In this document: positions 1-64,000 of the stretch, one piece after another
Layout: the number at the start of each line of letters is the position of its first letter
How positions within the stretch are numbered: position 1 is the stretch's first letter
Position numbers and translations under genes: made by a program
The notes under the pieces: generated by a model
Database searches by the model: none
Told to the model about the DNA's origin: nothing
What the model saw: only the letters and a program-made list of their open reading frames with translations
DNA from: Oscillospiraceae bacterium
GTDB taxonomy: Bacteria > Bacillota > Clostridia > Oscillospirales > Acutalibacteraceae
Length of the DNA stretch: 64,000 bases
Assembly: GCA_031551875.1 (NCBI GenBank)
Contig: JAVBNA010000020.1
Span: 2,167-66,166 of the forward strand
Direction: 5' to 3'

Positions 1-375
1 TAATTGAGAGCAATTCAGCGGTTTATTTCTTGTGATGAAGATGTGTTGCAAGGTGCGATATTCAAAATCTCACGAAAGGACAAGAGAATCAGTATTCGTC
101 GTACGCATAAACCCGGTCTTTTCCCCCTTCGCCTTGAAAAAGTGAAGGGAGGGCAACAGGTCGGATGGCAGCGGCCAAAAAACATTTCCCGGTGCTTTTA
201 CGCGCCCCGTTGTAAAGAAAGCGGAATGTGACAAAGGCGTCGGAGAAAAGGCTCTCTGCCATGAACAGGTAGAATCCATTCCGGGTAAAGCACCCGGTGA
301 TCAGGCATCTGTCCTAAAAAATGAATGGTAAAGGACTGAGTCCAAAGTACAAGTTTCTTTAGCATCAAAATTCCA

Positions 376-411
376 GAGGGTTGTGCGAATATTCGCACAA
401 CCCTCGTTTTT
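376..411. terminator. Rho-independent terminator, probably bidirectional
   Basis: Perfect palindrome GAGGGTTGTGCGAAT/ATTCGCACAACCCTC (376-405) followed by GTTTTT on the + strand. It lies 12 nt downstream of the stop of the minus-strand Rrf2 gene, and a T-rich tract follows on the - strand. Confidence 0.7.
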
Positions 412-419
412 GTTTCCGT

Positions 420-821
420 TTATGTAGACTTCCGGGCAAAGGTCACCTCGTCGAGCTTTTCACGCACAATAAGCGAGATGTCGTTGAAAATACCGTAAAA
501 CCGGCAGATGCAGGTTTCGTTTCCCATCGTACAGGGGTATTCCTGTCCCAGGCAGCGGCTGAGCTGATAAGGTCCTTCAATGGCCTCAATGACCTGCCTC
601 AGGGTAACCTCCTCCGGTGCGCGCGCGAGCATGTACCCGCCCTTTGCGCCCTTGTACGATTTTGCGATACCGCCTGACACCAGGTTGCGCAGGATTTTCA
701 GGGAAAAACGCTGCGGCACGCCGGTGCGCTCCGACAGGGTACGCGCGTCGATGATTTTGTCCTCCTGTGCCAGCGCGTCCACAATGCGCACGGCATAGTC
801 GGCTTCGAGCGTAATGTGCAT
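420..821 (-). CDS. Rrf2-family transcriptional regulator (IscR/CymR-like)
   Basis: 133 aa. N-terminal winged-helix signature (ADYAVRIVDAL..., GGIAKSYKGAKGGYMLAR) and a C-terminal Cys cluster (CLGQEYPC...CIC) typical of Fe-S-binding Rrf2 proteins. Confidence 0.85.
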   Translation of the reverse strand: MHITLEADYAVRIVDALAQEDKIIDARTLSERTGVPQRFSLKILRNLVSGGIAKSYKGAKGGYMLARAPEEVTLRQVIEAIEGPYQLSRCLGQEYPCTMGNETCICRFYGIFNDISLIVREKLDEVTFARKST

Positions 822-838
822 GGCTGATCTCCTTCGTA

Positions 839-1936
839 TTAGTCGAGGAAGTCCTTGAGCTTCTTGCTCCGGCTGGGATGACGAAGCTTGCGCAGCGCCT
901 TGGCTTCGATCTGTCGAATGCGCTCGCGGGTCACGTTAAATTCCTTGCCCACCTCTTCGAGCGTCCTTGAACGCCCGTCCTCCAGCCCGAAGCGCAGGCG
1001 AAGCACCTTTTCCTCGCGTGGGGTCAGCGTATCGAGCACCTCGGACAGCTGCTCCTTGAGCAGGGTGTGCGAGGCCGCTTCCGCCGGCGCGGGCGCGTCG
1101 TCGTCGGGAATGAAGTCGCCGAGATGGCTGTCCTCCTCCTCGCCGATGGGGGTTTCCAGTGACACCGGCTCCTGCGCGACGCGGATGATCTCGCGCACCT
1201 TATCCACCGGCATCTCAAGCTCGAGCGCAATTTCGTCGGCCGTCGGCTCATGCCCGTTGGTGTGCAGCAGCTGACTGCTCACCTTTTTCACCTTGTTGAT
1301 GGTCTCGACCATGTGCACCGGGATGCGGATCGTGCGTGCCTGGTCGGCGATCGCACGGGTGATGGCCTGACGAATCCACCATGTCGCGTAGGTGGAGAAC
1401 TTGAAGCCCTTGGTGTAGTCGAATTTTTCCACCGCTTTGATGAGACCCAGGTTCCCCTCCTGAATCAGATCCAGAAACTGCATCCCACGGCCCAGATAGC
1501 GCTTGGCGATGCTGACCACCAGACGGAGGTTGGCCTCAGACAGGCGTTTTTTTGCCGCATCCTCCCCTTCGGAAATGCGGATTGCCAGGTCAATTTCCTC
1601 CTCGGGCGAGAGAAGCGGCACACGGCCGATCTCCTTGAGATAGACCTTGACTGGGTCGTCAATCGAGATGCCCTCGCTGGACAGCGAGGATTCCATGTCT
1701 CCCGACTGCCCCGGAGCGGCCGTAAGCTCGATCTCCTCCAGCTGGACATCCCCGAAGTCCTCCACAATTTCCACGCCGCTGGTTTCCAGTGTGTCGTAAA
1801 ATTTTTCAATCTGATCGGGATCAAAGTCCAGCTCACCCAGCGCGTCGAGTATCTCCTTGGTGCTCAGCTGCCCCTTGGAAGTGCCCAGCTCAATCAGGCC
1901 CTTGATTACGGTTTTCTTGTCCGGTGTGTTTATCAT
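839..1936 (-). CDS. sigA: Primary RNA polymerase sigma factor (sigma-70/SigA)
   Basis: 365 aa. Region 2 motif [27 protein letters not shown] and region 4.2 motif [30 protein letters not shown]. Sits directly downstream of dnaG, as in the Firmicutes dnaG-sigA operon. Confidence 0.95.
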
Positions 1937-1970
1937 TCTTTATCCCCCGTTTTCTTTTGCGTCTTTCTTC

Positions 1971-3728
1971 TCACTTTTTGCGCTCGCGCAGATTTTTGAG
2001 ATATGCCTGTATGTCGTCAGGGTCGGCGTCTGCCGTCACCGCCTGTTTTTCTTTTTCCTGTCTGATTACGCGTATATAATCCGCCGCAACCGCGCTGTCA
2101 TTCGCATTCTCCGCCGCCTTGGCGAGCATCATCGCGATCCGGCTGACCTCGCCCTCGGAAAACTCTTCGGACAGCTCCATGAGGGAAAAGCCTCTGCCCT
2201 CCTCCGCCCGCCTCAGGATGGCCTCATAGACACGCTGGTTAAAGCCTGTCACCATATCCTGCGCGTTGAGCCTGCTCTGTGGATGTTTTACTTTGTCCGG
2301 ATTATGCATCAGATATGCAAGCAAAGCCTCTTCCGCCCGCGCCGCACGCAGGTTGAGCGCCCGTTCGGGGTTGATCTCGTCCCGCTGGCCGCCCATCTCG
2401 CGAGAAAGAGCAGTAACCTCCTTTTTCTGACGGGTGCGCTCCTCCCGTTTCAGCTTTCCCTTGAGCTGGGTGAGGATGGCGCCCTTGTCCACCGAAAGCT
2501 CCTGCGCAAGCCGGGAGGCGTAGATGTCCCGCTCGATCGGGCTGTCCAGCGTCGCGAGGAAGTCCACTGCTTCACTAAGAAAGGCGACGCGGTCTGCGTC
2601 GGTTTCCCCGCCGTTATGCTTTTCCCGCAGCCGGGACAGTGTGAACTCCACCTCGTTTGGCGCACCCTCCAGCAGGTTTTTAAAGCGGATCGCGCCCTTG
2701 TCTTTTATGTAGTCGTCGGGGTCCTTCCCGTCGGGGATGCGCAGCACCTGCACCGTAAGCCCCGCCCGCCGGAGAATGGGAAGCGCCTTCTGCGTCGCGA
2801 GTGCGCCTGCCTGGTCGGCGTCATAGCACAGCACCACCTTTTTTGTATAGCGTGAAAGCAGGTGCGCCTGCTCGACGGTGAGCGCTGTGCCCAGTGAGGC
2901 GACCGCCGTGCGGAAGCCAGCCTGATGCAGGGATATGACGTCCATATAGCCCTCCGCCAGAATGAGCTCCTCACTCTTTTCATTCTTGGCAAGGTTAAGA
3001 GCAAAAATGTTGTGACTCTTTTTATAGACCAGCGTGTCGGCCGTGTTGACATATTTTCTGGCCGCCTTGGCCTCAAGCACCCGCCCGCCGAAGGCAATCA
3101 CATTGCCCCGCAGATCGATAATCGGGAACATTACACGGCCGCGGAAGATGTCAATGTGCCCGCCCGTTCGGCTTTGAGCCGCCAGATTGGCCGCCACAAG
3201 CTCACCCGGCTTAAAGCCCTTCTCTCCCAAGTGCTTGAGCAGCGCGTCCCACCGGTCGGGCGCATAGCCCAGCCCGAAACGCCGGATGGTCGCGTCCGAC
3301 AGGGCGCGTCCGTGGAGGTATTCGAGCGCCTGAGCGTCCGTTTTCGAATAAAGCTGTGCGTGGAAGAAGCGCGCCGCTTCGACATTGGCCTCCAGAATGC
3401 GCCGCCGGGTCCCCGACAGCCCGTCGTCATAGCTGCCCTCGGGCACGGTCATGCCCGCCCGCTGGGCCAGAAAGCGCACTGCCTCCATATAGTCAAGATT
3501 CTCAATTTTTTTGATAAAGGTCACTGTGTCCCCGCCCGAATTACAGCCAAAGCAAAAAAAGGAATCGTTATCGGGGTACACGGTAAATGAGGGGGTCTTT
3601 TCACTGTGGAAAGGACACAGCCCCACACGGTTGCGCCCCGCCCGCTTGAGATTGACATAGGACGAGACCACCTCCTCGATGGGGCTTCTTATTTTCAGTT
3701 CCTGCAAAAAGCTGTCCGGCAGGGCCAT
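1971..3728 (-). CDS. dnaG: DNA primase
   Basis: 585 aa. CHC2 zinc finger CPFHSEKTPSFTV...FCFGCNSGGD and TOPRIM segment LAEGYMDVISL. Confidence 0.95.
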   Translation of the reverse strand: MALPDSFLQELKIRSPIEEVVSSYVNLKRAGRNRVGLCPFHSEKTPSFTVYPDNDSFFCFGCNSGGDTVTFIKKIENLDYMEAVRFLAQRAGMTVPEGSYDDGLSGTRRRILEANVEAARFFHAQLYSKTDAQALEYLHGRALSDATIRRFGLGYAPDRWDALLKHLGEKGFKPGELVAANLAAQSRTGGHIDIFRGRVMFPIIDLRGNVIAFGGRVLEAKAARKYVNTADTLVYKKSHNIFALNLAKNEKSEELILAEGYMDVISLHQAGFRTAVASLGTALTVEQAHLLSRYTKKVVLCYDADQAGALATQKALPILRRAGLTVQVLRIPDGKDPDDYIKDKGAIRFKNLLEGAPNEVEFTLSRLREKHNGGETDADRVAFLSEAVDFLATLDSPIERDIYASRLAQELSVDKGAILTQLKGKLKREERTRQKKEVTALSREMGGQRDEINPERALNLRAARAEEALLAYLMHNPDKVKHPQSRLNAQDMVTGFNQRVYEAILRRAEEGRGFSLMELSEEFSEGEVSRIAMMLAKAAENANDSAVAADYIRVIRQEKEKQAVTADADPDDIQAYLKNLRERKK

Positions 3729-3737
3729 GTGATATTC

Positions 3738-4736
3738 TCACCCATTCCATGATTTCGGTACATACAATTCTTTAAATAGCGTGATGGCATACCGGTCGGT
3801 CATGCCCGCGATAAAATCGCACACCGCGCGCTCCAGCCCCTCCTGCCAGGTGATGGTCTGATATTCCAGGGGAAGCTCCATCGGGCAGGCGACGAAGTGG
3901 TTGTACAGCGCAGTGATCACGCCGGGCACCTTGCTTTCCTCTCCCTTGGCGACCGGGTTCAAATAGACCTGGTCAAACATAAAGCCGTGCAGCTCGGAAA
4001 ATGCCGTCTGCACTGCCTCGCCCATACAAAGCCTGTCCCCCTCGGTGTGCTCAATGATGGACATGACCAGTGTGTTGATGCGCTCGCTGCGGCGTCCGCC
4101 CAGCGTGTCGACAATATGACGAGGGATTGCGCTGTCCGAGAGGACACCTGCGCGGATCGCGTCGTCGATGTCGTGATTTATGTAGGCAATGCGGTCGGCC
4201 ACGCGCACAATGCGTCCTTCAAGGGTTTTGGCTTCCTCCCCTTTGGTGTGGCAGCGGATGCCGTCAATGACCTCCCAGGTCAGGTTGAGCCCTTTGCCGT
4301 TCCCCTCCAGTTTTTCCACTACGCGCACGCTCTGTTCATAGTGGACAAAGCCCAGCGCGGACACGTCGTCAAGCGCCCGCTCACCGGCGTGTCCGAAGGG
4401 GGTGTGCCCCAGGTCGTGCCCCAGTGATATCGCCTCAGTCAAGTCCTCGTTGAGACGCAGCGCCCGGGCAATCGTACGGGCAATCTGCGAAACCTCCAGC
4501 GTGTGGGTCAACCGCGTGCGGTAATGATCCTGTTCCGGACACAGGAAAACCTGCGTCTTGTGCTTGAGTCGCCGGAAGGATTTCGAGTGCAGAATCCGGT
4601 CGCGGTCGCGCTGAAACTCGGTGCGCACCTCGCACTTATCTTCTTCTCTCGCCCGTCCGCGGCTGCCCGCTGACAGCGCGGCATACTCCGAGAGCGTACT
4701 CCTCTCGAGCTGCTCGGTTCTCTCACGGATGGCCAT
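3738..4736 (-). CDS. dGTP triphosphohydrolase-like HD-domain protein
   Basis: HD motifs RLTHTLEVSQIAR and GHDLGHTPFGHAGE. Start moved to the ATG at 4736, which is preceded by GGAAGGGG; the ORF track extends to 4763. Confidence 0.85.
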   Translation of the reverse strand: MAIRERTEQLERSTLSEYAALSAGSRGRAREEDKCEVRTEFQRDRDRILHSKSFRRLKHKTQVFLCPEQDHYRTRLTHTLEVSQIARTIARALRLNEDLTEAISLGHDLGHTPFGHAGERALDDVSALGFVHYEQSVRVVEKLEGNGKGLNLTWEVIDGIRCHTKGEEAKTLEGRIVRVADRIAYINHDIDDAIRAGVLSDSAIPRHIVDTLGGRRSERINTLVMSIIEHTEGDRLCMGEAVQTAFSELHGFMFDQVYLNPVAKGEESKVPGVITALYNHFVACPMELPLEYQTITWQEGLERAVCDFIAGMTDRYAITLFKELYVPKSWNG

Positions 4737-4818
4737 AGGCACCCCTTCCCTTTCATGGCACAAAAAATGCGCATTTTGCCTCTATATGATATATACTGCT
4801 TTGCTTCGCAAAAAACCT

Positions 4819-5457
4819 CTATTTCCCGCAAATCTCTTGAAATCGGTAAAAACGCTCCCCGTGGGGCACCGCCTGCACCGCACCGCTTGTCGCGTCGGCC
4901 AGTGTTTTTTGCAGCGCCTCTACACCCTCCCCCGGCAGGTGAAAGGCGATTTCCACCTCGTCGGTGTACGCCGTGTCATCGATTACGCCGTCCGCCGCAG
5001 GGATGAGGGACGCGATTCGCCCGTACTGGTTGTAGTCGCAGCGCAGCACCATCTCCTTGCATTTGAGCATACGTATGATTCCGCCCGCGTCCAGCGCGAT
5101 TTTCGCACCATGGGAATAGGCGCGCACCAGTCCACCCGCGCCCAGCAGCACCCCGCCGAAATAGCGTGTCACCACAACCGCCAGATCGGTCACACCCGAC
5201 TTGAGCAGCACCTCCAGCACCGGCACGCCCGCCGTGCCCGACGGCTCTCCGTCGTCCGAATAACGGCGCTGCTGCCCTTCCCTGAGCACATACGCATAGA
5301 CATTGTGGGCGGCGTCCCAGTGCTTGGATTTGATTTCGCTGATAAACGCGACCGCCTCTTCTTCGCAGGTCACCGGCCTGCAATAGCCGATGAAACGGGA
5401 ACGGCGCTCGACAAATTCATCGCTGGCGGCCTTAACTATGGTCAGATATTCATTCAT
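4819..5457 (-). CDS. yigZ: YigZ/IMPACT-family protein
   Basis: Motifs RSRFIGY, HNVYAYV and SDDGEPSGTAGVP. Start set at the ATG at 5457 (MNEYLTIV...), which has an upstream AGAGGAA. Confidence 0.8.
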   Translation of the reverse strand: MNEYLTIVKAASDEFVERRSRFIGYCRPVTCEEEAVAFISEIKSKHWDAAHNVYAYVLREGQQRRYSDDGEPSGTAGVPVLEVLLKSGVTDLAVVVTRYFGGVLLGAGGLVRAYSHGAKIALDAGGIIRMLKCKEMVLRCDYNQYGRIASLIPAADGVIDDTAYTDEVEIAFHLPGEGVEALQKTLADATSGAVQAVPHGERFYRFQEICGK

Positions 5458-5533
5458 TTCCTCTGCCCTTTTCCATAAAACCGCCCATGAAAGCATTCTT
5501 TCATGGGCGGGAAATTTCTGCTAATAAAGAGAA

Positions 5534-6064
5534 TCAATCGTTGTCCGGCTCAATCAGGCCGTAATTGCCGTCTTTTCTCCGGTATACCACATTGATGTCG
5601 TCGGTGTCCACGTTGCGGAACATGTAGAACTGATGCCCGATCAGGTTCATCTGGAGAATGGCCTCGTCCACGTCCAGCGGCTTGACCTCAAAGCGCTTGG
5701 AGCGCACGATCTGGAAGTCGTCCTCTTCCTCGTCGGCCGGCTCGACGCTGAAATACTCCGCGACGGCCGCACCGCGCAGCTTTTTCTCAAGCCGCGTCTT
5801 GTTTTTGCGGATTTGCCCCGACAGCGACTCAATCACATCGTCGAGCGCGTCGTTCATGTCAACGGCGGTTTCCTCCGCCCGGTAGACCATGCCGCCGTGC
5901 CGGATGGTCACCTCAACCGTCTGACGGTTGCGTTCCAGCGTGACGGTCACGTTGGCTTCGGCTTTGTCTCCGAAAATGCGGTCAAATTTGGATAGTTTCT
6001 TTTCCACAAGCTCTTTGAACGAGTCTTTCAGGCTGACTTTCCTTCCGGTAATGGTATTTTTCAT
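5534..6064 (-). CDS. hpf: Ribosome hibernation-promoting factor, long form
   Basis: 176 aa. S30EA/sigma-54-modulation N-domain plus a C-terminal dimerisation domain (KPLDVDEAILQMNLIGHQFYMFRN). Confidence 0.9.
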   Translation of the reverse strand: MKNTITGRKVSLKDSFKELVEKKLSKFDRIFGDKAEANVTVTLERNRQTVEVTIRHGGMVYRAEETAVDMNDALDDVIESLSGQIRKNKTRLEKKLRGAAVAEYFSVEPADEEEDDFQIVRSKRFEVKPLDVDEAILQMNLIGHQFYMFRNVDTDDINVVYRRKDGNYGLIEPDND

Positions 6065-6139
6065 TATACCATCTCCCTTCCATCAAGTTTGGTTAGAATG
6101 AATATAAGAGCGCGAGTGAACTTGATCGCTCTTGTGTAT

Positions 6140-6167
6140 AGTATAGCACAACCCAGCAAAATTTCAA
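6140..6167 (-). promoter_or_regulatory. Sigma-A-type promoter for hpf (TTGAAA-16-TGcTATACT)
   Basis: Read on the minus strand: -35 TTGAAA (6167-6162) and an extended -10 TGCTATACT ending at 6140. A leader hairpin AAGAGCG...CGCTCTT follows. Confidence 0.5.
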
Positions 6168-6176
6168 GGGCAAGCA

Positions 6177-7019
6177 CTAAATTTGCGCGCTTTTGTGACG
6201 ATTGACATGACAGCCGACATTAACCGCCACCGGAAGCCCCGCGATATGGGTCGGATATACTTCAATTTTGACCGAAAGCGCCGTTGTCAGCCCGCCGAAG
6301 CCCTGCGGCCCGATGTTCAGCCCATTGACTGCGGCGAGCGCCTCCCGTTCCATCAGTGCGTAGTATTCATCTTGGTTCGGCACGCGCATGGAGCGGCACA
6401 GCGCTTTTTTCGCAAGCAGGGCGCACAGCTCAAAGTCACCGCCGATGCCCACGCCGAGCACCATGGGCGGACAGGGGTTGCTCCCCGCCTCGCGCGCCAC
6501 CGACACAATAAAATCCAGCACATCCTGTTTTTCCGCCGCCGGGGTAAACATGCGGATGCGGCTCATGTTCTCGCTGCCGAAGCCCTTGGGCGCCACCGTG
6601 ATGGTCAGCCCGTCGCCCTCTGTAAGCTCGGTGTGAATCACGGCGGGCGTGTTGTCGCCGGTGTTCCCTCTGCGCAGCGGGTCGGCCACAACCGAACAGC
6701 GCAGCTTGCCCTCGGTGTACCCCCTAGCGACGCCCGCGTGAATAGCCGCGTTCAGTGAGCCGCCGGCGAGGTGCACCTCCTGGCCGAGCCGCACGAAAAC
6801 CACAGCCATCCCCGTGTCCTGACAGACCGGGATATCCAGCTCCCGCGCCGCGTCAATATTTTTCAGAAGGTCACCCAGGACGGCTTTGCCCAGCGGGCTT
6901 TGCTCCCTCTTTTCAAAGTCTGCCAATGTCTCCCCCACTTCATCGGGCAGGATTTTATTGGCTTCTATGCACAACCGCGCCACCGTCTCGGTGACGAGCG
7001 CTACCGGGATTTCGCGCAA
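6177..7019 (-). CDS. Fe-S hydro-lyase, tartrate/fumarate subfamily, alpha subunit (class I fumarate hydratase alpha-like)
   Basis: 280 aa. N-terminus MREIPV...LCIEAN and motif IPVCQDTGMAVVF. TTG start immediately after the TAA of the upstream gene (TAATTG). Confidence 0.8.
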   Translation of the reverse strand: MREIPVALVTETVARLCIEANKILPDEVGETLADFEKREQSPLGKAVLGDLLKNIDAARELDIPVCQDTGMAVVFVRLGQEVHLAGGSLNAAIHAGVARGYTEGKLRCSVVADPLRRGNTGDNTPAVIHTELTEGDGLTITVAPKGFGSENMSRIRMFTPAAEKQDVLDFIVSVAREAGSNPCPPMVLGVGIGGDFELCALLAKKALCRSMRVPNQDEYYALMEREALAAVNGLNIGPQGFGGLTTALSVKIEVYPTHIAGLPVAVNVGCHVNRHKSAQI

Positions 7020-8177
7020 TTAAATCACCTTGTTTCCTCGAATGAATACCGACTTCGGCTTGCAGCAAAGGTCAAGCGGATCGCCGTCAAACAGCGAAAA
7101 ATCGGCGTCTTTACCCACCGAAAGCGAGCCCACCCTGTCCTGAAGCCCGCATATGCACGCCGCATCAATTGTGATCGCACGCAGCGCCTGCTCCCGTCCC
7201 ATCCCCTCCCGCATCGCCAGCGCGGCGGTCAGCGGCAGATACTGCACCGGGATGACCGGATGGTCGGAAATGAGCGCAACCGATGCGCCCGCACCCGCAA
7301 GAATGCCTGCCGAGGCCGGCGTCAGGTTGCGCATCTCGGGCTTGGAACGGTCACACAGCAGCGGCCCCACGAGCAGAGGCACGCCTTCCTCTGCGAGCCG
7401 GCCGGCAATCAGATGTCCCTCGGTCGCGTGTACGACCGCAAACCGCAGGCCAAACTCCCCCGCAATGCGCACCGCCGTATCGATGTCGTCGGCGCGATGG
7501 GCGTGAAAGTGGGCGGGGATCTCTCCGCGCAAAACCGGCAGCAGCGCCTCGCACTTCATGTCATATTCGGGCGGCTCCAGCTCATCGTCCTCTGCCGCAT
7601 GGCTCAAATCCTCTTCATAGCGGCGTGCCTTGTAGAGCTGCTCGCGGATGATCGCCGCCGTGGCCATGCGCGTGCTGGGCGACTGGCTCTTGCCGTGATA
7701 GGTGGTCTTTGGGTTTTCGCCCAGCGCAAACTTCATGGCGCAGGGCGCCTTCACCACCCGGCCGTCCAGCGTGCCGTCCCCCGTTTTCATGGCAAGCAGC
7801 TGCCCTCCAATGGGGTTTGCGCTGCCTGGGCCGGTGATTACGGTGGTCACGCCCGCAGCCACCGCTTCCTCAAAGCAGCGGTCGTAGGGATTGACGCCGT
7901 CAAGTGCGCGCAGATGGGGCGTGGCAGGGTCGGTGTCCTCGTTGCCGTCGTCCCCTTCAAACCCGAGCCCGTCCTCCCACATGCCCAGATGGGTGTGGGC
8001 GTCCACAAAGCCGGGGTAAACCGCCGCGCCTTCGGCGTCCACCGCCTCCTCGCCCGCCTTCGGGATAAGCTCGCTCATGGGGCCGAGCGCCGCAATCAAA
8101 CCGTTTTCCACACGCAGATAGCCGTCCGAAATGGGCTCTCCCTCCATCGGGTACAGCGCAGCATTGATCAGAACCAT
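7020..8177 (-). CDS. Amidohydrolase-family metallohydrolase
   Basis: 385 aa. Metal-binding motif PGFVDAHTHLG and a C-terminal GSLSVGKDADF motif typical of the amidohydrolase superfamily. Confidence 0.8.
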   Translation of the reverse strand: MVLINAALYPMEGEPISDGYLRVENGLIAALGPMSELIPKAGEEAVDAEGAAVYPGFVDAHTHLGMWEDGLGFEGDDGNEDTDPATPHLRALDGVNPYDRCFEEAVAAGVTTVITGPGSANPIGGQLLAMKTGDGTLDGRVVKAPCAMKFALGENPKTTYHGKSQSPSTRMATAAIIREQLYKARRYEEDLSHAAEDDELEPPEYDMKCEALLPVLRGEIPAHFHAHRADDIDTAVRIAGEFGLRFAVVHATEGHLIAGRLAEEGVPLLVGPLLCDRSKPEMRNLTPASAGILAGAGASVALISDHPVIPVQYLPLTAALAMREGMGREQALRAITIDAACICGLQDRVGSLSVGKDADFSLFDGDPLDLCCKPKSVFIRGNKVI

Positions 8178-8218
8178 CCCTTATCTCCTTTGTCTTGCTC
8201 TCTTTTCACGATAAATCA

Positions 8219-8251
8219 GGGGCGGACACAACGATGTCCGCCCCGCTTTTT
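8219..8251. terminator. Terminator hairpin downstream of the S1-domain gene
   Basis: GGGGCGGACA-caacga-TGTCCGCCCC (8219-8244), with GCTTTTT on the + strand. On the - strand it follows the stop of the 8299-8799 gene. Confidence 0.6.
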
Positions 8252-8298
8252 GTTCAGCACAGAAACCGGAAGCGTCCCAAAGAGGGTTCTCCGGCTGA

Positions 8299-8799
8299 TC
8301 AGCGGCCTCCACCGCCGCCGCGTTTGATGAAGCTGCCGCGTTTTGAATCCATCGCCCGTTTGATGTCGGTCATCTTTTCGTCGCTCGACTGCTTAAAGCG
8401 CGACATCATGTCCTCAAAATTGCCGCTGTCTGAGGAGCGGACGGTGGACTGCCATTCAAAGTTTCCGGGGCGGTCGGCCTGCGGACGCGGCGTAAAGGGG
8501 CGGCGGTTTCCGCCCCGGCGCCCTTCGGGCGCGGGGGATCTGGCCGCTTGCGGCTGCTGTTGCCCTTCCATAGCCTTCTTGATCGAGAGGCTTATTTTGC
8601 CATCCTCGCTGATGCTGAGCACCTTGACCTTGACCACCTGATCCTCGGACACGAAGTCGCGGATCTCCTTGACATAAGTGGGCGCCACCTCAGAGATGTG
8701 CACCATGCCCGTCCTGTTGCCTGGAAGCTCGACAAACGCGCCGAATTTCGTGATACCGGTTACCTTGCCCTCCAGAATTGTACCTACCTCAAGTTGCAT
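8299..8799 (-). CDS. yabR: S1 RNA-binding domain protein (YabR-like)
   Basis: 166 aa. S1 fold signature GTILEGKVTGITKFGAFVEL...GMVHISEV. Its position after divIC matches the B. subtilis yabR locus. Confidence 0.8.
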   Translation of the reverse strand: MQLEVGTILEGKVTGITKFGAFVELPGNRTGMVHISEVAPTYVKEIRDFVSEDQVVKVKVLSISEDGKISLSIKKAMEGQQQPQAARSPAPEGRRGGNRRPFTPRPQADRPGNFEWQSTVRSSDSGNFEDMMSRFKQSSDEKMTDIKRAMDSKRGSFIKRGGGGGR

Positions 8800-8881
8800 A
8801 AAGAACCTTTATCCTCCTTAGTGCCGCCCTGTGCCTGCCTGACGCGGGACAACACAAATCTGACATACGAAAATGCCCCGG

Positions 8882-9235
8882 TCAGTCCCCGGAGATAAAA
8901 ATGAACACCCTCTCGTCGGGGCGCACCAGACCAAGCTCCGACCGCGCAATACGCTCGTAGTTGGTTTTGCTGTCGCTGTGCTGTACCATCCACTCCATCT
9001 CCTCGTTGAGCAGGTTCTTCTCATGGAGCTTTGTTTCAGCCTGTTTAAGCTGAACCGTTTTCTCGTTGATGTCCAGCTCCTGATCGATGATGGTAAAGGC
9101 GGCAAAGATCGCGCCTACCAACAGCCCCAGTTTTACAAACGGAATTTTATATTTTTTCTTCCCGCCCAGGATGGTCTTTTGCACCACCTTCAGACGAGGG
9201 GAATGACCCTTATGTACGGACGGTGTTTCTCTCAT
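8882..9235 (-). CDS. divIC: Septum formation initiator (FtsB/DivIC family)
   Basis: 117 aa. Single TM segment, a coiled coil, and the conserved C-terminus ERIARSELGLVRPDE. Confidence 0.85.
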   Translation of the reverse strand: MRETPSVHKGHSPRLKVVQKTILGGKKKYKIPFVKLGLLVGAIFAAFTIIDQELDINEKTVQLKQAETKLHEKNLLNEEMEWMVQHSDSKTNYERIARSELGLVRPDERVFIFISGD

Positions 9236-9314
9236 AGTCTTAGTTCCTCGATTGATTGTCTAATACCGCATTTTATGCCTTTATATTGATTATACAATAT
9301 CTTGCCTGTGATTT

Positions 9315-9803
9315 TCAAGCCATATTTGATTTTTTAACGCTTTTTTTCGTTCGACAACGCTTCTTTTTCAAAAAAGCACTGCTTTTTTGACGCCATTTTT
9401 TTAACAGCCCCGCAATTTTACGCAAAATCCTCCTCAGGAATTTTTTTATCGGCAGGATAATTCTCCGATTGAGAAATTCATACACCTTTTGGGCAATATC
9501 AATTATAAACTTCCCCACCGCAAAAATCAGCGCCCCCAAGGTGAAATAATAGGCCGCGAAACCGATCACCACGCCCAGCAGGATATATCCGCGCACCTCC
9601 CCCTCGGTGATGTTCATCAGCACCGCAAAGGTCGCGATCGCGCTGGTGGCAAAAAACAGGATGTCCTGCCAGAAAATCGCCCAGCGCGAAAAATGCGCAA
9701 AGTAGCGCAGCAGCTTATAGGCGGTATGGTACACGCCCAGCACAGCCCCAAACAAACAGAATGCGCCGAAGCCGCCGATCTGGTCGAGCAGTTTAATCTC
9801 CAC
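9315..9803 (-). CDS. yabQ: Spore cortex biosynthesis protein YabQ
   Basis: 162 aa multi-TM protein directly downstream of yabP, with YabQ-like hydrophobic repeats. GTG start. Confidence 0.75.
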   Translation of the reverse strand: MEIKLLDQIGGFGAFCLFGAVLGVYHTAYKLLRYFAHFSRWAIFWQDILFFATSAIATFAVLMNITEGEVRGYILLGVVIGFAAYYFTLGALIFAVGKFIIDIAQKVYEFLNRRIILPIKKFLRRILRKIAGLLKKWRQKSSAFLKKKRCRTKKSVKKSNMA

Positions 9804-9813
9804 GTCCGGCCGC

Positions 9814-10101
9814 CTACTTAAACAGCTTGGAGAAAAAGCCTCCGCCGCTCTTCTGCTGGTCGGAATAGGTCAGCGAATTGATTTCCCCCTCCACGGAAAG
9901 CTCGCCCGTCTCCACACTCAGCTTGCCGATGCGCAGGTTGATCCCGCGGACACACAGCTCCCCCTGTCCGGTGTACAACACGATGGTCTGATCGTCGAAG
10001 CTGTCCACATCTGACACGCCCGAAAGCGAAAGCTTTTTTCGCCCCTCCAAAATGAGGTTGTGGGGAGTTTTTACCGTTTTCATCTCCTGCTGTACTGCCA
10101 T
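9814..10101 (-). CDS. yabP: Sporulation protein YabP
   Basis: Motifs HNLILEGRKKLSLSGV and DSFDDQTIVLYT. Start set at the ATG at 10101, 9 nt after GAAAGG. Confidence 0.85.
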   Translation of the reverse strand: MAVQQEMKTVKTPHNLILEGRKKLSLSGVSDVDSFDDQTIVLYTGQGELCVRGINLRIGKLSVETGELSVEGEINSLTYSDQQKSGGGFFSKLFK

Positions 10102-10177
10102 AGGAATCATCCTTTCTTTGTGCCGGGCATGAAAAACCGCCGGCATCTATCGCATATATATGCGCCGGCGGCATTCT

Positions 10178-10447
10178 TTAGGACTGTTCCAGCTCCTGCT
10201 TTTGGATGTCCATAAATTCATACATCTCTGCGGCGTCACCCTTGGTGGCGTGCTCCGTAACGCGCAGCACCCTCGCCTTGACCGTCCGTGCGCCCAGCGT
10301 CACCTCGATCACGTCGCCGCATTTGACGTCATAGGATGCGCGGGCGGGCTTGCCGTTTACGAGAATCCGCCCGGCGTCGCACGCCTCATTGGCCACGGTG
10401 CGGCGCTTGATCAGCCGGGAAACCTTCAGATATTTGTCCAGTCTCAT
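10178..10447 (-). CDS. rqcP: S4-domain RNA-binding protein (YabO/RqcP, Hsp15-like)
   Basis: 89 aa. MRLDKYLKVSRLIKRRTVA...GRILVNG S4 fold. Synteny yabO-yabP-yabQ-divIC. Confidence 0.8.
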   Translation of the reverse strand: MRLDKYLKVSRLIKRRTVANEACDAGRILVNGKPARASYDVKCGDVIEVTLGARTVKARVLRVTEHATKGDAAEMYEFMDIQKQELEQS

Positions 10448-10459
10448 GCTTTTCTCCTT

Positions 10460-10615
10460 TAGTCGAACCTCTTGGAATTCAAGTTGTCTTTTTGGTCTGT
10501 TTTCCGCCTTGCTTCATTGTCCTCCTTGCCTTGCGTCAGCAAGGTTGCGTCGTCCGCCTCGAAAAACAAAAAACATTCTCAAAAATCCTGCCTCGTCTTT
10601 CAAGTAGTTCGACTA
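10460..10615 (-). repeat. Conserved intergenic element, copy A (possible structured leader RNA or MITE-like repeat)
   Basis: Roughly three quarters identical by eye over ~110 nt to 31960-32095, in opposite genomic orientation. Central hairpin CCTTGC-TGAC-GCAAGG. Terminal inverted repeat TAGTCGAAC/GTTCGACTA abuts the SD of rqcP. Confidence 0.6.
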
Positions 10616-10622
10616 TACAACG

Positions 10623-10657
10623 AAACCGACCTTATGCAAAAACAATAAGGTCGGTTT
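10623..10657 (-). terminator. Terminator of hup
   Basis: Arms AAACCGACCTTAT/ATAAGGTCGGTTT with a 9-nt loop, about 30 nt after the hup stop. T-rich after the stem on the minus strand. Confidence 0.65.
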
Positions 10658-10686
10658 AATTCTTTGCAACCTACAGGCCGCTCGGA

Positions 10687-10965
10687 TTATTTCTTTTCGA
10701 CAGCAGTCTTGAACGCCTTGCCAACTTTAAAGGCCGGCACGGTCGAAGCCGGAATCACGAGCGGGGAGTTAGTTCTGGGGTCGCGTCCGGTTCTTTCGCT
10801 TCTGTGACGAAGCTCAAAGGTACCAAAGCCAACCAGCTGAACCTTCTCGTCCTTGGCGACGGTCTCGACGATAGCGTCGATCACGGCGTTGACGGCCTTC
10901 TCGGCGTCCTTCTTGGAAAACTCGGTTTTCTCGGATACGGCTGCGATCAGTTCTGACTTATTCAT
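10687..10965 (-). CDS. hup: HU-family DNA-binding protein
   Basis: 92 aa. MNKSELI...GFGTFE.R.R..R.GRNP.T-type signature (GFGTFELRHRSERTGRDPRT). Confidence 0.95.
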   Translation of the reverse strand: MNKSELIAAVSEKTEFSKKDAEKAVNAVIDAIVETVAKDEKVQLVGFGTFELRHRSERTGRDPRTNSPLVIPASTVPAFKVGKAFKTAVEKK

Positions 10966-10990
10966 TTTCTTACCTCCAAATTTTCTTTAT

Positions 10991-11812
10991 TCAAAGGGAG
11001 TTTTCATTCTCCTTGGAATGCATTTGTGCTTTGACCTCGTCCCACAGCGTGTCCAGCTCTTCGAGCGCCGCACTGGTCATGTCCAGTCCGCGCTCCTGCG
11101 CCAGCTGCTCCACACGGGCAAAACGCTCGGTGAACTTGTCCGTCGCGCGGGTGAGCGCCTCCTCGGACTGTACGTCCACAAAACGTGACACATTGACAGC
11201 GGCAAACAGCACATCGCCCAGCTCTTCCTCGATCTCACGGGGATTCCCGTCCTCGACCGCCTCCAGAAGCTCCTCCGCCTCCTCGCTGAGCTTCGACAGA
11301 GCGCCGTACACGTCGTTCCAGTCGAATCCCACTTTAGCGGCCTTATGCTGCACCTTCTGGGCGCGCATGAGCGCCGGAAAGCCACGAGGCACGCTGCGCA
11401 TGGCGTCGGCCGTGGTGTGCTGGTTCTTTTCCTCGCGTTTGATGCTGTCCCAGTTGTGCAGAACCTGCTCGCTGGTCTCGGCCACCACGTCGCCAAAAAT
11501 GTGCGGGTGACGGTGAATGAGCTTTTTGCAGATGCCGTCGGATACGTCGTCAAAAGTAAATGTACCGCGTTCCGCTTCCATCTGTGCGTGAAAGACCACC
11601 TGAAGCAGCACGTCACCCAGCTCCTCCCGGAGCCCGTCGGTGTCGTCCGCGTCAATTGCGTCGATTACTTCATAGGTTTCCTCGATAAAATTGGAGCGGA
11701 TGGACGAATGGGTTTGTTCCTTGTCCCAGGGACATCCCTCGGGCGAACGCAACAGTTTCATGATTTTTAACAAATCTTCCGCCGTATACCGTTCTTTTTT
11801 TTCAAAAAGCAA
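10991..11812 (-). CDS. mazG: MazG nucleoside triphosphate pyrophosphohydrolase (YabN-like, tandem MazG domains)
   Basis: 273 aa. CPWDKEQTH, EE.YE..DAI and EELGD.L motifs, each occurring twice. Confidence 0.9.
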   Translation of the reverse strand: MLFEKKERYTAEDLLKIMKLLRSPEGCPWDKEQTHSSIRSNFIEETYEVIDAIDADDTDGLREELGDVLLQVVFHAQMEAERGTFTFDDVSDGICKKLIHRHPHIFGDVVAETSEQVLHNWDSIKREEKNQHTTADAMRSVPRGFPALMRAQKVQHKAAKVGFDWNDVYGALSKLSEEAEELLEAVEDGNPREIEEELGDVLFAAVNVSRFVDVQSEEALTRATDKFTERFARVEQLAQERGLDMTSAALEELDTLWDEVKAQMHSKENENSL

Positions 11813-11860
11813 GAAAAAGCACCCTCATTCGCCATTGGAATCATTTGACATACATGTATT

Positions 11861-13750
11861 CTACCCTATCCAGTTGTATTTTTCAAGTATTTTCGCAATT
11901 TTTTGGCCTTTTGGCAACATGAGAATGTCATCTTTAGAAACTGCCTTGAGCAAAAGCAGGGCAACGACGTATAAAATCACCGCGACGCCGAGCGCCAGAA
12001 GGGTGGCTATTTTATCCGAAAGGAAGCGGGCGAGAAGTCCCTGCGCTGCCCACGCCGACCCACAGCAGATCAGTGACGCGATCAGCGGCTTGACAAACAC
12101 CGAGTTGAAATTCGGAACAATCCTAGTGATGCGGCACAGCGCAACAATGTCAAGCGTAAAGATGATGACATAGCACAGGAAGGTGCCCACCGGGCCGCCG
12201 TTGATGTTGACCGACGGAATGCTGACCAGAAAATAGGTTGAGACAAGCTTCACCACGGCGCCCACCGCCATGAACTTGACCGGCAGATCCACGCGTCCCA
12301 CGCCCTGGATCATACTGCTCAGCGGGATGGACATTGCGACAAAGACGACCCCGATTCCGAACACGGTCAGCACGGGGGTGGCGATCGCCGCCGCGTTTGC
12401 GTCACTGTAGAGCAGGCGCATGATTGGTCCGGACAGCGCAGCAAGGCCAAAGCCCGCCGGGATGGATACAAGCGCTGTGATGCGGATGATTGACTCGATG
12501 CTGCGCTTGAGCTCGGCCCTATCCTTCTGAACCCAAGCAGTGGTGACCGTGGGCAGCGCACTGATGCCAAAAGCCTGCGTCAGCGTGGGTACGAGCGTAT
12601 AGAGCGTCTGCGCCATGCCATAGCAGCCGTACAGCGTTGTGACGATCTTATCGGGGTTGACCCCCGACAGCAGGGAACCGTACAGATCCTTGAGATAGCC
12701 CGGCTGGGTGTCCTGAATGTGCCCCAGACGGTTCTGCACGAAGAAAACGTCAATGAAATTGGCCACGTTGGTCACCAGTGCGCCCAGCGCAATGGGGATC
12801 GCAATGCTCACCATAGAGCGGAAAATCTCCTTGCGGGACAGTGCCGGCGGAGCGGCGGCCAGCTCTTCTTTTGTAATGCCGTCTCCTTTGCGCCTGTGGC
12901 GGATCAGGAGATAAAGATAGGCGATCACAGAGCCCACCGTCACGCCCAGCACCGCGCCCGCCGCCGCGAAGGGCAGCGCCTGGTTGCGAGCCATATCCTG
13001 CGGCTTGTTCTGGATTTTTTCCGCACGCAGCTCGTCGTAACGGGCGTCGCGCTGCCCGGCTTGCAGTTTACCCTCTTCCATCTCAGTGTCAAGAGTCAGG
13101 TTTATCTCCTTTTCGTCCTCTGCGGTAAAGGTCACCGCCTGACCATAGACTGTACCCTGCGTTTCATATTCACGCAAACCGTTTGACACGCCGGCACTGA
13201 GCACAAGCGCCGCGACCAGAAGCCCCAGTAGCAGCTTGCACAGCGCCTCAATGACCTGGGAAACGGCGGTCGGGTACATGTTGCGCAGACCCTCATAATA
13301 GCCGCGCTGTACCGACATCATGCAGCTGAACAGCAACGTCGGCGCAAGCACCAGCACGCTGTACACGGCGGAGGGGTTGTGCACCGCGTCGGAAAACGGG
13401 AAGGCGCCGAAGAACATCAGGAAGAAGCCGGCGAGCCCCGTAATCGTAAAGAGCGGCACGGCAGCGCGGTAGATCTGCCGCACGTCGTTGTAGCGCTTGA
13501 GCGCCACCTTCTCCGCCACCATGCGCGCGACCGCGATGGGGAAGCCCGCCGTCGCGATGGTATAGATGGGCATGTAGAGGTTATACGCCGTATTGAAATA
13601 GCCCAGCCCCTGCGCCCCCAGCAGATTGGTCAGCGGGATTTTGAACACCGCGCCGATGATCTTGACCAGGATCGTCCCCATCGACAGGATGAGAGCGCCC
13701 TGGAGGAAACTCTGTTTTTTACTCTTCGACTGTAGCGTCAAGCCAAACAC
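11861..13750 (-). CDS. MOP-superfamily flippase (SpoVB/YabM/MurJ-like)
   Basis: 629 aa polytopic protein. N-terminal FLQGALILSMGTILVKIIGAVFKIPLTN. Position upstream of mazG matches B. subtilis yabM. GTG start is uncertain. Confidence 0.75.
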   Translation of the reverse strand: MFGLTLQSKSKKQSFLQGALILSMGTILVKIIGAVFKIPLTNLLGAQGLGYFNTAYNLYMPIYTIATAGFPIAVARMVAEKVALKRYNDVRQIYRAAVPLFTITGLAGFFLMFFGAFPFSDAVHNPSAVYSVLVLAPTLLFSCMMSVQRGYYEGLRNMYPTAVSQVIEALCKLLLGLLVAALVLSAGVSNGLREYETQGTVYGQAVTFTAEDEKEINLTLDTEMEEGKLQAGQRDARYDELRAEKIQNKPQDMARNQALPFAAAGAVLGVTVGSVIAYLYLLIRHRRKGDGITKEELAAAPPALSRKEIFRSMVSIAIPIALGALVTNVANFIDVFFVQNRLGHIQDTQPGYLKDLYGSLLSGVNPDKIVTTLYGCYGMAQTLYTLVPTLTQAFGISALPTVTTAWVQKDRAELKRSIESIIRITALVSIPAGFGLAALSGPIMRLLYSDANAAAIATPVLTVFGIGVVFVAMSIPLSSMIQGVGRVDLPVKFMAVGAVVKLVSTYFLVSIPSVNINGGPVGTFLCYVIIFTLDIVALCRITRIVPNFNSVFVKPLIASLICCGSAWAAQGLLARFLSDKIATLLALGVAVILYVVALLLLKAVSKDDILMLPKGQKIAKILEKYNWIG

Positions 13751-13830
13751 TTCCTAAACCAAATTATTGTGCGTCGAAAAAGCACATCATAAAGGATTAT
13801 ATTACATCATTACACGCAATATGTACAGCC

Positions 13831-15111
13831 CTATTTGGATATTTTTTCAAGTATACCCGCTGTCTTTGCCTTGATGTGCTCAAGGTCAAGCCCCGGAAAC
13901 GCCCCGTTCTCATAGACCACCCGCCCCCGGCACATGGTAAGCCTGATGTCGGACGAATGGGCGCAATACACCAGATGAACCGCCTTGTCATAGCAGGGCA
14001 ACATATGAACCCCGCTGTAATCCACAACCGCGAGGTCGGCAATCTGCCCCGGCACAATGCGCCCCGTATCCGTCCGGCCCTGCGCCTGCGCGCCTGCGAG
14101 CGCCGCCATATGCAGTGTATCGGCGGGTGTGAGCGCCGACGGATCCCCCAGCATCCCGTTTTGCAGCAGCGCCGCAAAGCGCATCTCCTTGATCATGTCA
14201 AAATTGTTGTTGCTTGCGACGCCGTCGGTGCCCAGCGCCACGCGTATGCCCTTTTTCCGCATACGGTGTATGGGCGCGACGCCGCTGCCCAGCTTCATGT
14301 TGCTGGTTGGGCAGTGTGCCACGGTTACGCCCTTGTCGTGCAGAATGTCCATGTCATCGTCGGTCACGTGCACGCAGTGCGCCGCCGTCGTTGGCACATC
14401 GAAAAGCCCCAGCGACGCAAAATAGGCGGCGGGAGTCTTGCCGTGGCGCGTCGCGCACTCCTCGTGCTCCTTTTTTGTTTCGGACAGGTGGACGTGCATA
14501 CAGCTGCCGATCTCTTTGGTGTAGACGGCCATGTCCGACACAATGCGCGGGTTCGTTGTGTATTCTGCGTGGATGCACATGTCGACGAGAAGCTGTCCCT
14601 CGCCCGCACCGTGTAAGTTCTCATACAACCGGCGTGCCTCGTCAAAGGAGGCCTGCTCGGACAGCGGGAGGTCGTTGAAGCAGGTCAGCCCCCGCGAAAG
14701 GTTACAGCTGATGCCGGTTTCGAGCACCGCTCTGGCGATGTCCTCACAAAAATAGTACATCTCGGTAAAGCTCGTGATGCCGTTTTGCAGCATTTCGGCG
14801 ATGCCCAGCAGACTCCCGTAATACACCGCCTCGCCGTCGAGCTGCGCCTCAAAGGGGAAGATGCGGTCACTCAGCCACCGGTCGAGCGGCAGCCCCTCCC
14901 CGTACCCGCGCAGCAGCGTCATGGGCACATGGCAGTGGGCGTTGATAAAGCCGGGGATCAGCAGCTTGCCCCGTCCATTATATATGCGCCCGTACTCTCC
15001 GTCGGGGCGCTCGTCTCCCATATATTCAATGGTCTTGCCTATCACGCCGACATACCGGTTTTGGGAAACCGTTCCGTCAGCGTTGAGTACATCTATCTTT
15101 TCAAAAAGCAT
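13831..15111 (-). CDS. mtaD: Amidohydrolase, 5-methylthioadenosine/S-adenosylhomocysteine deaminase-like
   Basis: 426 aa. FINAHCHVPMTLLRG, HLSET and GTDG motifs. Adjacent to a purine nucleoside phosphorylase gene. Confidence 0.7.
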   Translation of the reverse strand: MLFEKIDVLNADGTVSQNRYVGVIGKTIEYMGDERPDGEYGRIYNGRGKLLIPGFINAHCHVPMTLLRGYGEGLPLDRWLSDRIFPFEAQLDGEAVYYGSLLGIAEMLQNGITSFTEMYYFCEDIARAVLETGISCNLSRGLTCFNDLPLSEQASFDEARRLYENLHGAGEGQLLVDMCIHAEYTTNPRIVSDMAVYTKEIGSCMHVHLSETKKEHEECATRHGKTPAAYFASLGLFDVPTTAAHCVHVTDDDMDILHDKGVTVAHCPTSNMKLGSGVAPIHRMRKKGIRVALGTDGVASNNNFDMIKEMRFAALLQNGMLGDPSALTPADTLHMAALAGAQAQGRTDTGRIVPGQIADLAVVDYSGVHMLPCYDKAVHLVYCAHSSDIRLTMCRGRVVYENGAFPGLDLEHIKAKTAGILEKISK

Positions 15112-15123
15112 GGCCTTTCCTCC

Positions 15124-15945
15124 TTATACTCTTTCCAAAAAAGCTTCGATCAGGTCGCCCAACCGTCCAGCGGCCTGCCTGCCGACCCCGACGACCTCCT
15201 CGCCCGACAGCGTCCCCCCGCTCATGCCGGCGGCCAGGTTGGTGATACAGGAAACGCCCAGCACCTCTATGCCGCACTGCACCGCCGTGATGGTCTCGGT
15301 CACCGTGGACATGCCCACCGCGTCTCCGCCCAGGATGCGGATTGCGCGGATCTCGGCGGGCGTTTCAAACTGCGGCCCCGCCATATAGAAATAGACGCCC
15401 TCCTGAAGCGGCACGCCCCGCTCTTGTGCGGCCTCCTTCGCAAGCGCGCGCAGGTTGGCGGAGTAGGCGTCCCCCATGTCGAAGAAGCGCTCGCCAAACG
15501 CGTTAATGTTCGGGCCGCGCACAGGGCTTTCGGCGCACAGCTTGATATGGTCGGAGATCAGCATCAGGTCGCCCACTGAAAAGTCCTCGTTGACCCCGCC
15601 CGCGGCGTTGGTGAGAATGACCCGTTTCACACCGCACAGCGAGAGCATTCTCATGGGAAAGGCGGCCTGCGCCATGGTATAGCCCTCATAGAAATGAAAC
15701 CGCCCGGACAGCACAAGCAGCGGACGCCCGCCAAGCCTGCCCGCCAGCAGACGTCCTGCGTGGGACTGCACGCTTGTTTTGTGCAGGTGCGGGATATTCT
15801 CGTAGGGAAGGGAGACGACGTCGGTCATGCGCTCCGCCACAAGCCCCAGTCCCGATCCCAGCACTAGGGCGGTTTCCGGGACCGTGCCCAGCTTGTCCAT
15901 GATGTATGCCGCACTTTCACGGTATTCCTCCAATGAATATGACAT
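15124..15945 (-). CDS. punA: Purine nucleoside phosphorylase (PNP/MTAP family)
   Basis: 273 aa. LGSGLG, GRFHFYEG, ILTNAAGG and VGMSTV motifs. Confidence 0.9.
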   Translation of the reverse strand: MSYSLEEYRESAAYIMDKLGTVPETALVLGSGLGLVAERMTDVVSLPYENIPHLHKTSVQSHAGRLLAGRLGGRPLLVLSGRFHFYEGYTMAQAAFPMRMLSLCGVKRVILTNAAGGVNEDFSVGDLMLISDHIKLCAESPVRGPNINAFGERFFDMGDAYSANLRALAKEAAQERGVPLQEGVYFYMAGPQFETPAEIRAIRILGGDAVGMSTVTETITAVQCGIEVLGVSCITNLAAGMSGGTLSGEEVVGVGRQAAGRLGDLIEAFLERV

Positions 15946-15966
15946 ATGTGATGCCTCCCATACTGC

Positions 15967-15996
15967 AAAAAAGGGCTGTTTGTCACAGCCCTTTCT
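15967..15996 (-). terminator. Terminator after the 16016-16375 gene
   Basis: AAGGGCTGT-ttgtc-ACAGCCCTT. The preceding A-run on the + strand gives a T-run after the stem on the - strand. Confidence 0.65.
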
Positions 15997-16015
15997 CCGT
16001 TTTGTATTTTTTTAG

Positions 16016-16375
16016 TTACAGAAGCTGCCCGCCGCATTTGCTGCAAAAGAGGGAATCCTCCGGATTCTCTTTGCCGCACGACTTGCATTTCTTGCGTTTT
16101 TTGAGTTCCGAAATGCGGTCATTGATGATGTCAAGCTGCTCATACAGCTCATCAATCTCCGCCACGCTGGCCTCCGACAGCGGCTCAATGTCCGCCTCGG
16201 TCTTGATCCCGTCATAGACCACACGTCCCAGCGCTTCAAAGCGCTTTTCAATTTGACCGTTGATGTCCGCCGCGTGGAAACGAAGCTTGGACATATCCCA
16301 AAGCGATACGGCCTTCCTGCTGACCGCGCTGGCTGCGGATTTGGCGTTGACCACGGCGTCGTCAAACAAACTCAT
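16016..16375 (-). CDS. Coiled-coil protein with C-terminal zinc ribbon
   Basis: C-terminus CKSCGKENPEDSLFCSKCGG. Start set at the ATG at 16375, 8 nt after AAAGGTGG. TTGAAA-17-TGgTATACT promoter upstream. Confidence 0.6.
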   Translation of the reverse strand: MSLFDDAVVNAKSAASAVSRKAVSLWDMSKLRFHAADINGQIEKRFEALGRVVYDGIKTEADIEPLSEASVAEIDELYEQLDIINDRISELKKRKKCKSCGKENPEDSLFCSKCGGQLL

Positions 16376-16453
16376 ATGGAAAACCACCTTTCACACTGCT
16401 TTTCGTTTTGCTGGGTTTAGTATACCATTTTTACGCACAGATTTCAATAGTAA

Positions 16454-17416
16454 TCAACTATAAATCCCACCGCCATAAAATTCGCGCAGCAGCGAATCCC
16501 TGGGAACAAGCCGCGTGTCGATGGGCACAAAGGAGCGAAGCCCCTCCAGCAGATGCTGCGCCATGTCATAGTAAGGGCTGCTCTCCTCCCTCAGCATCTT
16601 GAGCAGCGGCACCGCCGTGTGCAGAAACACGCACGGCTCGTAGATGTGCACCGAATTGATCGTATAGTCGGACAGGCGCTTGTACGGTTCGATGTAGATG
16701 TCCTCCCCACGGCAGATGTCCTCCCACATCGACATGGTGCGCTCGGGCGTGCAGTTGCGGAAATTGAAATCGCGCACCAAGCGGCGGATCAGCCGCAGCT
16801 CACGCGCGGTGATGATGCATTTGTTCTCCGTCTCGATGCCCTGCTTAACACTGATGTAAATTTTGATCAGCGCTTCACGGGGCAGGTGGTCGGTAATGGC
16901 CGGATTGAGGGCGTGGATGCCCTCAATGATGGCGATTTCGTTGTCTCTGAGCTCGACAAGCTCCTTCCCGTCGGCGGGACGGCGAAGGTTGAAGTCAAAA
17001 ATGGGCATCAGACTTCTGCCTACGGTGACAAGCTCTGTGAGGCAGGCAAGCATTTGCGGAAGGTCGAGGGCGTGCACTGATTCATAGTCGTACTTGCCGT
17101 TCTCCATCAGGGGCGCCTGCCCCTCGCCCAGATAAAAGCGGTCCATCTCCACTGACACCGCGCGCACGCCCCGGCCGCGCAGCTGTTCGCGCAGCATCTT
17201 GGAGGTGGTGGTCTTTCCCGAGCTGGACGGCCCCGCCAGCATCACGGCACGGCAGGTTCTGACATTTTGGGCGATGTCGTCGGCCAGCATCTCCACGCTC
17301 TTGCGATAGGACAGCTCAATCAGCCGGATGATCTCCCCCGGCTCGTTTTGCGCCGCACGGTTGATGTCCTCCAAGTGATAGGTGTAGCGGATATACGAGT
17401 TGGCCAAATTCTTCAT
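16454..17416 (-). CDS. Uridine-kinase-family P-loop nucleoside kinase
   Basis: 320 aa. Walker A LAGPSSSGKTTT, plus DRFYL and IIEGIHALNP motifs. Confidence 0.6.
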   Translation of the reverse strand: MKNLANSYIRYTYHLEDINRAAQNEPGEIIRLIELSYRKSVEMLADDIAQNVRTCRAVMLAGPSSSGKTTTSKMLREQLRGRGVRAVSVEMDRFYLGEGQAPLMENGKYDYESVHALDLPQMLACLTELVTVGRSLMPIFDFNLRRPADGKELVELRDNEIAIIEGIHALNPAITDHLPREALIKIYISVKQGIETENKCIITARELRLIRRLVRDFNFRNCTPERTMSMWEDICRGEDIYIEPYKRLSDYTINSVHIYEPCVFLHTAVPLLKMLREESSPYYDMAQHLLEGLRSFVPIDTRLVPRDSLLREFYGGGIYS

Positions 17417-18881
17417 AAAACTCCCTTACCCCCTTTTTTCGGGTGAGCATTTCTTCAAATTGATTACAGTATTCATATGGGAATTTGTAGTTAAATATAC
17501 GCACAAGATGATCGCCGCCCGGCTGCCGGAGCTTGGTCACCGCCCCTGCGCCGCACGCGAGGATCGAGTGTGTCTCGTCCATGATGTAGGCGTTATAGCG
17601 CCCTTCAAAGCCCGGCTTTGACCAGCCGACATTCTCGAGGTTGCCGAGCATTTTGCTCTGCCGATAGAGGTAGTAAGGGTGAAAACCCGCGCCGTACAGC
17701 GTCTGGATGCTGTGTTCCACCATGGCGGCGGCCAGCTCCGCGCTCAAGCTCTCCGTGCCGCCGTCTGTGACCAGGCGCGCCGACTTTTTCATGGACAGCA
17801 CGTGCACTGTGACGCTTTCGGGCGACAGCGCCAGGATTTTCTGCATCGTATCCTCAAAGGACTCTAGGGTGTCCCCCGGCAGCCCCGCGATCAGATCCAT
17901 GTTGATGTTCTCAAAGCCCGCCGCCCGCGCTATGGCAAAAGCCTCCAGCGTCTGCGCCGCCGTGTGCCTGCGGCCGATGTTTTCGAGCACCCTGTCGCTC
18001 ATGGTCTGAGGGTTGATGCTGATGCGGGTGACACCGCCCTCCTTTATAGCGCGCAGCTTTTCCTGCGTGATTGTGTCGGGGCGTCCCGCCTCCACCGTCC
18101 ACTCGGTCAAATGGGTCATGTCAAAGCTGTCCGAAACAGCCCGCAAAAGCGACGCCATCTGCTCGGCGGACAGCGTGGTCGGCGTGCCGCCTCCGATGTA
18201 TACGGTTTCCAAACGCAGCCCCAGCTCCCGCGCGATGCGGCCGGTGTGGGCGATCTCCTCTAAAAGCAGCGTGTGGTAGCGCGGGATCAGCTTGCCTGCC
18301 TGCTCGACCGAGTGGGACACAAAGGAGCAGTAGGCGCACCGGGTCGGGCAAAAAGGGATAGATACATAAAGACTGAAGGAATCGGGGCGGCTCTGGTCAA
18401 GCAGGACGCTTTCGTGCTTCTCACAGTCGAGTGCGAGCCGCCGCTTGGGCTCACTGACACGCAGTTCCCTGTCAAAGTAGTTGAGCGCCTCCTCCTCGCC
18501 GCGCTGGCGGATCATGCGGCGCAGCAGCTTGATGGGCCGCACGCCGGTCAGAATCCCCCACAGCGGCCGGTAGCCAATCTCACCGCCAAGCAGACCGTAC
18601 AGAAGGTTTCCCATGCGCAGCTCGCACCGCTTGCCCGCCTCCTCTTCCGAAAGTTCGGCAATCCTGACCGCTTCCTCGCGGACGGTTTCACGCCCGCCTC
18701 TGACAAAGGACACGCGCAAAAGCGCTGTGCCGTCCAGTGTATGCATTTCGGTGCGCACAAGGGGCTCGCCTGTGCGCTCTACCTCTCCGAACACAACGCG
18801 AATGCGCTCGTGCGGAAAAAAGACACGCACAAGGTTTTCCATTTCAAACTGAAAGGTATGCCCGATGATTTCCAAAAGCAT
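17316..18881 (-). CDS. hemZ: Radical-SAM coproporphyrinogen-dehydrogenase-like protein HemZ
   Basis: CPTRCAYCSF radical-SAM motif and the HemZ-like N-terminus MLLEIIGHTFQFEMENLVRVFF. Start set at the ATG at 18881, 1 nt after the upstream stop. The 3' end overlaps the next gene by 101 nt. Confidence 0.8.
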   Translation of the reverse strand: MLLEIIGHTFQFEMENLVRVFFPHERIRVVFGEVERTGEPLVRTEMHTLDGTALLRVSFVRGGRETVREEAVRIAELSEEEAGKRCELRMGNLLYGLLGGEIGYRPLWGILTGVRPIKLLRRMIRQRGEEEALNYFDRELRVSEPKRRLALDCEKHESVLLDQSRPDSFSLYVSIPFCPTRCAYCSFVSHSVEQAGKLIPRYHTLLLEEIAHTGRIARELGLRLETVYIGGGTPTTLSAEQMASLLRAVSDSFDMTHLTEWTVEAGRPDTITQEKLRAIKEGGVTRISINPQTMSDRVLENIGRRHTAAQTLEAFAIARAAGFENINMDLIAGLPGDTLESFEDTMQKILALSPESVTVHVLSMKKSARLVTDGGTESLSAELAAAMVEHSIQTLYGAGFHPYYLYRQSKMLGNLENVGWSKPGFEGRYNAYIMDETHSILACGAGAVTKLRQPGGDHLVRIFNYKFPYEYCNQFEEMLTRKKGVREFYEEFGQLVYPLHLSLGGHQPCGAKRAGGDHPAD

Positions 18882-18882
18882 A

Positions 18883-19509
18883 TTACCAGTCACTTTCTGA
18901 ATCATTAAAGTACGGGTTATTGTCCCGCTCAAATTGCAGGGAGGTCGCGCGTCCGTGCCCAGGCAGCACGGTGTAGTCGCCCGGCAGGGCGCTCAGCTTC
19001 TTGAGGGAGCTGAGCATATCCGAAAAGCTCGAATAGGCAAAGTCGCACCGCCCGACATCCCGGTAAAAAAGTGTATCTCCCGAAAAGATCGTGTCGCCGC
19101 ACACATAGCAGCAGCAGCCCGGCGTGTGCCCAGGCGTATGCACCGCCGTAAAAATCAGTTCCCCGCAGGCGATGGTATCGCCGTCTTTAAGAAGCCGGTC
19201 GGCGGGACGGTTGCCTTTCACGTACGAAAAGCGCAGGCTTCCGTCTGTCAGAAAATCGCCGTCCTCCTCCTGGATGGCGACGGGCGCACCGGTCAGCTCC
19301 CGCACGGCGGGCAGGCCGGTGACATGGTCAAAATGGCCGTGGGTCAGCAAAATCAGCCCAACGTTTTCCGGGCCGATGCGCCGGACGGCCTCCAGCAGGG
19401 CTTTTGCCGCCGCGCCGGGGTCAATGATTGTCACCTTTCCGGTGGCTTCGTCGGTCACCAGATAGCAGTTCGTGCCGATCGGGCCGACTGCAAGCGTCTC
19501 TATCTTCAT
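18883..19509 (-). CDS. MBL-fold metallohydrolase (glyoxalase II-like)
   Basis: 208 aa with the THGHFDH motif. Confidence 0.85.
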   Translation of the reverse strand: MKIETLAVGPIGTNCYLVTDEATGKVTIIDPGAAAKALLEAVRRIGPENVGLILLTHGHFDHVTGLPAVRELTGAPVAIQEEDGDFLTDGSLRFSYVKGNRPADRLLKDGDTIACGELIFTAVHTPGHTPGCCCYVCGDTIFSGDTLFYRDVGRCDFAYSSFSDMLSSLKKLSALPGDYTVLPGHGRATSLQFERDNNPYFNDSESDW

Positions 19510-19525
19510 ACTCTTTCCCCTTCCC

Positions 19526-19972
19526 TCACAGGTCTCCCGAATCCAGTAAAATGGTCACCGGGCCGTCGTTGCACAGGTCAACCTGCATGTCGGCGCCGAA
19601 TTCGCCCGTGCACACGGGGATGCCCCGCGAACGCAGACAATCGGTAAAATACTCGTACAGAATTTCACCCTTTTCAGGCGGCGCCGCGCCGATAAAGGAG
19701 GGACGCCGACCGTGGGAACAGTCGGCGCACAGCGTAAAATTGGAGACCACGATGATTTCCCCCGCGGTGTCCAGTATCGATTTGTTGATCTTGCCCTGCT
19801 CGTCCCCGCAGATGCGCAATACAGAAATTTTGGCCGCGAGGCGCTCGGCGTCCTCGCTCTCGTCGCACGCTGTTACGCCGAGCAGGATCAGGTATCCCGC
19901 CCCGACAGCGGTAACCTGCCGCCCCCCGATACACACCGACGCGCGGGAAACCCGCTGAATGACTGCTTTCAT
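19526..19972 (-). CDS. dtd: D-aminoacyl-tRNA deacylase
   Basis: 148 aa. MKAVIQRV, SNFTL and GEFGADM motifs. Directly downstream of relA, as in many Firmicutes. Confidence 0.95.
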   Translation of the reverse strand: MKAVIQRVSRASVCIGGRQVTAVGAGYLILLGVTACDESEDAERLAAKISVLRICGDEQGKINKSILDTAGEIIVVSNFTLCADCSHGRRPSFIGAAPPEKGEILYEYFTDCLRSRGIPVCTGEFGADMQVDLCNDGPVTILLDSGDL

Positions 19973-19981
19973 GGCTTCCTC

Positions 19982-22174
19982 CTAATAACGGTTGACCTGT
20001 GTGATGCCGTCAATCGACCGCATGCGGCTCATCACCATCTCCAGGTGCTCAAGCCCGCGCACGGTGATCGTTGCTAAAATGATGGCATTGCCGTTTCTGT
20101 CCTCGCGGGAATTTAAGGTGTGGATGGAGATGTGCATGGCGGCCAGCTGCTGGGTGATGTCGGCCAAAAGCCCCCGCCGGTCGGAGGCATGGATTTCCAG
20201 TGTGGATTTGAACTCCTCATCAATCTTACCCGCCCAGCGCACCCGCACCCATCGCTCAGGCTCCGCCGACAGATAGATGTCCTCCGGCACGTTTGTGCAG
20301 CTTTTCTTGTGAATGGAAACGCCGTATCCGCGGGTGATGAAGCCGATGACGTCGTCGCCGGGCAGGGGGTTGCAGCAGCGGGAAAACTTGATCAGGCAGT
20401 TGTCCAGCCCGTCGATGATGATGCCTCCCTGATCTTTTTTCTCGGTCGCGGGAGACAGCCTCTCCCCGGTTCGAAGCCCCTCCTCGGGCTCGTGGGCAAC
20501 CGCCAGCTTGGCAAATTCCTCCTTGATGCGCCCTAAGATATTCTGGAGCGATACGCCGCCGTAGCCAATGGCGGCGAACAGATCCTCGGTCGTATTGCAA
20601 TGGGCGCGCCTGGCGATGCCCACCAGAAATTCCTTCATCTGAGATTCGGGAAGTCGGATACCCGCGCGCTTGAACTCGCGCTCGAGCTCGCTGCGCCCCT
20701 CAACAATATTCTCCTCCCGCCGCTCCTTTTTAAACCAGTTGCGGATCTTACTGCGCGCACTGCTGGTGCGCACAATCTTGAGCCAGTCGCGGCTGGGGCC
20801 GTGGGTAGGGTCCTTCGTGGTGATGACTTCTACGATTTCCCCCGTCTTGAGGACGTAGTGGATGGGCACGATTTTGCCCGACACCTTGGCGCCCACCATA
20901 CGGTTGCCCACCCCGCTGTGGATCGCGTAAGCGAAGTCAATGGTCGTGGAGCCCTGCGGCAGGGTAATGACATCCCCCTTGGGCGTACAGACGAACACCT
21001 CCTCGGGCGCAAGATCGGTCTTGATGTTGCGCACGATGTCCACGGCGTCCTCGGCGTCCTGCTGGTTTTCAAGGATCTGCCGGATCCAGATCAGGCTGTC
21101 CTCCAGGCTTGTGTCCTTCTGCTTGTAGCCGATTTTATACTTCCAGTGCGCCGCAATGCCGTACTCGGCGGTGTGGTGCATTTCCCACGTGCGAATCTGC
21201 ACCTCGAAGGGGATTCCCTCCTTGCCCAGCACGGTGGTGTGCAGCGACTGATAGCCGTTGGGCTTCGGCGTGGAGATGTAGTCCTTAAAGCGACTGGGGA
21301 TGGGGGTAAACATATCGTGGATGATGCCCAGCACGTTATAGCAGTCGATGTCGGTGTCGACCAGCACACGCACGGCGTAAATGTCATAGATTTCGTCAAA
21401 GGAGCGCCCCTGCACGTACACCTTGCGGTAAATGCCGTTGATGCTCTTGACCCGTCCCTCCAGATAGGCGTTGGGAATGGTCTGCACAAGACGCTCGCGG
21501 ATGCGCTCCTTGATGGTATTGATAAAGCCCTCGCGTTCGCTCTTGCGCATGTCCAGGCTTTCCTCGATCTCCTTGTAGGCGACCGGATCGAGATACCGGA
21601 TGGAGATGTCCTCAAGTTCCTCCTTGACCGTCCGGATACCCAGACGGTGAGCAATCGGCGCATACACCTCCATATTTTCACGCGCCTTATCCCGGCGCTT
21701 TTGGTCGGGCATAAACTCGATCGTGCGCATGTTGTGCAGGCGGTCGGCCAGCTTGATGATGATTACGCGGATGTCGTCCGCCATGGCGATCAGCATCTTG
21801 CGCACATTTTCCGCCTGCTCCTCCTCGCGGGTGGAGAAGGGGATCTTGCCCAGCTTGGTTACGCCGTCGATCAGACGGGCGATCTCCATGCCGAATATTT
21901 TCCTGATTTCTTCAAGCGTGATGTCGGTGTCCTCCACCACGTCATGCAGCAGCGCCGCCACAATCGACTCGGTGTCCATGCCCAGCTCCACGAGGATGCA
22001 GGCGACCGACACGGGGTGAGTGATATAGGGCATGCCCGACAGGCGCGGGATGCCCGAATGGGCGGAATCCGCCAGATTGTACGCCCGCTCAATCAGCTCC
22101 ATTTCGTAGGGCCGCTCCGACTCCCGAAGCAGCGCCAGCAGATCGGCGTAATTCATATTGTTCCGGTCCATCAC
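19982..22174 (-). CDS. relA: Bifunctional (p)ppGpp synthetase/hydrolase RelA/SpoT
   Basis: 730 aa. HD hydrolase motif HPVSVA...LLHDVVEDT, synthetase motif YQSLHTTV, and TGS and ACT-like C-terminal domains. Confidence 0.95.
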   Translation of the reverse strand: MMDRNNMNYADLLALLRESERPYEMELIERAYNLADSAHSGIPRLSGMPYITHPVSVACILVELGMDTESIVAALLHDVVEDTDITLEEIRKIFGMEIARLIDGVTKLGKIPFSTREEEQAENVRKMLIAMADDIRVIIIKLADRLHNMRTIEFMPDQKRRDKARENMEVYAPIAHRLGIRTVKEELEDISIRYLDPVAYKEIEESLDMRKSEREGFINTIKERIRERLVQTIPNAYLEGRVKSINGIYRKVYVQGRSFDEIYDIYAVRVLVDTDIDCYNVLGIIHDMFTPIPSRFKDYISTPKPNGYQSLHTTVLGKEGIPFEVQIRTWEMHHTAEYGIAAHWKYKIGYKQKDTSLEDSLIWIRQILENQQDAEDAVDIVRNIKTDLAPEEVFVCTPKGDVITLPQGSTTIDFAYAIHSGVGNRMVGAKVSGKIVPIHYVLKTGEIVEVITTKDPTHGPSRDWLKIVRTSSARSKIRNWFKKERREENIVEGRSELEREFKRAGIRLPESQMKEFLVGIARRAHCNTTEDLFAAIGYGGVSLQNILGRIKEEFAKLAVAHEPEEGLRTGERLSPATEKKDQGGIIIDGLDNCLIKFSRCCNPLPGDDVIGFITRGYGVSIHKKSCTNVPEDIYLSAEPERWVRVRWAGKIDEEFKSTLEIHASDRRGLLADITQQLAAMHISIHTLNSREDRNGNAIILATITVRGLEHLEMVMSRMRSIDGITQVNRY

Positions 22175-22205
22175 TCAATCCTCCCCTTCGCATAGTTTAC
22201 AAAAC

Positions 22206-24278
22206 TCAAGATAACTTTGCGCCCATCCATTTCCGAAGCAATTCATACCGTTCGCTTGATTCAAGGTCGACCTTCCCGTCAACCTGTGTAAGTAAAATAT
22301 TCTGTGTGTCCGCTGCGCCCCGCCGCTGTAAAAGGCCCTTTTCCTCCATGGCGTCGAGCGCCACGCATAGCTTCCCGTATCCTATATCATATGCGGAAAG
22401 CCGGTGGCACAGAATGTCCGCCCCAAACGCAAAGCCCTTCTGCTCCCGCAAAAAACGGTAGAGGGCGGCGTTTTCCGTCCGGGCGGGCCACAGCTCCTGC
22501 GCCTCCCCGCCAGACAGCGTCTCGCCCCGGTGAAAACGCTCGTACACCTGCCTCTGGCTGAAGTATTCCTCCGCCGGAAGTCCCGAAGGACGGATGTCAC
22601 GCGCGACCACCGAAAGCTGCTCTTGCCCGCGGTAGACCGAGGTGCTGAGCGTCACGGCAAAGTCGAGCACATCGCCCGGCGCAAAGGGAAACTGCTCCGC
22701 CCGCACACCGAAGCGCATGATCGTAACTCCGGCGCCGTCGCGCTCGGCGGTCAGCCGCAAATGCTTGCCGCCGCCCACCGGATAGATGCCCTTCAGCGTC
22801 ATGGAAAGCAGGGCAAACAGCGGGGTTTCATTGCCGCAGCCAAAGGGCTCAAGCGCGGAAAGCTGTGCCGCCAGCGCCGGGGTCAGCCCCTTTGGATTAA
22901 GCTTTAAGTCCAGGCACAGCTCGGGCATGGGCATGACCCGCTGCGCCGCGTAGTCGTTGATGGCGCGGCGGAAATCCTCCACACGCGCGCTGCGCATGGT
23001 AAAACCGCCCGCCTGTTCGTGTCCGCCGAATTTATCAAAATAGTCCGCGCAGGCGGTCATCGCCGCAAAGAGCGAAAAACCGGGCAGACTTCGTCCCGAG
23101 CCTTTGGCCTCCTCCCCCTGCCGCGAGATCACAATGACCGGCTTGCCGTGCTTTTCCAGAAGCCGCGCCGCAACGATGCCGATGACACCGGGATGAAAGT
23201 TCTCGCCGTCCACCACCAGCACCCGGTCGTAAAGACGCGCAGGATTTCCTTCAAAATAGCGGCCGATGTGCACGCTGATCTCCTGCTCGACGCCCTGTCG
23301 GTTGCGGTTTTCTTCGCACAGCTCCGCTGCCAGCGCCGCCGCCTCATCGGCGTCCTCCGCAAGCAGCAGTTTGACCGACCGAACGGGCGAGCCCATCCGT
23401 CCCGTGGCGTTCATGCGGGGCGCAATCCCGAAAGCGACGTCGGTCGCCGTCATATTCCGGATGTCCAGCCCCGATTCCTCAATCAGTGCGCGAAGCCCCG
23501 GACGGTCAGTGTGGGCCATCTGACGCAGACCATGCCTGACCAACGTCCGGTTCTCCCCCGTTAGCGGGACGATGTCCGCGACCGTGCCGATGGCGACCAG
23601 CTCGGAAAAATTATCCAGCACCGTATCCGCGTCGCCTTCTTCGGCTTCGAGCGCGCAAATCAGCTTAAATGCCACCCCCACGCCGGCAAATTCCTTGAAG
23701 GGGCTGCCGCAGTCGATGCGGTGCGGGTCAACCACCGCGCAGGCGCCGGGCAGCGCTTCTCCCGGACGGTGGTGGTCGGTCACCACCACGTCGATGCCCA
23801 GTGTTTTTGCGTAGGCAACCTCTTGAACCGCCGAAATGCCGTTGTCCACCGTGACAATCAGGCTGACGCCGCGCTCCTTGAGCGCGTCTACGGCGCGTTC
23901 GCTCATGCCGTAGCCCTCACCCTCCCGCTCGGGGATATAGAAGGTGACGTTGGCGCCGCAGGTTTCCAGATAGGAATACAGCAGCGCTGTGGCGGTGATC
24001 CCGTCGGCGTCGTAGTCCCCAAACACCGCAACCGGTTCAAAATCGTCCACAGCGGCCCGGATACGGCTGACCGCCTTGTCCATGTCCCGGATCAAAAAGG
24101 GATCAGACAGGGTTTCATCCCCATCGAGAAACTCACTGATCTTTTCAGGGGTATCATGCCCGCGCCCCGCAAGCAACAGCACCAGAAATTCATCCAGTTC
24201 CAGCTGTGCCGCGATCTCCTTCGCGCGCGCTTTGTCGGCCTCGGGGATGCGCCATCGTTTTAAGCTCACTTCTATCAC
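22206..24278 (-). CDS. recJ: Single-stranded-DNA-specific exonuclease RecJ
   Basis: 690 aa. DHH motifs VFGDYDADGITA and VVTDHH, and a DHHA1 GGH motif. Confidence 0.9.
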   Translation of the reverse strand: MIEVSLKRWRIPEADKARAKEIAAQLELDEFLVLLLAGRGHDTPEKISEFLDGDETLSDPFLIRDMDKAVSRIRAAVDDFEPVAVFGDYDADGITATALLYSYLETCGANVTFYIPEREGEGYGMSERAVDALKERGVSLIVTVDNGISAVQEVAYAKTLGIDVVVTDHHRPGEALPGACAVVDPHRIDCGSPFKEFAGVGVAFKLICALEAEEGDADTVLDNFSELVAIGTVADIVPLTGENRTLVRHGLRQMAHTDRPGLRALIEESGLDIRNMTATDVAFGIAPRMNATGRMGSPVRSVKLLLAEDADEAAALAAELCEENRNRQGVEQEISVHIGRYFEGNPARLYDRVLVVDGENFHPGVIGIVAARLLEKHGKPVIVISRQGEEAKGSGRSLPGFSLFAAMTACADYFDKFGGHEQAGGFTMRSARVEDFRRAINDYAAQRVMPMPELCLDLKLNPKGLTPALAAQLSALEPFGCGNETPLFALLSMTLKGIYPVGGGKHLRLTAERDGAGVTIMRFGVRAEQFPFAPGDVLDFAVTLSTSVYRGQEQLSVVARDIRPSGLPAEEYFSQRQVYERFHRGETLSGGEAQELWPARTENAALYRFLREQKGFAFGADILCHRLSAYDIGYGKLCVALDAMEEKGLLQRRGAADTQNILLTQVDGKVDLESSERYELLRKWMGAKLS

Positions 24279-24345
24279 CTGCCCTATTCTTTATATTTTA
24301 CCATTTCCGGCAAAGATTTTCAACTCATTTCCCCGCAACAACAAA

Positions 24346-24379
24346 ATATCCGCCCCCATAAAAAAACGGCGGCGGATAT
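24346..24379 (-). terminator. Probable terminator of leuB
   Basis: ATATCCGCC...GGCGGATAT arms, followed on the minus strand by TTTGTTGTT. Confidence 0.5.
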
Positions 24380-24395
24380 TGACTTGATTCTTGAA

Positions 24396-25469
24396 TTATG
24401 AAAGCGCCTCCAGCACCCTGTTTCCCATCTCCCTGCATCCGACGCGCTCGGCGCCGGGCGTGTGAATATCGGGGGTGCGGCAGTGTGTGAGCACCCGTGA
24501 GACGGCTTCCTCGATGTCCTGTGCCGCCTGCGTCTGGGAAAGCGAATGACGCAGCAGCATGGCGGCCGACAGGATAGCCGCCAGGGGGTTCGCAATGTCC
24601 CGGCCGGCGATGTCAGGGGCGGAACCGTGGATGGGCTCATACAGCCCGGGATTGCCCGCGCCCAGGCTCGCGGAGGGCAGCAGCCCGATTGACCCGCTGA
24701 TCATGGACGCCTCGTCGGACAGGATGTCCCCGAACATGTTGGAAGTGACGATCACGTCAAACTGGCCGGGGTCACGCACCAGCTGCATCGCGCAGTTATC
24801 CACGTACATGTGGGATAGCGTCACGCTGGGATACTCCGCCCCGATGCGCTCGGCGGTTTCCCGCCACAGACGGGAGGACTCGAGCACGTTGGACTTGTCC
24901 ACCGAGCACAGACGTCCGCCGCGCCCCGCCGCCATGGCAAAGGCCACTTGCAGGATCCGCTCGATTTCGGACACGGCATAGCGCTCGGTGTCAAAGGCAA
25001 ATTCCTGCCCGTCCTCGGTACCGCGCCCGCGGTCGCCGAAATATATGCCGCCGGTCAGCTCGCGCACCACCATGATGTCAAGCCCGTCTCCCAGCACCTC
25101 CGCTTTGAGGGGCGAGGCCTCCCGCAGCGCCGGAAACACCCGCACCGGGCGCAGGTTGGCAAACAGGCCAAGTGCATTACGAATGCCCAGAAGACCCGCC
25201 TCAGGGCGCAGATGGCCGGGCAGCGTTTCCCATTGATAGCCGCCCACCGCGCCCAGCAGCACAGCGTCGGCCTCCTGACAGCGTTCAATCGTGCTCACGG
25301 GCAGAGGGACGCCGGTCTTGTCGAGGGCGGCGCCGCCCAGATCGGCCTCCTCAAAATGCAGGGCAAACCCGTATTTTTCGGCCATGCGTTCAAGCACGCG
25401 CACCGCCTGCTCGGTGATTTCGGGACCGATGCCGTCGCCGGGGATGGTGACAATTTTATATGCGTTCAA
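24396..25469 (-). CDS. leuB: 3-isopropylmalate dehydrogenase
   Basis: [15 protein letters not shown] and [26 protein letters not shown] motifs. Start proposed at the TTG at 25469, 6 nt after GGGAGGAA; the ORF track extends to 25499. Confidence 0.9.
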
Positions 25470-25562
25470 GTGCGGTTCCTCCCTACTGTATGCTGTCACT
25501 ATTATACCCCCGGAAAAAAGCCTCTGTCAATGCAGTCATGCAATATATTCATAAAATAACAC

Positions 25563-26285
25563 TTAGATATCATTCTCAGGAATATATCTGCGAAACGCCC
25601 TCTCGGCCGCCTCGCGCGCCAGGTTGATCACGCCGTCCTGTTCCTCGTCGCGCCTGATCGGCTCTGGGATCGTGTCGTACACCTCAAACACCTGCCCCGA
25701 CATCCACAGGCTGGGGGTGATGCGGATGGAATACCCTCGTCCATTGCCGCACATCCAGTCGTAGAAAGGGGCGCGCGGCAGACCATAGGCAGCCAGGATG
25801 GTCATGATGGTGCCGCCGTGGGCGATGATGACCGATTCGGTGATTCCCGTGCGCATCAGGCTTTCCACGAGACCCTCAAACGCACCGCACACCCGCGCGA
25901 CAAAGTCGTCGGTGGATTCGCCGTTAGGCGGCGCACCCGTGCCGTGGCTTTGGAGCCAGTCGCTGAAGGCGGGCACATCCCGAAGCTCCTCCGCCGTCTT
26001 GCCCTCCCAGTCGCCGAAGTCGCATTCGGCCAGTCCTGGCACCTCAAGGGCGTCCACGCCGGGATAAAGCGCGTGCAGCGTCTGAACACAGCGCAGCAGC
26101 GGACTGACGAAATAGGCGTCGCCGGTCGGGTAAGGATATTGCTCGGACAGCTGCGTGAGTTCCCGAAGCCCCTCGGGCGTCAGCAGCGCGTTGGTGCGCC
26201 CGATGTACTGCCCCTTCCGGTTTCCCTCGGTCAGCCCGTGACGGATCAGGTGAATTTTGTAGGTTTTCATGAATTCCTCACTCAT
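25563..26285 (-). CDS. Histidine phosphatase (phosphoglycerate-mutase) family protein
   Basis: LIRHG catalytic motif and a later H in AHGG. Start could be 26285 or 26270. Confidence 0.8.
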   Translation of the reverse strand: MSEEFMKTYKIHLIRHGLTEGNRKGQYIGRTNALLTPEGLRELTQLSEQYPYPTGDAYFVSPLLRCVQTLHALYPGVDALEVPGLAECDFGDWEGKTAEELRDVPAFSDWLQSHGTGAPPNGESTDDFVARVCGAFEGLVESLMRTGITESVIIAHGGTIMTILAAYGLPRAPFYDWMCGNGRGYSIRITPSLWMSGQVFEVYDTIPEPIRRDEEQDGVINLAREAAERAFRRYIPENDI

Positions 26286-26373
26286 TCCTGTGCTTTACAA
26301 GCCGTTTTTTCTGTATTATACTATACGATGTGTAATTTGTCATGCAAATTTTCGAAGAAAAGGGTTTGAGCAT

Positions 26374-27057
26374 ATGAGCCAGCAGTTTTCCAGAATGATT
26401 ACCCTGCTGCGAAACGAGCGCAAACTTACCCAAAAGCAGGTTGCCGCCGATCTGGGCATTTCGCCCGCTGTACTGTCCCACTATGAAAAGGGCATCCGGG
26501 AGTGCAAGCTGGATTTTCTGGTCAGCGTCGCCGACTATTTTGAGGTGTCCTGCGATTACCTGCTCGGGCGCACCAGCGAGCCGGGCGGTATAGGTGCGCC
26601 ATCACCCGCACCGAGAAAAGAGGAGGGCGCCGCCCTGCGTCAGAGCCACCGCTCCTATGCGACCGGGCAGAAAAAAGTCTTGGTGGGCGCCATACATATT
26701 CTGTTTGATATTTTATCCCGCGGCAAAAGCAAAGCGCTGACCACCGAGGTTTCACGCAGCATGATGCTTCTGCTGTACAGTCTCTTCCGCATCCTCTACG
26801 CCTCCAATTCAGAAAACCCGGCGGGGATTTTCCGGCTGTCCAAATCCCACGCGCAGGCGCTCAGCGAATCGGCGCTTCTACTCTCTCTCTCCCACGTCAG
26901 GGCGGAGCTCAAGCAGAACCGGGCCGCCGGGGAGAAGATCAGGCTGTCTCCGCGCACAATCCGTGAAAGCTATCCCGCCTATGCCTCCTCGCTGTTTGCC
27001 GTCATTGAATGCGCGGAGGCATGCGCCGAATTGCCCTGGCCGGAGGCAGAGGATTAA
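26374..27057 (+). CDS. XRE-family helix-turn-helix transcriptional regulator
   Basis: N-terminal HTH LTQKQVAADLGISPAVLSHYEKG with an uncharacterised C-terminal half. Start set at the ATG at 26374. Confidence 0.8.
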   Translation: MSQQFSRMITLLRNERKLTQKQVAADLGISPAVLSHYEKGIRECKLDFLVSVADYFEVSCDYLLGRTSEPGGIGAPSPAPRKEEGAALRQSHRSYATGQKKVLVGAIHILFDILSRGKSKALTTEVSRSMMLLLYSLFRILYASNSENPAGIFRLSKSHAQALSESALLLSLSHVRAELKQNRAAGEKIRLSPRTIRESYPAYASSLFAVIECAEACAELPWPEAED

Positions 27058-27076
27058 AAACAGCCGAACCCAAAAC

Positions 27077-27493
27077 TCACGTTTTGGGTTCAGGGGTTTC
27101 GTTCTTTGGCAAAACAGCTTCACAAGCGCTCATATCCACATAGACTTTATCACCGCATGAACTTTTCTTAAGTTTATCATCGAGGCGCGTGTCAATCCGG
27201 ACAATGCGCTCCCGCAGTTCATTGAGCGCCGACTGCATGGCGCTCACATATTCCACCGTCTGGCTGTGATTTTTATCGTCATTAGAAAGAATGCTGGAGA
27301 TCATATTTTTATTTTCTAAAACAATGGCCTGCATTGCGTCGATTTTTTCACCGATGCGTTCCACGGCTTTGGTTTGCTGTTCGGTGATTTTTGCCTGCTG
27401 ACGGAACACAAAGACCACTACAAAAAATACAATAAGCATAGCCGCACCCGCGATTCCCAGGTCAAGCCACGCTTCAGGCGTAAATTGTTCCAT
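27077..27493 (-). CDS. Hypothetical single-pass membrane, coiled-coil protein
   Basis: ORF with one TM segment (LGIAGAAMLIVFFVVVFVF) and heptad-like repeats. No recognisable family. Confidence 0.45.
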   Translation of the reverse strand: MEQFTPEAWLDLGIAGAAMLIVFFVVVFVFRQQAKITEQQTKAVERIGEKIDAMQAIVLENKNMISSILSNDDKNHSQTVEYVSAMQSALNELRERIVRIDTRLDDKLKKSSCGDKVYVDMSACEAVLPKNETPEPKT

Positions 27494-27580
27494 AACACAC
27501 CTCTTCTTCCTGTACAATTTCCCCGCAGGTTCACGATATGAACCGCCTTCCATTGTATGCAGTCACGGCGGGTTTTGCGC

Positions 27581-27621
27581 AAAAAAATCCCTGCATGGTA
27601 ATTCCATGCAGGGATTTTTTT
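27581..27621. terminator. Bidirectional terminator after rpsR
   Basis: A7-ATCCCTGCATGG-taatt-CCATGCAGGGAT-T7. Confidence 0.8.
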
Positions 27622-27632
27622 GTGATTTCGAA

Positions 27633-27896
27633 TCAGTCGCTGCTGAAGGGCAGCAGCGCAAGGTGACGGGCACGTTTGATCGCGACAGTCAGGGCGCGCT
27701 GATGATGCGCACAGGTACCGGTGACACGGCGGGGCAGGATCTTGGCGCGCTCGGAAAGGAACCGACGCAGCCGCGCAATGTCTTTATAATCGATGGTTTC
27801 AATTTTATCCACACAGAAATTACATACCTTTTTACGACCTTTACGTCCGCCGCCGCGGCGCTCGGGTCTCTCAGGTCTTTCGCTTCTCTCGGCCAT
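27633..27896 (-). CDS. rpsR: 30S ribosomal protein S18
   Basis: [36 protein letters not shown] signature. Start at the ATG at 27896. Confidence 0.95.
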
Positions 27897-27952
27897 GGTT
27901 TGACCTCCTTTAACTCGTTTTTTCATGTTTCGTTTTTCGCTTTGATTTTGAT

Positions 27953-28393
27953 TTAGAAGGGCAGGTCGTCGTCACCGGGCACTTCGACAAAATCGCCCGC
28001 GTCGCCGCTCTGATAAGCGGGTGTCGGCTGGTTGTCAAAGCGGGCGGGCGCTGCGCCCCCGCCGCCGGTGCCGTCCTGCTTGCGCTCGGCAAAGTGAACC
28101 TGATCCGCCACAACCTCCACGCTGTACCGTTTGTTGCCGTCCTTGTCCTGCCAGGTTCTAGTCTGGAGGGAGCCCTGGACCGCAATCAACTGTCCCTTGC
28201 GGAAGTATTTGCTGGCAAACTCGGCCGTCTGCCGCCAGGTAACGATGTCAATGAAGTCGGCCTGCCGCTCCTGTCCCTTGGAATAGGAACGATCCACCGC
28301 AATCCGGAAGGAACACACCGAAAGTCCCGTTTGCGTCGTTTTCAGCTCCGGGTCGGCTACCAACCGGCCATTGAGTGCTACTACATTGAGCAT
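27953..28393 (-). CDS. ssb: Single-stranded DNA-binding protein
   Basis: OB-fold N-terminus [17 protein letters not shown], a Gly/Pro-rich linker and an acidic tail DDDLPF. Confidence 0.95.
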
Positions 28394-28404
28394 GTCATCA
28401 CCTC

Positions 28405-28701
28405 TTAGTCTTCCTTCTTAATGATCAATGAGCGAAGTACGCCGTCCGTAATCTTATAGATACGGTCGAGCTCGGCGGGGAATTCCGCGCCGCAGGTGAA
28501 GTTGTACAGGACATAATAGCCTTCCGCCTCTTTGTTGATGAGATAGGCGAGCCTGCGCTTGCCCCACTCGTCGACGCTGTTCATGGTGGCGTTGGCCTCA
28601 ATTAGATCCTTGAACTTCTGTACCATGGCTGCGACGCCCTCTTCTCCAAGCTTCATGGAAATCACGAGCACGCTTTCGTAGGTAACCTTTACATCTGCCA
28701 T
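28405..28701 (-). CDS. rpsF: 30S ribosomal protein S6
   Basis: 98 aa. YESVLVI...WGKRRLAY signature. Part of an rpsF-ssb-rpsR operon. Confidence 0.95.
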   Translation of the reverse strand: MADVKVTYESVLVISMKLGEEGVAAMVQKFKDLIEANATMNSVDEWGKRRLAYLINKEAEGYYVLYNFTCGAEFPAELDRIYKITDGVLRSLIIKKED

Positions 28702-28828
28702 TTTTGTGCACCTCCTTTTGGACGTATGGCCCCGGTGATCCGGAGCAAGGATTTGCCTCGACCCGTTGCTTTACGGGCGATAACTTTTATAGTATATCAG
28801 CACACGGGCGTTTCGTCAATCCTATTTT

Positions 28829-29704
28829 TTACAGGCTCCCGGCAATTTTTTTGAGGTATTCGGTAAAATCCGCCCCAATTTCAGGGTGACTGAGCGCCAC
28901 CTCCACCGCCGCCTGCATGATGCCCAGCTTGTTGCCCATGTCATAGCGAGTGCCGCTGTACTCCACACCCAGCATACCCTGTGCCCGCGCAAGCTCGCAC
29001 ATCGCGTCTGTCAGCTGAATCTCGCCGCCCGCACCGGGGGGCGTGTGCTCGAGAATGTCAAAGATACCGGGCGGCAGGATGCACCGCCCCAGAATCGAGT
29101 AGTTGGACAGCACTTCGTGAGGTGCCGGCTTTTCCACCATGTCGCTCACCTCAAACAGCCGGTCACGGATTGGCGCCAGCTTGAGAGAGCTGTACCGCCC
29201 AATGTCCTGCGCGGACACCTCCTTGATGCCCAGCACACCGCGCCCGAACTCCTCATACGCCGCACACAGCTCGGCGCAGGCCGGACGCTGTCCGCCGATG
29301 ATCACGTCGTCGCCGTACAGCACCGCAAAGGGCTCATCTCCCACAAAGTGCTTGGCGCACCAAACCGCGTGCCCCAGCCCCTTCGTCTCCTTCTGCCGGA
29401 TGAAATAAACGTTAGCGAGAGAGGAAATTCGCACAATCTCGTCATAGATTTCGGTTTTTTTCGTCGCGCACAGCCGCTCTTCCAGTTCAGGCGTGCGGTC
29501 AAAATGATCCTCAATGAGATCTTTTCCCCGGTTGGTAATAATCAGTATATCGGTGATTCCGGCGGCTGCGGCCTCCTCCACAATGAACTGGATCGCCGGA
29601 CGATCCACAATGGGCAGCATTTCCTTGGGCAGCGCCTTGGTGGCGGGCAGAACCCGGGTTCCCAGTCCCGCGGCCGGAATGACGGCCTTCCTGATTTTTT
29701 TCAT
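28829..29704 (-). CDS. galU: UTP-glucose-1-phosphate uridylyltransferase
   Basis: AVIPAAGLGTRVLPATKALPKEMLPIVDRP motif. Start at the ATG at 29704, after GGAG. Confidence 0.9.
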   Translation of the reverse strand: MKKIRKAVIPAAGLGTRVLPATKALPKEMLPIVDRPAIQFIVEEAAAAGITDILIITNRGKDLIEDHFDRTPELEERLCATKKTEIYDEIVRISSLANVYFIRQKETKGLGHAVWCAKHFVGDEPFAVLYGDDVIIGGQRPACAELCAAYEEFGRGVLGIKEVSAQDIGRYSSLKLAPIRDRLFEVSDMVEKPAPHEVLSNYSILGRCILPPGIFDILEHTPPGAGGEIQLTDAMCELARAQGMLGVEYSGTRYDMGNKLGIMQAAVEVALSHPEIGADFTEYLKKIAGSL

Positions 29705-29744
29705 GTCACCGCTCCTGTTCAAATTTCATAATACCCCGACCCTG

Positions 29745-30761
29745 TTATACAAACAGTACAGGCAGAAGATATGGCGCAATTACATTGCTAATCAGAAAAT
29801 AGCATAGGGCAATGCTCAGCACGACGGCAAAGTTAACGCCGCCCTGCTTTTTCAGTAAGAGCGGGATGTCCGCCGGGCTTTCTGCGGTGCGCGTGATGTC
29901 ACGCACCTTCCCGACACAGTGGTTGTAGTACAGCTTGTTGCTGACGCAGGCGCAGACAATGCCGATGCCAACAGCAAGCAGGAAAAGCGCCGCGGGAACC
30001 AGGAGCAGCAGATTCTCCTGCTGGCTCAGCTTGCTCCCCTCACTGTACAGGCGCATGATCGCTCCGCTGTCCGGCGGCTCGGTCAGGGAAATGCCGGCGC
30101 GCTCATAGATGCCGTTGAGCAGCGGCACCACATATGTAGCCTGGATGTAGAGCGTAGCCACGTGCAGCAACGCCATCGCCCCCGTGATCAGCGCGCCCAG
30201 CTTGTACATCTTCCGATAGATCATCCACACGCCCGAAAAAAACAGTGCGGCGAAATTGAAGCCGCCCCAGGTTTTTTGTTTTTCCATTTGCCCGAAGCGC
30301 CTCATATAATAGGCGGTGTTCTGTCCGACGAACTGCGCCACGTCCCCCGCCGACACTTCCCCGAACCGCTCGTCCGGCTGCACGCCGCCCATCGGGTCGG
30401 CCAGCCCTCCGTAACCGGGCGTCAGCGGCACGCTTGTCTCCCCCATCGGTACATGAGGCTGCCGGGGGGCGCTGCGCAGGCTGTCCCCGCCGCAAAACGC
30501 GCAGTGTTCTGCGCCCGCCTCGTTGGCTGCGCCGCATCGGTCGCAAACATATTCCATGTTGCCGTTGTCCGGACGCGTCCGTCGCTCGGGGCGCTTCCAT
30601 CCCTCTTCGGTGCCGTGCAGCGCCTCATAGTGGCAGTGACCCAGCTTGTTCCAGCAGTCCCTGTGATGGGGCGCACCGCAGGCCGGACAGGACACGACAT
30701 CGTCTCCGTCGGAAAAGGGAACGCCGCACGACGGGCACGACAGGCCTTCATATAAAAACAT
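29745..30761 (-). CDS. Membrane protein: RING-like binuclear zinc finger, zinc ribbon and DUF2628-like TM domain
   Basis: CPSCG..(12)..CPACGAPHHRDCW...HC, then CDRCGAANEAGAEHCAFCGG, then a YYMRRF...FNFAALFFSGVWMIYRKMY TM region. Confidence 0.65.
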   Translation of the reverse strand: MFLYEGLSCPSCGVPFSDGDDVVSCPACGAPHHRDCWNKLGHCHYEALHGTEEGWKRPERRTRPDNGNMEYVCDRCGAANEAGAEHCAFCGGDSLRSAPRQPHVPMGETSVPLTPGYGGLADPMGGVQPDERFGEVSAGDVAQFVGQNTAYYMRRFGQMEKQKTWGGFNFAALFFSGVWMIYRKMYKLGALITGAMALLHVATLYIQATYVVPLLNGIYERAGISLTEPPDSGAIMRLYSEGSKLSQQENLLLLVPAALFLLAVGIGIVCACVSNKLYYNHCVGKVRDITRTAESPADIPLLLKKQGGVNFAVVLSIALCYFLISNVIAPYLLPVLFV

Positions 30762-30775
30762 ATCTTTCCCCCGTT

Positions 30776-31693
30776 TTAAAATACCAGAATTTGTATGAGC
30801 AGAGCCACTGCGGCATTGAGCGCGACAAAGCAGGCAAACGAGACATAAGCGCTGCGCGCTTTGACGCCGCCCTTTTCACGGAGCATTACCAGCAGGTCGT
30901 CTGGGTTTGTCTCCTTGATTTTTGTGATCTGCCGGACACACCGTTTATAGTACAGTCGGTTGGCAAGAAAGCCCATGAGAAACATAATCCCGCCCAGCAG
31001 AAAAATCTGGAGAGCGCTCAAAAATAAATCCTCCACATAGCTTGCCGAGCCCGCGATATACAGCGCGGAAAAATAGCCCCGCACAAAGGAGGAGGCGATC
31101 ATCACGACAAAAAACACCGCACCGGGCAGAACCATTCCCCTGAAAAAGCACCAGAAGGCGCTTAAAAATGCGCCGGCATAGTTGAACACGCTCCGGCCGC
31201 CCTCTTCAATCTCCCTGAACCGGGGCAGGTAATAGCCGCTGCCCCGCCCGACATAGGCGGCCAGCTCCTCTACCGAATGGCCGCCGATGCGCTCCTTGGG
31301 GTCCATACCCGCACAGGGGTCAAGCGCAGCCTGAAGAAGGGAGTCGCCCTGTCCGGGAAAGGTAAAGGTTGCGGCAAAGGGCGGAATATCCGGACGGGTG
31401 GCGGGGGCACTTGGAAGCAGGTTCTCCCCGCATCGTTTGCAGAAAAACAGTGTGGTCTCATTTTCCTGCCCGCACACCGGACAGACAAGAACGTCGTCCC
31501 CGGGTTCTTCGTCCTCTTCACCGGCATACGCCTGCCAGGCTTTTCCCTCACTGTGCCGTTCGGCGAAAACGCACGCCCCCTGCTGCTCATAGCAGCACCG
31601 GTGGTGGGGCGCGCCGCAAGCCGGACACACCACAACGTCGTCGTCCTCAAGGAAGACCTTTTCGCACACCTGGCACTTTTGTCCAATCGGCAT
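30776..31693 (-). CDS. Paralog of 29745-30761 (RING-like zinc finger, zinc ribbon and DUF2628-like TM domain)
   Basis: CQVCE..(12)..CPACGAPHHRCCY...C, then CPVCGQENETTLFFCKRCGENL, then a YYLPRF...FNYAGAFLSAFWCFFRGM TM region. Confidence 0.65.
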   Translation of the reverse strand: MPIGQKCQVCEKVFLEDDDVVVCPACGAPHHRCCYEQQGACVFAERHSEGKAWQAYAGEEDEEPGDDVLVCPVCGQENETTLFFCKRCGENLLPSAPATRPDIPPFAATFTFPGQGDSLLQAALDPCAGMDPKERIGGHSVEELAAYVGRGSGYYLPRFREIEEGGRSVFNYAGAFLSAFWCFFRGMVLPGAVFFVVMIASSFVRGYFSALYIAGSASYVEDLFLSALQIFLLGGIMFLMGFLANRLYYKRCVRQITKIKETNPDDLLVMLREKGGVKARSAYVSFACFVALNAAVALLIQILVF

Positions 31694-31911
31694 ATCCGTT
31701 TACTTCCTCTCTTCGTTCCGGTCACACGTCGGGGAGCGCTCCGACACTTTCACCTCTCTCTATTTTATCATTTTTTCCCAATAGTTCAATTACCTGCCCT
31801 TCTTGTTTACAATTCGTTTATATTTGAGCGGTTATATCCTGTGCTGTCAGCCGTTGATTTGGGGCGTATTATAGGACATAAATTTTTCTGTTTTGAAAAA
31901 CACAGCCCGGA

Positions 31912-31940
31912 TTGATATTCTAAAAATAATCGTGTATAAT
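31912..31940 (+). promoter_or_regulatory. Sigma-A-type promoter TTGATA-17-TATAAT
   Basis: -35 at 31912-31917 and -10 at 31935-31940. Drives the leader that contains element copy B and the GT2 gene. Confidence 0.6.
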
Positions 31941-31959
31941 GTAAAAGATAATTTGTTAT

Positions 31960-32095
31960 TGTCGAACCAATTCAAAGACGAGACCGGATTTTTTGAGATT
32001 ATTTTTGTCATGCGAGGCGGACGGCGCAACCTTACTGCCGTAAGGCAGAAAGACAACGAGGCCGGGCGGAAAACAGGCCGAAAGGCGACTTTAAT
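31960..32095 (+). repeat. Conserved intergenic element, copy B (possible structured leader RNA or MITE-like repeat)
   Basis: Aligns to the reverse complement of 10460-10615. Hairpin CCTTAC-TGCC-GTAAGG carries a compensatory G:C to A:T change relative to copy A. About 50 nt upstream of the GT2 start. Confidence 0.6.
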
Positions 32096-32142
32096 TTGAA
32101 GTGGTTTCACAATATTATCATACTTCTGACGTTTGAGAGGGT

Positions 32143-33210
32143 ATGGCGGTGAATGCAGCTGTTTTGATTCCCTGTCTGAATCCACAGCAGACGACAATTG
32201 AATATGTATCCTCCCTGCTCGCGCTCGGATTTCCCTCTGTAGTTGTGGTCGACGACGGAAGTGAGCCCGAATGCAGCGAGGTTTTTGCCGCGCTGAGGGC
32301 GCTGCCTGGGTGCACCGTGCTGCACCATGACAGAAACAGGGGCAAGGGCCGCGCGCTCAAGACCGGCTTTACCCATTTCCAGACCGCCTGTAAGGGACTG
32401 TCCGGCGTTGTCACGGCATACGCCGACGGGCGCTACCGGCCGGAGGATGTGCTCACGGTGGCGCGTGCGCTTGAGCGCCTGTCCCCCGCCCTCATCCTCG
32501 GCGAACGGGACACAAAGGATAAAACACTGTCGGCGCTGACCCGCGCGGGAAACCAGGTGACCAGTGTCCTGCTCCGCGTGCTCTACGGCATATCGATCCA
32601 GGACTTCCAGACCGGCCTGAGGGGATACCCCGCTGAGCTGCTGGACAGGCTTCTCACCGTGTGGGGCGAGCGGTATGAATATGAGATCAACCTCCTGCTC
32701 GCATGCATCAAGCACGCCGTCCCCATCGAGCAGGTACCGGTAGGCTCAGCCTATTACAAAAACCTCGGATCGGTGTCCCACCGGATCAGCTCGACCTTTA
32801 TGACGCTGCTTCTGGTCGTCCAGTCCTTTTTACGCTTTGCCGCCTCCTCGCTGACCTCCTCCGCGCTGGATATCGGTCTGTTTGCCGTGATGACCAAGCT
32901 GGTTCTCACCCCCTCTTTCCCTTTTTATATTGAGCTGAGCACCATTGCTGCGCGCAGCGTGTCGGCCTCGGTCAATTTCTCCCTCAACCGGAAATTTGTC
33001 TTTGGCGGCCGGGGTGCGGGAAAGAAGGCGGCCTGCCGGTTTGTATTTCTGACACTCGCTCAAATGCTCGCTTCGGCGCTTCTTGTCAATATTCTGGTCA
33101 ACCTGACCGGCATTGACGAGGTGCTGATTAAGCTGGTGGTGGACGTCACGCTGTTTTTCATTAGTTATCAGGTTCAGCACCGCTGGATATTTGAAAAGAA
33201 AAAGAATTAA
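32143..33210 (+). CDS. Family-2 glycosyltransferase fused to a C-terminal GtrA-like membrane domain
   Basis: VLIPCLNP..., VVVVDDGSE and NRGKGRALKTGF motifs. C-terminal four-TM GtrA signature (SVNFSLNRKFVFGG). Start could be the GTG at 32149. Confidence 0.8.
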   Translation: MAVNAAVLIPCLNPQQTTIEYVSSLLALGFPSVVVVDDGSEPECSEVFAALRALPGCTVLHHDRNRGKGRALKTGFTHFQTACKGLSGVVTAYADGRYRPEDVLTVARALERLSPALILGERDTKDKTLSALTRAGNQVTSVLLRVLYGISIQDFQTGLRGYPAELLDRLLTVWGERYEYEINLLLACIKHAVPIEQVPVGSAYYKNLGSVSHRISSTFMTLLLVVQSFLRFAASSLTSSALDIGLFAVMTKLVLTPSFPFYIELSTIAARSVSASVNFSLNRKFVFGGRGAGKKAACRFVFLTLAQMLASALLVNILVNLTGIDEVLIKLVVDVTLFFISYQVQHRWIFEKKKN

Positions 33211-33239
33211 AAAATAGTTTTCCTGCTGCACATTCCCTA

Positions 33240-33269
33240 TTGACAATTGTGGCCATTCGGGACTACAAT
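33240..33269 (+). promoter_or_regulatory. Sigma-A-type promoter TTGACA-18-TACAAT
   Basis: Read directly. Upstream of the LtaS-like gene. A short hairpin with a T-run follows at 33294-33316. Confidence 0.5.
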
Positions 33270-33362
33270 GATCGTTGTCGAAAAAACGCGAAGAACCGCT
33301 GAATTTTGCGGTTTTTACTCAAGCGAATTATGATAATTTAGACCAGAAAAAGGGTATGACAG

Positions 33363-35741
33363 ATGAACAATGATTCCAACAGGCCCTCTCCCCGCCGGTA
33401 TGCCCCTTCAGACCGCACGCCTTCGGGTCGATATGCGTCCTCCTCCCATTCGGGACAATCCCGCGGCCAGTCCCGTCCGCGCCCGCCGCAAAGCCGAACC
33501 GACTCTGGGCGTCCCTATGCGTCAGACCGACGTCCGGGCGAACGCCCAGCGCCGCGGCCTCAGCCCTCCCCGCAGCGTCCCCGTCCCGAATATGACTTTG
33601 ACTATGAGGTCGAACACGCCCATACACAGCGGCCGCACCGCGAATCGACGCCGGTAAACCGCCGCGGACCCACGGGGATGGGAAATCAATCAAGCAGAGG
33701 ATATGCCCCATATGGCAGTGGCGGACGAGGCCCATCGCGTGCTTCCGCTTACCACTTTTCCATTGATCTGCGCATGGCCCTGCGGCTGTTCCTCTTCTTT
33801 TTGGCGTCTTTTTTCTGGCAGGAATCGATTTTCCGGATTTTTATCTACCAGAGCTTTTTTGACAGCGCCCTGATTTTCTCCACTTTCTTTTCTGTCGCGA
33901 CGGCGGCGCTGTTTGCCCTGTTTTCCACCTTCGGGAGTGCGCGAACCAACCGCCTTGTAGCGGTGATTCTGAGCTTTATTATATCCATGCTCTTTTGTAC
34001 GCAATACGTCTACTACGGCTTTTTCAAGGTGCCCCTCTCGCTTTACTCGATGGGGCAGGCCGACCAGGTCGCCCAGTTCGCCGGGGACATTATTTCGTAT
34101 ATATTTTCCAACCTAATCCAATTGATCCTTCTGCTGCTGCCCACCGTGCTGCTCTTTTTCGTCGGGCCGCGGCTGGAACTTTTTGAAAAAACCATTGTAA
34201 AGGAAAAGCTTCTGCTGGGCGCCGCAGCGCTGGGTTCTTTTCTGTTCACCACGCTGATCCTGGCTATTTTGGGTTCAAACAACCTTGCCCACTCGGTCTA
34301 CTTCAATATCAACGACGCCGACACCGCACAGCGCACGCTGGGCGTGGTCACGAACATGCGGCTTGACCTGACGCGATCGGTCTTTGGCTTTGAGGAGTAC
34401 ATCCCCGAAGAGGACTGGGGCGATGATGAGCCGCCCTCCCCGTCGGACACCGCCTCGGGCGGCAACACCTCAGACAACACCTCCTCCCTGCCCGAAACCA
34501 CCTATGAACCCAATATCATGTCCATTGATTTTGACCAGCTGATCTCCGACACCAAAAGCGACACGGTCAAAAAGATGCACGAGTATTTCAAGGACGTGGA
34601 ACCCACGCTGAAGAATGAATACACCGGCATGTTTAAGGACTGCAACCTGATCTTTATGACCTGCGAGGCGTTCTCGCGGCTCGCGGTCAGCGAGAAATAC
34701 ACACCCACCCTATATAAGCTGGTCAATGAAGGGCTGACCTTCAACAATTTCTATAATCCCGTTTGGAGCGTGTCCACCTCCGACGGTGAATACGTCGCCT
34801 GCACAGGCCTGATTCCCAAAAGCGGCGTATGGAGCTTCCACCTGTCCGGCAGCAATTCCATGCCCTTCTGTCTGGGCAATCAGTTCGGGAAGCTTCCCGG
34901 CTACGAGAAGCCGCGCGCGTGGCACAACCACACCTGGACCTACTACAAGCGAAACATCTCTCACCCCAACATGGGCTATGACTACAAGGGCGTCGGCCAT
35001 GGGCTGGACGTCAAAAAATCCTGGCCTGAGTCCGACCTCGAGATGATGGAAAAGACGCTGCCTGAGTATATTAATGCTGAGAAGTTCCACTCGTACTATA
35101 TGACGGTCAGCGGGCACATGCTGTACAGCTTCTCGGGCAACGCGATGGCTTCCAAAAACAAGGAGGCGGTTGCCGATTTGGGGCTTTCGGAGCAGGCACA
35201 GGCATACATTGCCTGTAACATTGAGCTGGACAAGGCAATGAAATATTTGATCGACCAGCTGGAGGCCGCCGGTAAGCTGGACAACACGGTCATCGTGTTC
35301 GGCGGTGACCACTACCCCTACGGCCTCGACAAAAGCGCGATCGACGAACTGGCCGGTCACACGGTTGAGCCCAACTTCGAGCTGTACAAGAGCTCCCTTG
35401 TGATCTGGAAAAACGGTATGCCCAAAACCGAAATCGACAAGCCCATTTCCAGCCTTGATATCCTGCCCACCATCTCCAACCTCTTTGGCCTGGAATACGA
35501 TTCCCGTCTGATGATGGGGCGTGACATTTTCTCCACCACGCCGGGGCTGGTTATGTTCAAGGATCGGAGCTGGCTGACCGACAAAGCGACCTACAACGCC
35601 AAGACCAAGGAAACCCAAAGCCTGAACGGCGAGCCGGTGGATGAGGATTATGTCAAATCCATCAACCGAGAGGTTTCCAACCGCTTCAAATATTCCACAC
35701 AAATTTTGGAAAATGACTATTACGCCAAGGTTTTCAAGTAG
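33363..35741 (+). CDS. LTA-synthase/sulfatase-family phosphoglycerol or alditol-phosphate transferase
   Basis: 792 aa. A ~120-aa Arg/Pro/Ser-rich N-terminus, a multi-TM block, and an extracytoplasmic sulfatase domain (NLIFMTCEAFS, WSVSTSDGEY, GGDHYPYG). Confidence 0.75.
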   Translation: MNNDSNRPSPRRYAPSDRTPSGRYASSSHSGQSRGQSRPRPPQSRTDSGRPYASDRRPGERPAPRPQPSPQRPRPEYDFDYEVEHAHTQRPHRESTPVNRRGPTGMGNQSSRGYAPYGSGGRGPSRASAYHFSIDLRMALRLFLFFLASFFWQESIFRIFIYQSFFDSALIFSTFFSVATAALFALFSTFGSARTNRLVAVILSFIISMLFCTQYVYYGFFKVPLSLYSMGQADQVAQFAGDIISYIFSNLIQLILLLLPTVLLFFVGPRLELFEKTIVKEKLLLGAAALGSFLFTTLILAILGSNNLAHSVYFNINDADTAQRTLGVVTNMRLDLTRSVFGFEEYIPEEDWGDDEPPSPSDTASGGNTSDNTSSLPETTYEPNIMSIDFDQLISDTKSDTVKKMHEYFKDVEPTLKNEYTGMFKDCNLIFMTCEAFSRLAVSEKYTPTLYKLVNEGLTFNNFYNPVWSVSTSDGEYVACTGLIPKSGVWSFHLSGSNSMPFCLGNQFGKLPGYEKPRAWHNHTWTYYKRNISHPNMGYDYKGVGHGLDVKKSWPESDLEMMEKTLPEYINAEKFHSYYMTVSGHMLYSFSGNAMASKNKEAVADLGLSEQAQAYIACNIELDKAMKYLIDQLEAAGKLDNTVIVFGGDHYPYGLDKSAIDELAGHTVEPNFELYKSSLVIWKNGMPKTEIDKPISSLDILPTISNLFGLEYDSRLMMGRDIFSTTPGLVMFKDRSWLTDKATYNAKTKETQSLNGEPVDEDYVKSINREVSNRFKYSTQILENDYYAKVFK

Positions 35742-35755
35742 CTCAGAATCAAATT

Positions 35756-35790
35756 AAGCAGCGCCCCCGGCAAAGCCGGGGGCGCTGCTT
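35756..35790. terminator. Bidirectional terminator between convergent genes
   Basis: AAGCAGCGCCCCCGGC-aaa-GCCGGGGGCGCTGCTT. T-rich on the + side. Confidence 0.85.
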
Positions 35791-35820
35791 CTGTTCCTTT
35801 TTTATATTGGGCAGCCTGAA

Positions 35821-37584
35821 TTAATGGCTTGCCAGCAGCTCGGAATAGGTGATGAATTCATAGCCCTCCGCCTTGAGGGTGTCAATGGCACGCAGAGCGC
35901 CCTTTACGCTGGTTTCGTACAGGTCGTGCATCAGCACCACGTCTCCGCTCTTCGCCGTGTTGATGATGTGGTTGTAGACATGATCCTCGTTGCGGTATTT
36001 CCAGTCGTTGGTATCCACCGACCAAAGCACCATTTTCAAGCTTTCGGGCACAAAATTGTTTTTATACATGCCTCCCGGCGGGCGGAAGAGGGTTGGGCGT
36101 TTGCCTGCGTATTTTTCTATGACATCGTTTGTGTCCTTGATCTCCTTTTCAAACTGCTTGGCAGACATCTTCGTGATATAGGTGTGCGACCAGGAGTGGT
36201 TGGCCACCTCCTGTCCTTCCTCGCCCATGCGCTTGACCGTGTCCTTGTAGCGTCCCACGTTACAGCCCAGCATGAAGAAGGTAGCGCGCACGCCCCGCTT
36301 TTTCAGTCCGTCTAACAGCCCCGCTGTATATTTACTCGGCCCGTCATCAAATGTAAACACAACCACCTTTTTGCCACCGGTGTCCTTGAATCCGCGATAG
36401 ATCTCCATCGAAAATTTCTTGGAAAAAGGTTTGCTGTCCTCACGGCCCTCCGACTTGCAGAACGCCTTGATTGTGGTGGCCTTTTTGATTTCAATGCTGA
36501 TTTTCTTCTTTGTGGACTGGGATTGCCCAGTCGGATCAGAGCCGTCCAGCGTGTAATAGACAACCGCATCCTCCGAGGGCGGCGTAATGTCGACCACGAG
36601 CTTTTCCGTGGTGCTCTTTTCCACATTTTCCTTAATTTTGGGAAGTCCTGTGCGGATCTGATAGCTGGCCTGCGAAACACCGCTCGGATTCTCCGATGGC
36701 CGCACGGCAACCATCTTTACCTCGCCTGCGTGTGTAAAGGTAAGCTTCTCGCCTCCGCGCACCTGCTCGGAATACATGTCCGGTTCAGAGCCGTCGGTCG
36801 TGTATAGAAAATAGGTGTCCCTGTCCGCATCCTCAAGAGGGACTTCCACCTCACCGTCATAGTCGCCCGCCTTGGGCAGCACCGACACGTCGGACGTGGT
36901 CACAGTCGCCGTAACAATGGTATATTCCTCCGATGCCGGCTCCTCGACCTCATCCCCGCCGATGAAGGTCTGTACCGTGAGCACACCGGACGAAATGAGA
37001 GCCAGGGGTTTATCTTTGGCAATGACCGGAGAGTCTATGCCGGGCTGACTTCCGTCCAGCGTGTAGTGAATCTCCGCGTCGGCCGCTTTGCACTCGGCAT
37101 AGATGACCTGTGCGCCCTGGTAGGTGCCGCCAGCAAGGCTGATCACGGGCGCATAGGGCGGCCGCGGCTTGATTTCATAGGTTTGGCTGACCACACCGCT
37201 GTCCAGCCTGCCCGGGCTGACCGTAAACGCTTTCAGCGTGGTGGTCTTGTCCAGCGTAAGCGTAATGCTCGAGTCGGTAAATTCCGATTGGTCGGATGGT
37301 TTGGAGCCGTCGAGGGTATAATAAATTTTGCCACCGTCGGGCGCTTTGAGCTCCACCTGCACCGATTCGACGTAAACACCGCCCGGCAGAACTCTCGGCT
37401 CGGACGCAAACACAAAAAAAGTAATTGCAAAAAAAATACCCAGGGATAAAAGAACACAACACAAAATAACAAGCGTGCGCACTGAGCCGCTCATCGGTCT
37501 TTTTGCCGCCAGCCTGGCTGGCATCCGTTTTCCGCCCGCCCGGTACCGGTTCACGGGCATCCTTCTATTTTGCATCATTTCCAT
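35821..37584 (-). CDS. Polysaccharide deacetylase (NodB) with four N-terminal chitobiase/hexosaminidase-C-like Ig repeats
   Basis: N-terminal TM anchor. Four Y(Y/T)(L/T)DGS.P repeats. NodB motifs TFDDGP and HSWSH. Confidence 0.8.
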   Translation of the reverse strand: MEMMQNRRMPVNRYRAGGKRMPARLAAKRPMSGSVRTLVILCCVLLSLGIFFAITFFVFASEPRVLPGGVYVESVQVELKAPDGGKIYYTLDGSKPSDQSEFTDSSITLTLDKTTTLKAFTVSPGRLDSGVVSQTYEIKPRPPYAPVISLAGGTYQGAQVIYAECKAADAEIHYTLDGSQPGIDSPVIAKDKPLALISSGVLTVQTFIGGDEVEEPASEEYTIVTATVTTSDVSVLPKAGDYDGEVEVPLEDADRDTYFLYTTDGSEPDMYSEQVRGGEKLTFTHAGEVKMVAVRPSENPSGVSQASYQIRTGLPKIKENVEKSTTEKLVVDITPPSEDAVVYYTLDGSDPTGQSQSTKKKISIEIKKATTIKAFCKSEGREDSKPFSKKFSMEIYRGFKDTGGKKVVVFTFDDGPSKYTAGLLDGLKKRGVRATFFMLGCNVGRYKDTVKRMGEEGQEVANHSWSHTYITKMSAKQFEKEIKDTNDVIEKYAGKRPTLFRPPGGMYKNNFVPESLKMVLWSVDTNDWKYRNEDHVYNHIINTAKSGDVVLMHDLYETSVKGALRAIDTLKAEGYEFITYSELLASH

Positions 37585-37730
37585 CCCTCATTCTTGTATG
37601 CATCAATATGTAGTGTCTGTTTTTTCTCCGGCCGCATGTGTGGAAATATCTTTAAGGTTCCGGCATGACCTGTCGAAGAAAAAGAGAACTTATCGGTTAT
37701 TGTACCATATTCCCATTACTTGCTCAAGGG

Positions 37731-37769
37731 AAATGACAAAATAGTAATATTTATTACATTTTGTCATTT
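37731..37769. repeat. AT-rich near-perfect palindrome (about 18-bp arms)
   Basis: AAATGACAAAATAGTAATA-T-TATTACATTTTGTCATTT. Lies between the rqcH stop and the -35 of the TTGAGC-17-TGgTACAAT promoter of the deacetylase gene. Confidence 0.6.
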
Positions 37770-37791
37770 ATTCGCCTGTGAAAGAAAAGAA

Positions 37792-39534
37792 TCAGTCAGT
37801 TCCATCCCTTTGAGGCGTCACGAAAACCGTCTTGTATTTGTCGTAGATCACCATGCCCGGCTTGGCGCCGGCCGGTTTTTTTACATAGCGCACCTCGGTA
37901 AAGTCCACCGGGACCTGTGAGGAAGCGGCCGCCTTGCTGTGCAGAGCTGCGAGCGCCGCCACCTCGAGGATGTCCTCTTCGGGCACTTCTTTCCCCTGCG
38001 TGACGAGCACCGTGTGCGAGCCGGGAATATTTTTGACGTGAAACCACAGATCGCCGGCCGACGCGCGCCCCAGTGTCAGCTGGTCGTTTTGCCGGTTGTT
38101 GCGCCCCACGAGCACCTCAAACCCGCCCTTCGTGAGAAAGGCTCTGGGCGGAAGAGGCGCGGATGAGGACGTTTTCCCTTTGGCGGCACGGCGCAGGTAG
38201 CCCTGTTCCATGAGCTCCTGCCGGATTTCCGTGAGCTCCCGCTCGCTTTCGGCGCGTGACAGCAGATCAAACACCGAATCGATGTACTCAAGTTCCTTTT
38301 CCGCCTGCGCAACCTGCACCGTGAGCATTTGCTCGGCTGTCTTTTGCTTGCGGTAGTCCTTGTAATATTTCTGAGCGTTGGCCGCCGGCGTGAGCATGAC
38401 ATCGAGTGGAATACTCACCGCGATGGGCGGATCCTCGTAGAAATTTTCCACGGCGGCAACCGCGTCTCCCTTTTGCAGCCGGTAAGCATTGGCGCTGATC
38501 AGGTCGCCGTACAAACGCATGGTGTCCCGTTCGGCGCATTTTTTCAGGTCAATCAGCTGAGCGTTGATTTTTCGGCTCAACCGATCGGAGATGCCCGACA
38601 GCAGCTTGAGCAGGTCGTGGGAACGCACGCGCATACGCTCGCGCGAGTCGCGCTTGGCGTAGTAGGCGTCGAGCAGCGCCGAAAAGCTTTCACAGGCGCT
38701 GACCTGCGCGCCCGCGCCGTACTGCCGGATCTCCATGAAGGAAAAGTCAAGCGGATTGCCGTCCTGCCCCGTGACCATACAGGGCGTGCCTCTTCCGCTC
38801 CGGGCGGTCGCAATCAGCTCACCCACGTGAAAAGACAGCCGCTCCCACTGTCCCTCGTTCATCTGGCACACACGCACCTCGCCCTTGCAGGCGCGGTGCT
38901 CCAGCTCGCGGGCGACAATGGGGGAAATGCCCTGGATGGCCGACAGCAGCGCTTTGGACAGCACCGCGCTATCCATCGTGCGCACACGGCTCACGATCTC
39001 GTCGGGCGTGCAGGAGAGCACCGACAGCTTATCCTGCGCAGGGGGTGCCTCAAGCGCAAGCCCCGGCAGCACCATGCGTTGGGAGGACATTTCGGGGTAG
39101 ACCCGCTTGAGCGCGTCCACAATGACCCCCTCGCCGTCGGTCAGGATCACATTGCTGTGCCGTCCCATAATTTCAATAATTAGGCAAAGGGTGGTCGGGT
39201 CGCCCAGCTCACTGACCGTGTCAAAGCGCAGACGAAGCATGCGCTCGACGTCCACCTGTTCGAAGCTGGCCAGCCGCGCCCCGGTCAGCCGCTTGCGCAG
39301 CAGCATGCAGAACATGGGCGGGAACAGCGGGTTTTCGGGCGAGTGCTTCGTGATGTGAATACGGGGACTGTTGGCGCGCGCCGACAACAGCAGCTTGCCC
39401 CCTGCCGTCCTTGACCGCAGGGCGAGCACAATTTCCTCCTTGCTCGGCTGGTAGACCTTCTCGATCTTTGCGCCGATGTATTCTTTTTCCAGTTCCTGTT
39501 TGACGTGCCGTAAGAATATGCCGTCCAGCGCCAT
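37792..39534 (-). CDS. rqcH: Ribosome quality-control NFACT protein RqcH (FbpA family)
   Basis: 580 aa. N-terminus MALDGIFL..., coiled-coil middle region, and C-terminal NFACT-R motif (LVGRNNRQND.LT...D.WFH). Confidence 0.85.
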   Translation of the reverse strand: MALDGIFLRHVKQELEKEYIGAKIEKVYQPSKEEIVLALRSRTAGGKLLLSARANSPRIHITKHSPENPLFPPMFCMLLRKRLTGARLASFEQVDVERMLRLRFDTVSELGDPTTLCLIIEIMGRHSNVILTDGEGVIVDALKRVYPEMSSQRMVLPGLALEAPPAQDKLSVLSCTPDEIVSRVRTMDSAVLSKALLSAIQGISPIVARELEHRACKGEVRVCQMNEGQWERLSFHVGELIATARSGRGTPCMVTGQDGNPLDFSFMEIRQYGAGAQVSACESFSALLDAYYAKRDSRERMRVRSHDLLKLLSGISDRLSRKINAQLIDLKKCAERDTMRLYGDLISANAYRLQKGDAVAAVENFYEDPPIAVSIPLDVMLTPAANAQKYYKDYRKQKTAEQMLTVQVAQAEKELEYIDSVFDLLSRAESERELTEIRQELMEQGYLRRAAKGKTSSSAPLPPRAFLTKGGFEVLVGRNNRQNDQLTLGRASAGDLWFHVKNIPGSHTVLVTQGKEVPEEDILEVAALAALHSKAAASSQVPVDFTEVRYVKKPAGAKPGMVIYDKYKTVFVTPQRDGTD

Positions 39535-39561
39535 GCTCAGGCCCCCTCAATCCTTTTAAAA

Positions 39562-40647
39562 TTATATCACACTGACCGGGTCGCGGTGTGCCTCCGACAG
39601 CAGGACGGGCAGGCCGGGAAATGCCTCACAAAGCATCTGCCTCAGCGGCTCCATCGCAACATGCTCGGTGGCAAAATGCCCCGCGTCAAGCAGTGTCAGC
39701 CCCATTTCGCGGGCGGCCAGCCATTCGTGATGCTTGACCTCCCCCGTGAGCAGCGCGTCGGCGACCCTAGCGGCCTCAGAGACCAGATGACCGCCCGCTC
39801 CGCCGCACACCGCAAGCCGCTTGACCGGGTGTCTGCCCGGCGCAAAGCGCACGGCGGCGCAGCCGAGCGACCGCTTGATGTGTCGGGCAAGCTCGGACGG
39901 AGGAAGCGCTTCAGGCAGCTCACCCACCCGCCCTTCACCCAGCGCGGTATGTACCGCACGGTTTTCCAGAACATCATAGGCCGGCTCCTCATAGGGGTGG
40001 GCGTCCCTCATGGCGTTCAGTACGGCGGGCAGCGCAGTCTTGCTGCACAGCAGCTCCAGCCGCGTCTCCTCGACACGGGACAGCTCGCCGGTCTCCCCCA
40101 CCGCCGGACGTGCGTCTGCAAGCGGACGGAACTGCCCGACGCCGTCGCTCCGAAAAGCGCAGTCACAGTATTGCCCCAGCGCGCCCGCGCCTGCGCCCGT
40201 CATGGCGGCGAGCACCGCATCAGCCTGTCCGCGCGGCACAAACACAATGAGCTTGACGCCGTATTCTGCGCGGTAATCTTTAAACGGACGCGCATTCGTG
40301 AGCCCCACCGCCTGTGCGAGGCTTGTGTTGACGCCGCCTTCGGCGACGTCGTAGTTGGTGTGGACGCTGATGACGCCGATTTTGCGCTCAATCAGCTTAT
40401 ACACCGTGTCACCCGGCGCAATGCGCCTGAGCGGGTGAAAAATGACCGGGTGGTGGCTGACAATCAGACTGCACCCCTTGTCCGCTGCCTCCTCCGCAAC
40501 CTCATTCGTGACGTCCAGCGCCACGAGTGCTTTGTAAACCGGGTCATCGGCCGCGCCGATCAGCAGTCCGGCGTTGTCGAAGTCCATCTGTGTGTCAAAG
40601 GGGGCGACGGCATCGATTTTGTCATAAATTTCCCCGATGGTGATCAT
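39562..40647 (-). CDS. Nif3-like dinuclear metal-centre protein (YqfO family, with PII-like insert)
   Basis: DNAGLLIG, SHHP and HTNYD motifs. Start at the ATG at 40647 after AGGAGGA. ATGA overlap with trmK. Confidence 0.85.
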   Translation of the reverse strand: MITIGEIYDKIDAVAPFDTQMDFDNAGLLIGAADDPVYKALVALDVTNEVAEEAADKGCSLIVSHHPVIFHPLRRIAPGDTVYKLIERKIGVISVHTNYDVAEGGVNTSLAQAVGLTNARPFKDYRAEYGVKLIVFVPRGQADAVLAAMTGAGAGALGQYCDCAFRSDGVGQFRPLADARPAVGETGELSRVEETRLELLCSKTALPAVLNAMRDAHPYEEPAYDVLENRAVHTALGEGRVGELPEALPPSELARHIKRSLGCAAVRFAPGRHPVKRLAVCGGAGGHLVSEAARVADALLTGEVKHHEWLAAREMGLTLLDAGHFATEHVAMEPLRQMLCEAFPGLPVLLSEAHRDPVSVI

Positions 40648-41351
40648 GCGTTTTCCTCCTTGTCTGTCATAGCTTGCAGCTCTTCCATGAGCCGCCCGAA
40701 GGCCTCCGCCCGTTCGGCTTCTCCCCGCGCGCACAGGCCTTTATAAATATTCCCGATGTGACGCAGCTGTTTGCGGATGTACCGCCTGTTTTCCGCTGAG
40801 GCGGCGGGATTTAGAAGGCCGATCCAGCGATAGCGCGAGGCCTCCCCGCAGGGCGTCGGGACGCCGGTATAGCGCGCGGTCATGATCGTATAAATCCACC
40901 CCGCCGCGCTTACCGCCCACTCCTCCTCCAGCGCATACCCATGCCCCGCCAGAAATTCCCTGAGTTCCTCCGCGGCGGACATGGGCTGTAAAAACCATCG
41001 AATGGCGGGGGTCCTCCACCCGCCCTGTTCGAGGATGCGAGCAATGAGTTCGCCCCCCATGCCGGCGATTACGACCTCATCCGCCTCGTCGGGCGTGAAC
41101 GCCGACAACCCGTCCGACAACCGCGCCTCCACCCTGTCCTCACAACCGTAGAGCGCAATGTTCTCCCTCGCCCGCCGAAGCGGTCCCTCGGCAACGTCGG
41201 CGGCAATCGCCCGTGCGATGACGCCCTCCCGGCACAGCCACACCGGCAGGCGGGCGTGATCGGTGCCGATGTCCGCCAGGGTGCACCCTGGCGTCACACG
41301 ATCCGCGATGGCGCGCAGGCGGGGGTCAAGTTCAAACAAAGGGCGCGTCAT
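40644..41351 (-). CDS. trmK: tRNA (adenine22-N1)-methyltransferase
   Basis: LADIGTDHARLPVWL and IAGMGGELI motifs. trmK-nif3 gene pair as in B. subtilis yqfN-yqfO. Confidence 0.8.
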   Translation of the reverse strand: MTRPLFELDPRLRAIADRVTPGCTLADIGTDHARLPVWLCREGVIARAIAADVAEGPLRRARENIALYGCEDRVEARLSDGLSAFTPDEADEVVIAGMGGELIARILEQGGWRTPAIRWFLQPMSAAEELREFLAGHGYALEEEWAVSAAGWIYTIMTARYTGVPTPCGEASRYRWIGLLNPAASAENRRYIRKQLRHIGNIYKGLCARGEAERAEAFGRLMEELQAMTDKEENA

Positions 41352-41419
41352 GGACAAACCTCCTATTGTCAACCGACCGGAAAAAGCGCCGCCGCCCATG
41401 TTGGACGGCGGCGGTACAG

Positions 41420-41635
41420 TCAGTCCTGTTTCTCTCCTGAAATGTGTGCGTTGAGACGCTGAACAAGCGCGTCCGCGTCGGTGCCGTGCACCTGGCAGGC
41501 CTGCTCGATGGTTTCCCCCCGTGAGGCGGGGCAGCCCAGGCAGTGCATGCCCATTTCCAGAAAATAGGGCGCTGTTTCGCGATCCAGATCCAATACATCC
41601 CCGATGATCGTTTCCTTGGTAATCAATGCCATCAT
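41420..41635 (-). CDS. DUF1858-domain protein (hybrid-cluster-protein-associated redox disulfide domain)
   Basis: 71 aa with GMHCLGCPAS..ETIE.AC..HG.D signature. Confidence 0.7.
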   Translation of the reverse strand: MMALITKETIIGDVLDLDRETAPYFLEMGMHCLGCPASRGETIEQACQVHGTDADALVQRLNAHISGEKQD

Positions 41636-41654
41636 TTTTCCTCCGTTCTTACTC

Positions 41655-44510
41655 TTATCGGATGACCGTCCCTGCCGAGGGCGGAATTATATTCTCCCCA
41701 CTGACCCGCTCCAAATATGCCTTTTTGTAAACCGGAAGCAAAGAAAAATCGCTGTCGCGCATATCAAAGCCACGGAAATCGGCGCTTTCCAGGTCAAAGC
41801 TGGGCGGGTAAATCAGCCCCTTGATGTCGGACGCGCCCGCAACGTGCTCAAAGCGCATGTTTTTGACCAGACTGAAATCGCTGTATGAAATGTCACGGCC
41901 GCGGAAGTCCGTGCGCTGCATGTTGAAGGTGTTGGGATAGACAATGCCGTTGATTTTCTGCGCGAGACGGATGTGCCCGAAGGTCAGCCCCGACACCTTG
42001 CTGAAATCGCTGTATGCGATGTTGCGTCCCGAATAGTCGGCGTTTTCAATGTCGAAAGACGCGGGATAAGCCAGGCCGTAAATCCGATAGGTGTTCATGA
42101 CGTGCTGCCAGCGAAAGCTGCTGACCCGCGTGAAGTCGGAGAATGAAATATCGCGGTCAAAGAACTCCGCCCGCTCAATATTGAAATCGGAGGGATATTC
42201 AATGCCCCGAATCGACGCCGCCGTGCGCAGGTGCTTCCAGCGCAGATCCTCGACACGGGTGAAGTCGGAAAAGGAAATGTCCCGTCCCGAGAAATCGGCC
42301 CGTTCAATGTCAAAGTCGGCGGGGTATACGATGCCCTTGATTTTTTCCGCCGGCTGGAGGTGCTTCCAACGCAGGAAGCGCAACTGGCTGAAATCACTCT
42401 GAGAGATATCCCGGCCGGTAAAATCAGCGCGGTCAATGTTAAACTCGCGGGGGTAAATAATCCCTTTGAGGGAATTCGAGCGCTTGATCTGCCGCCATTT
42501 GAGGAAAGGAACCAAGCTGAAATCGGAGAAGGAGATATCCTTGCCCATAAAGTCGGCGTTTTCCATATCAAATTCCGCCGGGTACTTGACCCCGACGATG
42601 TTTTCGGCAAAGCGGATGTGTTCCCAGCGCAGGTATTTGTCCTTGCTAAAATCCATATAGGCGAGGTAACGCCCGTCATACCGCTCATGCTCGCGAATCT
42701 TGCGCAGCGTTTCACTGTCCGCGATCGTACGCATGGCCGGCGCAGTCTGTACCGCTCCTGAGGTGTCGCCCGTCTGGGGCAGCATCGGCGGCATCATGCC
42801 CGGCGACATGTGATACATCATCATGCCGCCGTTCGGACTCATCACCACATACATGGGCACCGGCACCCCCGTCGGCATCATGCCCGCCTGCAGGCCGAGC
42901 GGCTGTATGCCCTGCATTCCGGGGAAACCCTGCATCTGCACAAAGCTCTGCATTTGCGGCGGTACCATCACTGGCTGTCCGCCCGGGAAAGCGCCGTTCA
43001 TCAGCTGCTGCTGATAAGCCGCCCACATCTGGGCGAGCTTGGTTCCCATATCCTCAGCCGCACTCCCCGCTCCTCCGTCGGCAAACGGCGACTGTTCGGG
43101 CTGGCTGCGCGTGGTTTTTTTAGGACGCTGGGGTTCGGGTTGGGGCTGTTTGGGCGCGGCTTTTTCGGTCACCGCGCGCTCGGACTCCTTCCGATTCAGG
43201 ATGGTCACCTGATAGGACGTGTCGGGCTGCACCGCTTCACTGCCGTGACTGCGCACAGTGTTGGAGACACGATCTGACGGGTTAATCCTGAGCGGCTCAG
43301 GGTTTTCCTTGGTTCCCGTGCGCATGCCAGCAGCTCCTGACGATTGTCCGGCGGTGGCGCGCGACGGCGGTTTGCGGGTTCGGGCAGCGGAAGAACCGTT
43401 TAGCGGGATATTCTTCCAGGTCAGCTCAGCTTCTTTGTGCTCCGCGGGCTGTCTGTCCTCCTCCCCCTTGTCCGACTGTGCAAACTCAGCCCGGTAAGGG
43501 TTGGATCTTTTCTTTTCCTCTTTGGGCTTTTCCTTGTCAAAGGCCGCGCGCAGCTGTTCTTTGTATCGATTGATCCGGTCGGCGTAGCTGCCGCCGCTCG
43601 GCTCTTCATAGGGCTGTTCAAATTCGGCTTCCGGTTCAGGCTCGTACTCGTCCTGCTCCTCCGGCTCTGACACGGCCTCTTCCTCCGTCACCGGCAGCTC
43701 CTCGTCCAAGTCGGACAATGCGGCCTCTTCGGCAGACACTTCCCTGGAAATATACTCCTCTTCCTGGGAAGGAACCTCCTCCGCCGGCGCGAAGAGAATC
43801 TCGAGCGGAGCGGGCTCCGCAGCGGGATGCGCCTGCACAATGATCTGCGGGTCGGTCGGCAGCGTGACTGGCGGCACGGCCGGAGATAGGGGCAGAACGG
43901 GAGGCACCTCCGTATATTCAGGCGCCCAGCCGGGCGCTGTTCGTTCGGGGATAATCACCTCGTATGGCGGGCTGGTTTGCGTCTGAGCCTGTCCGTTTGG
44001 ATAGGGCGACGCATAGCTCGGCCGGTAGACGGGCGGAGCGGGACGCACCGGCGCGGAATAGGCGGGGGGCGTCGGATAGGGCGACGCCGCTGGCGCGCCG
44101 TTGTTGTAATAGGGCGGCCGTATCACCGGTTCAGGCGTCAAATACGGAGTGACCGGCCGCTGGGGCGCAGAACGTACATTTCCGTTATAGTAGGGCAAAT
44201 CAGGCTGGGGCTGAAATCCATCGCGGTAGGGCAGGTTTGCCTTTTGCGGGCTCTGCGGTCGGATCGCAGGCGGCTGTGCAGGACGGACATAGGCGGGCTG
44301 GCTCTCCCGCGCAAACACACCTTTGTTGACCGTAAACCCGGTAAGCTGCTTGCTGACCGCGTTGCCGCACTCCGCGCACACAATTGCGGTCGGCGAATTG
44401 GGCGCGCCGCAGTTGGCACACCGAACCGAATGATCCTGTTTAGCCTTCACAGGATCACCGCTTTGCAGTGAATCCAAAAAATTGTCAAAATCAGGCATTT
44501 GGCCTTTCAT
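41655..44510 (-). CDS. Large zinc-ribbon / proline-rich disordered / 43-aa-repeat (pentapeptide-like) protein
   Basis: 951 aa. N-terminal CANCGAPNSPTAIVCAECG, about 540 aa of Pro/Gln/Met-rich low complexity, and a C-terminal 7 x 43-aa repeat block. No TM segment seen. Confidence 0.7.
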   Translation of the reverse strand: MKGQMPDFDNFLDSLQSGDPVKAKQDHSVRCANCGAPNSPTAIVCAECGNAVSKQLTGFTVNKGVFARESQPAYVRPAQPPAIRPQSPQKANLPYRDGFQPQPDLPYYNGNVRSAPQRPVTPYLTPEPVIRPPYYNNGAPAASPYPTPPAYSAPVRPAPPVYRPSYASPYPNGQAQTQTSPPYEVIIPERTAPGWAPEYTEVPPVLPLSPAVPPVTLPTDPQIIVQAHPAAEPAPLEILFAPAEEVPSQEEEYISREVSAEEAALSDLDEELPVTEEEAVSEPEEQDEYEPEPEAEFEQPYEEPSGGSYADRINRYKEQLRAAFDKEKPKEEKKRSNPYRAEFAQSDKGEEDRQPAEHKEAELTWKNIPLNGSSAARTRKPPSRATAGQSSGAAGMRTGTKENPEPLRINPSDRVSNTVRSHGSEAVQPDTSYQVTILNRKESERAVTEKAAPKQPQPEPQRPKKTTRSQPEQSPFADGGAGSAAEDMGTKLAQMWAAYQQQLMNGAFPGGQPVMVPPQMQSFVQMQGFPGMQGIQPLGLQAGMMPTGVPVPMYVVMSPNGGMMMYHMSPGMMPPMLPQTGDTSGAVQTAPAMRTIADSETLRKIREHERYDGRYLAYMDFSKDKYLRWEHIRFAENIVGVKYPAEFDMENADFMGKDISFSDFSLVPFLKWRQIKRSNSLKGIIYPREFNIDRADFTGRDISQSDFSQLRFLRWKHLQPAEKIKGIVYPADFDIERADFSGRDISFSDFTRVEDLRWKHLRTAASIRGIEYPSDFNIERAEFFDRDISFSDFTRVSSFRWQHVMNTYRIYGLAYPASFDIENADYSGRNIAYSDFSKVSGLTFGHIRLAQKINGIVYPNTFNMQRTDFRGRDISYSDFSLVKNMRFEHVAGASDIKGLIYPPSFDLESADFRGFDMRDSDFSLLPVYKKAYLERVSGENIIPPSAGTVIR
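41745..42647 (-). repeat. Seven tandem 129-bp coding repeats (43 aa each)
   Basis: The anchor residue triplet SDF recurs with an exact 43-residue period. Consensus S.V..LRW.H.....I.GI.YP..F.IE.ADF.GRDIS.SDF. Confidence 0.85.
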
Positions 44511-44671
44511 CCTTTCGGGTTATCTGCTGACTGCTCTACCCACTCAATCCTTTTTCAGGTTCGAGTCAAGCCATACCCCGTCCATGGGAAAACCGCACTC
44601 CCATGTATCTGGTATAATAGTATACCACAAAACCTTGTGAATCACAAATATTTCTTTTCCTCCTGCGCTGA

Positions 44672-45445
44672 TCAGTGCAGGCCTTCAAAATCCGAGGCAA
44701 AAAAATTGTATTTATACGGACTGTCGGGATGTTTTCGGATGATACAAATCATTTCCCCGACGCCGTCATAGGTTTCGCCGTCCTCCATCAAATCCCCCGC
44801 CCGTCCGACACATTTTATGAATCCGTTTCCCAGATCCTGCACATAGTCGACCTCGGCCTTGACCGCCATATAAAAGGAGCCGTCCCATTTGTAATAGTCG
44901 CCGTCGTAATATATCGTTTCCATGTTGTCAGGGTTATCCTCCGCATATTGCTGCGGCTGTTCGATGCGTTTGCCAAAATAGCCGTAGATCATGTCCTCAA
45001 AGGTCTTAGCGGACACACCCAGCCGTCCGTCGGGGAATGTCTTAGTCTTTTTTTCCCTGATGCTCATGTTTATGCCGCAGTTGAGCAGGACTTCGTCGTC
45101 AATCTCTGTATATTCAAATTGCCCGAATACAGCCATGCTGCTTGTCAGATAGGCTTCAATTTCCGCAATCTCAGCCTCGGTCAGCTTTAAATATTTGCCC
45201 TTTTGACTGGTCTTGGGCACCTCCGCGTCCACCGGGATGCCCGACGTGATGTTCGATACCTCCGAGGACGGAACACTTTCGGGAACGACCACTTCGGATG
45301 CTACCGATTCCGTGACGCTTGTCACCGTTGAAGTAACGCTCTCCCTCTCACTGGTAACAGGGGCGGTCGGCTTTGCGGATGTACAGCCCCACAAAAGGCA
45401 GAGGCTCATAAAAAGGGCCAGAATCCCTGACATTTTTTTCTTCAT
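44672..45445 (-). CDS. Hypothetical lipoprotein
   Basis: Signal peptide plus lipobox MKKKMSGILALFMSLCLLWGC, followed by a Ser/Thr/Val-rich linker. Start at the ATG at 45445 after AAGGAGA. Confidence 0.6.
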   Translation of the reverse strand: MKKKMSGILALFMSLCLLWGCTSAKPTAPVTSERESVTSTVTSVTESVASEVVVPESVPSSEVSNITSGIPVDAEVPKTSQKGKYLKLTEAEIAEIEAYLTSSMAVFGQFEYTEIDDEVLLNCGINMSIREKKTKTFPDGRLGVSAKTFEDMIYGYFGKRIEQPQQYAEDNPDNMETIYYDGDYYKWDGSFYMAVKAEVDYVQDLGNGFIKCVGRAGDLMEDGETYDGVGEMICIIRKHPDSPYKYNFFASDFEGLH

Positions 45446-45710
45446 GGTTGTCTCCTTCCGGACGTTCATCATAAAAGCTTTCAATTCTATATATTATAAA
45501 CCATTTTATGTGGATACACAACCATTTTGTCCCAAATTCTGATTGATTACAAGCTTTCGTCGCCCCACAGTAATTTTTTCCTTTCTTGAAACAAAAGTTT
45601 ACAAAAAAGTCCAGATTCGTTTAAATCTGGTTTTCAAAACTTGGTTGCGCATTGTACAGGTTTGTGTTAGAATATGTAGGATATTATGAGTGAAGAGGTG
45701 ACTTCTTTCG

Positions 45711-46253
45711 ATGAGCAGTCCCAATGAACGGATCCAGGCCTGGGTGCAGGACATCTCCGCCTACTCACACGTGGAGTGGAACCGGATGCCGGAAATTGAC
45801 CTGTACATGGATCAGGTTATTACATACATGGACAAGCAGCTCAGCGTGTTCCGGCGCAGCGACGAGGCCAAGGCGCTGACGCCCAGCATGATTAACAACT
45901 ATGTCAAGGATGAGCTTCTGAAAAATCCCGTGCGAAAAAAATACTCGCGTGAGCATCTCGCGGCGCTGCATATGATCTGCCTGCTCAAGCAGGTGCTCTC
46001 CATCCCCGATGTGTCCGACCTGTTAAAGCTTCTTGGCGAACATAAATCCATGGAGGAACTGTATGAATCTTTTTCCTCCATTCAGAAAACCGCCTTTGCC
46101 GACGTCGCACAACGCGTCGCCGCCATGGACGACCACCGTGAGCATTTAGTGGCTCTCGCACTTGAGCTTTCCATTGAAGCCGGCGCCCGCCGGACTATGG
46201 TGGAAAAAATTCTCAGTGAAATGTCGCGGGGCGAGACCGAAGAAAAGGAATAG
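45711..46253 (+). CDS. DUF1836-domain protein
   Basis: 180 aa with YMDQVI.YM...L..MINNYVK..L...P.KKKYS.EHLA.L..I..LK signature. Confidence 0.65.
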   Translation: MSSPNERIQAWVQDISAYSHVEWNRMPEIDLYMDQVITYMDKQLSVFRRSDEAKALTPSMINNYVKDELLKNPVRKKYSREHLAALHMICLLKQVLSIPDVSDLLKLLGEHKSMEELYESFSSIQKTAFADVAQRVAAMDDHREHLVALALELSIEAGARRTMVEKILSEMSRGETEEKE

Positions 46254-46290
46254 TCTTAACGTCCCACACCTGAACATAAGGAGAATGAAC

Positions 46291-47655
46291 ATGAAAATCT
46301 GCAGCCAATGCGGCTACTGCAACGGAGATTACATGGACGCCTGCGCCCGTTGCCGCGCCCCTCTGAATGGCGCCCCGATCCCGAACGGTGCTTCTGCGCC
46401 GCAGGCCGGTTCCGGTTATGGAGCGCCCGCCGCGCTCCCGCCCGGCTATACCCCCAGGCCGAGCTATCCGCCTCAGGGACAGTCCTGCTATGCCCAGACG
46501 CCGACGCCCGCGCCGAGAGGCTTGGGCGCGCCCGCTTCTGTTCCCTACGGACAGACCGGCATGCCGCAGGCACAAAACCGCTTTGGACAAGCGCCGCAGG
46601 GTTTAAGCCCGTATGCGCCGCCGCCCGCGGCTCAGCAGGTCACCCGTCCGCAGCCAGGCGCGTACCCCCTGTCTCCCCCGCAGTACAGCCAGAATGTCCG
46701 CCCGCAGCCTCCACAGCCGCAGCGACCCCCACAGCCCCGCCCTCCGGAACAGCCGAGCGAATACACTTCGCTTTTGGGAAACGAGAATCTAAATTCGTTA
46801 AATGATTTTTCCGTGCAGCCCGCCAAGCGTTCCTCAGCCGGTCTGGTCATTATCATTCTGCTGATCCTGCTTGTGCTGACCGGCGGCGTCACTTGGTATT
46901 TCTATACAAATGAGCTCTTTCCCGCCGAGGTGCGCAGCTCGATCGACAGCGTGATCAGCAGCGTGACCGGCTTTTTAGGCGTCAACAACGACTCTCCCGA
47001 CCAGACCGGCAATGAGCAGTTTGACATCATGGTTTCCCGTGTGCGCAACACGGCCGGCACCGACGACGAGCAGGCCAAGACAATCGTGAACACCCTGATC
47101 CAGAAGTGCGGCGCAACCGGCATCAGCAGCATACTGCCCATCGGCGAAACAGCCTTGTATCAAATCAAGTCGCCCGGGGGCTTTTTCAAGATCCATATTG
47201 ACCCGAACACGAAGGTGCTGACCCGGGTGGAAACCGACGAATCCATCCCCCGCGCGATCTATGCGGACGGCACCTCCTTCGCCAGTGTTTCCGATTTCTG
47301 CATTCCGGAAGAAATTATGGAAAAGCTCAAGGAGAATGCCCGCGCCACCCTGAAAGGAGCGGTGTCCAATCCTGAGCTGATTACCTTTGAAGAAAACGAC
47401 GGCTGGGATTTCCACAAGGACAAGGACTGGATTGCCGTGTACTGCACAGCCATCTCCGAAGCCGAGGGGACGACCGAAAACCGCATCCCCTTCTATTTTG
47501 AATACCAGCTGCAAGGCAACACCTATACCCTCCTGTTTGCCCGCATCGGTGACAAGACCGACGGCACACAGCACTTTACCGAGGGTGCGCAGAACAGCCC
47601 CTATACCGACGATTCCGCCCAGCCGGATGAAACCGCCGGCCAGCCCACGGCGTGA
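46291..47655 (+). CDS. Zinc-ribbon / Pro-Gln-rich / single-TM protein with an extracytoplasmic domain
   Basis: MKICSQCGYCNGDYMDACARC, a P/Q-rich tract, TM segment GLVIIILLILLVLTGGVTWYFY, and a ~230-aa C-terminal domain. Start at the ATG at 46291 after AAGGAGA. Confidence 0.6.
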   Translation: MKICSQCGYCNGDYMDACARCRAPLNGAPIPNGASAPQAGSGYGAPAALPPGYTPRPSYPPQGQSCYAQTPTPAPRGLGAPASVPYGQTGMPQAQNRFGQAPQGLSPYAPPPAAQQVTRPQPGAYPLSPPQYSQNVRPQPPQPQRPPQPRPPEQPSEYTSLLGNENLNSLNDFSVQPAKRSSAGLVIIILLILLVLTGGVTWYFYTNELFPAEVRSSIDSVISSVTGFLGVNNDSPDQTGNEQFDIMVSRVRNTAGTDDEQAKTIVNTLIQKCGATGISSILPIGETALYQIKSPGGFFKIHIDPNTKVLTRVETDESIPRAIYADGTSFASVSDFCIPEEIMEKLKENARATLKGAVSNPELITFEENDGWDFHKDKDWIAVYCTAISEAEGTTENRIPFYFEYQLQGNTYTLLFARIGDKTDGTQHFTEGAQNSPYTDDSAQPDETAGQPTA

Positions 47656-47663
47656 TTCACCCT

Positions 47664-47701
47664 CCCGTCCCTTTTGTTTGCGCAAAAGGGGCGGGATTTC
47701 T
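47664..47701 (+). terminator. Terminator of the 46291-47655 gene
   Basis: CCCGTCCCTTTTG-tttgcg-CAAAAGGGGCGGG followed by ATTTCTT. Confidence 0.65.
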
Positions 47702-47723
47702 TACCTGTTTTTTATTTTTTTAC

Positions 47724-47752
47724 TGGACAATGGAAAAACGGTGATGTATAAT
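47724..47752 (+). promoter_or_regulatory. pyr operon promoter TGGACA-17-TATAAT
   Basis: Read directly. A TG dinucleotide lies immediately upstream of the -10. Confidence 0.5.
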
Positions 47753-47764
47753 AATACAAACGAC

Positions 47765-47901
47765 GCCCTTTAAGTAAGTCCTGTGAGGCTTGCAAGGCGA
47801 TCCAATATGAAGCCCGGCGCGCGTTTCCCCCGCAGGGGGAGATGCACCCGGATTTGGTATACGGATACGGCTTGTCCTCATGGAGGATGAGCCGTTTTTT
47901 T
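47765..47901 (+). promoter_or_regulatory. PyrR-binding leader with transcription attenuator
   Basis: AGUCCUGUGAGGCUUGCAAGG (47777-47797) resembles the PyrR binding-loop consensus (UCCAGAGAGGCU). GC hairpin TCCCCCgcaGGGGGA. Terminator CGGCTtgtCCTC-atg-GAGGatgAGCCG plus T7 (47868-47901), just upstream of pyrR. Confidence 0.7.
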
Positions 47902-47927
47902 GATTATAAAAGCAGGGAGGGATACCG

Positions 47928-48470
47928 GTGGCGGAAAAGGCACAGATTATGGATGAAAAGGGCGTGGGCCGTGCGATGGCGCGTATCTCCTATGAGATCA
48001 TCGAGCGCAACCGCGGCCTTGAGGATGTGTGTGTCGTGGGCATTCTGCGGCGCGGGGCGGTAATGGCCGGCCGGTTGGCGGGCAAGTTGCGCGAATTGGA
48101 GGGCAAGGAGATGCCCTGCGGACATCTCGACATCTCCCGTTTCCGGGACGACCGTCCGGGCGAGCCGGCCGCCGAGGACAAATCCGAGCTTCCCTTTCAG
48201 GTTGCGGGCAAGGTGGTCATTCTGGTTGACGACGTGCTGTACACCGGACGCAGCGTGCGGGCGGCGATTGACGCGCTCATCCAGCGCGGGCGCCCCAAAG
48301 CCATACAGCTTGCCGTGCTGGTCGACCGGGGACATCGGGAACTGCCCATCCGTCCTGACTACGTGGGGAAGAACCTGCCCACCTCAAGCGACGAGCGGGT
48401 CGCTGTTCTGTTCAGTGAGACCGACGGAGAAGATGCCGTGCGCATCTACGGAACGGAGGAAATTTCATGA
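47928..48470 (+). CDS. pyrR: Bifunctional pyrimidine operon regulator / uracil phosphoribosyltransferase PyrR
   Basis: 180 aa. VILVDDVLYTGRSVRAAIDAL PRPP motif. GTG start after AGGGAGGG. Confidence 0.95.
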   Translation: MAEKAQIMDEKGVGRAMARISYEIIERNRGLEDVCVVGILRRGAVMAGRLAGKLRELEGKEMPCGHLDISRFRDDRPGEPAAEDKSELPFQVAGKVVILVDDVLYTGRSVRAAIDALIQRGRPKAIQLAVLVDRGHRELPIRPDYVGKNLPTSSDERVAVLFSETDGEDAVRIYGTEEIS

Positions 48471-49735
48471 AGCTTCTCCTGCAAAACATCAGGCGCTTTG
48501 ACACGGGCGAACAAGCTGACATCCTGCTTGCGGAGGGAAAAATTGCGGATATTGCCTCCCACATCCCCGTCGGAGAGGGTATGACGTGTCTCGACGGCGG
48601 GGGCCTGACCGCTGCGCCCGGACTTGTGGATATGCATGTCCACCTGCGCGACCCCGGACAGACGCACAAGGAAGATTTGACCTCCGCGTCACGGGCGGCG
48701 GCGGCGGGCGGCGTGACCAGCCTGCTGGCCATGCCCAACACCTGCCCCACCGTGGATACCCCCGGCATCCTTCGGAACATTCTGGCAAGGGCACAGGCCA
48801 TGCCGGTGCGCATGTATCAGGCGGCGGCGATCACCAAAGGGCTTCGCAGCGAAGAGCCCTCCGACTGGGCTGCGCTCAAAGCGGCAGGCGCGGCGGCGCT
48901 GTCCGACGACGGGCGTCCTGTCGTTGATACGCGCATCATGGCGCGGGCGCTGTGCGAAGCGGCGGCGCTTTCACTTCCGGTGGTGTCCCACTGTGAGGAT
49001 CTCTATCTTGCCAAGGGTGGGCTGATGCACGAGGGGCAAGTGTCGGCAGCGCTCGGCGTGCCGGGCATCCCGGCGGCGGCCGAGGACGCAGGCACGGCGC
49101 GTGACATTGCGCTTGCGGCGGCCTACGGCGTGCCGGTGCACATCTGCCACGTCAGCACAGCCACCTCGGCGGCGCTCATCCGTGACGCAAAACGCAGGGG
49201 TGTCCCGGTCACCGCCGAAACCGCCCCCCACTACCTGCTGCTGACCGAGGAGAGCTTGCGCGGACGGGATGCCGATTACCGCATGAACCCGCCTCTGCGC
49301 ACCGCGGCCGACCGCGAGGCGCTTCTTTTGGCGCTGTGCGACGGCACGATTGACTGCATCGCCACCGACCACGCTCCCCACGCCCCGGACGAAAAGAGCG
49401 ATTTTGAAAGCGCCCCTTTCGGCGCGGTCGGCATGGAAACCTCCTTTGCCGCCGCGTATACGGCACTGGTGGCGAGCGGCAGACTGTCCTGCGCCGGGCT
49501 GATCAGTCTGATGGCAACGAACCCCGCGCGTATTTTAGGTTTTCAGGCAGGCTTGCTGGAGAAGGGCGAAAACGCCGACCTGATGCTGTTTGACCCGCAG
49601 GAAACATGGGTTGTGGATCCCGAAAAGCTGCACGGCAAGTCGCGCAACACCCCCTTTAAACAGATGACGCTGACCGGCAGGGTCAAGGTGACCCTGTGCC
49701 GCGGCGAGATCATTTTTGACGACAGAAAGGAGTAG
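48467..49735 (+). CDS. pyrC: Dihydroorotase
   Basis: 422 aa. DMHVHLRDPG, ATDHAPH and CPTVDT-type motifs. 4-nt overlap with pyrR. Confidence 0.9.
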   Translation: MKLLLQNIRRFDTGEQADILLAEGKIADIASHIPVGEGMTCLDGGGLTAAPGLVDMHVHLRDPGQTHKEDLTSASRAAAAGGVTSLLAMPNTCPTVDTPGILRNILARAQAMPVRMYQAAAITKGLRSEEPSDWAALKAAGAAALSDDGRPVVDTRIMARALCEAAALSLPVVSHCEDLYLAKGGLMHEGQVSAALGVPGIPAAAEDAGTARDIALAAAYGVPVHICHVSTATSAALIRDAKRRGVPVTAETAPHYLLLTEESLRGRDADYRMNPPLRTAADREALLLALCDGTIDCIATDHAPHAPDEKSDFESAPFGAVGMETSFAAAYTALVASGRLSCAGLISLMATNPARILGFQAGLLEKGENADLMLFDPQETWVVDPEKLHGKSRNTPFKQMTLTGRVKVTLCRGEIIFDDRKE

Positions 49736-49741
49736 AACAAT

Positions 49742-50674
49742 ATGTCTCTTGACCGGCTGATCCGCGCGATTGCGGACAAACAAAATCCCACTGTGGCGGG
49801 GCTCGACCCCAAGCTGAGCTTCATTCCCGAATCCATCAGGCAGAACGCCTACGACAAATACGGAAAAACGCTTGAGGGCGCGGCGGACGCGATCCTGACC
49901 TACAACAAGGGGCTGATTGATGCCCTGTACGACATTGTGCCGGCAGTCAAGCCGCAGTGCGCCTACTACGAAATGTACGGCTGGCCGGGCATGCGCACCC
50001 TCTATGAAACCATCAAATACGCCAAGGAAAAGGGTTTATACGTGATCACCGACGGCAAGCGCAACGACATCGGCTCGACCATGGAGGCCTATGCGGCCGC
50101 CCATCTGGGCAGCACCGACGTCGACGGCGCGCACTTCCTGCCCTTTGACGGCGACGCACTGACCGTTAACGGTTATCTTGGCTCGGACGGCATCAAGCCG
50201 CTCGTGAGCACCTGCCAATCCTTTGATACCGGCCTGTTTGTGCTGGTCAAAACCTCCAACCCCTCCTCGGGGGAGCTGCAGGATTTAAAATTTGAGGACG
50301 GCCGCACACTGTATGCCGCGATGGGCGCGCTGTGTGAAAGCTGGGGCGAAGCCCTGCCGGGCAAGTTCGGCTACTCGGGCGTGGGCGCGGTGATCGGCGC
50401 GACCTATCCCCGGATGCTCGGCGAGATGCGCGAAGCGCTGCCCCATACCTTTTTCCTGGTGCCGGGCTACGGCGCACAGGGCGGCGGCGCGCAGGACGTG
50501 CTGCCCGCCTTTGACAAAAACGGCTCAGGTGCCGTGATCAACTCCTCCCGCGCGATTCTGCGCGCCTGGCAGAAGGAGGGCGCGGCGGAGGAGGAGTACG
50601 CCGACGCGGCGCGGCGTGAGGCGCTGCGTATGAGAGAGGAACTGCGCAAGGACATCGGGGAGATCAAGCTGTAG
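49742..50674 (+). CDS. pyrF: Orotidine-5'-phosphate decarboxylase, long (type 2) form
   Basis: 310 aa. VAGLDP, DGKRNDIGST and PGYGAQGG motifs. Confidence 0.9.
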   Translation: MSLDRLIRAIADKQNPTVAGLDPKLSFIPESIRQNAYDKYGKTLEGAADAILTYNKGLIDALYDIVPAVKPQCAYYEMYGWPGMRTLYETIKYAKEKGLYVITDGKRNDIGSTMEAYAAAHLGSTDVDGAHFLPFDGDALTVNGYLGSDGIKPLVSTCQSFDTGLFVLVKTSNPSSGELQDLKFEDGRTLYAAMGALCESWGEALPGKFGYSGVGAVIGATYPRMLGEMREALPHTFFLVPGYGAQGGGAQDVLPAFDKNGSGAVINSSRAILRAWQKEGAAEEEYADAARREALRMREELRKDIGEIKL

Positions 50675-50691
50675 AACGGAGGAAATCGAAG

Positions 50692-51786
50692 ATGGAATCA
50701 AAGAAAGTAACGACCGCCTATCTCGTGCTGGAGGACGGCACGGTGTACGAGGGCTTCTCGGTGGGCGCTGTCAAAAAGGCGGTCGGTGAGGTGGTTTTTA
50801 ACACGACCGTGTCCTATCAGGACATTTTGTCTGACCCGACCTATTCGGGCCAGATCGTCATACAGACCTACCCACTGATCGGCAACCGAGGCGTTGACCC
50901 CCAGTCGGTAACCAATCTGGTGGCGAGCGGCTATGTGGTGCGCGAATGGTGTGTGGAGCCCACCGACGCCAATGAGTTTGTCACCCTCGACCAGTACCTT
51001 GAGAGCATCGGCGTGACCGGCCTGTGCGGCATTGACACCCGCTCGCTCACCCGCCGTATCCGCAAGAACGGCGTGATGAACGGCGCGATTGTCGGCTCGC
51101 TTGACGGAAAAGAAGCTCTCCTGGAAGAGCTCAGGACCTACCGTGTGCCCCCGGCCGTGGGACAGGTTTCGGTCAGGGAGAGAGTGCGCCTGGAAACGCC
51201 CGGCGCGAAATTTGAGCTCGCCGTACCCGACTACGGTTTCCGCCGCGACATTCTGGCGCATTTCCAGGAGCGCGGCTGTAACATCACGCTTTACCCCGCC
51301 TATACCAAAAGTGAAGAGCTCCTCGCCGGAAACCCCGACGGGATTTTCCTGTCCGACGGGCCGGGCGACCCGTGGGACAACCCCGAGATCATCGCGATCA
51401 TCCGAGAGCTGACCGCCTCGAAAAAGCCGGTGTTTGCCGTCGGACTGGGGCATCAGCTTCTGGCGGTCGCCATGGGCATGATCATCGAAAAGCTCTCCGT
51501 GGGACACCGCGGCGCCAATCAGCCCGTGCGCAGGCTGGACGATGGGCGGGTGCTGATTACCAATCAAAATCACGGCTATACGGTGGCCAGAAATACAGTA
51601 TCTGAACAGATTGCCTCTGTCACCCATGAGAATGTCAACGATCTTTCCGTGGAAGGGCTCTCCTATAAAGCCTTCCCATCAGTGAGCGTACAGTTTGAAC
51701 CGGGTGACGGCCCGGGCTATCAGGACACCGCCTACCTGTTCGACGAGTTTATACGCATGATGGAAAGGAGCAAGAACAATGCCTAA
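50692..51786 (+). CDS. carA: Carbamoyl-phosphate synthase small subunit homolog with a substituted glutaminase triad
   Basis: 364 aa. CPSase small-chain N-domain (LVLEDGTVYEGFSVGA, TYPLIGNRG) and a GATase-fold C-domain (SDGPGDP, NQNHGY). The nucleophile motif reads VFAVGLGHQ and the HPE motif reads FEPG. Confidence 0.85.
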   Translation: MESKKVTTAYLVLEDGTVYEGFSVGAVKKAVGEVVFNTTVSYQDILSDPTYSGQIVIQTYPLIGNRGVDPQSVTNLVASGYVVREWCVEPTDANEFVTLDQYLESIGVTGLCGIDTRSLTRRIRKNGVMNGAIVGSLDGKEALLEELRTYRVPPAVGQVSVRERVRLETPGAKFELAVPDYGFRRDILAHFQERGCNITLYPAYTKSEELLAGNPDGIFLSDGPGDPWDNPEIIAIIRELTASKKPVFAVGLGHQLLAVAMGMIIEKLSVGHRGANQPVRRLDDGRVLITNQNHGYTVARNTVSEQIASVTHENVNDLSVEGLSYKAFPSVSVQFEPGDGPGYQDTAYLFDEFIRMMERSKNNA

Positions 51787-54700
51787 GAGAAGCGACATCA
51801 AGAAAGTGCTGGTTATCGGCTCCGGTCCCATCGTGATCGGGCAGGCCGCGGAGTTTGACTACGCGGGTACACAGGCCTGCCGCGCCCTCAAGGAGGAGGG
51901 CATGGAGGTTGTGCTGGTCAACTCCAACCCGGCCACCATCATGACCGACAAGGTGATGGCCGACCAGATTTACATTGAACCCCTGCGGCTCGACGTGGTC
52001 AAGCGCATCATTGAGCTGGAGCGTCCCGACAGCGTGCTGGCGACGCTGGGCGGCCAGACCGGCCTCAACCTCGGCATGGAGCTGGCGGCGGACGGCATTC
52101 TCGAGCGTCTCCATGTCAAACTCCTGGGCGCGAACCCCGAAACCATACGCAAGGCGGAGGATCGCCAGGCATTTAAAGATACCATGGCCGAGTGCGGCGA
52201 GCCCTGCATCGCCTCCAAGGTGGTGGAAACCATTGAGGATGCGGTCGACTACGCGGAAACGCTGGGCTATCCCGTGGTGGTGCGCCCCGCCTACACGCTG
52301 GGCGGTACGGGCGGCGGCTTTGCGAACAACACGGGCGAGCTGCGCGAAATCTGCGAAACCGGGCTGCGCGCCTCCATGATCCACCAGTGCCTGATCGAAA
52401 AGGGCATCGCAGGGTGGAAGGAAATTGAGTTTGAGACCGTGCGCGATTGTGCGGGCAACTGCATCACCGTCTGCTCGATGGAAAACATTGACCCGGTCGG
52501 CGTACACACGGGCGACTCGATCGTCGTCGCCCCGGCGCAGACGCTGACCGCGCCCGAGCTTGCCATGATGCGCTCGGCAGCGCTCAACATCGTCACGGCG
52601 CTGGGTGTCGAGGGTGGCTGTAACGTGCAGTTTGCCCTGAAGCCCAACAGCATGGAATACGCCGTGATTGAGGTCAACCCCCGCCTGTCCCGTTCGTCGG
52701 CGCTGGCGTCCAAGGCGACCGGCTACCCCATCGCCAAGGTCGCAACCAAGATTGCGATTGGCTACTGCCTTGATGAGATTGTCAACGCGGTGACCAAAAG
52801 CACCTACGCCTGCAATGAGCCGGCGGTTGACTACTGCGTGCTCAAGTTCCCGAAATGGCCCTTCGACAAGTTTGTTTATGCCAACCGCACGATTGGAACC
52901 CAGATGAAAGCGACCGGCGAGGTCATGTCCATCGGCACAAGCTTTGAGCTGGCTCTGATGAAGGCGGTGCGCTCGATCGAGCTCGGGCTGGACACCTTCA
53001 ACCTGCCGAAATTGACCGAGCTTTCGGCGGAGGAACTACTCGCGCTTATCCCCCAAACCGACGATGAGCGTATCTTCGTGGTCTATCAGGCGCTCAAAAA
53101 GGGCATTACCGCCGACACGATCTACGACATCACCAAGATCGACCGCTGGTTCCTCTCAAAGCTGAAAAAGCTGTCCACGATGGAGCATGAGCTTGCGTCG
53201 GGGGACTTGACAGCGACCAAATATATGCAGGCCAAGCACCTGGGCTTCCTCGACAAAACCATTGAAGCGATCTCAGGGCAGAAGCCGCCGCTCAGCATAA
53301 ATGCCTCCTACAAGATGGTGGATACCTGCGCGGGCGAATTTGACGCCGAAACACCCTATTTCTACTCCACCTGGGACGAGGAGAATGAGGCGAAGCTCTA
53401 CATCGAAGAGCGCCCCACCGACAAAAAAACCATCCTCGTGTTCGGTTCCGGCCCCATCCGCATCGGACAGGGTATCGAGTTTGACTACTGCTCGGTGCAT
53501 TGTGTGAGCACGCTCAAAAAGTTGGGCTATGAGGCGATCATCGCCAACAACAACCCCGAGACGGTCTCCACCGACTTTGACACCTCCGACCGCCTTTATT
53601 TCGACCCGCTGACCCCCGAGGACGTGCGGTCGGTCATCGCGACCGAGAAGCCGTGGGGCTGTGTGGTGCAGTTCGGCGGGCAGACCGCCATCAAGCTCAC
53701 GAAGCACCTGGGCGAGCTGGGCGTCCCGATTCTTGGCACCTCGGCCGACGGTGTGGACGCCGCCGAGGACCGTGAGCGTTTTGACGCGCTGGTGGAGGAA
53801 CTGGGCATCCCCCGTCCGGCGGGACAGACGGTGTACACGGAGGACGAGGCTGTCAGGGCGGCGAACGAGCTGGGCTATCCCGTGCTCATGCGCCCCTCCT
53901 ACGTGCTGGGCGGGCAGAACATGATCATCGCCTACGGGGAACCGGACATCCGTGAATACATGAAAATCATCACGGCGACCGCGCTTGAGAACCCTGTGCT
54001 CATTGACAAATATATGATAGGGCGCGAGGTCGAGGTGGACGCCATCTGCGACGGGGAGGATTTCCTGATTCCCGGCATCATGGAGCATATTGAGCGGGCG
54101 GGCATCCACTCGGGCGACTCCATCTCGGTTTATCCGACCCAGACCATCTGGCAGCAGCACAAGGATACCATCGTCGACTACACCGCCCGCTTTGCCAAGG
54201 CGCTGGGCGTGGTGGGACTGGTCAACATCCAGTATGTGATCCACAAGGATCAGGTCTACGTGATTGAGGTCAACCCGCGCTCCTCCCGCACTGTGCCCTA
54301 CATCAGCAAGGTGACCGGCATCCCGATGGTCGACCTCGCGACCAAATGCATGCTGGGCATGAAGCTGCGCGATCTGGGCTACGGCACCGGCCTTTATCCT
54401 GAGTCCAACTATGTCAGCGTCAAGGTGCCTGTTTTCTCCTTTGAGAAGCTGCACGACCTTGATGTGGCGCTCGGTCCCGAAATGAAGTCCACCGGCGAGG
54501 TGCTGGGCATCGCGCACGACTTCCGCGACGCGCTGCTCAAGGGTCTGACCGCCGCCGGACAGACGCTCAAAAAGACCGGCGGCGTGCTGGTCACGGTGCG
54601 CGACACCGACAAGGAAGAAACCCTTATGCTGGCGCGGCGCTTTGCGGATCTGGGCTTCACCCTGTACGCCACGCAAGGCACAACCGAGTACTTTCGGAAA

Positions 54701-54970
54701 AACGGCCTGGAGACCGAGCCGGTCAGAAAGCTCAGCGAGCCCTCCCCCAACATCGCCGACCTGTTCGAGCAAGGCAAGGTGGACTACGTCATCTCCACCT
54801 CGACCAAGGGCAGGATCCCCGCCTATGACAGCGTCAAGTTGCGCCGCCGCGCGGTGGAGCATGCCATCCCCTGCCTGACCGCGCTGGACACTGCCGCGGC
54901 CGTGCTGTCCTGCCTCGAGATGCACAAGGGCATGGAGGACGTCGAGCTTGTGGACATCACGAAGATGTAG
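51779..54970 (+). CDS. carB: Carbamoyl-phosphate synthase large subunit
   Basis: 1063 aa. Duplicated ATP-grasp halves (VLVIGSGPIVIGQAAEFDYAGTQA and ILVFGSGPIRIGQGIEFDYC) and an MGS-like C-terminal domain. 8-nt overlap with carA. Confidence 0.97.
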   Translation: MPKRSDIKKVLVIGSGPIVIGQAAEFDYAGTQACRALKEEGMEVVLVNSNPATIMTDKVMADQIYIEPLRLDVVKRIIELERPDSVLATLGGQTGLNLGMELAADGILERLHVKLLGANPETIRKAEDRQAFKDTMAECGEPCIASKVVETIEDAVDYAETLGYPVVVRPAYTLGGTGGGFANNTGELREICETGLRASMIHQCLIEKGIAGWKEIEFETVRDCAGNCITVCSMENIDPVGVHTGDSIVVAPAQTLTAPELAMMRSAALNIVTALGVEGGCNVQFALKPNSMEYAVIEVNPRLSRSSALASKATGYPIAKVATKIAIGYCLDEIVNAVTKSTYACNEPAVDYCVLKFPKWPFDKFVYANRTIGTQMKATGEVMSIGTSFELALMKAVRSIELGLDTFNLPKLTELSAEELLALIPQTDDERIFVVYQALKKGITADTIYDITKIDRWFLSKLKKLSTMEHELASGDLTATKYMQAKHLGFLDKTIEAISGQKPPLSINASYKMVDTCAGEFDAETPYFYSTWDEENEAKLYIEERPTDKKTILVFGSGPIRIGQGIEFDYCSVHCVSTLKKLGYEAIIANNNPETVSTDFDTSDRLYFDPLTPEDVRSVIATEKPWGCVVQFGGQTAIKLTKHLGELGVPILGTSADGVDAAEDRERFDALVEELGIPRPAGQTVYTEDEAVRAANELGYPVLMRPSYVLGGQNMIIAYGEPDIREYMKIITATALENPVLIDKYMIGREVEVDAICDGEDFLIPGIMEHIERAGIHSGDSISVYPTQTIWQQHKDTIVDYTARFAKALGVVGLVNIQYVIHKDQVYVIEVNPRSSRTVPYISKVTGIPMVDLATKCMLGMKLRDLGYGTGLYPESNYVSVKVPVFSFEKLHDLDVALGPEMKSTGEVLGIAHDFRDALLKGLTAAGQTLKKTGGVLVTVRDTDKEETLMLARRFADLGFTLYATQGTTEYFRKNGLETEPVRKLSEPSPNIADLFEQGKVDYVISTSTKGRIPAYDSVKLRRRAVEHAIPCLTALDTAAAVLSCLEMHKGMEDVELVDITKM

Positions 54971-54971
54971 C

Positions 54972-55280
54972 ATGAGACTTTTTGACAAATGGTTCGAAAA
55001 AAAACAACCGGCTCCGGCTGCAGCGGAGCCGGTCATCTTCGAACCCACTCTTTCAGAAGATGCATTGTGCACACTGTTTTCAAGAGATAAAAAAGCTTAT
55101 GGAGAAGTGTGGAGGCGTAAGGACGGTACATATACATATTCTTTCCATAAGTTTACATATGATGACTACACCTACACGTACTACTGGGCACCGTGGGATC
55201 CGAATGGATATGCGGTGACGATCTACGACACGTCCGAAAAGGCAATCCGAGACGTGGAGGAGATATTGTCAACAGTCTGA
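54972..55280 (+). CDS. Hypothetical small protein
   Basis: 102-aa ORF starting 2 nt after the carB stop. Tyr/Thr-rich core (YTYSFHKFTYDDYTYTYYWAPWDPNGY). No family recognised. Confidence 0.4.
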   Translation: MRLFDKWFEKKQPAPAAAEPVIFEPTLSEDALCTLFSRDKKAYGEVWRRKDGTYTYSFHKFTYDDYTYTYYWAPWDPNGYAVTIYDTSEKAIRDVEEILSTV

Positions 55281-55286
55281 AGCATG

Positions 55287-55329
55287 AAAACCGCGCCCGC
55301 ACTCCAATGAGTGCGGGCGCGGTTTATTT
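55287..55329. terminator. Bidirectional terminator between convergent genes
   Basis: AAAA-CCGCGCCCGCACT-ccaatg-AGTGCGGGCGCGG-TTTATTT. Confidence 0.85.
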
Positions 55330-55339
55330 GTAATTGAGT

Positions 55340-56905
55340 TTAAGACGACGGTCCCACCCGAATGATGCCCTGTACGGGGTTATAGCGGGAATCGGGCAGC
55401 TTCTCGCGGTGATCCTCCTTGCCGTTGAGGTAATAAACACGGTAGGCAACCGCGGTTGATCCGACCTTCGACGAGGTGTCAGTCTTTCTCTGACCCGGTG
55501 CAAGTGATTTGTCCACAATGGTCTTGGTCTTGGCGGGATACAGCGATCCGGTTTTCTGGGAAACCACTTCGATCTTTTCCCATTTGATGGGCTTGCCGTA
55601 AATATAGACGGTTAGCTTAGTGCCCACCTTCGTGGAGCGCAGGTAAACCGGAGAATCCGAGTTGTTTTTAAACTTAAAGTCCGCGCTGGGGTAGTCGATG
55701 GCGGCATCCTGGCCGATCGGCACATATGTAGACGGCCAACGATGGTTGTGACGGGTGACAATTTCCAGATCCGCCCTGATGACCGCCCCGTACAGAGTGG
55801 TAGACACCTGACAGACACCACCGCCCGGCTCCTGGATCAGCTTTCCGTTTTTGATTGCGCCCGCCGCGCGGTAGCCCTTAGCGGTCGTGCGCTTGCCGGT
55901 GCAGTCATTGATGGAAAATGTCTCGCCCGGCTGCACAATGACGCCGTTAAACGCCTTGGACGCGAGCTTGATGTTCGTGTCGCGGTTGTATTCCCCCGTC
56001 GTGGTGGTGGAGAACTGGGAGATCAGCTTAGTGTTGGCCATCGCTTCCTCTTCAGAGACCTTCGGCTTTTTGACTGTCGCGGTTATGCGGATGTCCTGAT
56101 TGCTGCGGCTGTTGACCGCCGCTTTGATGTCCGACCTAAGCTTTTCGCCGTCAATCGCCACGCCGTTTTTGCCGCCCTTCACCACAAACATGACCTCTTC
56201 GTCCGGGCGGAAATCCACCGTTGCGTTCGACATCTCGGTTTCCAGCCATCCTCTGAGGGTTTCCACAAACGCCGCAATTGACTCATCGCTCACCTGATAG
56301 TCAATGATAAAATTCTGGGGATCGGACTCTAAGTTGAGCACCGAAATATAACGGCTGATGCGGTCGCCGTCACGGCCGTACTTGTAGGCCTCCTCAACCG
56401 CCTGATCCGTGTTGTAGGCGGGACTGAGCGCACTGAGTTTGACCGGAACCGGGTCTTTCCCTTCCAGAACCACATTAAACAGAACGCTGTTGCCCTTGGT
56501 CTTCTCCTGCTTTTTGGCATAGGCGATCAGATCATTTTTGGATTTGCCGCCGAACGCCGCGCCTTCAAACTGAATGCCCTGATAGATGTTCGGGGTATCA
56601 AGCAAGCCCTTCATCTGTTCGCTCAGCACCTGATAGCCCACGAAGCCAATCGCCACCAGCACAAAAAGCGCCACGAGAAAGCCGCCCAGCTTACGGGACT
56701 TTTTCACCGGCTGGGGCATGGGCGCACGGGGCGCCACCGGACGGGGCTGAGGTGCACGCATGGGCCGCGGGGGCGGAGCAGGCATCGCTTTGGCGTGCGC
56801 CTGCGGCTGAATGGTCACCGGAACCGCTTTTCCCTGACGTCCGCCGCCAATGGTCCCGCGGGCAACCGGCCTTTTTATCGGGGCTCCACCAATTTGATTA
56901 TTCAT
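55340..56905 (-). CDS. VanW-family protein with an N-terminal TM anchor and a C-terminal G5-like domain
   Basis: 521 aa. VanW core PGETFSIND...GYRAAGAI.NG......GGGVCQVSTTLY...H. Pro-rich N-terminus. Confidence 0.8.
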   Translation of the reverse strand: MNNQIGGAPIKRPVARGTIGGGRQGKAVPVTIQPQAHAKAMPAPPPRPMRAPQPRPVAPRAPMPQPVKKSRKLGGFLVALFVLVAIGFVGYQVLSEQMKGLLDTPNIYQGIQFEGAAFGGKSKNDLIAYAKKQEKTKGNSVLFNVVLEGKDPVPVKLSALSPAYNTDQAVEEAYKYGRDGDRISRYISVLNLESDPQNFIIDYQVSDESIAAFVETLRGWLETEMSNATVDFRPDEEVMFVVKGGKNGVAIDGEKLRSDIKAAVNSRSNQDIRITATVKKPKVSEEEAMANTKLISQFSTTTTGEYNRDTNIKLASKAFNGVIVQPGETFSINDCTGKRTTAKGYRAAGAIKNGKLIQEPGGGVCQVSTTLYGAVIRADLEIVTRHNHRWPSTYVPIGQDAAIDYPSADFKFKNNSDSPVYLRSTKVGTKLTVYIYGKPIKWEKIEVVSQKTGSLYPAKTKTIVDKSLAPGQRKTDTSSKVGSTAVAYRVYYLNGKEDHREKLPDSRYNPVQGIIRVGPSS

Positions 56906-57214
56906 AATTGGGGCCTCCTCTCAATTCACTTAAAGTCTATTCCCTATTGAGCAAAATGGATACACAATATCCGCCACTACTATACTACCCTATTTCCATC
57001 CTGCTTGTAAAGTTACAGAATGATGAAAATGTTTACAATTTGTTATCTTTTTATACCAAAAACACCCCGAATTTGTAAATGGACTATCAAAAACAAGGGA
57101 CCGCATGAATGATTTTTCTGTTAATTATCCTTTTTATAACAAATCCGTCTGGACAAAGCACACAGAATATAGTAATATGATACCATACCCAAGCAAAGAT
57201 TAGGAGGTAAATGC

Positions 57215-57856
57215 ATGGAAGCCAGAACTATTGACATCATCGCCAAGGGCAATCCCGAAGTGAAAATCAAGGTGATTCCGGGACATTTTGCCACCACTCA
57301 TTCGCATGTCAACTATTACATTGACATGACCGGCGCAAAGATTCAGCATAAAATGGCAAAGCTGGTCGCACAGGAGCTCGCCAGACAGTATATCGGCTCG
57401 GTGTCCATTGACTCTATGATTTGCATGGATTCCACCGAAATGATCGGCGGCTTTCTGGCCGACGAGCTGTCGGACAACAAATCCTATTCCATCAACGCCG
57501 GGAAAAACATGAACATCATCACGCCGGAATTCAATTCGACCGGACAGATGATCTTCCGTGACAACACCCAGCGCATGATCTGGGGCAAAAACGTCGTGCT
57601 GCTGATCGCCTCGGCCACAACCGGCAAAACCATCAACCGCGCCATGGAGTGTATCCGGTACTATAATGGAAACATCGCCGGCATTTCCGCCATTTTCAGC
57701 GCGATTGACGCCATTAACGGCATCCATATCAACCGCATTTTTGGCAACGACGACATCACCGATTATCAGACCTACCGTTCCTCTGAATGCCCCTACTGCA
57801 ACGCCAAAATTAAAATTGACGCCATTGTCAATAGCTATGGGTATTCCAAAATATAA
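57215..57856 (+). CDS. Phosphoribosyltransferase-fold protein with an atypical PRPP loop
   Basis: 213 aa. PRTase-like VVLLIASATTGKT loop in which the usual acidic pair is replaced by Ala-Ser. C-terminal CPYC. The gene is visibly AT-richer than its neighbours. Confidence 0.5.
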   Translation: MEARTIDIIAKGNPEVKIKVIPGHFATTHSHVNYYIDMTGAKIQHKMAKLVAQELARQYIGSVSIDSMICMDSTEMIGGFLADELSDNKSYSINAGKNMNIITPEFNSTGQMIFRDNTQRMIWGKNVVLLIASATTGKTINRAMECIRYYNGNIAGISAIFSAIDAINGIHINRIFGNDDITDYQTYRSSECPYCNAKIKIDAIVNSYGYSKI

Positions 57857-57915
57857 CGTCATATGACAGCTTTACCACGCCCGCTTTTCCGGTTTGTCCG
57901 GGGAGGCGGGCGTTT

Positions 57916-58647
57916 TTATGCCCTTTGCAGCGTTCCCTCCCGGATGGCTTTGACCAGGCAGGCGGGCGACAGCTCGTCAAGCAAAAGAAGGTTTCCCTCC
58001 TCGGTCATGTTCCCGAGCGCATGCGCGTCGGAATTGCGCAGGACAAACAGTTGCTCAAGAATGGGATACTTTTTCTTCATCGCCTCAACATCACCCGTGC
58101 GGGAAACCTCCGCACAGGTAAAGCCCGCATCGGGCGGTATGTCGCCCAACGCGGCGGTCACCGAATAGGATGGACGGTCGACGTGCGCGGGAAACGCGCA
58201 GCCGCCGCAACGTGCGGCCAGCGCGACAACCTCGTCCGCGCTCACCGACGACGCGGTCACCAGCAGGAGCTCCTCCGTGCCGACCCTTTCATCCTGCGCA
58301 TTCAGGATGACCTGCTCTCCGAAAATCTCCGGACGGTTTTTGACCGGCGGCAGCCGGCGGCGGATGTCCTCCGAAAAGGAGAGGGCATTCTCCAGCGTGG
58401 AAAACAGGCAGACCACATGCGCCTCCTCGGCGGTGCACAGCTCCATGCCCGGCACGACGCACAGCCCCGTTCCCTGCGCCGCCTCCATGACCGCCGGGCA
58501 GTTGAGGCAGGAATTGTGGTCGGTCAGCGCGATCATGTCCATGCCGTTCAGTAGCGCCATATTCACAATGTTGTTGGGCGTCATATCCGCGTCACTGCAG
58601 GGCGACAGGCAGGAATGCATATGCAAATCGCAGCGTACCGCTCTCAT
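57916..58647 (-). CDS. PHP-domain metal-dependent phosphoesterase
   Basis: 243 aa with CDLHMHSCLSPCS and ALTDHN motifs. Last gene of the five-gene operon; 4-nt overlap with the upstream gene. Confidence 0.8.
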   Translation of the reverse strand: MRAVRCDLHMHSCLSPCSDADMTPNNIVNMALLNGMDMIALTDHNSCLNCPAVMEAAQGTGLCVVPGMELCTAEEAHVVCLFSTLENALSFSEDIRRRLPPVKNRPEIFGEQVILNAQDERVGTEELLLVTASSVSADEVVALAARCGGCAFPAHVDRPSYSVTAALGDIPPDAGFTCAEVSRTGDVEAMKKKYPILEQLFVLRNSDAHALGNMTEEGNLLLLDELSPACLVKAIREGTLQRA

Positions 58648-58976
58648 GAAAGGAGCTGCGCCACCCTAAGCGCTGTGCGGAAGCTGTTTGCTTCGGTTTG
58701 CAGCACGGCCACGCTCTGTGCGTCTGCCTTCTGCCGTGCGTCGTCGTCCAGCGGCGCAGAATCGGTCAGCAGGATGCAGGCAGTGTCCGCCAGCGTCGCC
58801 ACGGCGATCGCATTGAGATTGCCCATCACGGTCAGCCATGCGTCCCCCTCTTGGGCGCGCCCCATCACCCAGCTGAGCAGGTCGCCGATATAACAGCCGG
58901 TCACCTCTCGCCCGAGGCCTTCTTCCCCGGCCAGCAGGGACAGGTTTAGGGTCTCTTTCAGTTCCTGTACGGTCAT
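58644..58976 (-). CDS. DRTGG-domain protein
   Basis: 110 aa. LLSWVMGRAQEGDAWLTVMGNLNAIAVATLA pattern typical of DRTGG domains. Overlaps both neighbours by 4 nt. Confidence 0.65.
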   Translation of the reverse strand: MTVQELKETLNLSLLAGEEGLGREVTGCYIGDLLSWVMGRAQEGDAWLTVMGNLNAIAVATLADTACILLTDSAPLDDDARQKADAQSVAVLQTEANSFRTALRVAQLLS

Positions 58977-60316
58977 GAGGACTTCTCCTTCCCGGATGTG
59001 TTTTTCACGTCGGCCACGAATGCGTCAGGTATGTAACCGCCCATGCTGGACAGAGCCCTCGCGACGCTTTGCAGCTGCTCACGCAGCTTGAAGATACAGT
59101 CACTCTCCTTGCCGGCGCCTTTGACAATGTCCTCCGCCAGCGCCCGGCAACTCGGCGCCCCGCACGACCCGCAGTCGAGCCCCGGGAAATCGGCGGTGTA
59201 GGCGTCGATCTGCTCAAGCATGCGCATGGCTTCCTCCATGTCGTCGGACAGCTTGAGCACCGACGCAAATTCCAGTGACGTCATCCATTTCATATCTTCA
59301 GGTACGTCACCGGACAAATGATTGCAGGACAGGGGCAGGTATTTGCGCAGCTTTTGCAGCCGTGCTTTCGCCACATAGGGATTTTCAACGGTCAGCACGC
59401 CGCCCACACAGCCGCTCGGACAGGCGGACAGCTCGATGAAGTCGATCTCGCCGATGCGGTCGTCCTCCAGCTCCTCGAGCACACGGATACAGTTTTCAAT
59501 GCCGTCGGCCGCCAGGTATTTTTCATTGAGCAGGGCGGCCGATTCGCCGCCGGTGCCCGCCCAGCTGACTCCGATCACGCCTGAGCCCGAAAGACTTTCC
59601 ACCGTCTCAAGCCGCTCCATCTTGGATACCAGCTTGGGGAACACCTCGCTCATGGACACCGCACAGTCCACCCAGGACTTCTCCTTTCCGATGGGCACAT
59701 TGATGTCGGTCACCTTGGCGGGACAGGGTGTGATGAATACACAGCCGATGTCAGAAAGGTCATAGCCCGTGCGCGCGGCGGCGTCCTGCTTGGCAAGCTG
59801 GGCGGCGTATTCCATGGGTGCTGACAGCGGCAGCACATGGTCGCACAGGTCGGGAAACCGCACACGGATGAGCCGCACAATGGCGGGGCAGGCCGAGCTG
59901 ATGATTGGCTTTTTGACCGCCGGGTCGGCGAGCAGCTTGCGGGTGGCCTCGCTGACCAGCTCGGCCGCGCGCGCCACCTCAAACACCTCGTCGAAGCCCA
60001 TCGCCCGCAGCCCCGACAGCACAATGTCGATGTCGTCGAGATTGGTAAACTGCCCATACAGGGCGGGCGCCGGCAGAATAATGGTATATTTCCACTCGAA
60101 CGCATTTTTCAGCGGGTCGAACACCGCTTTTTTGGCGTGATAGGGACAGACGCGGATGCACTCTCCGCAGTCTATACAGCGTTCGGGGATGATTTTAGCC
60201 TTGCCATCGCGCACGCGGATGGCCTCGGTCGGACAGCGCTTGAGACAATTTGTACAGCCTCTGCACTTCTCGCTGTCCAGCGTTACCGAGTGAAAAAAAC
60301 GATTCACGTTGGACAC
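58973..60316 (-). CDS. [FeFe]-hydrogenase-like protein (2x[4Fe-4S] ferredoxin, H-cluster domain, C-terminal CX2CX4CX16C domain), sensory-type
   Basis: CRGCTNCLKRCP and CIDCGECIRVCP. H-domain motifs SSACP, TPCPAK and ELSACPSGCVGG. C-terminal CGSCGAPSC...C. Confidence 0.8.
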   Translation of the reverse strand: MSNVNRFFHSVTLDSEKCRGCTNCLKRCPTEAIRVRDGKAKIIPERCIDCGECIRVCPYHAKKAVFDPLKNAFEWKYTIILPAPALYGQFTNLDDIDIVLSGLRAMGFDEVFEVARAAELVSEATRKLLADPAVKKPIISSACPAIVRLIRVRFPDLCDHVLPLSAPMEYAAQLAKQDAAARTGYDLSDIGCVFITPCPAKVTDINVPIGKEKSWVDCAVSMSEVFPKLVSKMERLETVESLSGSGVIGVSWAGTGGESAALLNEKYLAADGIENCIRVLEELEDDRIGEIDFIELSACPSGCVGGVLTVENPYVAKARLQKLRKYLPLSCNHLSGDVPEDMKWMTSLEFASVLKLSDDMEEAMRMLEQIDAYTADFPGLDCGSCGAPSCRALAEDIVKGAGKESDCIFKLREQLQSVARALSSMGGYIPDAFVADVKNTSGKEKSS

Positions 60317-60333
60317 TCCCTTAAAGATTCAGT

Positions 60334-60771
60334 TTATTGCTCCGACGGCTGCTTGGAGCGCACTGTCAAATAAAGCCTGGTTCCCTTGCCGAGCTCTGTT
60401 TCAATCCGCAGGTCGTCGGTGTATTTTTTGATGTTGGGCAGTCCCATGCCCGCGCCGAATCCCAGCGAACGGACGTTGTCGGGCGCGGTGGAATAGCCCT
60501 CCTGCATCGCTTTATCCACATCGGGGATTCCGGGGCCCTGGTCGGACAGCACGATCTCCACCTTTTCGGGCGTGATCTCCACGTCCGCCTGCCCGCCGCC
60601 CGCGTGGATCACCATGTTGATCTCCCCTTCATACATGGCGATGGCGACGTTGCGGATGGCCTCGGAGTCGTAGCCCAGCTGCTTGAGTGTGCGCTTGACG
60701 CTCCCCGAAGCCTCGCCGGCGCGCGTGAAATCGTCGCCGGGCACGTCATAATGTAAGGAAAGCGGTTTCAT
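60334..60771 (-). CDS. Histidine-kinase-like ATPase (SpoIIAB/RsbW-type anti-sigma Ser kinase fold)
   Basis: 145 aa. N-box AMYEGEINMVIH, G1 DQGPGIPD and G2 GFGAGMGL. Confidence 0.8.
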   Translation of the reverse strand: MKPLSLHYDVPGDDFTRAGEASGSVKRTLKQLGYDSEAIRNVAIAMYEGEINMVIHAGGGQADVEITPEKVEIVLSDQGPGIPDVDKAMQEGYSTAPDNVRSLGFGAGMGLPNIKKYTDDLRIETELGKGTRLYLTVRSKQPSEQ

Positions 60772-61118
60772 TCGTTTTCACAGCCTCCCCGCAGTCCGTT
60801 GGAATAGAGCCGTCCGCACGCGGTGAACATGCGGTACCGGGTTTTGAGCAGGGTGATCTCCCGCTCCTTCGCCAGCTCGATGACCGACGCGTCGGGCTCC
60901 TTGCCCCGCACAAATACGATACAGCGCATGTCCATCATCTCGGCCGTGCGCACGACCTGAGGGTTGATCAGCCCGGTCAGCAGCACCGACTGATCCTTCA
61001 CATAGGCGAGCACGTCGCTCATCATATCGCTGCCGCACGCGGTGTGCAGCTCGTCCTCCAGGTTGGCCGCAGAGATAATGGAGCACTCCAGAATTTCAAT
61101 GATGTCCTTGACCTTCAT
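60768..61118 (-). CDS. DRTGG-domain protein
   Basis: GSDMMSDVLAYVKDQSVLLTGLINPQVVRTAEMMD signature. Start at the ATG at 61118. First gene of the operon, with a TGcTATAAT promoter about 60 nt upstream. Confidence 0.7.
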   Translation of the reverse strand: MKVKDIIEILECSIISAANLEDELHTACGSDMMSDVLAYVKDQSVLLTGLINPQVVRTAEMMDMRCIVFVRGKEPDASVIELAKEREITLLKTRYRMFTACGRLYSNGLRGGCENE

Positions 61119-61235
61119 AATGAATGATTCCTCCCACAAATAGGTGTCCGATGAAGTGTCGGCATAGTAGTATGCGTATTATAGCATAGTTTGACACAAA
61201 AAAACAGCAGGGATTTTTGGAAAAGAATGCGGGCG

Positions 61236-61268
61236 CAAAAAAGCCGGAAAGAAAGGATTCTTTCCGGC
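61236..61268 (-). terminator. Terminator of the AT-rich two-gene unit
   Basis: GCCGGAAAGAA-agga-TTCTTTCCGGC. The A-run on the + strand gives a T-run after the stem on the - strand. Confidence 0.75.
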
Positions 61269-61276
61269 AAAAGTGT

Positions 61277-61702
61277 TTACTCGCTTGGCATCGCCCCACT
61301 GTGCCTCGTCGCAATCAGATAGGTTCGTGTAAATACACTGAATGTAAAAGAATAGTGGACACCATCTTTGGTCCCGGAGATTTCGACTAAATGCTCTTCA
61401 TCATATGTAGTGGGATCTTTGATGTCGAAATACTCCTCTGCAAACTTTTCATGTTCTCCGCCGGGAATCAAATACTGAAGCGGCTGATCGTTCAGCTTAA
61501 CATACTCATCGTCAAACCACATTCGGATAATCGCGTTGAGACCCGTAAACCCGTTGATCCGCTCATCAGTTAGGTAATTGCCGCACAAAAAATATACAAA
61601 GGCAAGAAACACCAGCAATGCGGCGACAATTGCAATGACTTTGCGCCAAATCTTTTTTCCTTTTGTGCTCTCTTCGACTTCCATATCTTCCCTCCGATTC
61701 AT
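61277..61702 (-). CDS. Hypothetical membrane-anchored protein
   Basis: 141 aa with one TM segment (VIAIVAALLVFLAFVYFL). ATGA overlap with the upstream gene. AT-rich codon usage unlike its surroundings. Confidence 0.5.
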   Translation of the reverse strand: MNRREDMEVEESTKGKKIWRKVIAIVAALLVFLAFVYFLCGNYLTDERINGFTGLNAIIRMWFDDEYVKLNDQPLQYLIPGGEHEKFAEEYFDIKDPTTYDEEHLVEISGTKDGVHYSFTFSVFTRTYLIATRHSGAMPSE

Positions 61703-62460
61703 TGGTCTCCCTCTTGCTGAATCATTCTATGTCCCAGATAAACTCCAATTGACTTTCTTTTTTTCCGCTCTTGTTTACCCGCTACTATTTTTAGACAAAT
61801 CCCAATGATGAGTATGATTAAAGCAAAGATACAATTGATGATCAATACGTTATCCAGCGACCTCCATGTGACTGCTGCCATGGATATGCCAAAAACGAGA
61901 ACTGCACACCACCTCAAAATCCCTTTGTTCAAAAGCAAGGCGATTATATACAGTCCCATGGTTAGGGTTAATGCGACTATAGTCCAATTCGCAAAATGAG
62001 AATTGACCAGCATATTATACCAATCTGATATGCTCATATAGTCCCCATGCCTTGCGCTGCCCGAAGTCCGTAGGTAATTTATGCTTATCACCTTTGTTAT
62101 AATGGGATAAAAGAAAAAAGCAAAGCCCAACACATCATAAAAAGCAAGGGCAACCTTCTGGTTTGAAGTTTTTACGGTACGCCGAATCCAGAAAAATGCA
62201 ACCAAAAGAATGATTTTTAAAAGCTCGGCAATGAGTATTAAACAATGGTATATAAATTCATCACCTAATGAAAAATCATAATTCTTCAATAAAATTTCTC
62301 CGGGCCAAGGGAGAAGTGCGAGCAAAATATAGATGATGCCCGCAGTAATGAATAAGGACGAAAACGCAGAAAAGTGCGTTTGAATTTTTTTGGATATAGC
62401 TTTTGTGTCCGATGTGTTTTGCTGGTTGAGTTCTGTGTTTTGATTGTCCATTTGAATCAA
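61699..62460 (-). CDS. Hypothetical polytopic membrane protein
   Basis: 253 aa with about six hydrophobic segments. AT-rich. No recognisable family. Confidence 0.5.
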   Translation of the reverse strand: MIQMDNQNTELNQQNTSDTKAISKKIQTHFSAFSSLFITAGIIYILLALLPWPGEILLKNYDFSLGDEFIYHCLILIAELLKIILLVAFFWIRRTVKTSNQKVALAFYDVLGFAFFFYPIITKVISINYLRTSGSARHGDYMSISDWYNMLVNSHFANWTIVALTLTMGLYIIALLLNKGILRWCAVLVFGISMAAVTWRSLDNVLIINCIFALIILIIGICLKIVAGKQERKKRKSIGVYLGHRMIQQEGDQ

Positions 62461-62640
62461 CTCCTTTTTGCAATAATCGCTTCATTTCAATTGGATGTTT
62501 TGCTTAAATCATCTTATCATATTGTCATTTTTTGTCAAGATTTTTCTATCGTAAATTGATTGGTTTTTCTGTAAAAGGCAAATGTTTTTACATCATGCAT
62601 GATACAACGACCTCTTTGTGAAAAAAACATCGAAATGAGA

Positions 62641-62669
62641 TTGACTTGGCTGACAGAAAAAACTATAAT
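62641..62669 (+). promoter_or_regulatory. serC-serA promoter TTGACT-17-TATAAT
   Basis: Read directly. About 85 nt upstream of the serC ATG. Confidence 0.6.
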
Positions 62670-62754
62670 AATGAGTAAAGGAACTCTGCGACGCACGGGC
62701 ATTGTCCTGTGACACAGGCAGAATCAAAACTTAATTTTGGAGGTATTTAGCGTT

Positions 62755-63840
62755 ATGAGTCGAGTGTATAACTTCTCTGCGGGCCCTTCCGTATTGCCGG
62801 AGTCGGTTCTGAAACGTGCGGCGGACGAACTGCTGTGCTATGGGGACAGCGGCCAGTCGGTCATGGAAATGTCCCACCGTTCCAAGGAATACGAAGCGAT
62901 TATTGGCGGGTGTGAGACCCTGCTGCGCGAGACGATGGGCGTCCCGGACAACTATAAGGTTCTCTTTTTACAGGGCGGCGCCTCCTCGCAGTTTGCCATG
63001 ATCCCTCTCAACCTGATGAACAGGAGCGGCAAGGCCGACTATGTGCTGACCGGCCAGTGGGCCAGCAAGGCCTATCAGGAGGCCGCGCGGTACGGCGATG
63101 TCAAGGCGGTCGCCTCTTCGAAGGACAAAACCTTCTCCTATATTCCCGAACTGGATCCCGCTACCTTTACCCCCGACGCCGACTATTTCCACATCTGCCT
63201 CAACAACACAATCTACGGCACCCGCTATACGAAGCTGCCCCAGACTGGCAATGTGCCGCTCGTCGCGGACATCTCCTCCTGCATCCTCAGTGAGCCGATC
63301 GACGTCTCCAAATTCGGCGTGCTCTATGCGGGCGCGCAGAAAAACATGGCGCCGGCGGGGCTTACCGTGGTCATCATCCGCGAGGATCTGATCGGCAACG
63401 CCCGTGACATCACCCCCACCATGTTCAACTACCAGATTCACGCCGACAACGGCTCGATGTACAACACGCCCCCCTGCTACACCATCTACATGGCGAAGCT
63501 TGTACTTGAATGGATTCGTGACGAGATCGGCGGTCTCGTAAAAATGAAGGAGCTCAACGAGAAAAAAGCGGGGCTTCTGTACAATTTCCTGGACAGCTCC
63601 AAGCTCTTCAAGGCCACCGTACAGGGCGCAGACCGTTCGCTCATGAACATCCCCTTCATCACCGGCAACGAGGAGCTTGACAAGAAGTTTGTCAAGGAAG
63701 CGGTTGCGGCGGGCTTTATCAATCTCAAGGGTCACCGCTCGGTGGGCGGCATGCGCGCCTCCATCTACAACGCCATGCCGATTGAGGGCGTGGAAAAGCT
63801 CGTGGCCTTCATGAAGGAATTTGAAGCCGCGAACGCCTGA
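62755..63840 (+). CDS. serC: Phosphoserine aminotransferase
   Basis: VYNFSAGPSVLPE, FLQGGAS.QF and YAGAQKN motifs. Start at the ATG at 62755 after GGAGG. Confidence 0.93.
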   Translation: MSRVYNFSAGPSVLPESVLKRAADELLCYGDSGQSVMEMSHRSKEYEAIIGGCETLLRETMGVPDNYKVLFLQGGASSQFAMIPLNLMNRSGKADYVLTGQWASKAYQEAARYGDVKAVASSKDKTFSYIPELDPATFTPDADYFHICLNNTIYGTRYTKLPQTGNVPLVADISSCILSEPIDVSKFGVLYAGAQKNMAPAGLTVVIIREDLIGNARDITPTMFNYQIHADNGSMYNTPPCYTIYMAKLVLEWIRDEIGGLVKMKELNEKKAGLLYNFLDSSKLFKATVQGADRSLMNIPFITGNEELDKKFVKEAVAAGFINLKGHRSVGGMRASIYNAMPIEGVEKLVAFMKEFEAANA

Positions 63841-63869
63841 CACTGAACAGGAGAAAGGGTGCAAGAAAC

Positions 63870-64000
63870 GTGTACAAAATTCAAACTCTCAATAAAATTT
63901 CCCCGCTGGGGCTTGATAAGCTGGGCGATAACTACACCTGCGGCAACGACATTGAAAATCCCGACGCCGTGCTGGTGCGCAGTGCTTCCATGCACGAAAC
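63870..64000 (+). CDS. serA: D-3-phosphoglycerate dehydrogenase, 5' fragment truncated by the window end
   Basis: Manual translation from the GTG at 63870 gives VYKIQTLNKISPLGLDKLGDNYTCGNDIENPDAVLVRSASMHE, a typical SerA N-terminus. Follows serC. Confidence 0.7.
   Translation, partial: MYKIQTLNKISPLGLDKLGDNYTCGNDIENPDAVLVRSASMHE

Follow-up and report, generated by a model that had tools for sequence, protein, structure and literature searches.

We consider it very probable (about 85%) that two segments of ~155 bp in the window, i.e. the complete 64-kb stretch of DNA analysed here, are copies of a bacterial MITE that inserted before two unrelated genes, namely rqcP (yabO; copy A) and a gene coding for a GT2/GtrA-domain glycosyltransferase (copy B). 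Insertion polymorphism, TA flanks, inverted termini, dispersed copies and empty orthologous sites were all observed. Compared by published description with the MITEs already known, the element is a new family, divided into two subfamilies, of uncultured spore-forming Clostridia. It is thus a new family within a known MITE type, and no new kind of system.

Bacterial MITEs are non-coding elements of less than 200 bp, with terminal inverted repeats carrying 5'-TA-3' and a target-site duplication. They are A+T-rich relative to their hosts, give rise to transcripts with long stem-loops, and frequently form part of gene transcripts, at the 5' or the 3' end. Their mobility is inferred from the comparison of filled and empty sites (PMC2229807, PMC3184786). 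The first-pass annotation of this DNA had taken copy A for a conserved, structured leader in front of rqcP-yabP-yabQ, and had named a MITE-like repeat as the alternative. Our analyses agree that the sequence is real, repeated, intergenic and strongly folding, and that it holds a leader position before rqcP and before the GT2/GtrA gene. Nevertheless, the alternative is the one supported, on account of the small size of the element, the lack of a conserved ORF, its inverted termini, its TA flanks, its G+C content below that of the host and the occurrence of filled and empty sites, and the conserved-leader reading is largely refuted.

Copies of the element and their insertion sites

The resemblance between the two window copies was borne out by a blastn search of the minus-strand sequence of ~10440-10640 against the window, in which copies A and B were 78.3% identical over 157 nt (E=6.75e-23), the plus-strand segment 31953-32106 being the single further match of copy A in the 64 kb. 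The mean column identity of their MAFFT alignment was 82%, and it contained all the common blocks that the first-pass annotation had singled out (AAAGACGAG, GGATTTTT, CGAGGCGGACGxCGCAACC, GACAA and GGCGGAAAACAGxCC). Likewise, the boundaries drawn there for copy A (10460-10615) match those of the element exactly, and both window copies lie, as it had described, in sense to the downstream gene. A sigma-70-like promoter match was found just upstream of each. The features of both loci are collected in Table 1.

Table 1. Positions in the window of copies A and B and of the features adjoining them (SD, Shine-Dalgarno sequence).
Feature	Position	Strand	Remarks
Probable MITE copy A	10460..10615	-	156 nt; between hbs (HU) terminator and rqcP/yabO SD; blastn to copy B
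Left terminal inverted repeat of copy A, TAGTCGAAC	10607..10615	-	perfect 9-bp complement of 10460-10468; outer helix in MFE
Right terminal inverted repeat of copy A, GTTCGACTA	10460..10468	-	abuts rqcP SD
TA at left end of copy A, putative target-site duplication	10616..10617	-	by analogy with TA/TA of copies B and D
AAGGAG SD and ATG of rqcP/yabO	10445..10459	-	directly 3' of copy A
Intrinsic terminator of hbs, AAACCGACCTTA...TAAGGTCGGTTT	10623..10657	-	copy A 7 nt downstream; arms kept in L124 and L126
Sigma-70-like match TTTGCA-17-TATAGT	10612..10640	-	consensus scan; overlaps element tip
Probable MITE copy B	31959..32112	+	154 nt; TTGTCGAACC...GGTTTCACAA; 5' UTR of GT2/GtrA glycosyltransferase gene
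TA, left target-site duplication of copy B	31957..31958	+	
TA, right target-site duplication of copy B	32113..32114	+	followed by TTATCAT, which directly follows AAGATA in L131
GT2 promoter TTGATA-17-TATAAT	31912..31940	+	11/12 consensus match; kept in L130 and L131
GT2 + GtrA-domain glycosyltransferase gene	32143..33210	+	PF00535, PF04138; downstream of copy B

Two further copies were detected in related loci. Copy C (L130:11472-11628) was recovered with an nhmmer profile of copies A and B (E=9.5e-9). This copy overlaps, at its left tip, with the stop codon of an orphan gene coding for a 200-aa membrane protein, for which a search of homologues matched only the protein itself, and a strong intrinsic terminator stands 5 nt behind it, the next gene being convergent and clpC-like. 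Copy D (L152:6826-6983, 158 bp, E=6.7e-40) lies between a terminator-like hairpin that follows yabO and the ribosome binding site (RBS) of yabP. An nhmmer profile of the four copies recovered copy A at 10616-10461 (E=9.7e-42) and copy B at 31958-32111 (E=4.7e-42), and found no further copies in the ~270 kb of the window and related loci. Two of the copies belong to the 64-kb window; the other two lie on contigs of 8.6 and 12.5 kb that belong to a relative and derive from one sample. The copies occupy 5' UTRs in two cases, an intercistronic spacer in one and, in the last, a 3' end that precedes a terminator.

Copy lengths range from 153 to 158 bp, and pairwise identities (76% for A and B, 91% for C and D, 58-62% between the pairs) separate the two subfamilies. 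The G+C content of copies A and B is 45-48%, compared with 57% for the window; the contrast is weaker for copies C and D (49-52%, in contigs of 50-52%). No ORF is common to the copies. Short ORFs were read in A, B and C and differ in frame and length, and coding of a small peptide was ruled out on the grounds that the frames differ between copies.

The inverted termini agree at 9/9 positions in copy A, 8/10 in copy B and 17/19 of the first positions in copy D, while copy C has 5-bp tips and partial matches beyond them; from tip to tip, the inverted repeats read TAGCCGTTTAACTTGAAAA / TTTTCAAGTTAATTGGCTA. In copy A, the 9-bp repeat reported by the first-pass annotation (10615-10607 and 10468-10460) is real and adjoins the AAGGAG of rqcP. 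The dinucleotides that flank the copies are TA/AA (A), TA/TA (B), CA/TA (C) and TA/TA (D), that is, TA at six of the eight copy ends, with the remaining two one base off, as in the right flank of copy A (10458-10459), where AA is one substitution away from TA.

Both forms of one insertion site were found in a pair of contigs from two samples, L152 and L153, which code for the same RqcP protein (P0003). The two contigs agree in 99.9% of 1143 nt on one flank and in 100% of 205 nt on the other, with 160 additional bp in L152. The filled junction in L152 reads ...TTTTTTTG-TA-[TAGCCGTTTAAC...TTAATTGGCTA]-TA-TTTATG and the empty one in L153, which holds a single TA, reads ...TTTTTTTGTATTTATG; over a longer stretch, the empty site is GGGATATTTTTTTGTATTTATGAAAG and the filled one GGGATATTTTTTTG-TA-[TAGCCGTTTAACTTG...CAAGTTAATTGGCTA]-TA-TTTATGAAAG. 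With a 2-bp duplication at a palindromic TA, this single site fits both a 158-bp element with TA duplication and a 160-bp insertion beside TA. The first-pass annotation had regarded target-site duplications, in copies scattered in both orientations, as the mark of a MITE and as an argument against a leader. The duplications were found, with TA on both sides of the element in the L152/L153 pair; both orientations were not, all four copies being in sense to local transcription, a bias that is not significant at that number.

For each of the sites A, B and D, one lineage has the element and another lacks it. As regards site D, the spacer between yabO and yabP in the window contains the same hairpin and no element. 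Around RqcP homologues of 80-85% identity, the gene order spoVB/murJ-like, mazG, hbs, rqcP, yabP, yabQ, divIC is always kept, the matches including Solibaculum, Hydrogeniiclostridium and Acutalibacter. The product of rqcP/yabO carries a Pfam S4 domain. The hbs-rqcP spacer (87-172 nt) is devoid of the element in L120, L124, L126, L128 and L152/L153, and in L124 and L126 the arms of the hbs terminator are kept and followed by unrelated sequence. Among the traced contigs, copy A itself is present only in L119, which belongs to the same strain and is 100% identical. It occupies nearly the whole gap between the hbs terminator and the rqcP SD, and the spacer reconstructed without it measures ~10 nt.

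At the glycosyltransferase locus, the element is not found upstream of the two closest GT2 orthologues, those of L130 and L131 (68-70% amino-acid identity), both of which keep the GATTGATATTCT...GTGTATAAT promoter region. The pieces AAGATA|TTATCAT are contiguous in L131, and the same two pieces are split by the insert in the window. Copy B is preceded by a promoter that three lineages have kept and followed by the RBS, and should for that reason form part of the 5' UTR of the GT2 gene.

Searches beyond these loci produced no additional members. A scan of genome contigs with CGAGGCGGACGNCGCAACC gave at least 118 loci, and all those listed were chance matches in high-G+C genomes, the pattern being too G+C-rich. 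In metagenomes, the pattern GCGGACGNCGCAACCN{25,45}GGCGGAAAAC had 0 matches and GTCGAACNANTTNAAAGACGAG had 3 chance matches, inside coding sequence; both patterns were made from copies A and B only and would miss the C/D subfamily. Four patterns run against viral contigs gave 0 real copies, and copies A and D had no blastn match in plasmids and phages. No IS with matching ends was found in the window or in ~270 kb of related loci, nor were IS-like inverted repeats or further element termini found elsewhere in the window.

The element is likely moved by a TA-targeting DDE transposase of the IS630/Tc1-mariner kind, as judged from the TA target only. The gene for such an enzyme would lie elsewhere, and its product would recognise the terminal inverted repeats, whose tips both read TAGYCG...; the element would be cut out and then inserted at a TA dinucleotide, with duplication of the TA. 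The sites of insertion are T-rich and often beside intrinsic terminators. An intrinsic terminator stands only a few nt away from three of the four copies, which suggests that insertion prefers terminator T-tracts as a target. T-rich sequence ending in TA is seen before the insertion points as CGTTG|TA, TTTGT|TA and TTTTG|TA (window 10616-10621 and 31952-31958; L152:6819-6825).

Folding of the element and alternative explanations

A long hairpin is predicted in all copies, with MFE values of -47 to -56 kcal/mol (copy A, -51.6 kcal/mol and z -4.7; copy B, -47.8 kcal/mol and z -2.6). In the four-copy consensus, 45 pairs join the left and right arms into one long hairpin, and 90.5% of cells are paired compared with 40-54% in slid controls. 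Changes on both sides preserve 11 of the 45 pairs, as against 1-4 in slid controls, in what are effectively two independent lineages. Seven of these 11 compensated pairs sit in the outer helix, which the inverted termini form; since a single transposase has to bind the two ends, co-variation is to be expected there in any case. With RNAalifold, the covariation term was close to zero, both with three copies (+0.8) and with four (-0.75). The sense strand folds better than the antisense strand by 9-12 kcal/mol in copies A, B and C, owing to conserved G-U pairs such as those of UUUUUGU with GCGGAAA.

The first-pass annotation had also pointed to a compensated central hairpin (CCTTGC-TGAC-GCAAGG in copy A, CCTTAC-TGCC-GTAAGG in copy B). 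The G:C to A:U change is indeed present, but the hairpin is specific to copies A and B and was not recovered in C and D. The apical hairpin was consequently discarded as a conserved motif, with a z of -0.9 in copy C, another MFE register in copy B and a position outside the four-copy consensus.

A core is invariant in 4/4 copies and consists of TTTTTG(T/C)-N5-GAGGCGGA, ACAA(C/T) and GGCGGAA (window 10535-10575 and 10492-10512 on the minus strand, 32003-32020 and 32064-32076 on the plus strand); the motif G(A/G)GGCGGA occurs twice, in direct orientation. Between the subfamilies, this internal core is better conserved than the termini, which is the opposite of what would be predicted from transposase recognition alone. 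Together with the number of distinct copies found in the window and related loci, which is only four, the failure to find a matching IS there and the two ways of reading the L152/L153 junction, this pattern of conservation speaks against the MITE reading. Furthermore, the sense orientation of the 4/4 copies and the better fold of the sense strand hint at selection at the RNA level. It might accordingly be asked whether co-option has turned a MITE into a portable RNA module, the conserved core, the uniform orientation and the sense-strand fold being the result of selection for an RNA-level function; we hold this to be rather unlikely. If it were so, the element could act as a binding site for an RNA-binding protein or RNase that tunes the stability or translation of its neighbours, including the rqcP-yabP-yabQ sporulation/ribosome-rescue operon, and a regulatory signal would have spread through the genome by insertion.

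Several of the same observations could be explained by a cis-regulatory structured RNA, i.e. a riboswitch-like or protein-binding leader of rqcP-yabP-yabQ and of the GT2 gene, acting for instance by RBS occlusion via the terminal helix. The window copies are in sense, in leader position and behind promoter-like sites; their folds are significant; the compensated pairs, the conserved G-U pairs that make the fold strand-specific and the internal core common to all four copies point the same way; and the right arm of copy A abuts the SD. However, the element is absent before rqcP in every relative examined, as it is before the GT2 orthologues, and in relatives one copy follows the 3' end of a gene while the other separates yabO from yabP. 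Forms with and without the element occur in a single species, and a TA duplication accompanies the insert. Its distance from the RBS varies from 0-1 nt (A) to ~30 nt (B), copy C having no downstream gene; the RBS occlusion suggested by the first-pass annotation is hence not a common property, the right arm of copy B ending ~30 nt before the start codon and that of copy C being followed by a terminator. Neither a conserved terminator/anti-terminator nor an internal terminator was found in the copies. The covariation term near zero is a further argument against such an RNA, and the two lineages provide few independent compensatory events, which are also expected of transposase-bound inverted repeats. 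The first-pass annotation had not recognised a known riboswitch or leader family in the sequence, and no Rfam family matches it: Rfam 15 gave 0 matches at gathering score across the window, and at E<=10 only chance-level matches (E 0.08-8) overlapped copies A, B or D. We therefore regard a regulatory leader as quite improbable.

It is more doubtful still that the element belongs to another mobile class, either IS200/IS605-type, mobilised in single-stranded form by a Y1 (HUH) transposase, or REP-like, moved by a RAYT, with recognition of hairpins in both cases. The copies are rich in hairpins, fold asymmetrically between strands, keep one orientation relative to transcription and lie beside hairpin terminators, and one site also fits an insertion 3' of a fixed ..GTA motif without duplication. 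Inverted tips and symmetric TA are, however, the classical signature of a cut-and-paste DDE mechanism, and the element consists of ~155 bp of unique sequence as opposed to the 20-40 bp of a REP palindrome. IS200/IS605 elements are not known to have terminal inverted repeats or to produce duplications.

Finally, a small RNA gene, or a 3'/5' UTR-derived sRNA, duplicated by recombination and not by transposition would account for the stable fold, the promoter-like sites before copies A and B and the strong terminator after copy C, but is hardly credible given that copies A, B and D lack a terminator and continue into the gene that follows, that there is no Rfam match and that recombination does not give a precise TA-flanked filled/empty pair.

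Comparison with known repeats and expected effects

The closest parallels of the MITE family described here are found among short repeats of other bacteria. RUP, which measures 107 bp, is a MITE of Streptococcus pneumoniae for which mobilisation by IS630-Spn1, at TA sites, has been proposed (PMC2229807). Like RUP, our element is a short, non-coding and intergenic sequence of Firmicutes, with inverted termini, TA at the termini, insertion at TA and a stem-loop (PMC2229807); it differs in length (155-158 bp vs 107 bp), in its uncultured sporulating Clostridia host, and in its conserved core and uniform sense orientation. The Correia/NEMIS elements are Neisseria MITEs of 104-157 bp, whose hairpins have been proposed as RNase III substrates and which can carry promoters (PMC2229807, PMC3184786). 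They share with our element a similar size, inverted termini, TA duplication, a frequent location 5' of genes, co-transcription and a long hairpin (PMC2229807, PMC3184786), whereas, in a comparison by description, the host phylum is unrelated and no IHF site or internal promoter is conserved among the four copies. ERIC/IRU sequences (~127 bp) occur in enterobacteria, where orientation-dependent effects on mRNA stability have been reported, and resemble our element as imperfect palindromes in transcribed intergenic regions, with TA at the termini and duplications (PMC3184786). The length of the inverted termini (7 contiguous pairs in ERIC), the host and the sequence are different, and a recent insertion polymorphism is seen here. 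With Rfam riboswitch and leader families the element has in common the 5' UTR position, the stable fold and some compensated pairs; unlike them, it is mobile, matches no Rfam model and has neither orthologous conservation nor an expression platform.

Copies A and B are expected to be co-transcribed with the genes they precede, which would place a hairpin of about -47 to -52 kcal/mol in the 5' UTR, so that a strong RNA hairpin has probably been added to both transcripts. Hairpin-dependent RNA processing or stability, as in Correia and ERIC, is a plausible consequence by analogy. We infer that effects of this sort on expression would be a by-product of insertion, with no evolved leader mechanism.

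Recognizing the element as a probable MITE avoids a mis-annotation, since the segment resembles a candidate new riboswitch or leader before rqcP. It also documents a recently active TA-target MITE family in uncultured spore-forming Clostridia, a group in which repeats are poorly catalogued. Such repeats break assemblies, and strain-level insertion polymorphisms are usable as markers. Besides that, the copies constitute natural experiments in which a hairpin of about -50 kcal/mol has been placed in a 5' UTR or operon spacer (rqcP, yabP and a cell-envelope glycosyltransferase), and the L152 and L153 strains allow a direct test of the effect of a MITE on expression.

Further features of the two loci

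The sigma-70-like match at the left end of copy A spans the junction with the host sequence: its -10 hexamer, TATAGT, is made up of the flanking TA and the element tip TAGT, and TTTGCA is located in the terminator loop. A junction promoter is thus possible, as predicted from the consensus scan; were it used, transcripts would begin within the left inverted repeat, and the right arm beside the SD would be left unpaired. An internal promoter candidate in copy A (TTGAAA-17-GAGAAT) was rejected, as it is not kept in copies C and D.

In the hbs-yabO spacer of L124, a sequence at positions 9968-9982 (GAATTGGCTATAGAA) shares 14/15 positions with the right terminal repeat of copies C and D. It may have been left behind, as a solo terminus, by an old insertion in the spacer that copy A occupies in the window, or else be a -10-like motif or a chance resemblance.

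The hairpin located between the rqcP/yabO stop codon and the yabP RBS is terminator- or attenuator-like (window 10132-10172, minus strand; L152:6770-6822; and its L153 equivalent). Its architecture, an apical GCGCATATATATGCG palindrome followed by a T-tract, is common to the window and the L152/L153 species, and it may represent a conserved intercistronic terminator or attenuator within the operon. Copy D is inserted right behind its T-tract.

Divergent from the GT2 gene, the window carries two tandem paralogous genes for zinc-ribbon membrane proteins (29745-30761 and 30776-31693, both on the minus strand). L130 and L131 have a dockerin-domain gene in place of this pair, so that the region upstream of copy B is not syntenic. 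On the other side, between the GT2 gene and a sulfatase (LTA-synthase-like) gene, lies a low-complexity, internally repetitive stretch (window 33363-33800, plus strand; L130:7739-8206, minus strand). It gave rise to a spurious antisense ORF call in L130, and in the window it corresponds to a long N-terminal extension, rich in Pro/Arg/Ser, of a 792-aa sulfatase-domain protein.

Follow-up and report, generated by a model that had tools for sequence, protein, structure and literature searches.

A probable copy of a dispersed palindromic repeat in the 5' leader of the GT2-GtrA gene of an Oscillospiraceae bacterium

The stretch of DNA analysed here, 64 kb from an Oscillospiraceae bacterium and referred to as the window, encodes a fused GT2 and GtrA protein that is followed by an LtaS-like membrane protein. 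A palindromic element, copy B, stands between the GT2-GtrA promoter and its ribosome-binding site, and a related element, copy A, lies on the other strand between the hup terminator and rqcP. The features on which the following discussion is based are these:

31912..31917, + strand: -35 hexamer TTGATA of the GT2-GtrA promoter (consensus scan, conserved orthologous block)
31935..31940, + strand: -10 hexamer TATAAT of the GT2-GtrA promoter (consensus scan, conserved in orthologues)
31957..32114, + strand: element copy B, a 158-nt imperfect palindrome (rod) (blastn, covariance models)
31957..31977, + strand: 5' terminal arm of copy B, TATTGTCGAACCAATTCAAAG, paired with 32089-32114
32013..32070, + strand: apex core of copy B, with the CGAGGCGGA box, the apical hairpin, ACAACGA and the second GGCGGA box
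32089..32114, + strand: 3' terminal arm of copy B, CTTTAATTTGAAGTGGTTTCACAATA
32135..32141, + strand: ribosome-binding site GAGAGGG of GT2-GtrA (conserved region in relatives)
32143..33210, + strand: GT2 and GtrA fusion gene (glycosyltransferase family 2; Pfam PF00535 and PF04138)
33363..35741, + strand: gene for a sulfatase-domain (LtaS-like) membrane protein, 3' of GT2-GtrA (Pfam PF00884)
10623..10657, - strand: hup intrinsic terminator hairpin; copy A starts 5 nt past the stem
10458..10617, - strand: element copy A, between the hup terminator and the rqcP ribosome-binding site (blastn, covariance models)
10178..10447, - strand: rqcP (S4-domain), 3' of copy A (Pfam PF01479)

A sequence-only reading of this region had described a near-consensus promoter, TTGATA-17-TATAAT, at 31912-31940 and had placed it 5' of the element. 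Both points hold. The promoter matches the consensus at 11 of 12 positions with a 17-nt spacer, and we count it as real because its block, GATTGATATTCT...TGTATAAT, is kept in the leaders of the orthologous GT2-GtrA genes of the two nearest relatives (L002 and L003). With the usual spacing of 6-9 nt from the -10 hexamer, transcription would start at about 31946-31949, roughly 8-11 nt 5' of copy B, and from this geometry copy B would be transcribed from the conserved promoter as part of the 5' UTR. The ribosome-binding site GAGAGGG is free and lies outside the fold of the element. While the mechanically called reading frame begins at ATG 32143, the real start of GT2-GtrA is likely to be GTG 32149, which is favoured by the spacing to the ribosome-binding site, by the product of 353 aa recorded at NCBI and by the starts of the relatives' genes, which align with GTGAATG (L002) and ATGAATG (L003). 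The order of the GT2-GtrA and LtaS-like genes is the same in L003.

The two copies are clearly related. When 31900-32145 was compared with the 64-kb window by blastn, the sole other match was 10466-10617(-), with 120/153 identical positions (78%, E 1.3e-27), in agreement with the second copy that had been proposed, and no further match was found below E 0.5. Three covariance models were also used: R1, built from copies A and B, then a four-sequence model, and R3, which represents the apex core. R1, R2 and R3 score copy B at 183, 146 and 62 bits, respectively, and find only two copies in the window. The element had been placed at 31960-32095; its existence is borne out but not its extent, because the ends of both copies pair, so that copy B spans 31957-32114 and ends 29 nt before ATG 32143 and 35 nt before GTG 32149, instead of the about 50 nt before the gene given earlier. 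Copy B ends in TATTGTCGAAC...GTTTCACAATA and copy A in TATAGTCGAAC...GTTCGACTA. The outermost pairs TATTG...CAATA of copy B covary with TATAG/CTATA in L109 and L003, and copy A has TATAG/CTAAA. The motif GGCGGA does occur twice in each copy as a direct repeat (32016-32021 and 32065-32070 in copy B, 10558-10553 and 10508-10503 in copy A), although with a spacing of 49-50 nt and not of about 55 nt as had been stated. The CCTTAC/GTAAGG stem that had been singled out is real: it forms the apical hairpin CCTTAC-TGCC-GTAAGG at 32030-32045 (arms 32030-32035 and 32040-32045), and copy A carries the compensatory change CCTTGC/GCAAGG. Also correct was the view that both copies are sense to the gene downstream, copy B to GT2-GtrA and copy A to rqcP, which is followed by yabP and yabQ. 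Since the GC skew is negative throughout the window, copies A and B are opposite with regard to replication, yet each is sense to its own gene. Copy A folds with an MFE of -51 kcal/mol (z about -4.8). Copy B is the worst-folded of 11 copies, with a z of about -1.9 and a branched MFE structure, compared with -8 to -12 in the gut subfamilies, and it looks like an old and decaying copy, the most decayed of those examined. Two other candidates in the window were rejected. An inverted repeat of the right size at 62484-62641 folds no better than shuffled sequence and is not a third copy, and a 29-codon reading frame within copy B is frame-shifted and start-less in the aligned copy A, so that a small-ORF reading was discarded.

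The orthologous leaders tell how the element relates to the genes it precedes. The nearest homologues of GT2-GtrA are 70% and 68% identical (L002 and L003) and the next is 42% identical, the lineage being poorly sampled. In the leaders of L002 and L003 the promoter block and the ribosome-binding region TTGA.GATAAAGAGG are kept and the element is missing; these leaders are about 60 and 130 nt long, compared with 208 nt in the window. Hence, the element sits between two pre-existing signals. At the second site, relatives with RqcP proteins 81-85% identical (L109-L116) have hup-rqcP spacers of 89, 92 and 172 nt, compared with 239 nt in the window, all without the element, and L115 retains the same hup terminator stem without it. 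As the relatives that lack the element are distant (68-85% protein identity), insertion is deduced from the conserved flanking signals rather than from a clean empty site. The two-copy covariance model locates copies elsewhere in the same relatives. In L109 a copy lies between rqcP and yabP (2822-2985), directly after the T-tract of the rqcP terminator, and in L003 a copy lies about 4 kb 3' of GT2-GtrA (10958-11120) and is followed by a terminator. The shared cis-regulatory leader put forward by the sequence-only reading thus fails on an observation that it had named in advance as refuting, namely that the genes are kept and the element is absent from the orthologous leaders; in the nearest sampled relatives promoter and ribosome-binding site are kept too, and both leaders lack the element. 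Its other proposal, domestication of a mobile repeat, fares better in one half: mobility is supported by copies that lie at further sites, run in either direction, have unrelated neighbours or are truncated, while an acquired function, the domestication half, is not.

We show here that copies A and B belong to a superfamily of hairpin repeats of about 160 bases that is widespread in Oscillospirales (gut Clostridia). The four-sequence covariance model matched MAG fragments of Oscillibacter (L032) and Ruminococcus (L020) that had been obtained through chance pattern matches, and R3 revealed a copy in the Oscillospiraceae MAG fragment L060 as well as a second copy, also new, in L123. By blastn, the family is present in at least 11 human-gut contigs deposited as 'Bacteriophage sp.', among them L124, which bears ordinary bacterial genes, and a search with an apical-hairpin pattern found it also in IMG/VR contigs. 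Plasmids gave no blastn match to the element, and in curated phage genomes the blastn matches are confined to 'UNVERIFIED Bacteriophage sp.' gut contigs with bacterial genes. A general phage feature was rejected, since the matches in the phage collection are contigs with bacterial genes; one copy (L120) follows a phage terminase gene. Known copies score 45-99 bits with R3, except the apex-deleted copy L128 with 24 bits. The same model finds three copies in 24 randomly obtained Clostridia fragments (about 170 kb) and none in 596 kb of other loci, with nhmmer in agreement, and covariance-model matches reach E-values of 1e-13 to 1e-23 across many independent sources with empty controls. From the DNA sampled we estimate a density of roughly one copy in every 30-60 kb; the copy number per genome is an estimate only, as both large DNA scans used overly specific patterns. 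The scan of genome contigs with GAGGCGGACG-N35-46-GGCGGAAAAC, a pattern that fits the window subfamily only (GAGGCGGAGG is found in the relatives), gave at least 100 matches, of which those listed are all chance or coding matches and do not include the window's own genome. The scan of metagenome contigs with GGCGGACGNCGCAAC-N20-45-GGCGGAAAA, likewise specific to the window subfamily, gave five matches, all by chance. In Rfam 15 no gathering-threshold match exists in the window, the lowest E-values for the element copies belong to DdR5, Ocean-V and FuFi-1 and are at noise level (E 0.7-8), and an E-value search with both copies and four loci yielded nothing relevant. In the literature covered, a search for Clostridial MITE or stem-loop families already named gave nothing specific.

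Every full-length copy is an imperfect hairpin along its entire length of 155-171 nt. At least seven subfamilies can be told apart by their unrelated terminal arms (TATAGTCGAAC, TATAGCCGTTT, AGAACCTGTCTTCAC, AAGGGAAGCTCTGA, GGGTAACCGATGA, TATACTAATC and GGCAACCTCTAAAAAC), and they have an interior in common that consists of the CGGAUUUU / AAAAGACG module with tandem G-A/A-G, a GAGGC box with the covarying apical hairpin, and a small purine-rich loop under this hairpin that is followed by AACGA. The apex core is the best-conserved part across subfamilies. Its hairpin occurs as CCTTAC/GTAAGG, GGAATGC/GCCTTCC, GGAATAC/GTATTTC and GGCGGGC/GCCGCCC, a clear case of covariation. In a MAFFT alignment of ten copies, 84.7% of the cells are paired compared with 63.3% in shuffles, none of 500 shuffles reaching the observed value, and double-sided changes are seen at 29 of the 38 pairs, where slid controls stay at or below 49%. 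The sense strand folds better than its complement in all 11 copies, by 9-26 kcal/mol. In L124 two subfamilies stand adjacent in opposite orientation, at 5053-5216(+) and 5230-5399(-), with only the GCAGGCGGGCTTG(C/T)CGCCCGGCAAGG apex in common. Two different subfamilies are also found in L123, at 2294-2457 and about 6160-6330.

Several observations bear on the mobility of these repeats. Five copies of the AGAACC... subfamily (L125, L126, L127, L128 and L130) share 96-100% identity although they occupy five loci whose flanks are unrelated, and this subfamily has evidently amplified recently. Two of its copies are without the 5' end and two without the 3' end, and in L128 the apex has been deleted between GGCAAAA direct repeats, the copy lying inside the loop of a bidirectional terminator. 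Several contigs end within the element, as expected because a repeat breaks assemblies. The neighbouring genes are unrelated and include GT2-GtrA, rqcP, yabP, rny, a phage terminase gene, an ABC ATPase/GNAT pair and a solute-binding protein/vWA pair. Relative to genes, copies lie in either orientation, with antisense copies in L020, L124a, L125, L126 and L130, and among full-length copies about 10 of 12 are sense to a neighbouring gene as judged by crude gene calls. Copy A and the copies in L109, L032, L120 and L060 lie 5-45 nt 5' of a ribosome-binding site or start codon. In the Oscillibacter fragment a well-folded copy (7342-7509, -82 kcal/mol) lies in sense orientation 33 nt 5' of rny, the gene for RNase Y. 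A terminator hairpin adjoins 8 of about 14 copies, counted by eye and without statistics, and the repeats may prefer hairpins or terminators for insertion. Three copies start right after the T-tract, one lies in the terminator loop and three have a terminator 5-20 nt further on; such sites are window 10619-10657(-), L109 about 2770-2821, L124 about 5013-5052, L128 2975-3135, L003 11125-11160 and L127 3074-3115. No target-site duplication was found at nine readable junctions (copies A and B, L109, L003, L020, L123, L124a, L128 and the single intact ends of truncated copies). A scan of viral contigs for AGAACCTGTCTTCAYARG returned only further copies, fragments or isolated single ends, and among these was no autonomous element with such ends. 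In L135 a lone match to the end AGAACCTGTCTTCACAAG (1707-1724) stands beside Mu-like transposase genes (A/B-type) and may be a fragment or a chance match, a second end being absent within 7.6 kb. The search for empty sites of the gut subfamily in the phage collection gave self-matches and other copies only. Taken together with the covariation and the sense bias, the missing target duplication and the terminator adjacency suggest selection on, or recognition of, a folded single strand, either RNA or single-stranded DNA. The same is suggested by the stronger fold, which is always on one strand, and by conservation of the interior and not of the ends. Room is thereby left for a role at the RNA level.

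Among known classes of small repeats, MITEs share several features with the superfamily. At 155-171 bp it is small (MITEs being below about 500 bp) and non-coding, its ends form 17-20 bp with each other in all full-length copies in the manner of terminal inverted repeats, with the entire element being palindromic beyond the ends alone, and its copies are dispersed with differences in presence and absence (two in 64 kb, absent in orthologous leaders). However, a target-site duplication is lacking at the readable junctions, and the pattern of conservation is the reverse of that of a classical transposase-bound MITE, because here the interior is conserved and the ends vary among subfamilies. ERIC or IRU elements of Enterobacteria and Yersinia are full-length imperfect palindromes of about 127-170 bp, non-coding, intergenic and usually within transcription units. 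They occur in either orientation and are present or absent at orthologous sites, and as RNA they fold into a hairpin that can make the adjoining mRNA more or less stable. The repeats described here resemble them as non-coding, full-length imperfect palindromes found in both orientations and variably present at orthologous sites, but are not known to be similar to them in sequence, belong to another phylum, comprise many subfamilies with differing arms and a common apex, and show no TA duplication. Correia elements (NEMIS) of Neisseria and the pneumococcal RUP, BOX and SPRITE elements are repeats of 100-160 bp near promoters or ribosome-binding sites with truncated variants, which are co-transcribed and whose hairpins are processed by RNases. 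Small size, dispersal, truncated forms and a position near promoter and ribosome-binding site are shared with them. In Correia and RUP the terminal inverted repeats are conserved and a TA target is duplicated, in association with a transposase family, whereas here the termini vary by subfamily, conservation is seen in the interior and a duplication was not found. RAYT-mobilised REPIN or REP elements and integron attC sites conserve structure over stem sequence, show strand asymmetry and leave no target duplication. These features fit recognition as folded single-stranded DNA, and some such elements target hairpins. REP units are 20-40 bp long with a GTAG or CGTC head and are conserved at their termini, and attC sites flank cassettes near an integrase. 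The present repeats are alike in being structure-defined hairpins with strand asymmetry and without target duplication. They differ in having a conserved apex instead of conserved termini, no REP head (their ends are TATAG, AGAACC, AAGGGAAG, GGGTAACC and TATACTAATC, and they are not units of 20-40 bp) and no cassettes. In the DNA covered, neither a RAYT nor an integrase was seen. The attC boxes RYYYAAC...GTTRRRY are fitted in part by GTCGAAC...GTTCGAC of copy A and misfit in other subfamilies, and neither a cassette array nor an integrase was found in the element flanks. Readings as a single-strand origin, oriT or attC were rejected in view of the chromosomal housekeeping context and the absent defining boxes. 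A riboswitch or leader RNA is disfavoured, since the element is not conserved in orthologous leaders and shows neither a consistent sense orientation nor coherent genes nor an expression platform; for copy B no terminator or anti-terminator was found and the ribosome-binding site is unsequestered. The stem-loop sequence (SLS) families, a catalogue of repeated non-coding sequences of bacterial genomes that fold into stem-loops (PMC2267715), appear to be of the same general class and form, in outline, a generic catalogue.

Copy B is probably one of the copies of a dispersed, non-coding palindromic repeat of about 160 bp, comparable to MITE, ERIC or REPIN elements, and would be transcribed within the 5' UTR of GT2-GtrA. 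It is best understood as a passenger, a non-autonomous repeat, and not as a regulatory RNA specific to the GT2-GtrA operon. The repeat would have inserted between a pre-existing sigma-A-type promoter and the GT2-GtrA ribosome-binding site, and in the transcript it would form a long imperfect hairpin starting about 10 nt from the 5' end. Its spread could be due to an enzyme acting in trans on the folded single strand, for which the conserved apex and internal loops, instead of terminal sequences, would be the recognition features. An effect of copy B on the mRNA, if there is any, would be generic, such as protection of the 5' end from exonucleolytic decay or, alternatively, entry of RNase III or RNase Y or cleavage specific to double strands, with a change in the half-life of the mRNA. 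The sequence gives no sign of a ligand- or regulon-specific switch, and such a switch seems improbable since the element is not followed by a terminator and leaves the ribosome-binding site free. For annotation, a false lead is removed, as the common 'leader' of rqcP and GT2-GtrA would be a repeat and no signal of a regulon. An abundant repeat superfamily is documented in Oscillospirales, major Clostridia of gut and rumen. Such repeats fragment metagenome assemblies, can alter the stability of host mRNAs and may be mistaken for riboswitch candidates because of their covarying helices. With an interior that is conserved, ends that vary, a strand-asymmetric fold and no target duplication seen, these repeats pose a question of mobilisation that could now be tested.

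Other explanations differ considerably in how well they account for these data. A multi-copy functional structured RNA, or a structure-specific element of single-stranded DNA, whose apex is bound by a dedicated protein is clearly the less likely reading but deserves attention. It takes as the apex the GAGGC box, the 3x3 loop GCA/AAG under the apical hairpin, and the tandem G-A/A-G beside a U4/A4 run, and has the rod act in the transcript, for example as mRNA stabiliser, processing signal or protein sponge, so that an effect of copy B on GT2-GtrA expression would be real though not operon-specific. An interior that is conserved across genera while the arms covary and the strand-asymmetric fold in 11 of 11 copies are in line with it. 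So are the sense bias of full-length copies, many of which lie 5-45 nt before a ribosome-binding site or start codon, and the two window copies, opposite to each other in replication and both sense to their genes. Moreover, copies in relatives are found in the same neighbourhoods (rqcP-yabP and GT2-LtaS), in different spacers. However, copies are truncated or internally deleted, antisense (the five listed above), placed within a terminator loop, absent from orthologous sites or near-identical at many loci, no partner protein has been identified, and the orientation count depends on crude gene calls. A cis-regulatory leader that the rqcP/sporulation and envelope-glycosylation operons would have in common, dedicated to them as a riboswitch or as a protein-bound attenuator, is very unlikely. 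The sense orientation of both window copies in 5' leaders, the covarying helices and the conserved promoter just 5' of copy B would all be expected of it, but not the absence from both orthologous leaders, nor members in 3' regions, in a terminator loop, in antisense or beside unrelated genes, nor the lack of a terminator or anti-terminator, of a sequestered ribosome-binding site and of an Rfam match. Chance similarity or low-complexity sequence could appeal only to A/T- and purine-rich tracts and can practically be dismissed, given the E-value of 1e-27 between copies A and B and the covariance-model matches (E 1e-13 to 1e-23) in independent sources with none in controls.

One might speculate, with considerable doubt, that the superfamily represents a new class of structure-defined hairpin elements of Firmicutes. 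Its conserved apex module, made up of the GAGGC box, the GCA/AAG 3x3 loop and a tandem G-A/A-G by a U/A run, would be read on the single strand by a dedicated enzyme or RNA-binding protein. The long arms would be free to covary, insertion would be without duplication and occur preferentially against terminator hairpins, and copies would survive chiefly in sense orientation since the rod modulates the fate of the mRNA. If true, such elements would be a Gram-positive counterpart of the REPIN/RAYT or attC logic with a phenotype at the RNA level.

Some features of the surrounding DNA are recorded for completeness. Divergent from the GT2-GtrA promoter region, at 29745-31693(-), the window has two tandem paralogous genes with Prok-RING_1 and DUF2628 (zinc-ribbon) domains, in place of which L002 and L003 carry a dockerin-domain gene. 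At 41865-42374 of the window a repeat of about 123-129 nt occurs three times, with 62-72% identity among its copies, which probably represent repeated protein modules within a gene. In L003 a NiCo riboswitch (RF02683, 69 bits) that is unrelated to the repeat is located 5' of a cation-efflux gene at 3132-3226(-).

Follow-up and report, generated by a model that had tools for sequence, protein, structure and literature searches.

The window analyzed here, a 64-kb (64,000-nucleotide) stretch of DNA from an Oscillospiraceae bacterium, contained a PyrR-controlled operon with the gene order pyrR-pyrC-pyrF-carA-carB. The carA gene of this operon, referred to below as carA' (and its product as CarA'), coded for a homolog of the carbamoyl phosphate synthase (CPS) small subunit. 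The features of the operon were as follows.

47763..47902, + strand: attenuator-type leader preceding the operon, with PyrR binding, a terminator hairpin, and a U-run (Rfam RF00515)
47928..48470, + strand: pyrR, PyrR regulator/uracil phosphoribosyltransferase family (PF00156, PF14681; upstream of pyrC in related loci)
48467..49735, + strand: pyrC, dihydroorotase (PF01979, PF12890; syntenic in most related loci)
49742..50674, + strand: pyrF, OMP decarboxylase (PF00215; syntenic)
50692..51786, + strand: carA', CPSase small-subunit homolog without the Cys-His-Glu triad, 364 aa (domains, E. coli CarA alignment, model, dN/dS)
51779..54970, + strand: carB, CPSase large subunit, 1063 aa, catalytic residues intact (1025 bits to E. 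coli CarB 1bxr_A)

The leader was seen only in a permissive Rfam scan, where the match to the full-length RF00515 model scored 49.4 bits, below the gathering score of 54 (E = 4e-6 for the region); at gathering thresholds, Rfam gave no match anywhere in the 64-kb window. In four relatives with a canonical CarA (L080, L086, L087, and L089), the core of the locus was likewise pyrC-pyrF-carA-carB, preceded by pyrR if the contig was long enough, and carA' was the positional ortholog of the canonical pyrimidine carA. When tblastn searches were run with E. coli CarA and with the CarA and CarB of the window, one carA/carB locus only was recovered within the 64-kb window. The window annotation listed only housekeeping genes near the operon, and no nitrogen-metabolism genes. 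A canonical CarA from an arginine operon (P0103), which was used as a query to look for canonical CarAs of Fimenecus or Avimonas, was from Anaerovoracaceae and was uninformative.

The family assignment of CarA' was clear. Residues 11-133 matched PF00988 (CPSase_sm_chain; 136.4 bits, E = 6e-40), residues 178-355 matched PF00117 (class I glutamine amidotransferase; 117 bits), and the NCBIfam models NF009475 (369.6 bits) and TIGR01368 (344.3 bits) were both matched above their cut-offs. For the catalytic triad, the reference was a gap-free HMMER alignment of CarA' with the E. coli CarA structures 1bxr_B, 1c30_B, and 1t36_B, of which 1c30 is the C269S form of the E. coli enzyme. In the nucleophile region, PVFAVGLGHQLLA of CarA' was aligned on PVFGICLGHQLLA of E. 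coli, and Gly251 stood in the place of Cys269. In the H-P-E region, VSVQFEPGDGPG was aligned on FSFQGHPEASPG, and His353 and Glu355 were replaced by Glu336 and Gly338, respectively. Two additional pocket positions, Ser47 and Asn240, were also substituted. The codons concerned were as follows.

50839..50841, + strand: Thr50 codon ACC at the E. coli Ser47 position, a fixed Ser-to-Thr change (codon read; clade alignment)
51355..51357, + strand: Asp222 codon GAC at the E. coli Asn240 position, beside the oxyanion-hole Gly241, a fixed Asn-to-Asp change (clade alignment)
51442..51444, + strand: Gly251 codon GGA, for nucleophile Cys269 (direct read, alignment; Gly in 179/179 clade members)
51697..51699, + strand: Glu336 codon GAA, for triad His353 (direct read, alignment)
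51703..51705, + strand: Gly338 codon GGT, for triad Glu355 (direct read, alignment)

Thus, the cysteine of the G-x-C-x-G-x-Q elbow, the His and Glu of the H-P-E motif, Ser47, and Asn240 were all five absent from CarA'. Of the 68 CarA representatives that contained the cysteine, 65 also had His353, and Glu355 was present in every one. An AlphaFold2 model of CarA' (pLDDT 85.9) superimposed on E. coli CarA (1cs0_B) with a TM-score of 0.88, the C269S structure was again among the structures that it matched, and no further cysteine was found close to the pocket of CarA'. A preliminary description of the locus, made from the DNA alone, had called CarA' a homolog that lacked the entire triad, and the E. 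coli alignment gave the same three replacements (Gly251, Glu336, and Gly338), with which the model agreed. The description had also listed three conserved flanking anchors. One of these, SDGPGDP, was a changed form of the canonical S-N-G-P-G-D-P, in which the Asp at position 240 (Asp222) was specific to the clade and fixed there. Its proposal that CarA' would be a pseudo-glutaminase was in line with the missing triad and with a pocket that held no other cysteine. The alignments and the model supported the prediction that CarA' is a non-catalytic small subunit.

Because the window came from a metagenome-assembled contig, errors of sequencing or assembly had to be considered at this point, as had a pseudogene. 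For none of the three replacements would one wrong base be enough, since the Gly251, Glu336, and Gly338 codons were each two base changes away from all of the corresponding Cys, His, or Glu codons. An identical protein was recovered in an independent run assembly, and Gly269 was present in 179/179 homologs of the clade and in 79/80 related genome loci. The open reading frame was complete, and in a comparison with an 85%-identical relative the dN/dS of carA' was 0.10 (N-terminal domain, 0.047; amidotransferase domain, 0.127). The values for the neighboring genes in this comparison were 0.07 for carB, 0.126 for pyrR, and 0.195 for pyrC; carA' was therefore constrained about as strongly as pyrR and more tightly than pyrC. 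Pairs of carA' genes within lineages had dN/dS values of 0.04-0.085. The codon changes, the independent recovery, and the conservation effectively ruled out an artefact or a pseudogene, and the earlier claim that the gene is intact and in frame held. By these measures of constraint, CarA' is functional and is not decaying.

The loss of the triad was not confined to this genome. A survey of relatives, which the preliminary description had proposed, revealed clade-wide fixation of the change from Cys269 to Gly, which was found in all 179 full-length clade members that were aligned, down to about 46% identity. The triad-less CarAs formed a monophyletic clade (100/100 and 200/200 bootstraps) in trees that were built with the triad columns excluded. 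Judged from these trees and alignments, the loss is old and is fixed across a deep clade. In a set of 185,579 species-representative genomes, peptide patterns specific to the clade hit 537 loci that encode a CarA, and of the best 80 of these loci, which were the ones examined, 79 lacked the cysteine. The sample titles of the 80 related loci were mostly gut, faecal, or caecal (chicken, human, and deer), with uncultured MAGs as the remainder, which fitted the ammonia-rich gut or rumen habitat that the preliminary description had suggested. CarA' lacked the catalytic residues, was under purifying selection, and was kept in at least 179 homologs, which is the pattern by which a pseudoenzyme is recognized. 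In the full-text literature that was searched, no description of a triad-less bacterial CarA was found.

The residues around the former active site were not simply lost. Position 47 was Ser in 15/15 canonical CarAs and Thr in 177/179 triad-less sequences, and position 240 was Asn in 15/15 canonical sequences and Asp in 97% of the triad-less ones; Asp or Glu was found at position 240 in 32/78 Cys-less representatives. At position 293, 95% of the clade members had a small residue, Ser. The pocket residues G241, P242, L270, H272, Q273, N311, H312, G313, Y314, Q351, F352, and P354 were invariant or nearly so. Position 355 was variable (S, K, N, A, T, and others), and position 353 was Thr, Ile, or Val in many members. 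The small-subunit tunnel positions Met36, Ser/Ala309, Gly359, and Pro360 were relaxed clade-wide, and the tunnel-side Asn311 was invariant. The relaxed positions argued against a strictly conserved passage out of the old pocket. Presumably these are the tunnel-lining residues, as judged in part from PMC8674909 and PMC4655335. As far as the residue patterns show, the pocket is rebuilt and conserved, and not eroded or merely inactivated.

A conserved pocket with new polar groups might also mean that glutamine is still hydrolyzed in a non-canonical manner, for instance with Thr50 as the nucleophile and Glu336 or Asp222 as the general base. The invariance of the glutamine-binding and oxyanion residues (G241, L270, Q273, N311, H312, G313, and Y314) would suit such a mechanism, as would the new polar or acidic groups that S47T, N240D, and, in this lineage, H353E bring to the pocket. 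However, position 355 varied freely and position 353 was often Thr, Ile, or Val, and the engineered E. coli C269G and C269S enzymes are reportedly glutaminase-dead. Class I amidotransferases are not known to work without a nucleophilic cysteine, and we regard hydrolysis of this kind as highly improbable.

The partner of CarA' was a normal CarB, as had been claimed before. All 28 of the checked residues (ATP, metal, and loop ligands and tunnel-gate residues) were identical in the window and E. coli CarBs. They included the ammonia gate C232/A251/A314, which has been described for CPS in PMC8674909. On the basis of these 28 residues, CarB is predicted to have two intact ATP-grasp sites. The carB ATG at 51779 overlapped the end of carA' by 8 nt (ATGCCTAA), with an AAGGAG motif upstream, in keeping with the coupling of the two genes noted in the preliminary description. 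Eleven CarB substitutions were specific to the lineages with an intact CarB (P88A, I167V, I181F, L198A, D258A, I272V, F348N, L352V, A386S, A588T, and I629V); they have no confident placement along the tunnel, and we treat them as leads only.

With an intact CarB, it is conceivable, as the preliminary description had allowed, that another donor supplies the nitrogen, either a canonical CarA encoded elsewhere that would displace CarA' or compete with it, or a different ammonia-producing enzyme that docks on the CarA'-CarB complex. The gut bacterium B. thetaiotaomicron has two synthases with different nitrogen sources (PMC8121099), which lends this idea some plausibility. On the other hand, carA' was located directly upstream of carB in every related locus for which downstream sequence was present, the two genes overlapped here, and a candidate donor gene was absent from the operon and from the 64-kb window. 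The strong selection on CarA', particularly on its N-terminal domain, fits a stable cognate partner. We consider it quite unlikely that CarB is fed by another donor.

The relatives with a triad-less CarA did not all have an intact CarB. In a large sister group that included Candidatus Fimenecus and Fimivicinus, CarB lacked ATP and metal ligands; the losses affected the glycine-rich loop, E299/N301, E761, and E841/N843/R845, and often the whole second ATP-grasp lid was missing. The carA' and carB genes of this group were nevertheless intact and under strong purifying selection (dN/dS 0.02-0.09), and many of the degenerate-CarB loci were still part of pyrC-pyrF-carA-carB operons. The T47/D240/G269 form of CarA' was conserved in these lineages despite the catalytically dead-looking CarB. 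Position 353 was Glu if CarB was intact (23/23 loci) and Thr, Ile, or Val if it was degenerate (47/47 loci), a correlation that is phylogenetically non-independent because it involves two intact-CarB lineages and one or few degenerate ones. Since the sister CarBs look catalytically dead, those lineages must own another source of carbamoyl phosphate, and since CarA' is conserved beside them, part of its conservation is not for carbamoyl phosphate synthesis. CarA' may have a role beyond the support of catalysis. Evidently, the clade tolerates or owns another carbamoyl phosphate source, and such a source might be present in this genome as well.

These sister lineages are a reason to consider that the CarA'-CarB pair of the window is mainly regulatory or scaffolding, or is becoming so. 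The triad would then have been lost because the copy in the pyrimidine operon had become redundant, and most carbamoyl phosphate would be made by a separate enzyme, for example by another CarAB of the canonical type, a carbamate kinase, or a catabolic transcarbamylase. Sisters such as Ca. Fimivicinus and Ca. Fimenecus do keep intact and constrained genes for degenerate CarBs while they must obtain carbamoyl phosphate elsewhere, and a carbamate kinase can replace CPS in vivo (PMC6022934). In the window, however, every catalytic and gate residue of CarB that was checked was kept, CarB was under very strong constraint, and the 64-kb window held no second carA or carB. In addition, the CarA and CarB trees agreed that the window group split off earlier than the degenerate group, and intact CarBs were also found in independent Cys-less lineages. 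A primarily regulatory or scaffolding pair is an unlikely explanation for the window.

The independent lineages just mentioned were represented by four other Cys-less CarAs (L090 to L093), which were encoded in full pyrimidine operons and adjoined fully intact CarBs. In the CarB tree, the partners of Cys-less CarAs were scattered over no fewer than four or five positions next to CarBs with canonical partners (199-200/200 support), and this tree ruled out a single origin of all Cys-less CarAs. The star-like CarA tree of distant representatives was left out as evidence on origins. From the CarB tree, we infer that pyrimidine-operon CarAs have lost the cysteine on at least four or five independent occasions. 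A Cys-less CarA is, by the same comparisons, recurrent across lineages and not a quirk of this genome.

The explanation that we favor, with a probability of roughly 0.6, is that CarA' is non-catalytic and is still assembled with a functional CarB, and that the holoenzyme would be the ammonia-using CPS of the pyrimidine operon in uncultured gut Oscillospirales. Such an enzyme would be the bacterial counterpart of animal CPS I, built from two subunits, and for the synthesis of carbamoyl phosphate it would consume bicarbonate and 2 ATP, with free ammonia in the place of glutamine. The residues kept in CarB and lost from CarA' suggest that free ammonia is probably the substrate. The formation of a CarA'-CarB complex, the use of ammonia as the physiological donor, and a role of the pocket in ammonia delivery are all inferred. 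The small subunit would be retained as a structural requirement of CarB and, perhaps, for a part in the uptake of ammonia. The former glutamine site would have been rebuilt by the changes Cys to Gly, Ser47 to Thr, Asn240 to Asp, and His353 to Glu, with most of the other pocket residues retained, and its acidic residues could catch NH4+/NH3 and hand it on to the large subunit.

What is known of the E. coli enzyme bears on this mechanism. The C269G and C269S variants of E. coli CarA reportedly lose glutamine-dependent activity and keep ammonia-dependent activity. The Km of E. coli CPS for ammonium is poor, so an efficient use of ammonia would need adaptations. Purified bacterial CarB alone was an ammonium-dependent synthase in the work of Trotta (1971), as it is cited in PMC8121099. 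Blocking or perforating the glutamine tunnel of E. coli CPS left its activity on external ammonia normal, and external ammonia seems to have no need of the old passage in E. coli (PMC4655335). More tentatively, and as a course of events that we hold to be possible rather than probable, pyrimidine-operon CPSs of anaerobic gut Firmicutes may have turned, on repeated and independent occasions, into CPS-I-like ammonia enzymes, in which the pocket is an ammonium-capture site (Gly269, Asp/Glu240, and Glu353). In hundreds of species of the window clade, dead but strongly conserved CarA'-CarB' pairs with a new, non-enzymatic function may then have followed.

A close parallel is mitochondrial CPS1 (EC 6.3.4.16), which kept its ancestral class I amidotransferase domain, had the nucleophilic Cys replaced, and does not hydrolyze glutamine, so that ammonia must come from the surroundings (PMC4655335). 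Like CPS1, CarA' appears to be a retained but inactive amidotransferase module, and the CarA' model matched the N-terminal moiety of CPS1 with a TM-score of 0.82. In contrast to the two separate genes in the PyrR-controlled pyrimidine operon of the window, CPS1 is one fused chain of 1500 residues that depends on N-acetylglutamate and serves the urea cycle. In CPS1, the Cys was changed to Ser and the rest of the triad is "incomplete" (PMC4655335), whereas in CarA' all three residues were replaced and the Cys was changed to Gly. Also, CPS1 has a tunnel-blocking Gln as the equivalent of E. coli Gly293 (PMC4655335), where the triad-less clade mostly had a small Ser. The window proteins resembled the canonical CarA-CarB (CPS II, EC 6.3.5.5; E. 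coli and B. subtilis PyrAA-PyrAB) in domains, gene order, coupling, fold, and CarB catalytic residues, and the operon type was that of the canonical relatives L080 and L086. They differed in that CarA' had no triad and in the replacement of Ser47 and Asn240.

CarA' was a natural counterpart of the engineered E. coli C269G (Rubino, Nyunoya and Lusty 1986), but unlike C269G and C269S its change was natural and ancient, was accompanied by further fixed substitutions, and was under selection. The orphan CarB2 of B. thetaiotaomicron (BT3866), which matters when ammonium is plentiful, has been proposed to be an ammonium-dependent CPS, by authors who state that every eubacterial CPS examined to date depends on glutamine (PMC8121099). 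The window enzyme would likewise be a gut-bacterial CPS that apparently bypasses glutamine, but CarB2 has no small subunit at all and the window keeps a disarmed one. The aspartate transcarbamoylase of Pseudomonas contains an inactive, dihydroorotase-like PyrC' subunit. It is a precedent for a dead paralog that is kept as a structural subunit in pyrimidine biosynthesis, although PyrC' is a different enzyme with a different fold and bears chiefly on those relatives that have a degenerate CarB.

Reviews class all bacterial CPSs as glutamine-dependent CPS II (PMC6022934), and according to the reviews that were searched, an ammonia-dependent bacterial CPS has not been shown so far. A disarmed small subunit beside an intact large subunit makes this question directly testable. 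The triad-less CarAs pass the TIGR01368 equivalog model, which is named "glutamine-hydrolyzing"; this name would be a systematic misannotation, by which metabolic models that draw on it would be affected. The relatives with a degenerate CarB may represent a new pseudoenzyme complex. If the ammonia-dependent reading is true, the origin of animal CPS I would have a convergent parallel in bacteria, and the pyrimidine synthesis of abundant gut anaerobes would be tied to luminal ammonia.

The carA' gene encoded a 364-residue protein whose PF00988 (residues 11 to 133) and PF00117 (residues 178 to 355) domains form the carbamoyl-phosphate synthetase (CPSase) small-subunit pair, and the protein passed both NCBIfam CarA models (NF009475 and TIGR01368). 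A HMMER alignment with E. coli CarA PDB chains was gap-free around both catalytic motifs, pairing VFAVGLGHQ with VFGICLGHQ and VQFEPG with FQGHPE. Therefore, the positions of Cys269, His353, and Glu355 (E. coli numbering) were occupied by Gly251, Glu336, and Gly338, respectively. Together with the codons, each of which would need two substitutions to encode Cys, His, or Glu, this alignment bore out the missing triad proposed in the preliminary description. SDGPGDP, which had been listed there as a conserved anchor, did not hold up as one; the canonical sequence is SNGPGDP and the Asp is a clade-specific change. When superimposed, an AlphaFold2 model of CarA' (pLDDT 85.9) gave TM values of 0.88 against E. 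coli CarA and 0.82 against the N-terminal moiety of human CPS1. Because the nucleophile is absent, and given the known behaviour of class I amidotransferases, we predict with high confidence that the glutaminase function of CarA' is gone. The operon and the codons of interest were as follows.

47763-47902, + strand: PyrR-binding leader/attenuator with terminator, upstream of pyrR (RF00515, 49.4 bits)
47928 (start), + strand: pyrR, first gene of the operon
48467 (start), + strand: pyrC, after pyrR
49742 (start), + strand: pyrF, between pyrC and carA'
50692-51786, + strand: carA'
51442-51444, + strand: Gly251 codon GGA, at the Cys269 position
51697-51699, + strand: Glu336 codon GAA, at the His353 position
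51703-51705, + strand: Gly338 codon GGT, at the Glu355 position
51779-54970, + strand: carB, last gene of pyrR-pyrC-pyrF-carA'-carB

The closest canonical CarAs (loci L080, L086, L087, and L089) were found in the same operon type, and carA' is therefore a positional ortholog of the canonical pyrimidine-specific carA. No further carA or carB was found in the 64-kb window, which elsewhere contained housekeeping genes such as rpoD, dnaG, relA, recJ, and leuB. The leader fell just short of the Rfam gathering score (54) and would therefore be overlooked in standard annotation. Just upstream of the operon were long putative ORFs of 951, 270, and 497 aa (41655-44510, - strand; 44672-45484, - strand; 46162-47655, + strand) that matched no Pfam family at E <= 1e-5. 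A 110-aa ORF with a TTG start (54948-55280, + strand) overlapped the final 23 nt of carB. In Avimonas-type relatives and in canonical loci (L085 and L086), pyrK-pyrD followed carB at the point where the window operon stopped; a VanW-family gene lay beyond its end on the opposite strand.

An assembly artefact or a pseudogene was rejected on the basis of independent recovery, a clade-wide Cys-to-Gly change, and low dN/dS. An identical CarA' protein was present on a contig assembled independently from run SRR23967709. About 105 of the best 120 protein clusters had the Cys-to-Gly change, which reached down to 45% identity, and the first canonical sequences among these clusters appeared at 49% identity. 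Two clade-specific peptide patterns matched 537 CarA-relative loci in 185,579 species-representative genomes, and among the best 80 of these, all but the canonical L080 had Gly at position 269 (79 loci). Thus, the survey of relatives suggested in the preliminary description found the same substitution, and its view of carA' as an intact gene was supported by the whole ORF and by a dN/dS of 0.10 relative to L082, an 85%-identical relative. In this comparison, in which a dS of about 1 makes the values rough, the N-terminal and amidotransferase domains of carA' had dN/dS values of 0.047 and 0.127, respectively, compared with 0.071 for carB, 0.087 for pyrF, 0.126 for pyrR, and 0.195 for pyrC; carA values were 0.04 to 0.085 in closer pairs within the clade. 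The ratio of amidotransferase to N-terminal domain identity was 0.83 in 179 triad-less CarAs versus 1.03 in 15 canonical CarAs, and the amidotransferase domain of triad-less CarAs is only mildly relaxed. Every sequence analysed derives from metagenomes; of the loci with a sample name, most pointed to MAGs from the gut, faeces, or caecum of chickens, humans, and deer, and the others were from uncultured MAGs. Named sources included Candidatus Avimonas, Fimenecus, Fimivicinus, Onthovicinus, 'Ruminococcaceae', and 'Oscillospiraceae', and the closest species representative was only 73% identical to the window CarA'.

The start codon of carB produced an 8-nt overlap with the end of carA', and CarB aligned with E. 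coli CarB at 1025 bits. When E. coli numbering was carried onto the alignment, all 28 checked positions were as in E. coli, in agreement with the proposed coupling of carA' to a normal carB. The roles of these residues, other than those of the gate, are what we take them to be from E. coli structures; the gate residues were taken from PMC8674909 and PMC4655335.

First ATP site: R129, R169, G175-G180 loop, E215, H243, Q285, E299, N301, R303, R306
Ammonia gate: C232, A251, A314
Second ATP site: R675, R715, G721, G722, E761, H788, Q829, E841, N843, R845, R848

Thus, the window synthetase looks fully competent. Eleven CarB substitutions (E. coli positions 88, 167, 181, 198, 258, 272, 348, 352, 386, 588, and 629; window CarB 88-619) were fixed in intact-CarB lineages that pair with a triad-less CarA, and five canonical-partner CarBs lacked them. 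Most are in the carboxyphosphate domain, which contacts the small subunit, and they may be co-adaptations.

The comparison of the 179 triad-less and 15 canonical CarAs pointed to a remodelled glutamine pocket. At four positions, both sets were conserved but with different residues: the triad-less CarAs had Thr in place of Ser47, Arg at position 63, Asp in place of Asn240, and Gly in place of Cys269. The His353 and Glu355 positions were variable in the triad-less set, as were the small-subunit tunnel residues Met36, position 309, Gly359, and Pro360. Residues Gly241, Pro242, Leu270, His272, Gln273, Asn311, His312, Gly313, Tyr314, Gln351, Phe352, and Pro354, which are glutamine-binding or oxyanion-hole residues in E. 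coli, were invariant or nearly so.

The most likely function of the holoenzyme would be ammonia-dependent carbamoyl-phosphate synthesis for pyrimidines, to which we assign a probability of roughly 60%. CarA' would likely be kept for structural support of CarB, and its new acidic residues, Asp222 and Glu336, might capture ammonium; the relaxation of several small-subunit tunnel residues runs counter to a strict pocket-to-tunnel route. The E. coli C269G and C269S mutants reportedly retain ammonia-dependent activity. Blocking or perforating the glutamine tunnel leaves the E. coli enzyme normally active on external ammonia, and CPS1 is a natural animal example of an ammonia-dependent synthase (PMC4655335). 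Bacterial CarB purified alone was ammonium dependent, as Trotta 1971 is quoted in PMC8121099. The window locus is homologous to the glutamine-hydrolysing CarA class, yet it lacks the features that define that class. It is predicted to work most like CPS I but lies outside that family, with separate subunits, another substitution pattern, a pyrimidine-operon context, and no sign of the N-acetylglutamate control that belongs to CPS I. Reviews and a recent gut-microbe study describe all bacterial CPSs as dependent on glutamine (PMC6022934, PMC8121099), and our literature search found no description of a triad-less bacterial CarA variant. The contig of L082, the closest relative, also encoded a 244-aa single-domain NAD synthase (3533-4267, PF02540) without a glutaminase domain; this is the ammonia-dependent NadE type, another biosynthetic step that bypasses glutamine in the lineage.

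A full HMMER search against 1.84 billion cluster representatives yielded 146 full-length proteins among the best 150 matches, a sample biased towards the query. Cys269 was present in 68 and absent in 78, which had Gly (62), Asp (8), Ser (3), Ala (2), Asn (2), or Phe (1) instead. The Cys-less proteins still kept His353 in 11 cases, Glu355 in 33, and Ser47 in 20, and Asn240 was replaced by Asp or Glu in 32 cases and by Gly in 21. Four Cys-less loci, all in full pyrimidine operons, had CarBs that were intact at all 28 checked positions (residues at 47/240/269/353/355 in brackets).

L090 4259-5365, Ruminococcus sp.: pyrC-pyrF-carA'-carB-pyrK-pyrD (SEGAV)
L091 8001-9107, GC 36%: pyrR-pyrB-pyrC-carA'-carB-pyrK-pyrD-pyrF-pyrE (SNGHG)
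L092 3290-4354: pyrR-pyrB-pyrC-carA'-carB-pyrK-pyrD (SNGHE)
L093 8001-9077, Oscillospiraceae MAG: pyrB-carA'-carB (SDGNE)

In a tree built from 958 ungapped CarB columns with 200 bootstraps, L090 grouped with the canonical-partner L080 (200/200), L093 grouped with the canonical-partner L088 (200/200), and the window group was separate on its own (200/200). L092 and L091 were deeper, past nodes with 199 to 200/200 support that held canonical partners. If carA and carB were inherited together, this scatter indicates that Cys269 was lost independently at least four or five times. The Ruminococcus sp. protein P0442 (GenBank MBE6826859.1, MBQ7003433.1) is annotated as 'glutamine-hydrolyzing carbamoyl-phosphate synthase small subunit', although the Cys, His, and Glu of the triad are all missing from P0296, the representative of its cluster (at least 90% identity), on which the residues were read. 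Since the window CarA' also passed the equivalog model, such misannotation is likely systematic.

With the triad and fixed-difference columns removed, the triad-less CarAs formed one clade (bootstrap 100/100 and 200/200) with the topology canonical | (A, (C, D)), in which A denotes the window group (Candidatus Avimonas included), C consists of L024 plus L027, and D is all other triad-less CarAs (C+D support, 200/200). The CarB tree was congruent if rooted on L080; the trees were built by neighbour joining from simple distances and had few canonical outgroups. CarB was intact in groups A and C and degenerate in all D lineages (950 to 1055 residues; L026, L028, L031, L033, L034, and L037-L079; e.g., L037 7064-10012 and L083 11079-14048). 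In D, the glycine-rich loop of the first ATP-grasp domain was destroyed, a deletion of about 60 residues (window CarB 683-742) removed the lid of the second, and E761, E841, N843, and R845 were replaced; E299 and N301 were replaced in most, with E299 kept by Fimivicinus-type and a few other CarBs. Where the locus contained a complete CarB, the residue at the His353 position was Glu with an intact CarB (23/23) and Thr, Ile, or Val with a degenerate one (47/47), a split that is phylogenetically structured, though it covers two deep intact-CarB lineages.

The degenerate carB ORFs were intact in dozens of species, with a dN/dS of 0.02 to 0.07. Many D-lineage pairs were still downstream of pyrC-pyrF; the neighbours of the Fimenecus pair were instead a penicillin-binding-protein gene and ruvX rather than pyr genes. 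Fimenecus-type contigs also carried a glutamate dehydrogenase gene about 6 kb upstream of the pair (L083 3037-4377 and L084 2098-3438). CarA' was conserved even with a degenerate CarB, and part of its role therefore cannot be catalytic support. The CarA'-CarB' pair in Ca. Fimivicinus, Ca. Fimenecus, and other such lineages looks catalytically dead, and the D lineages indicate another source of carbamoyl phosphate in the wider clade.
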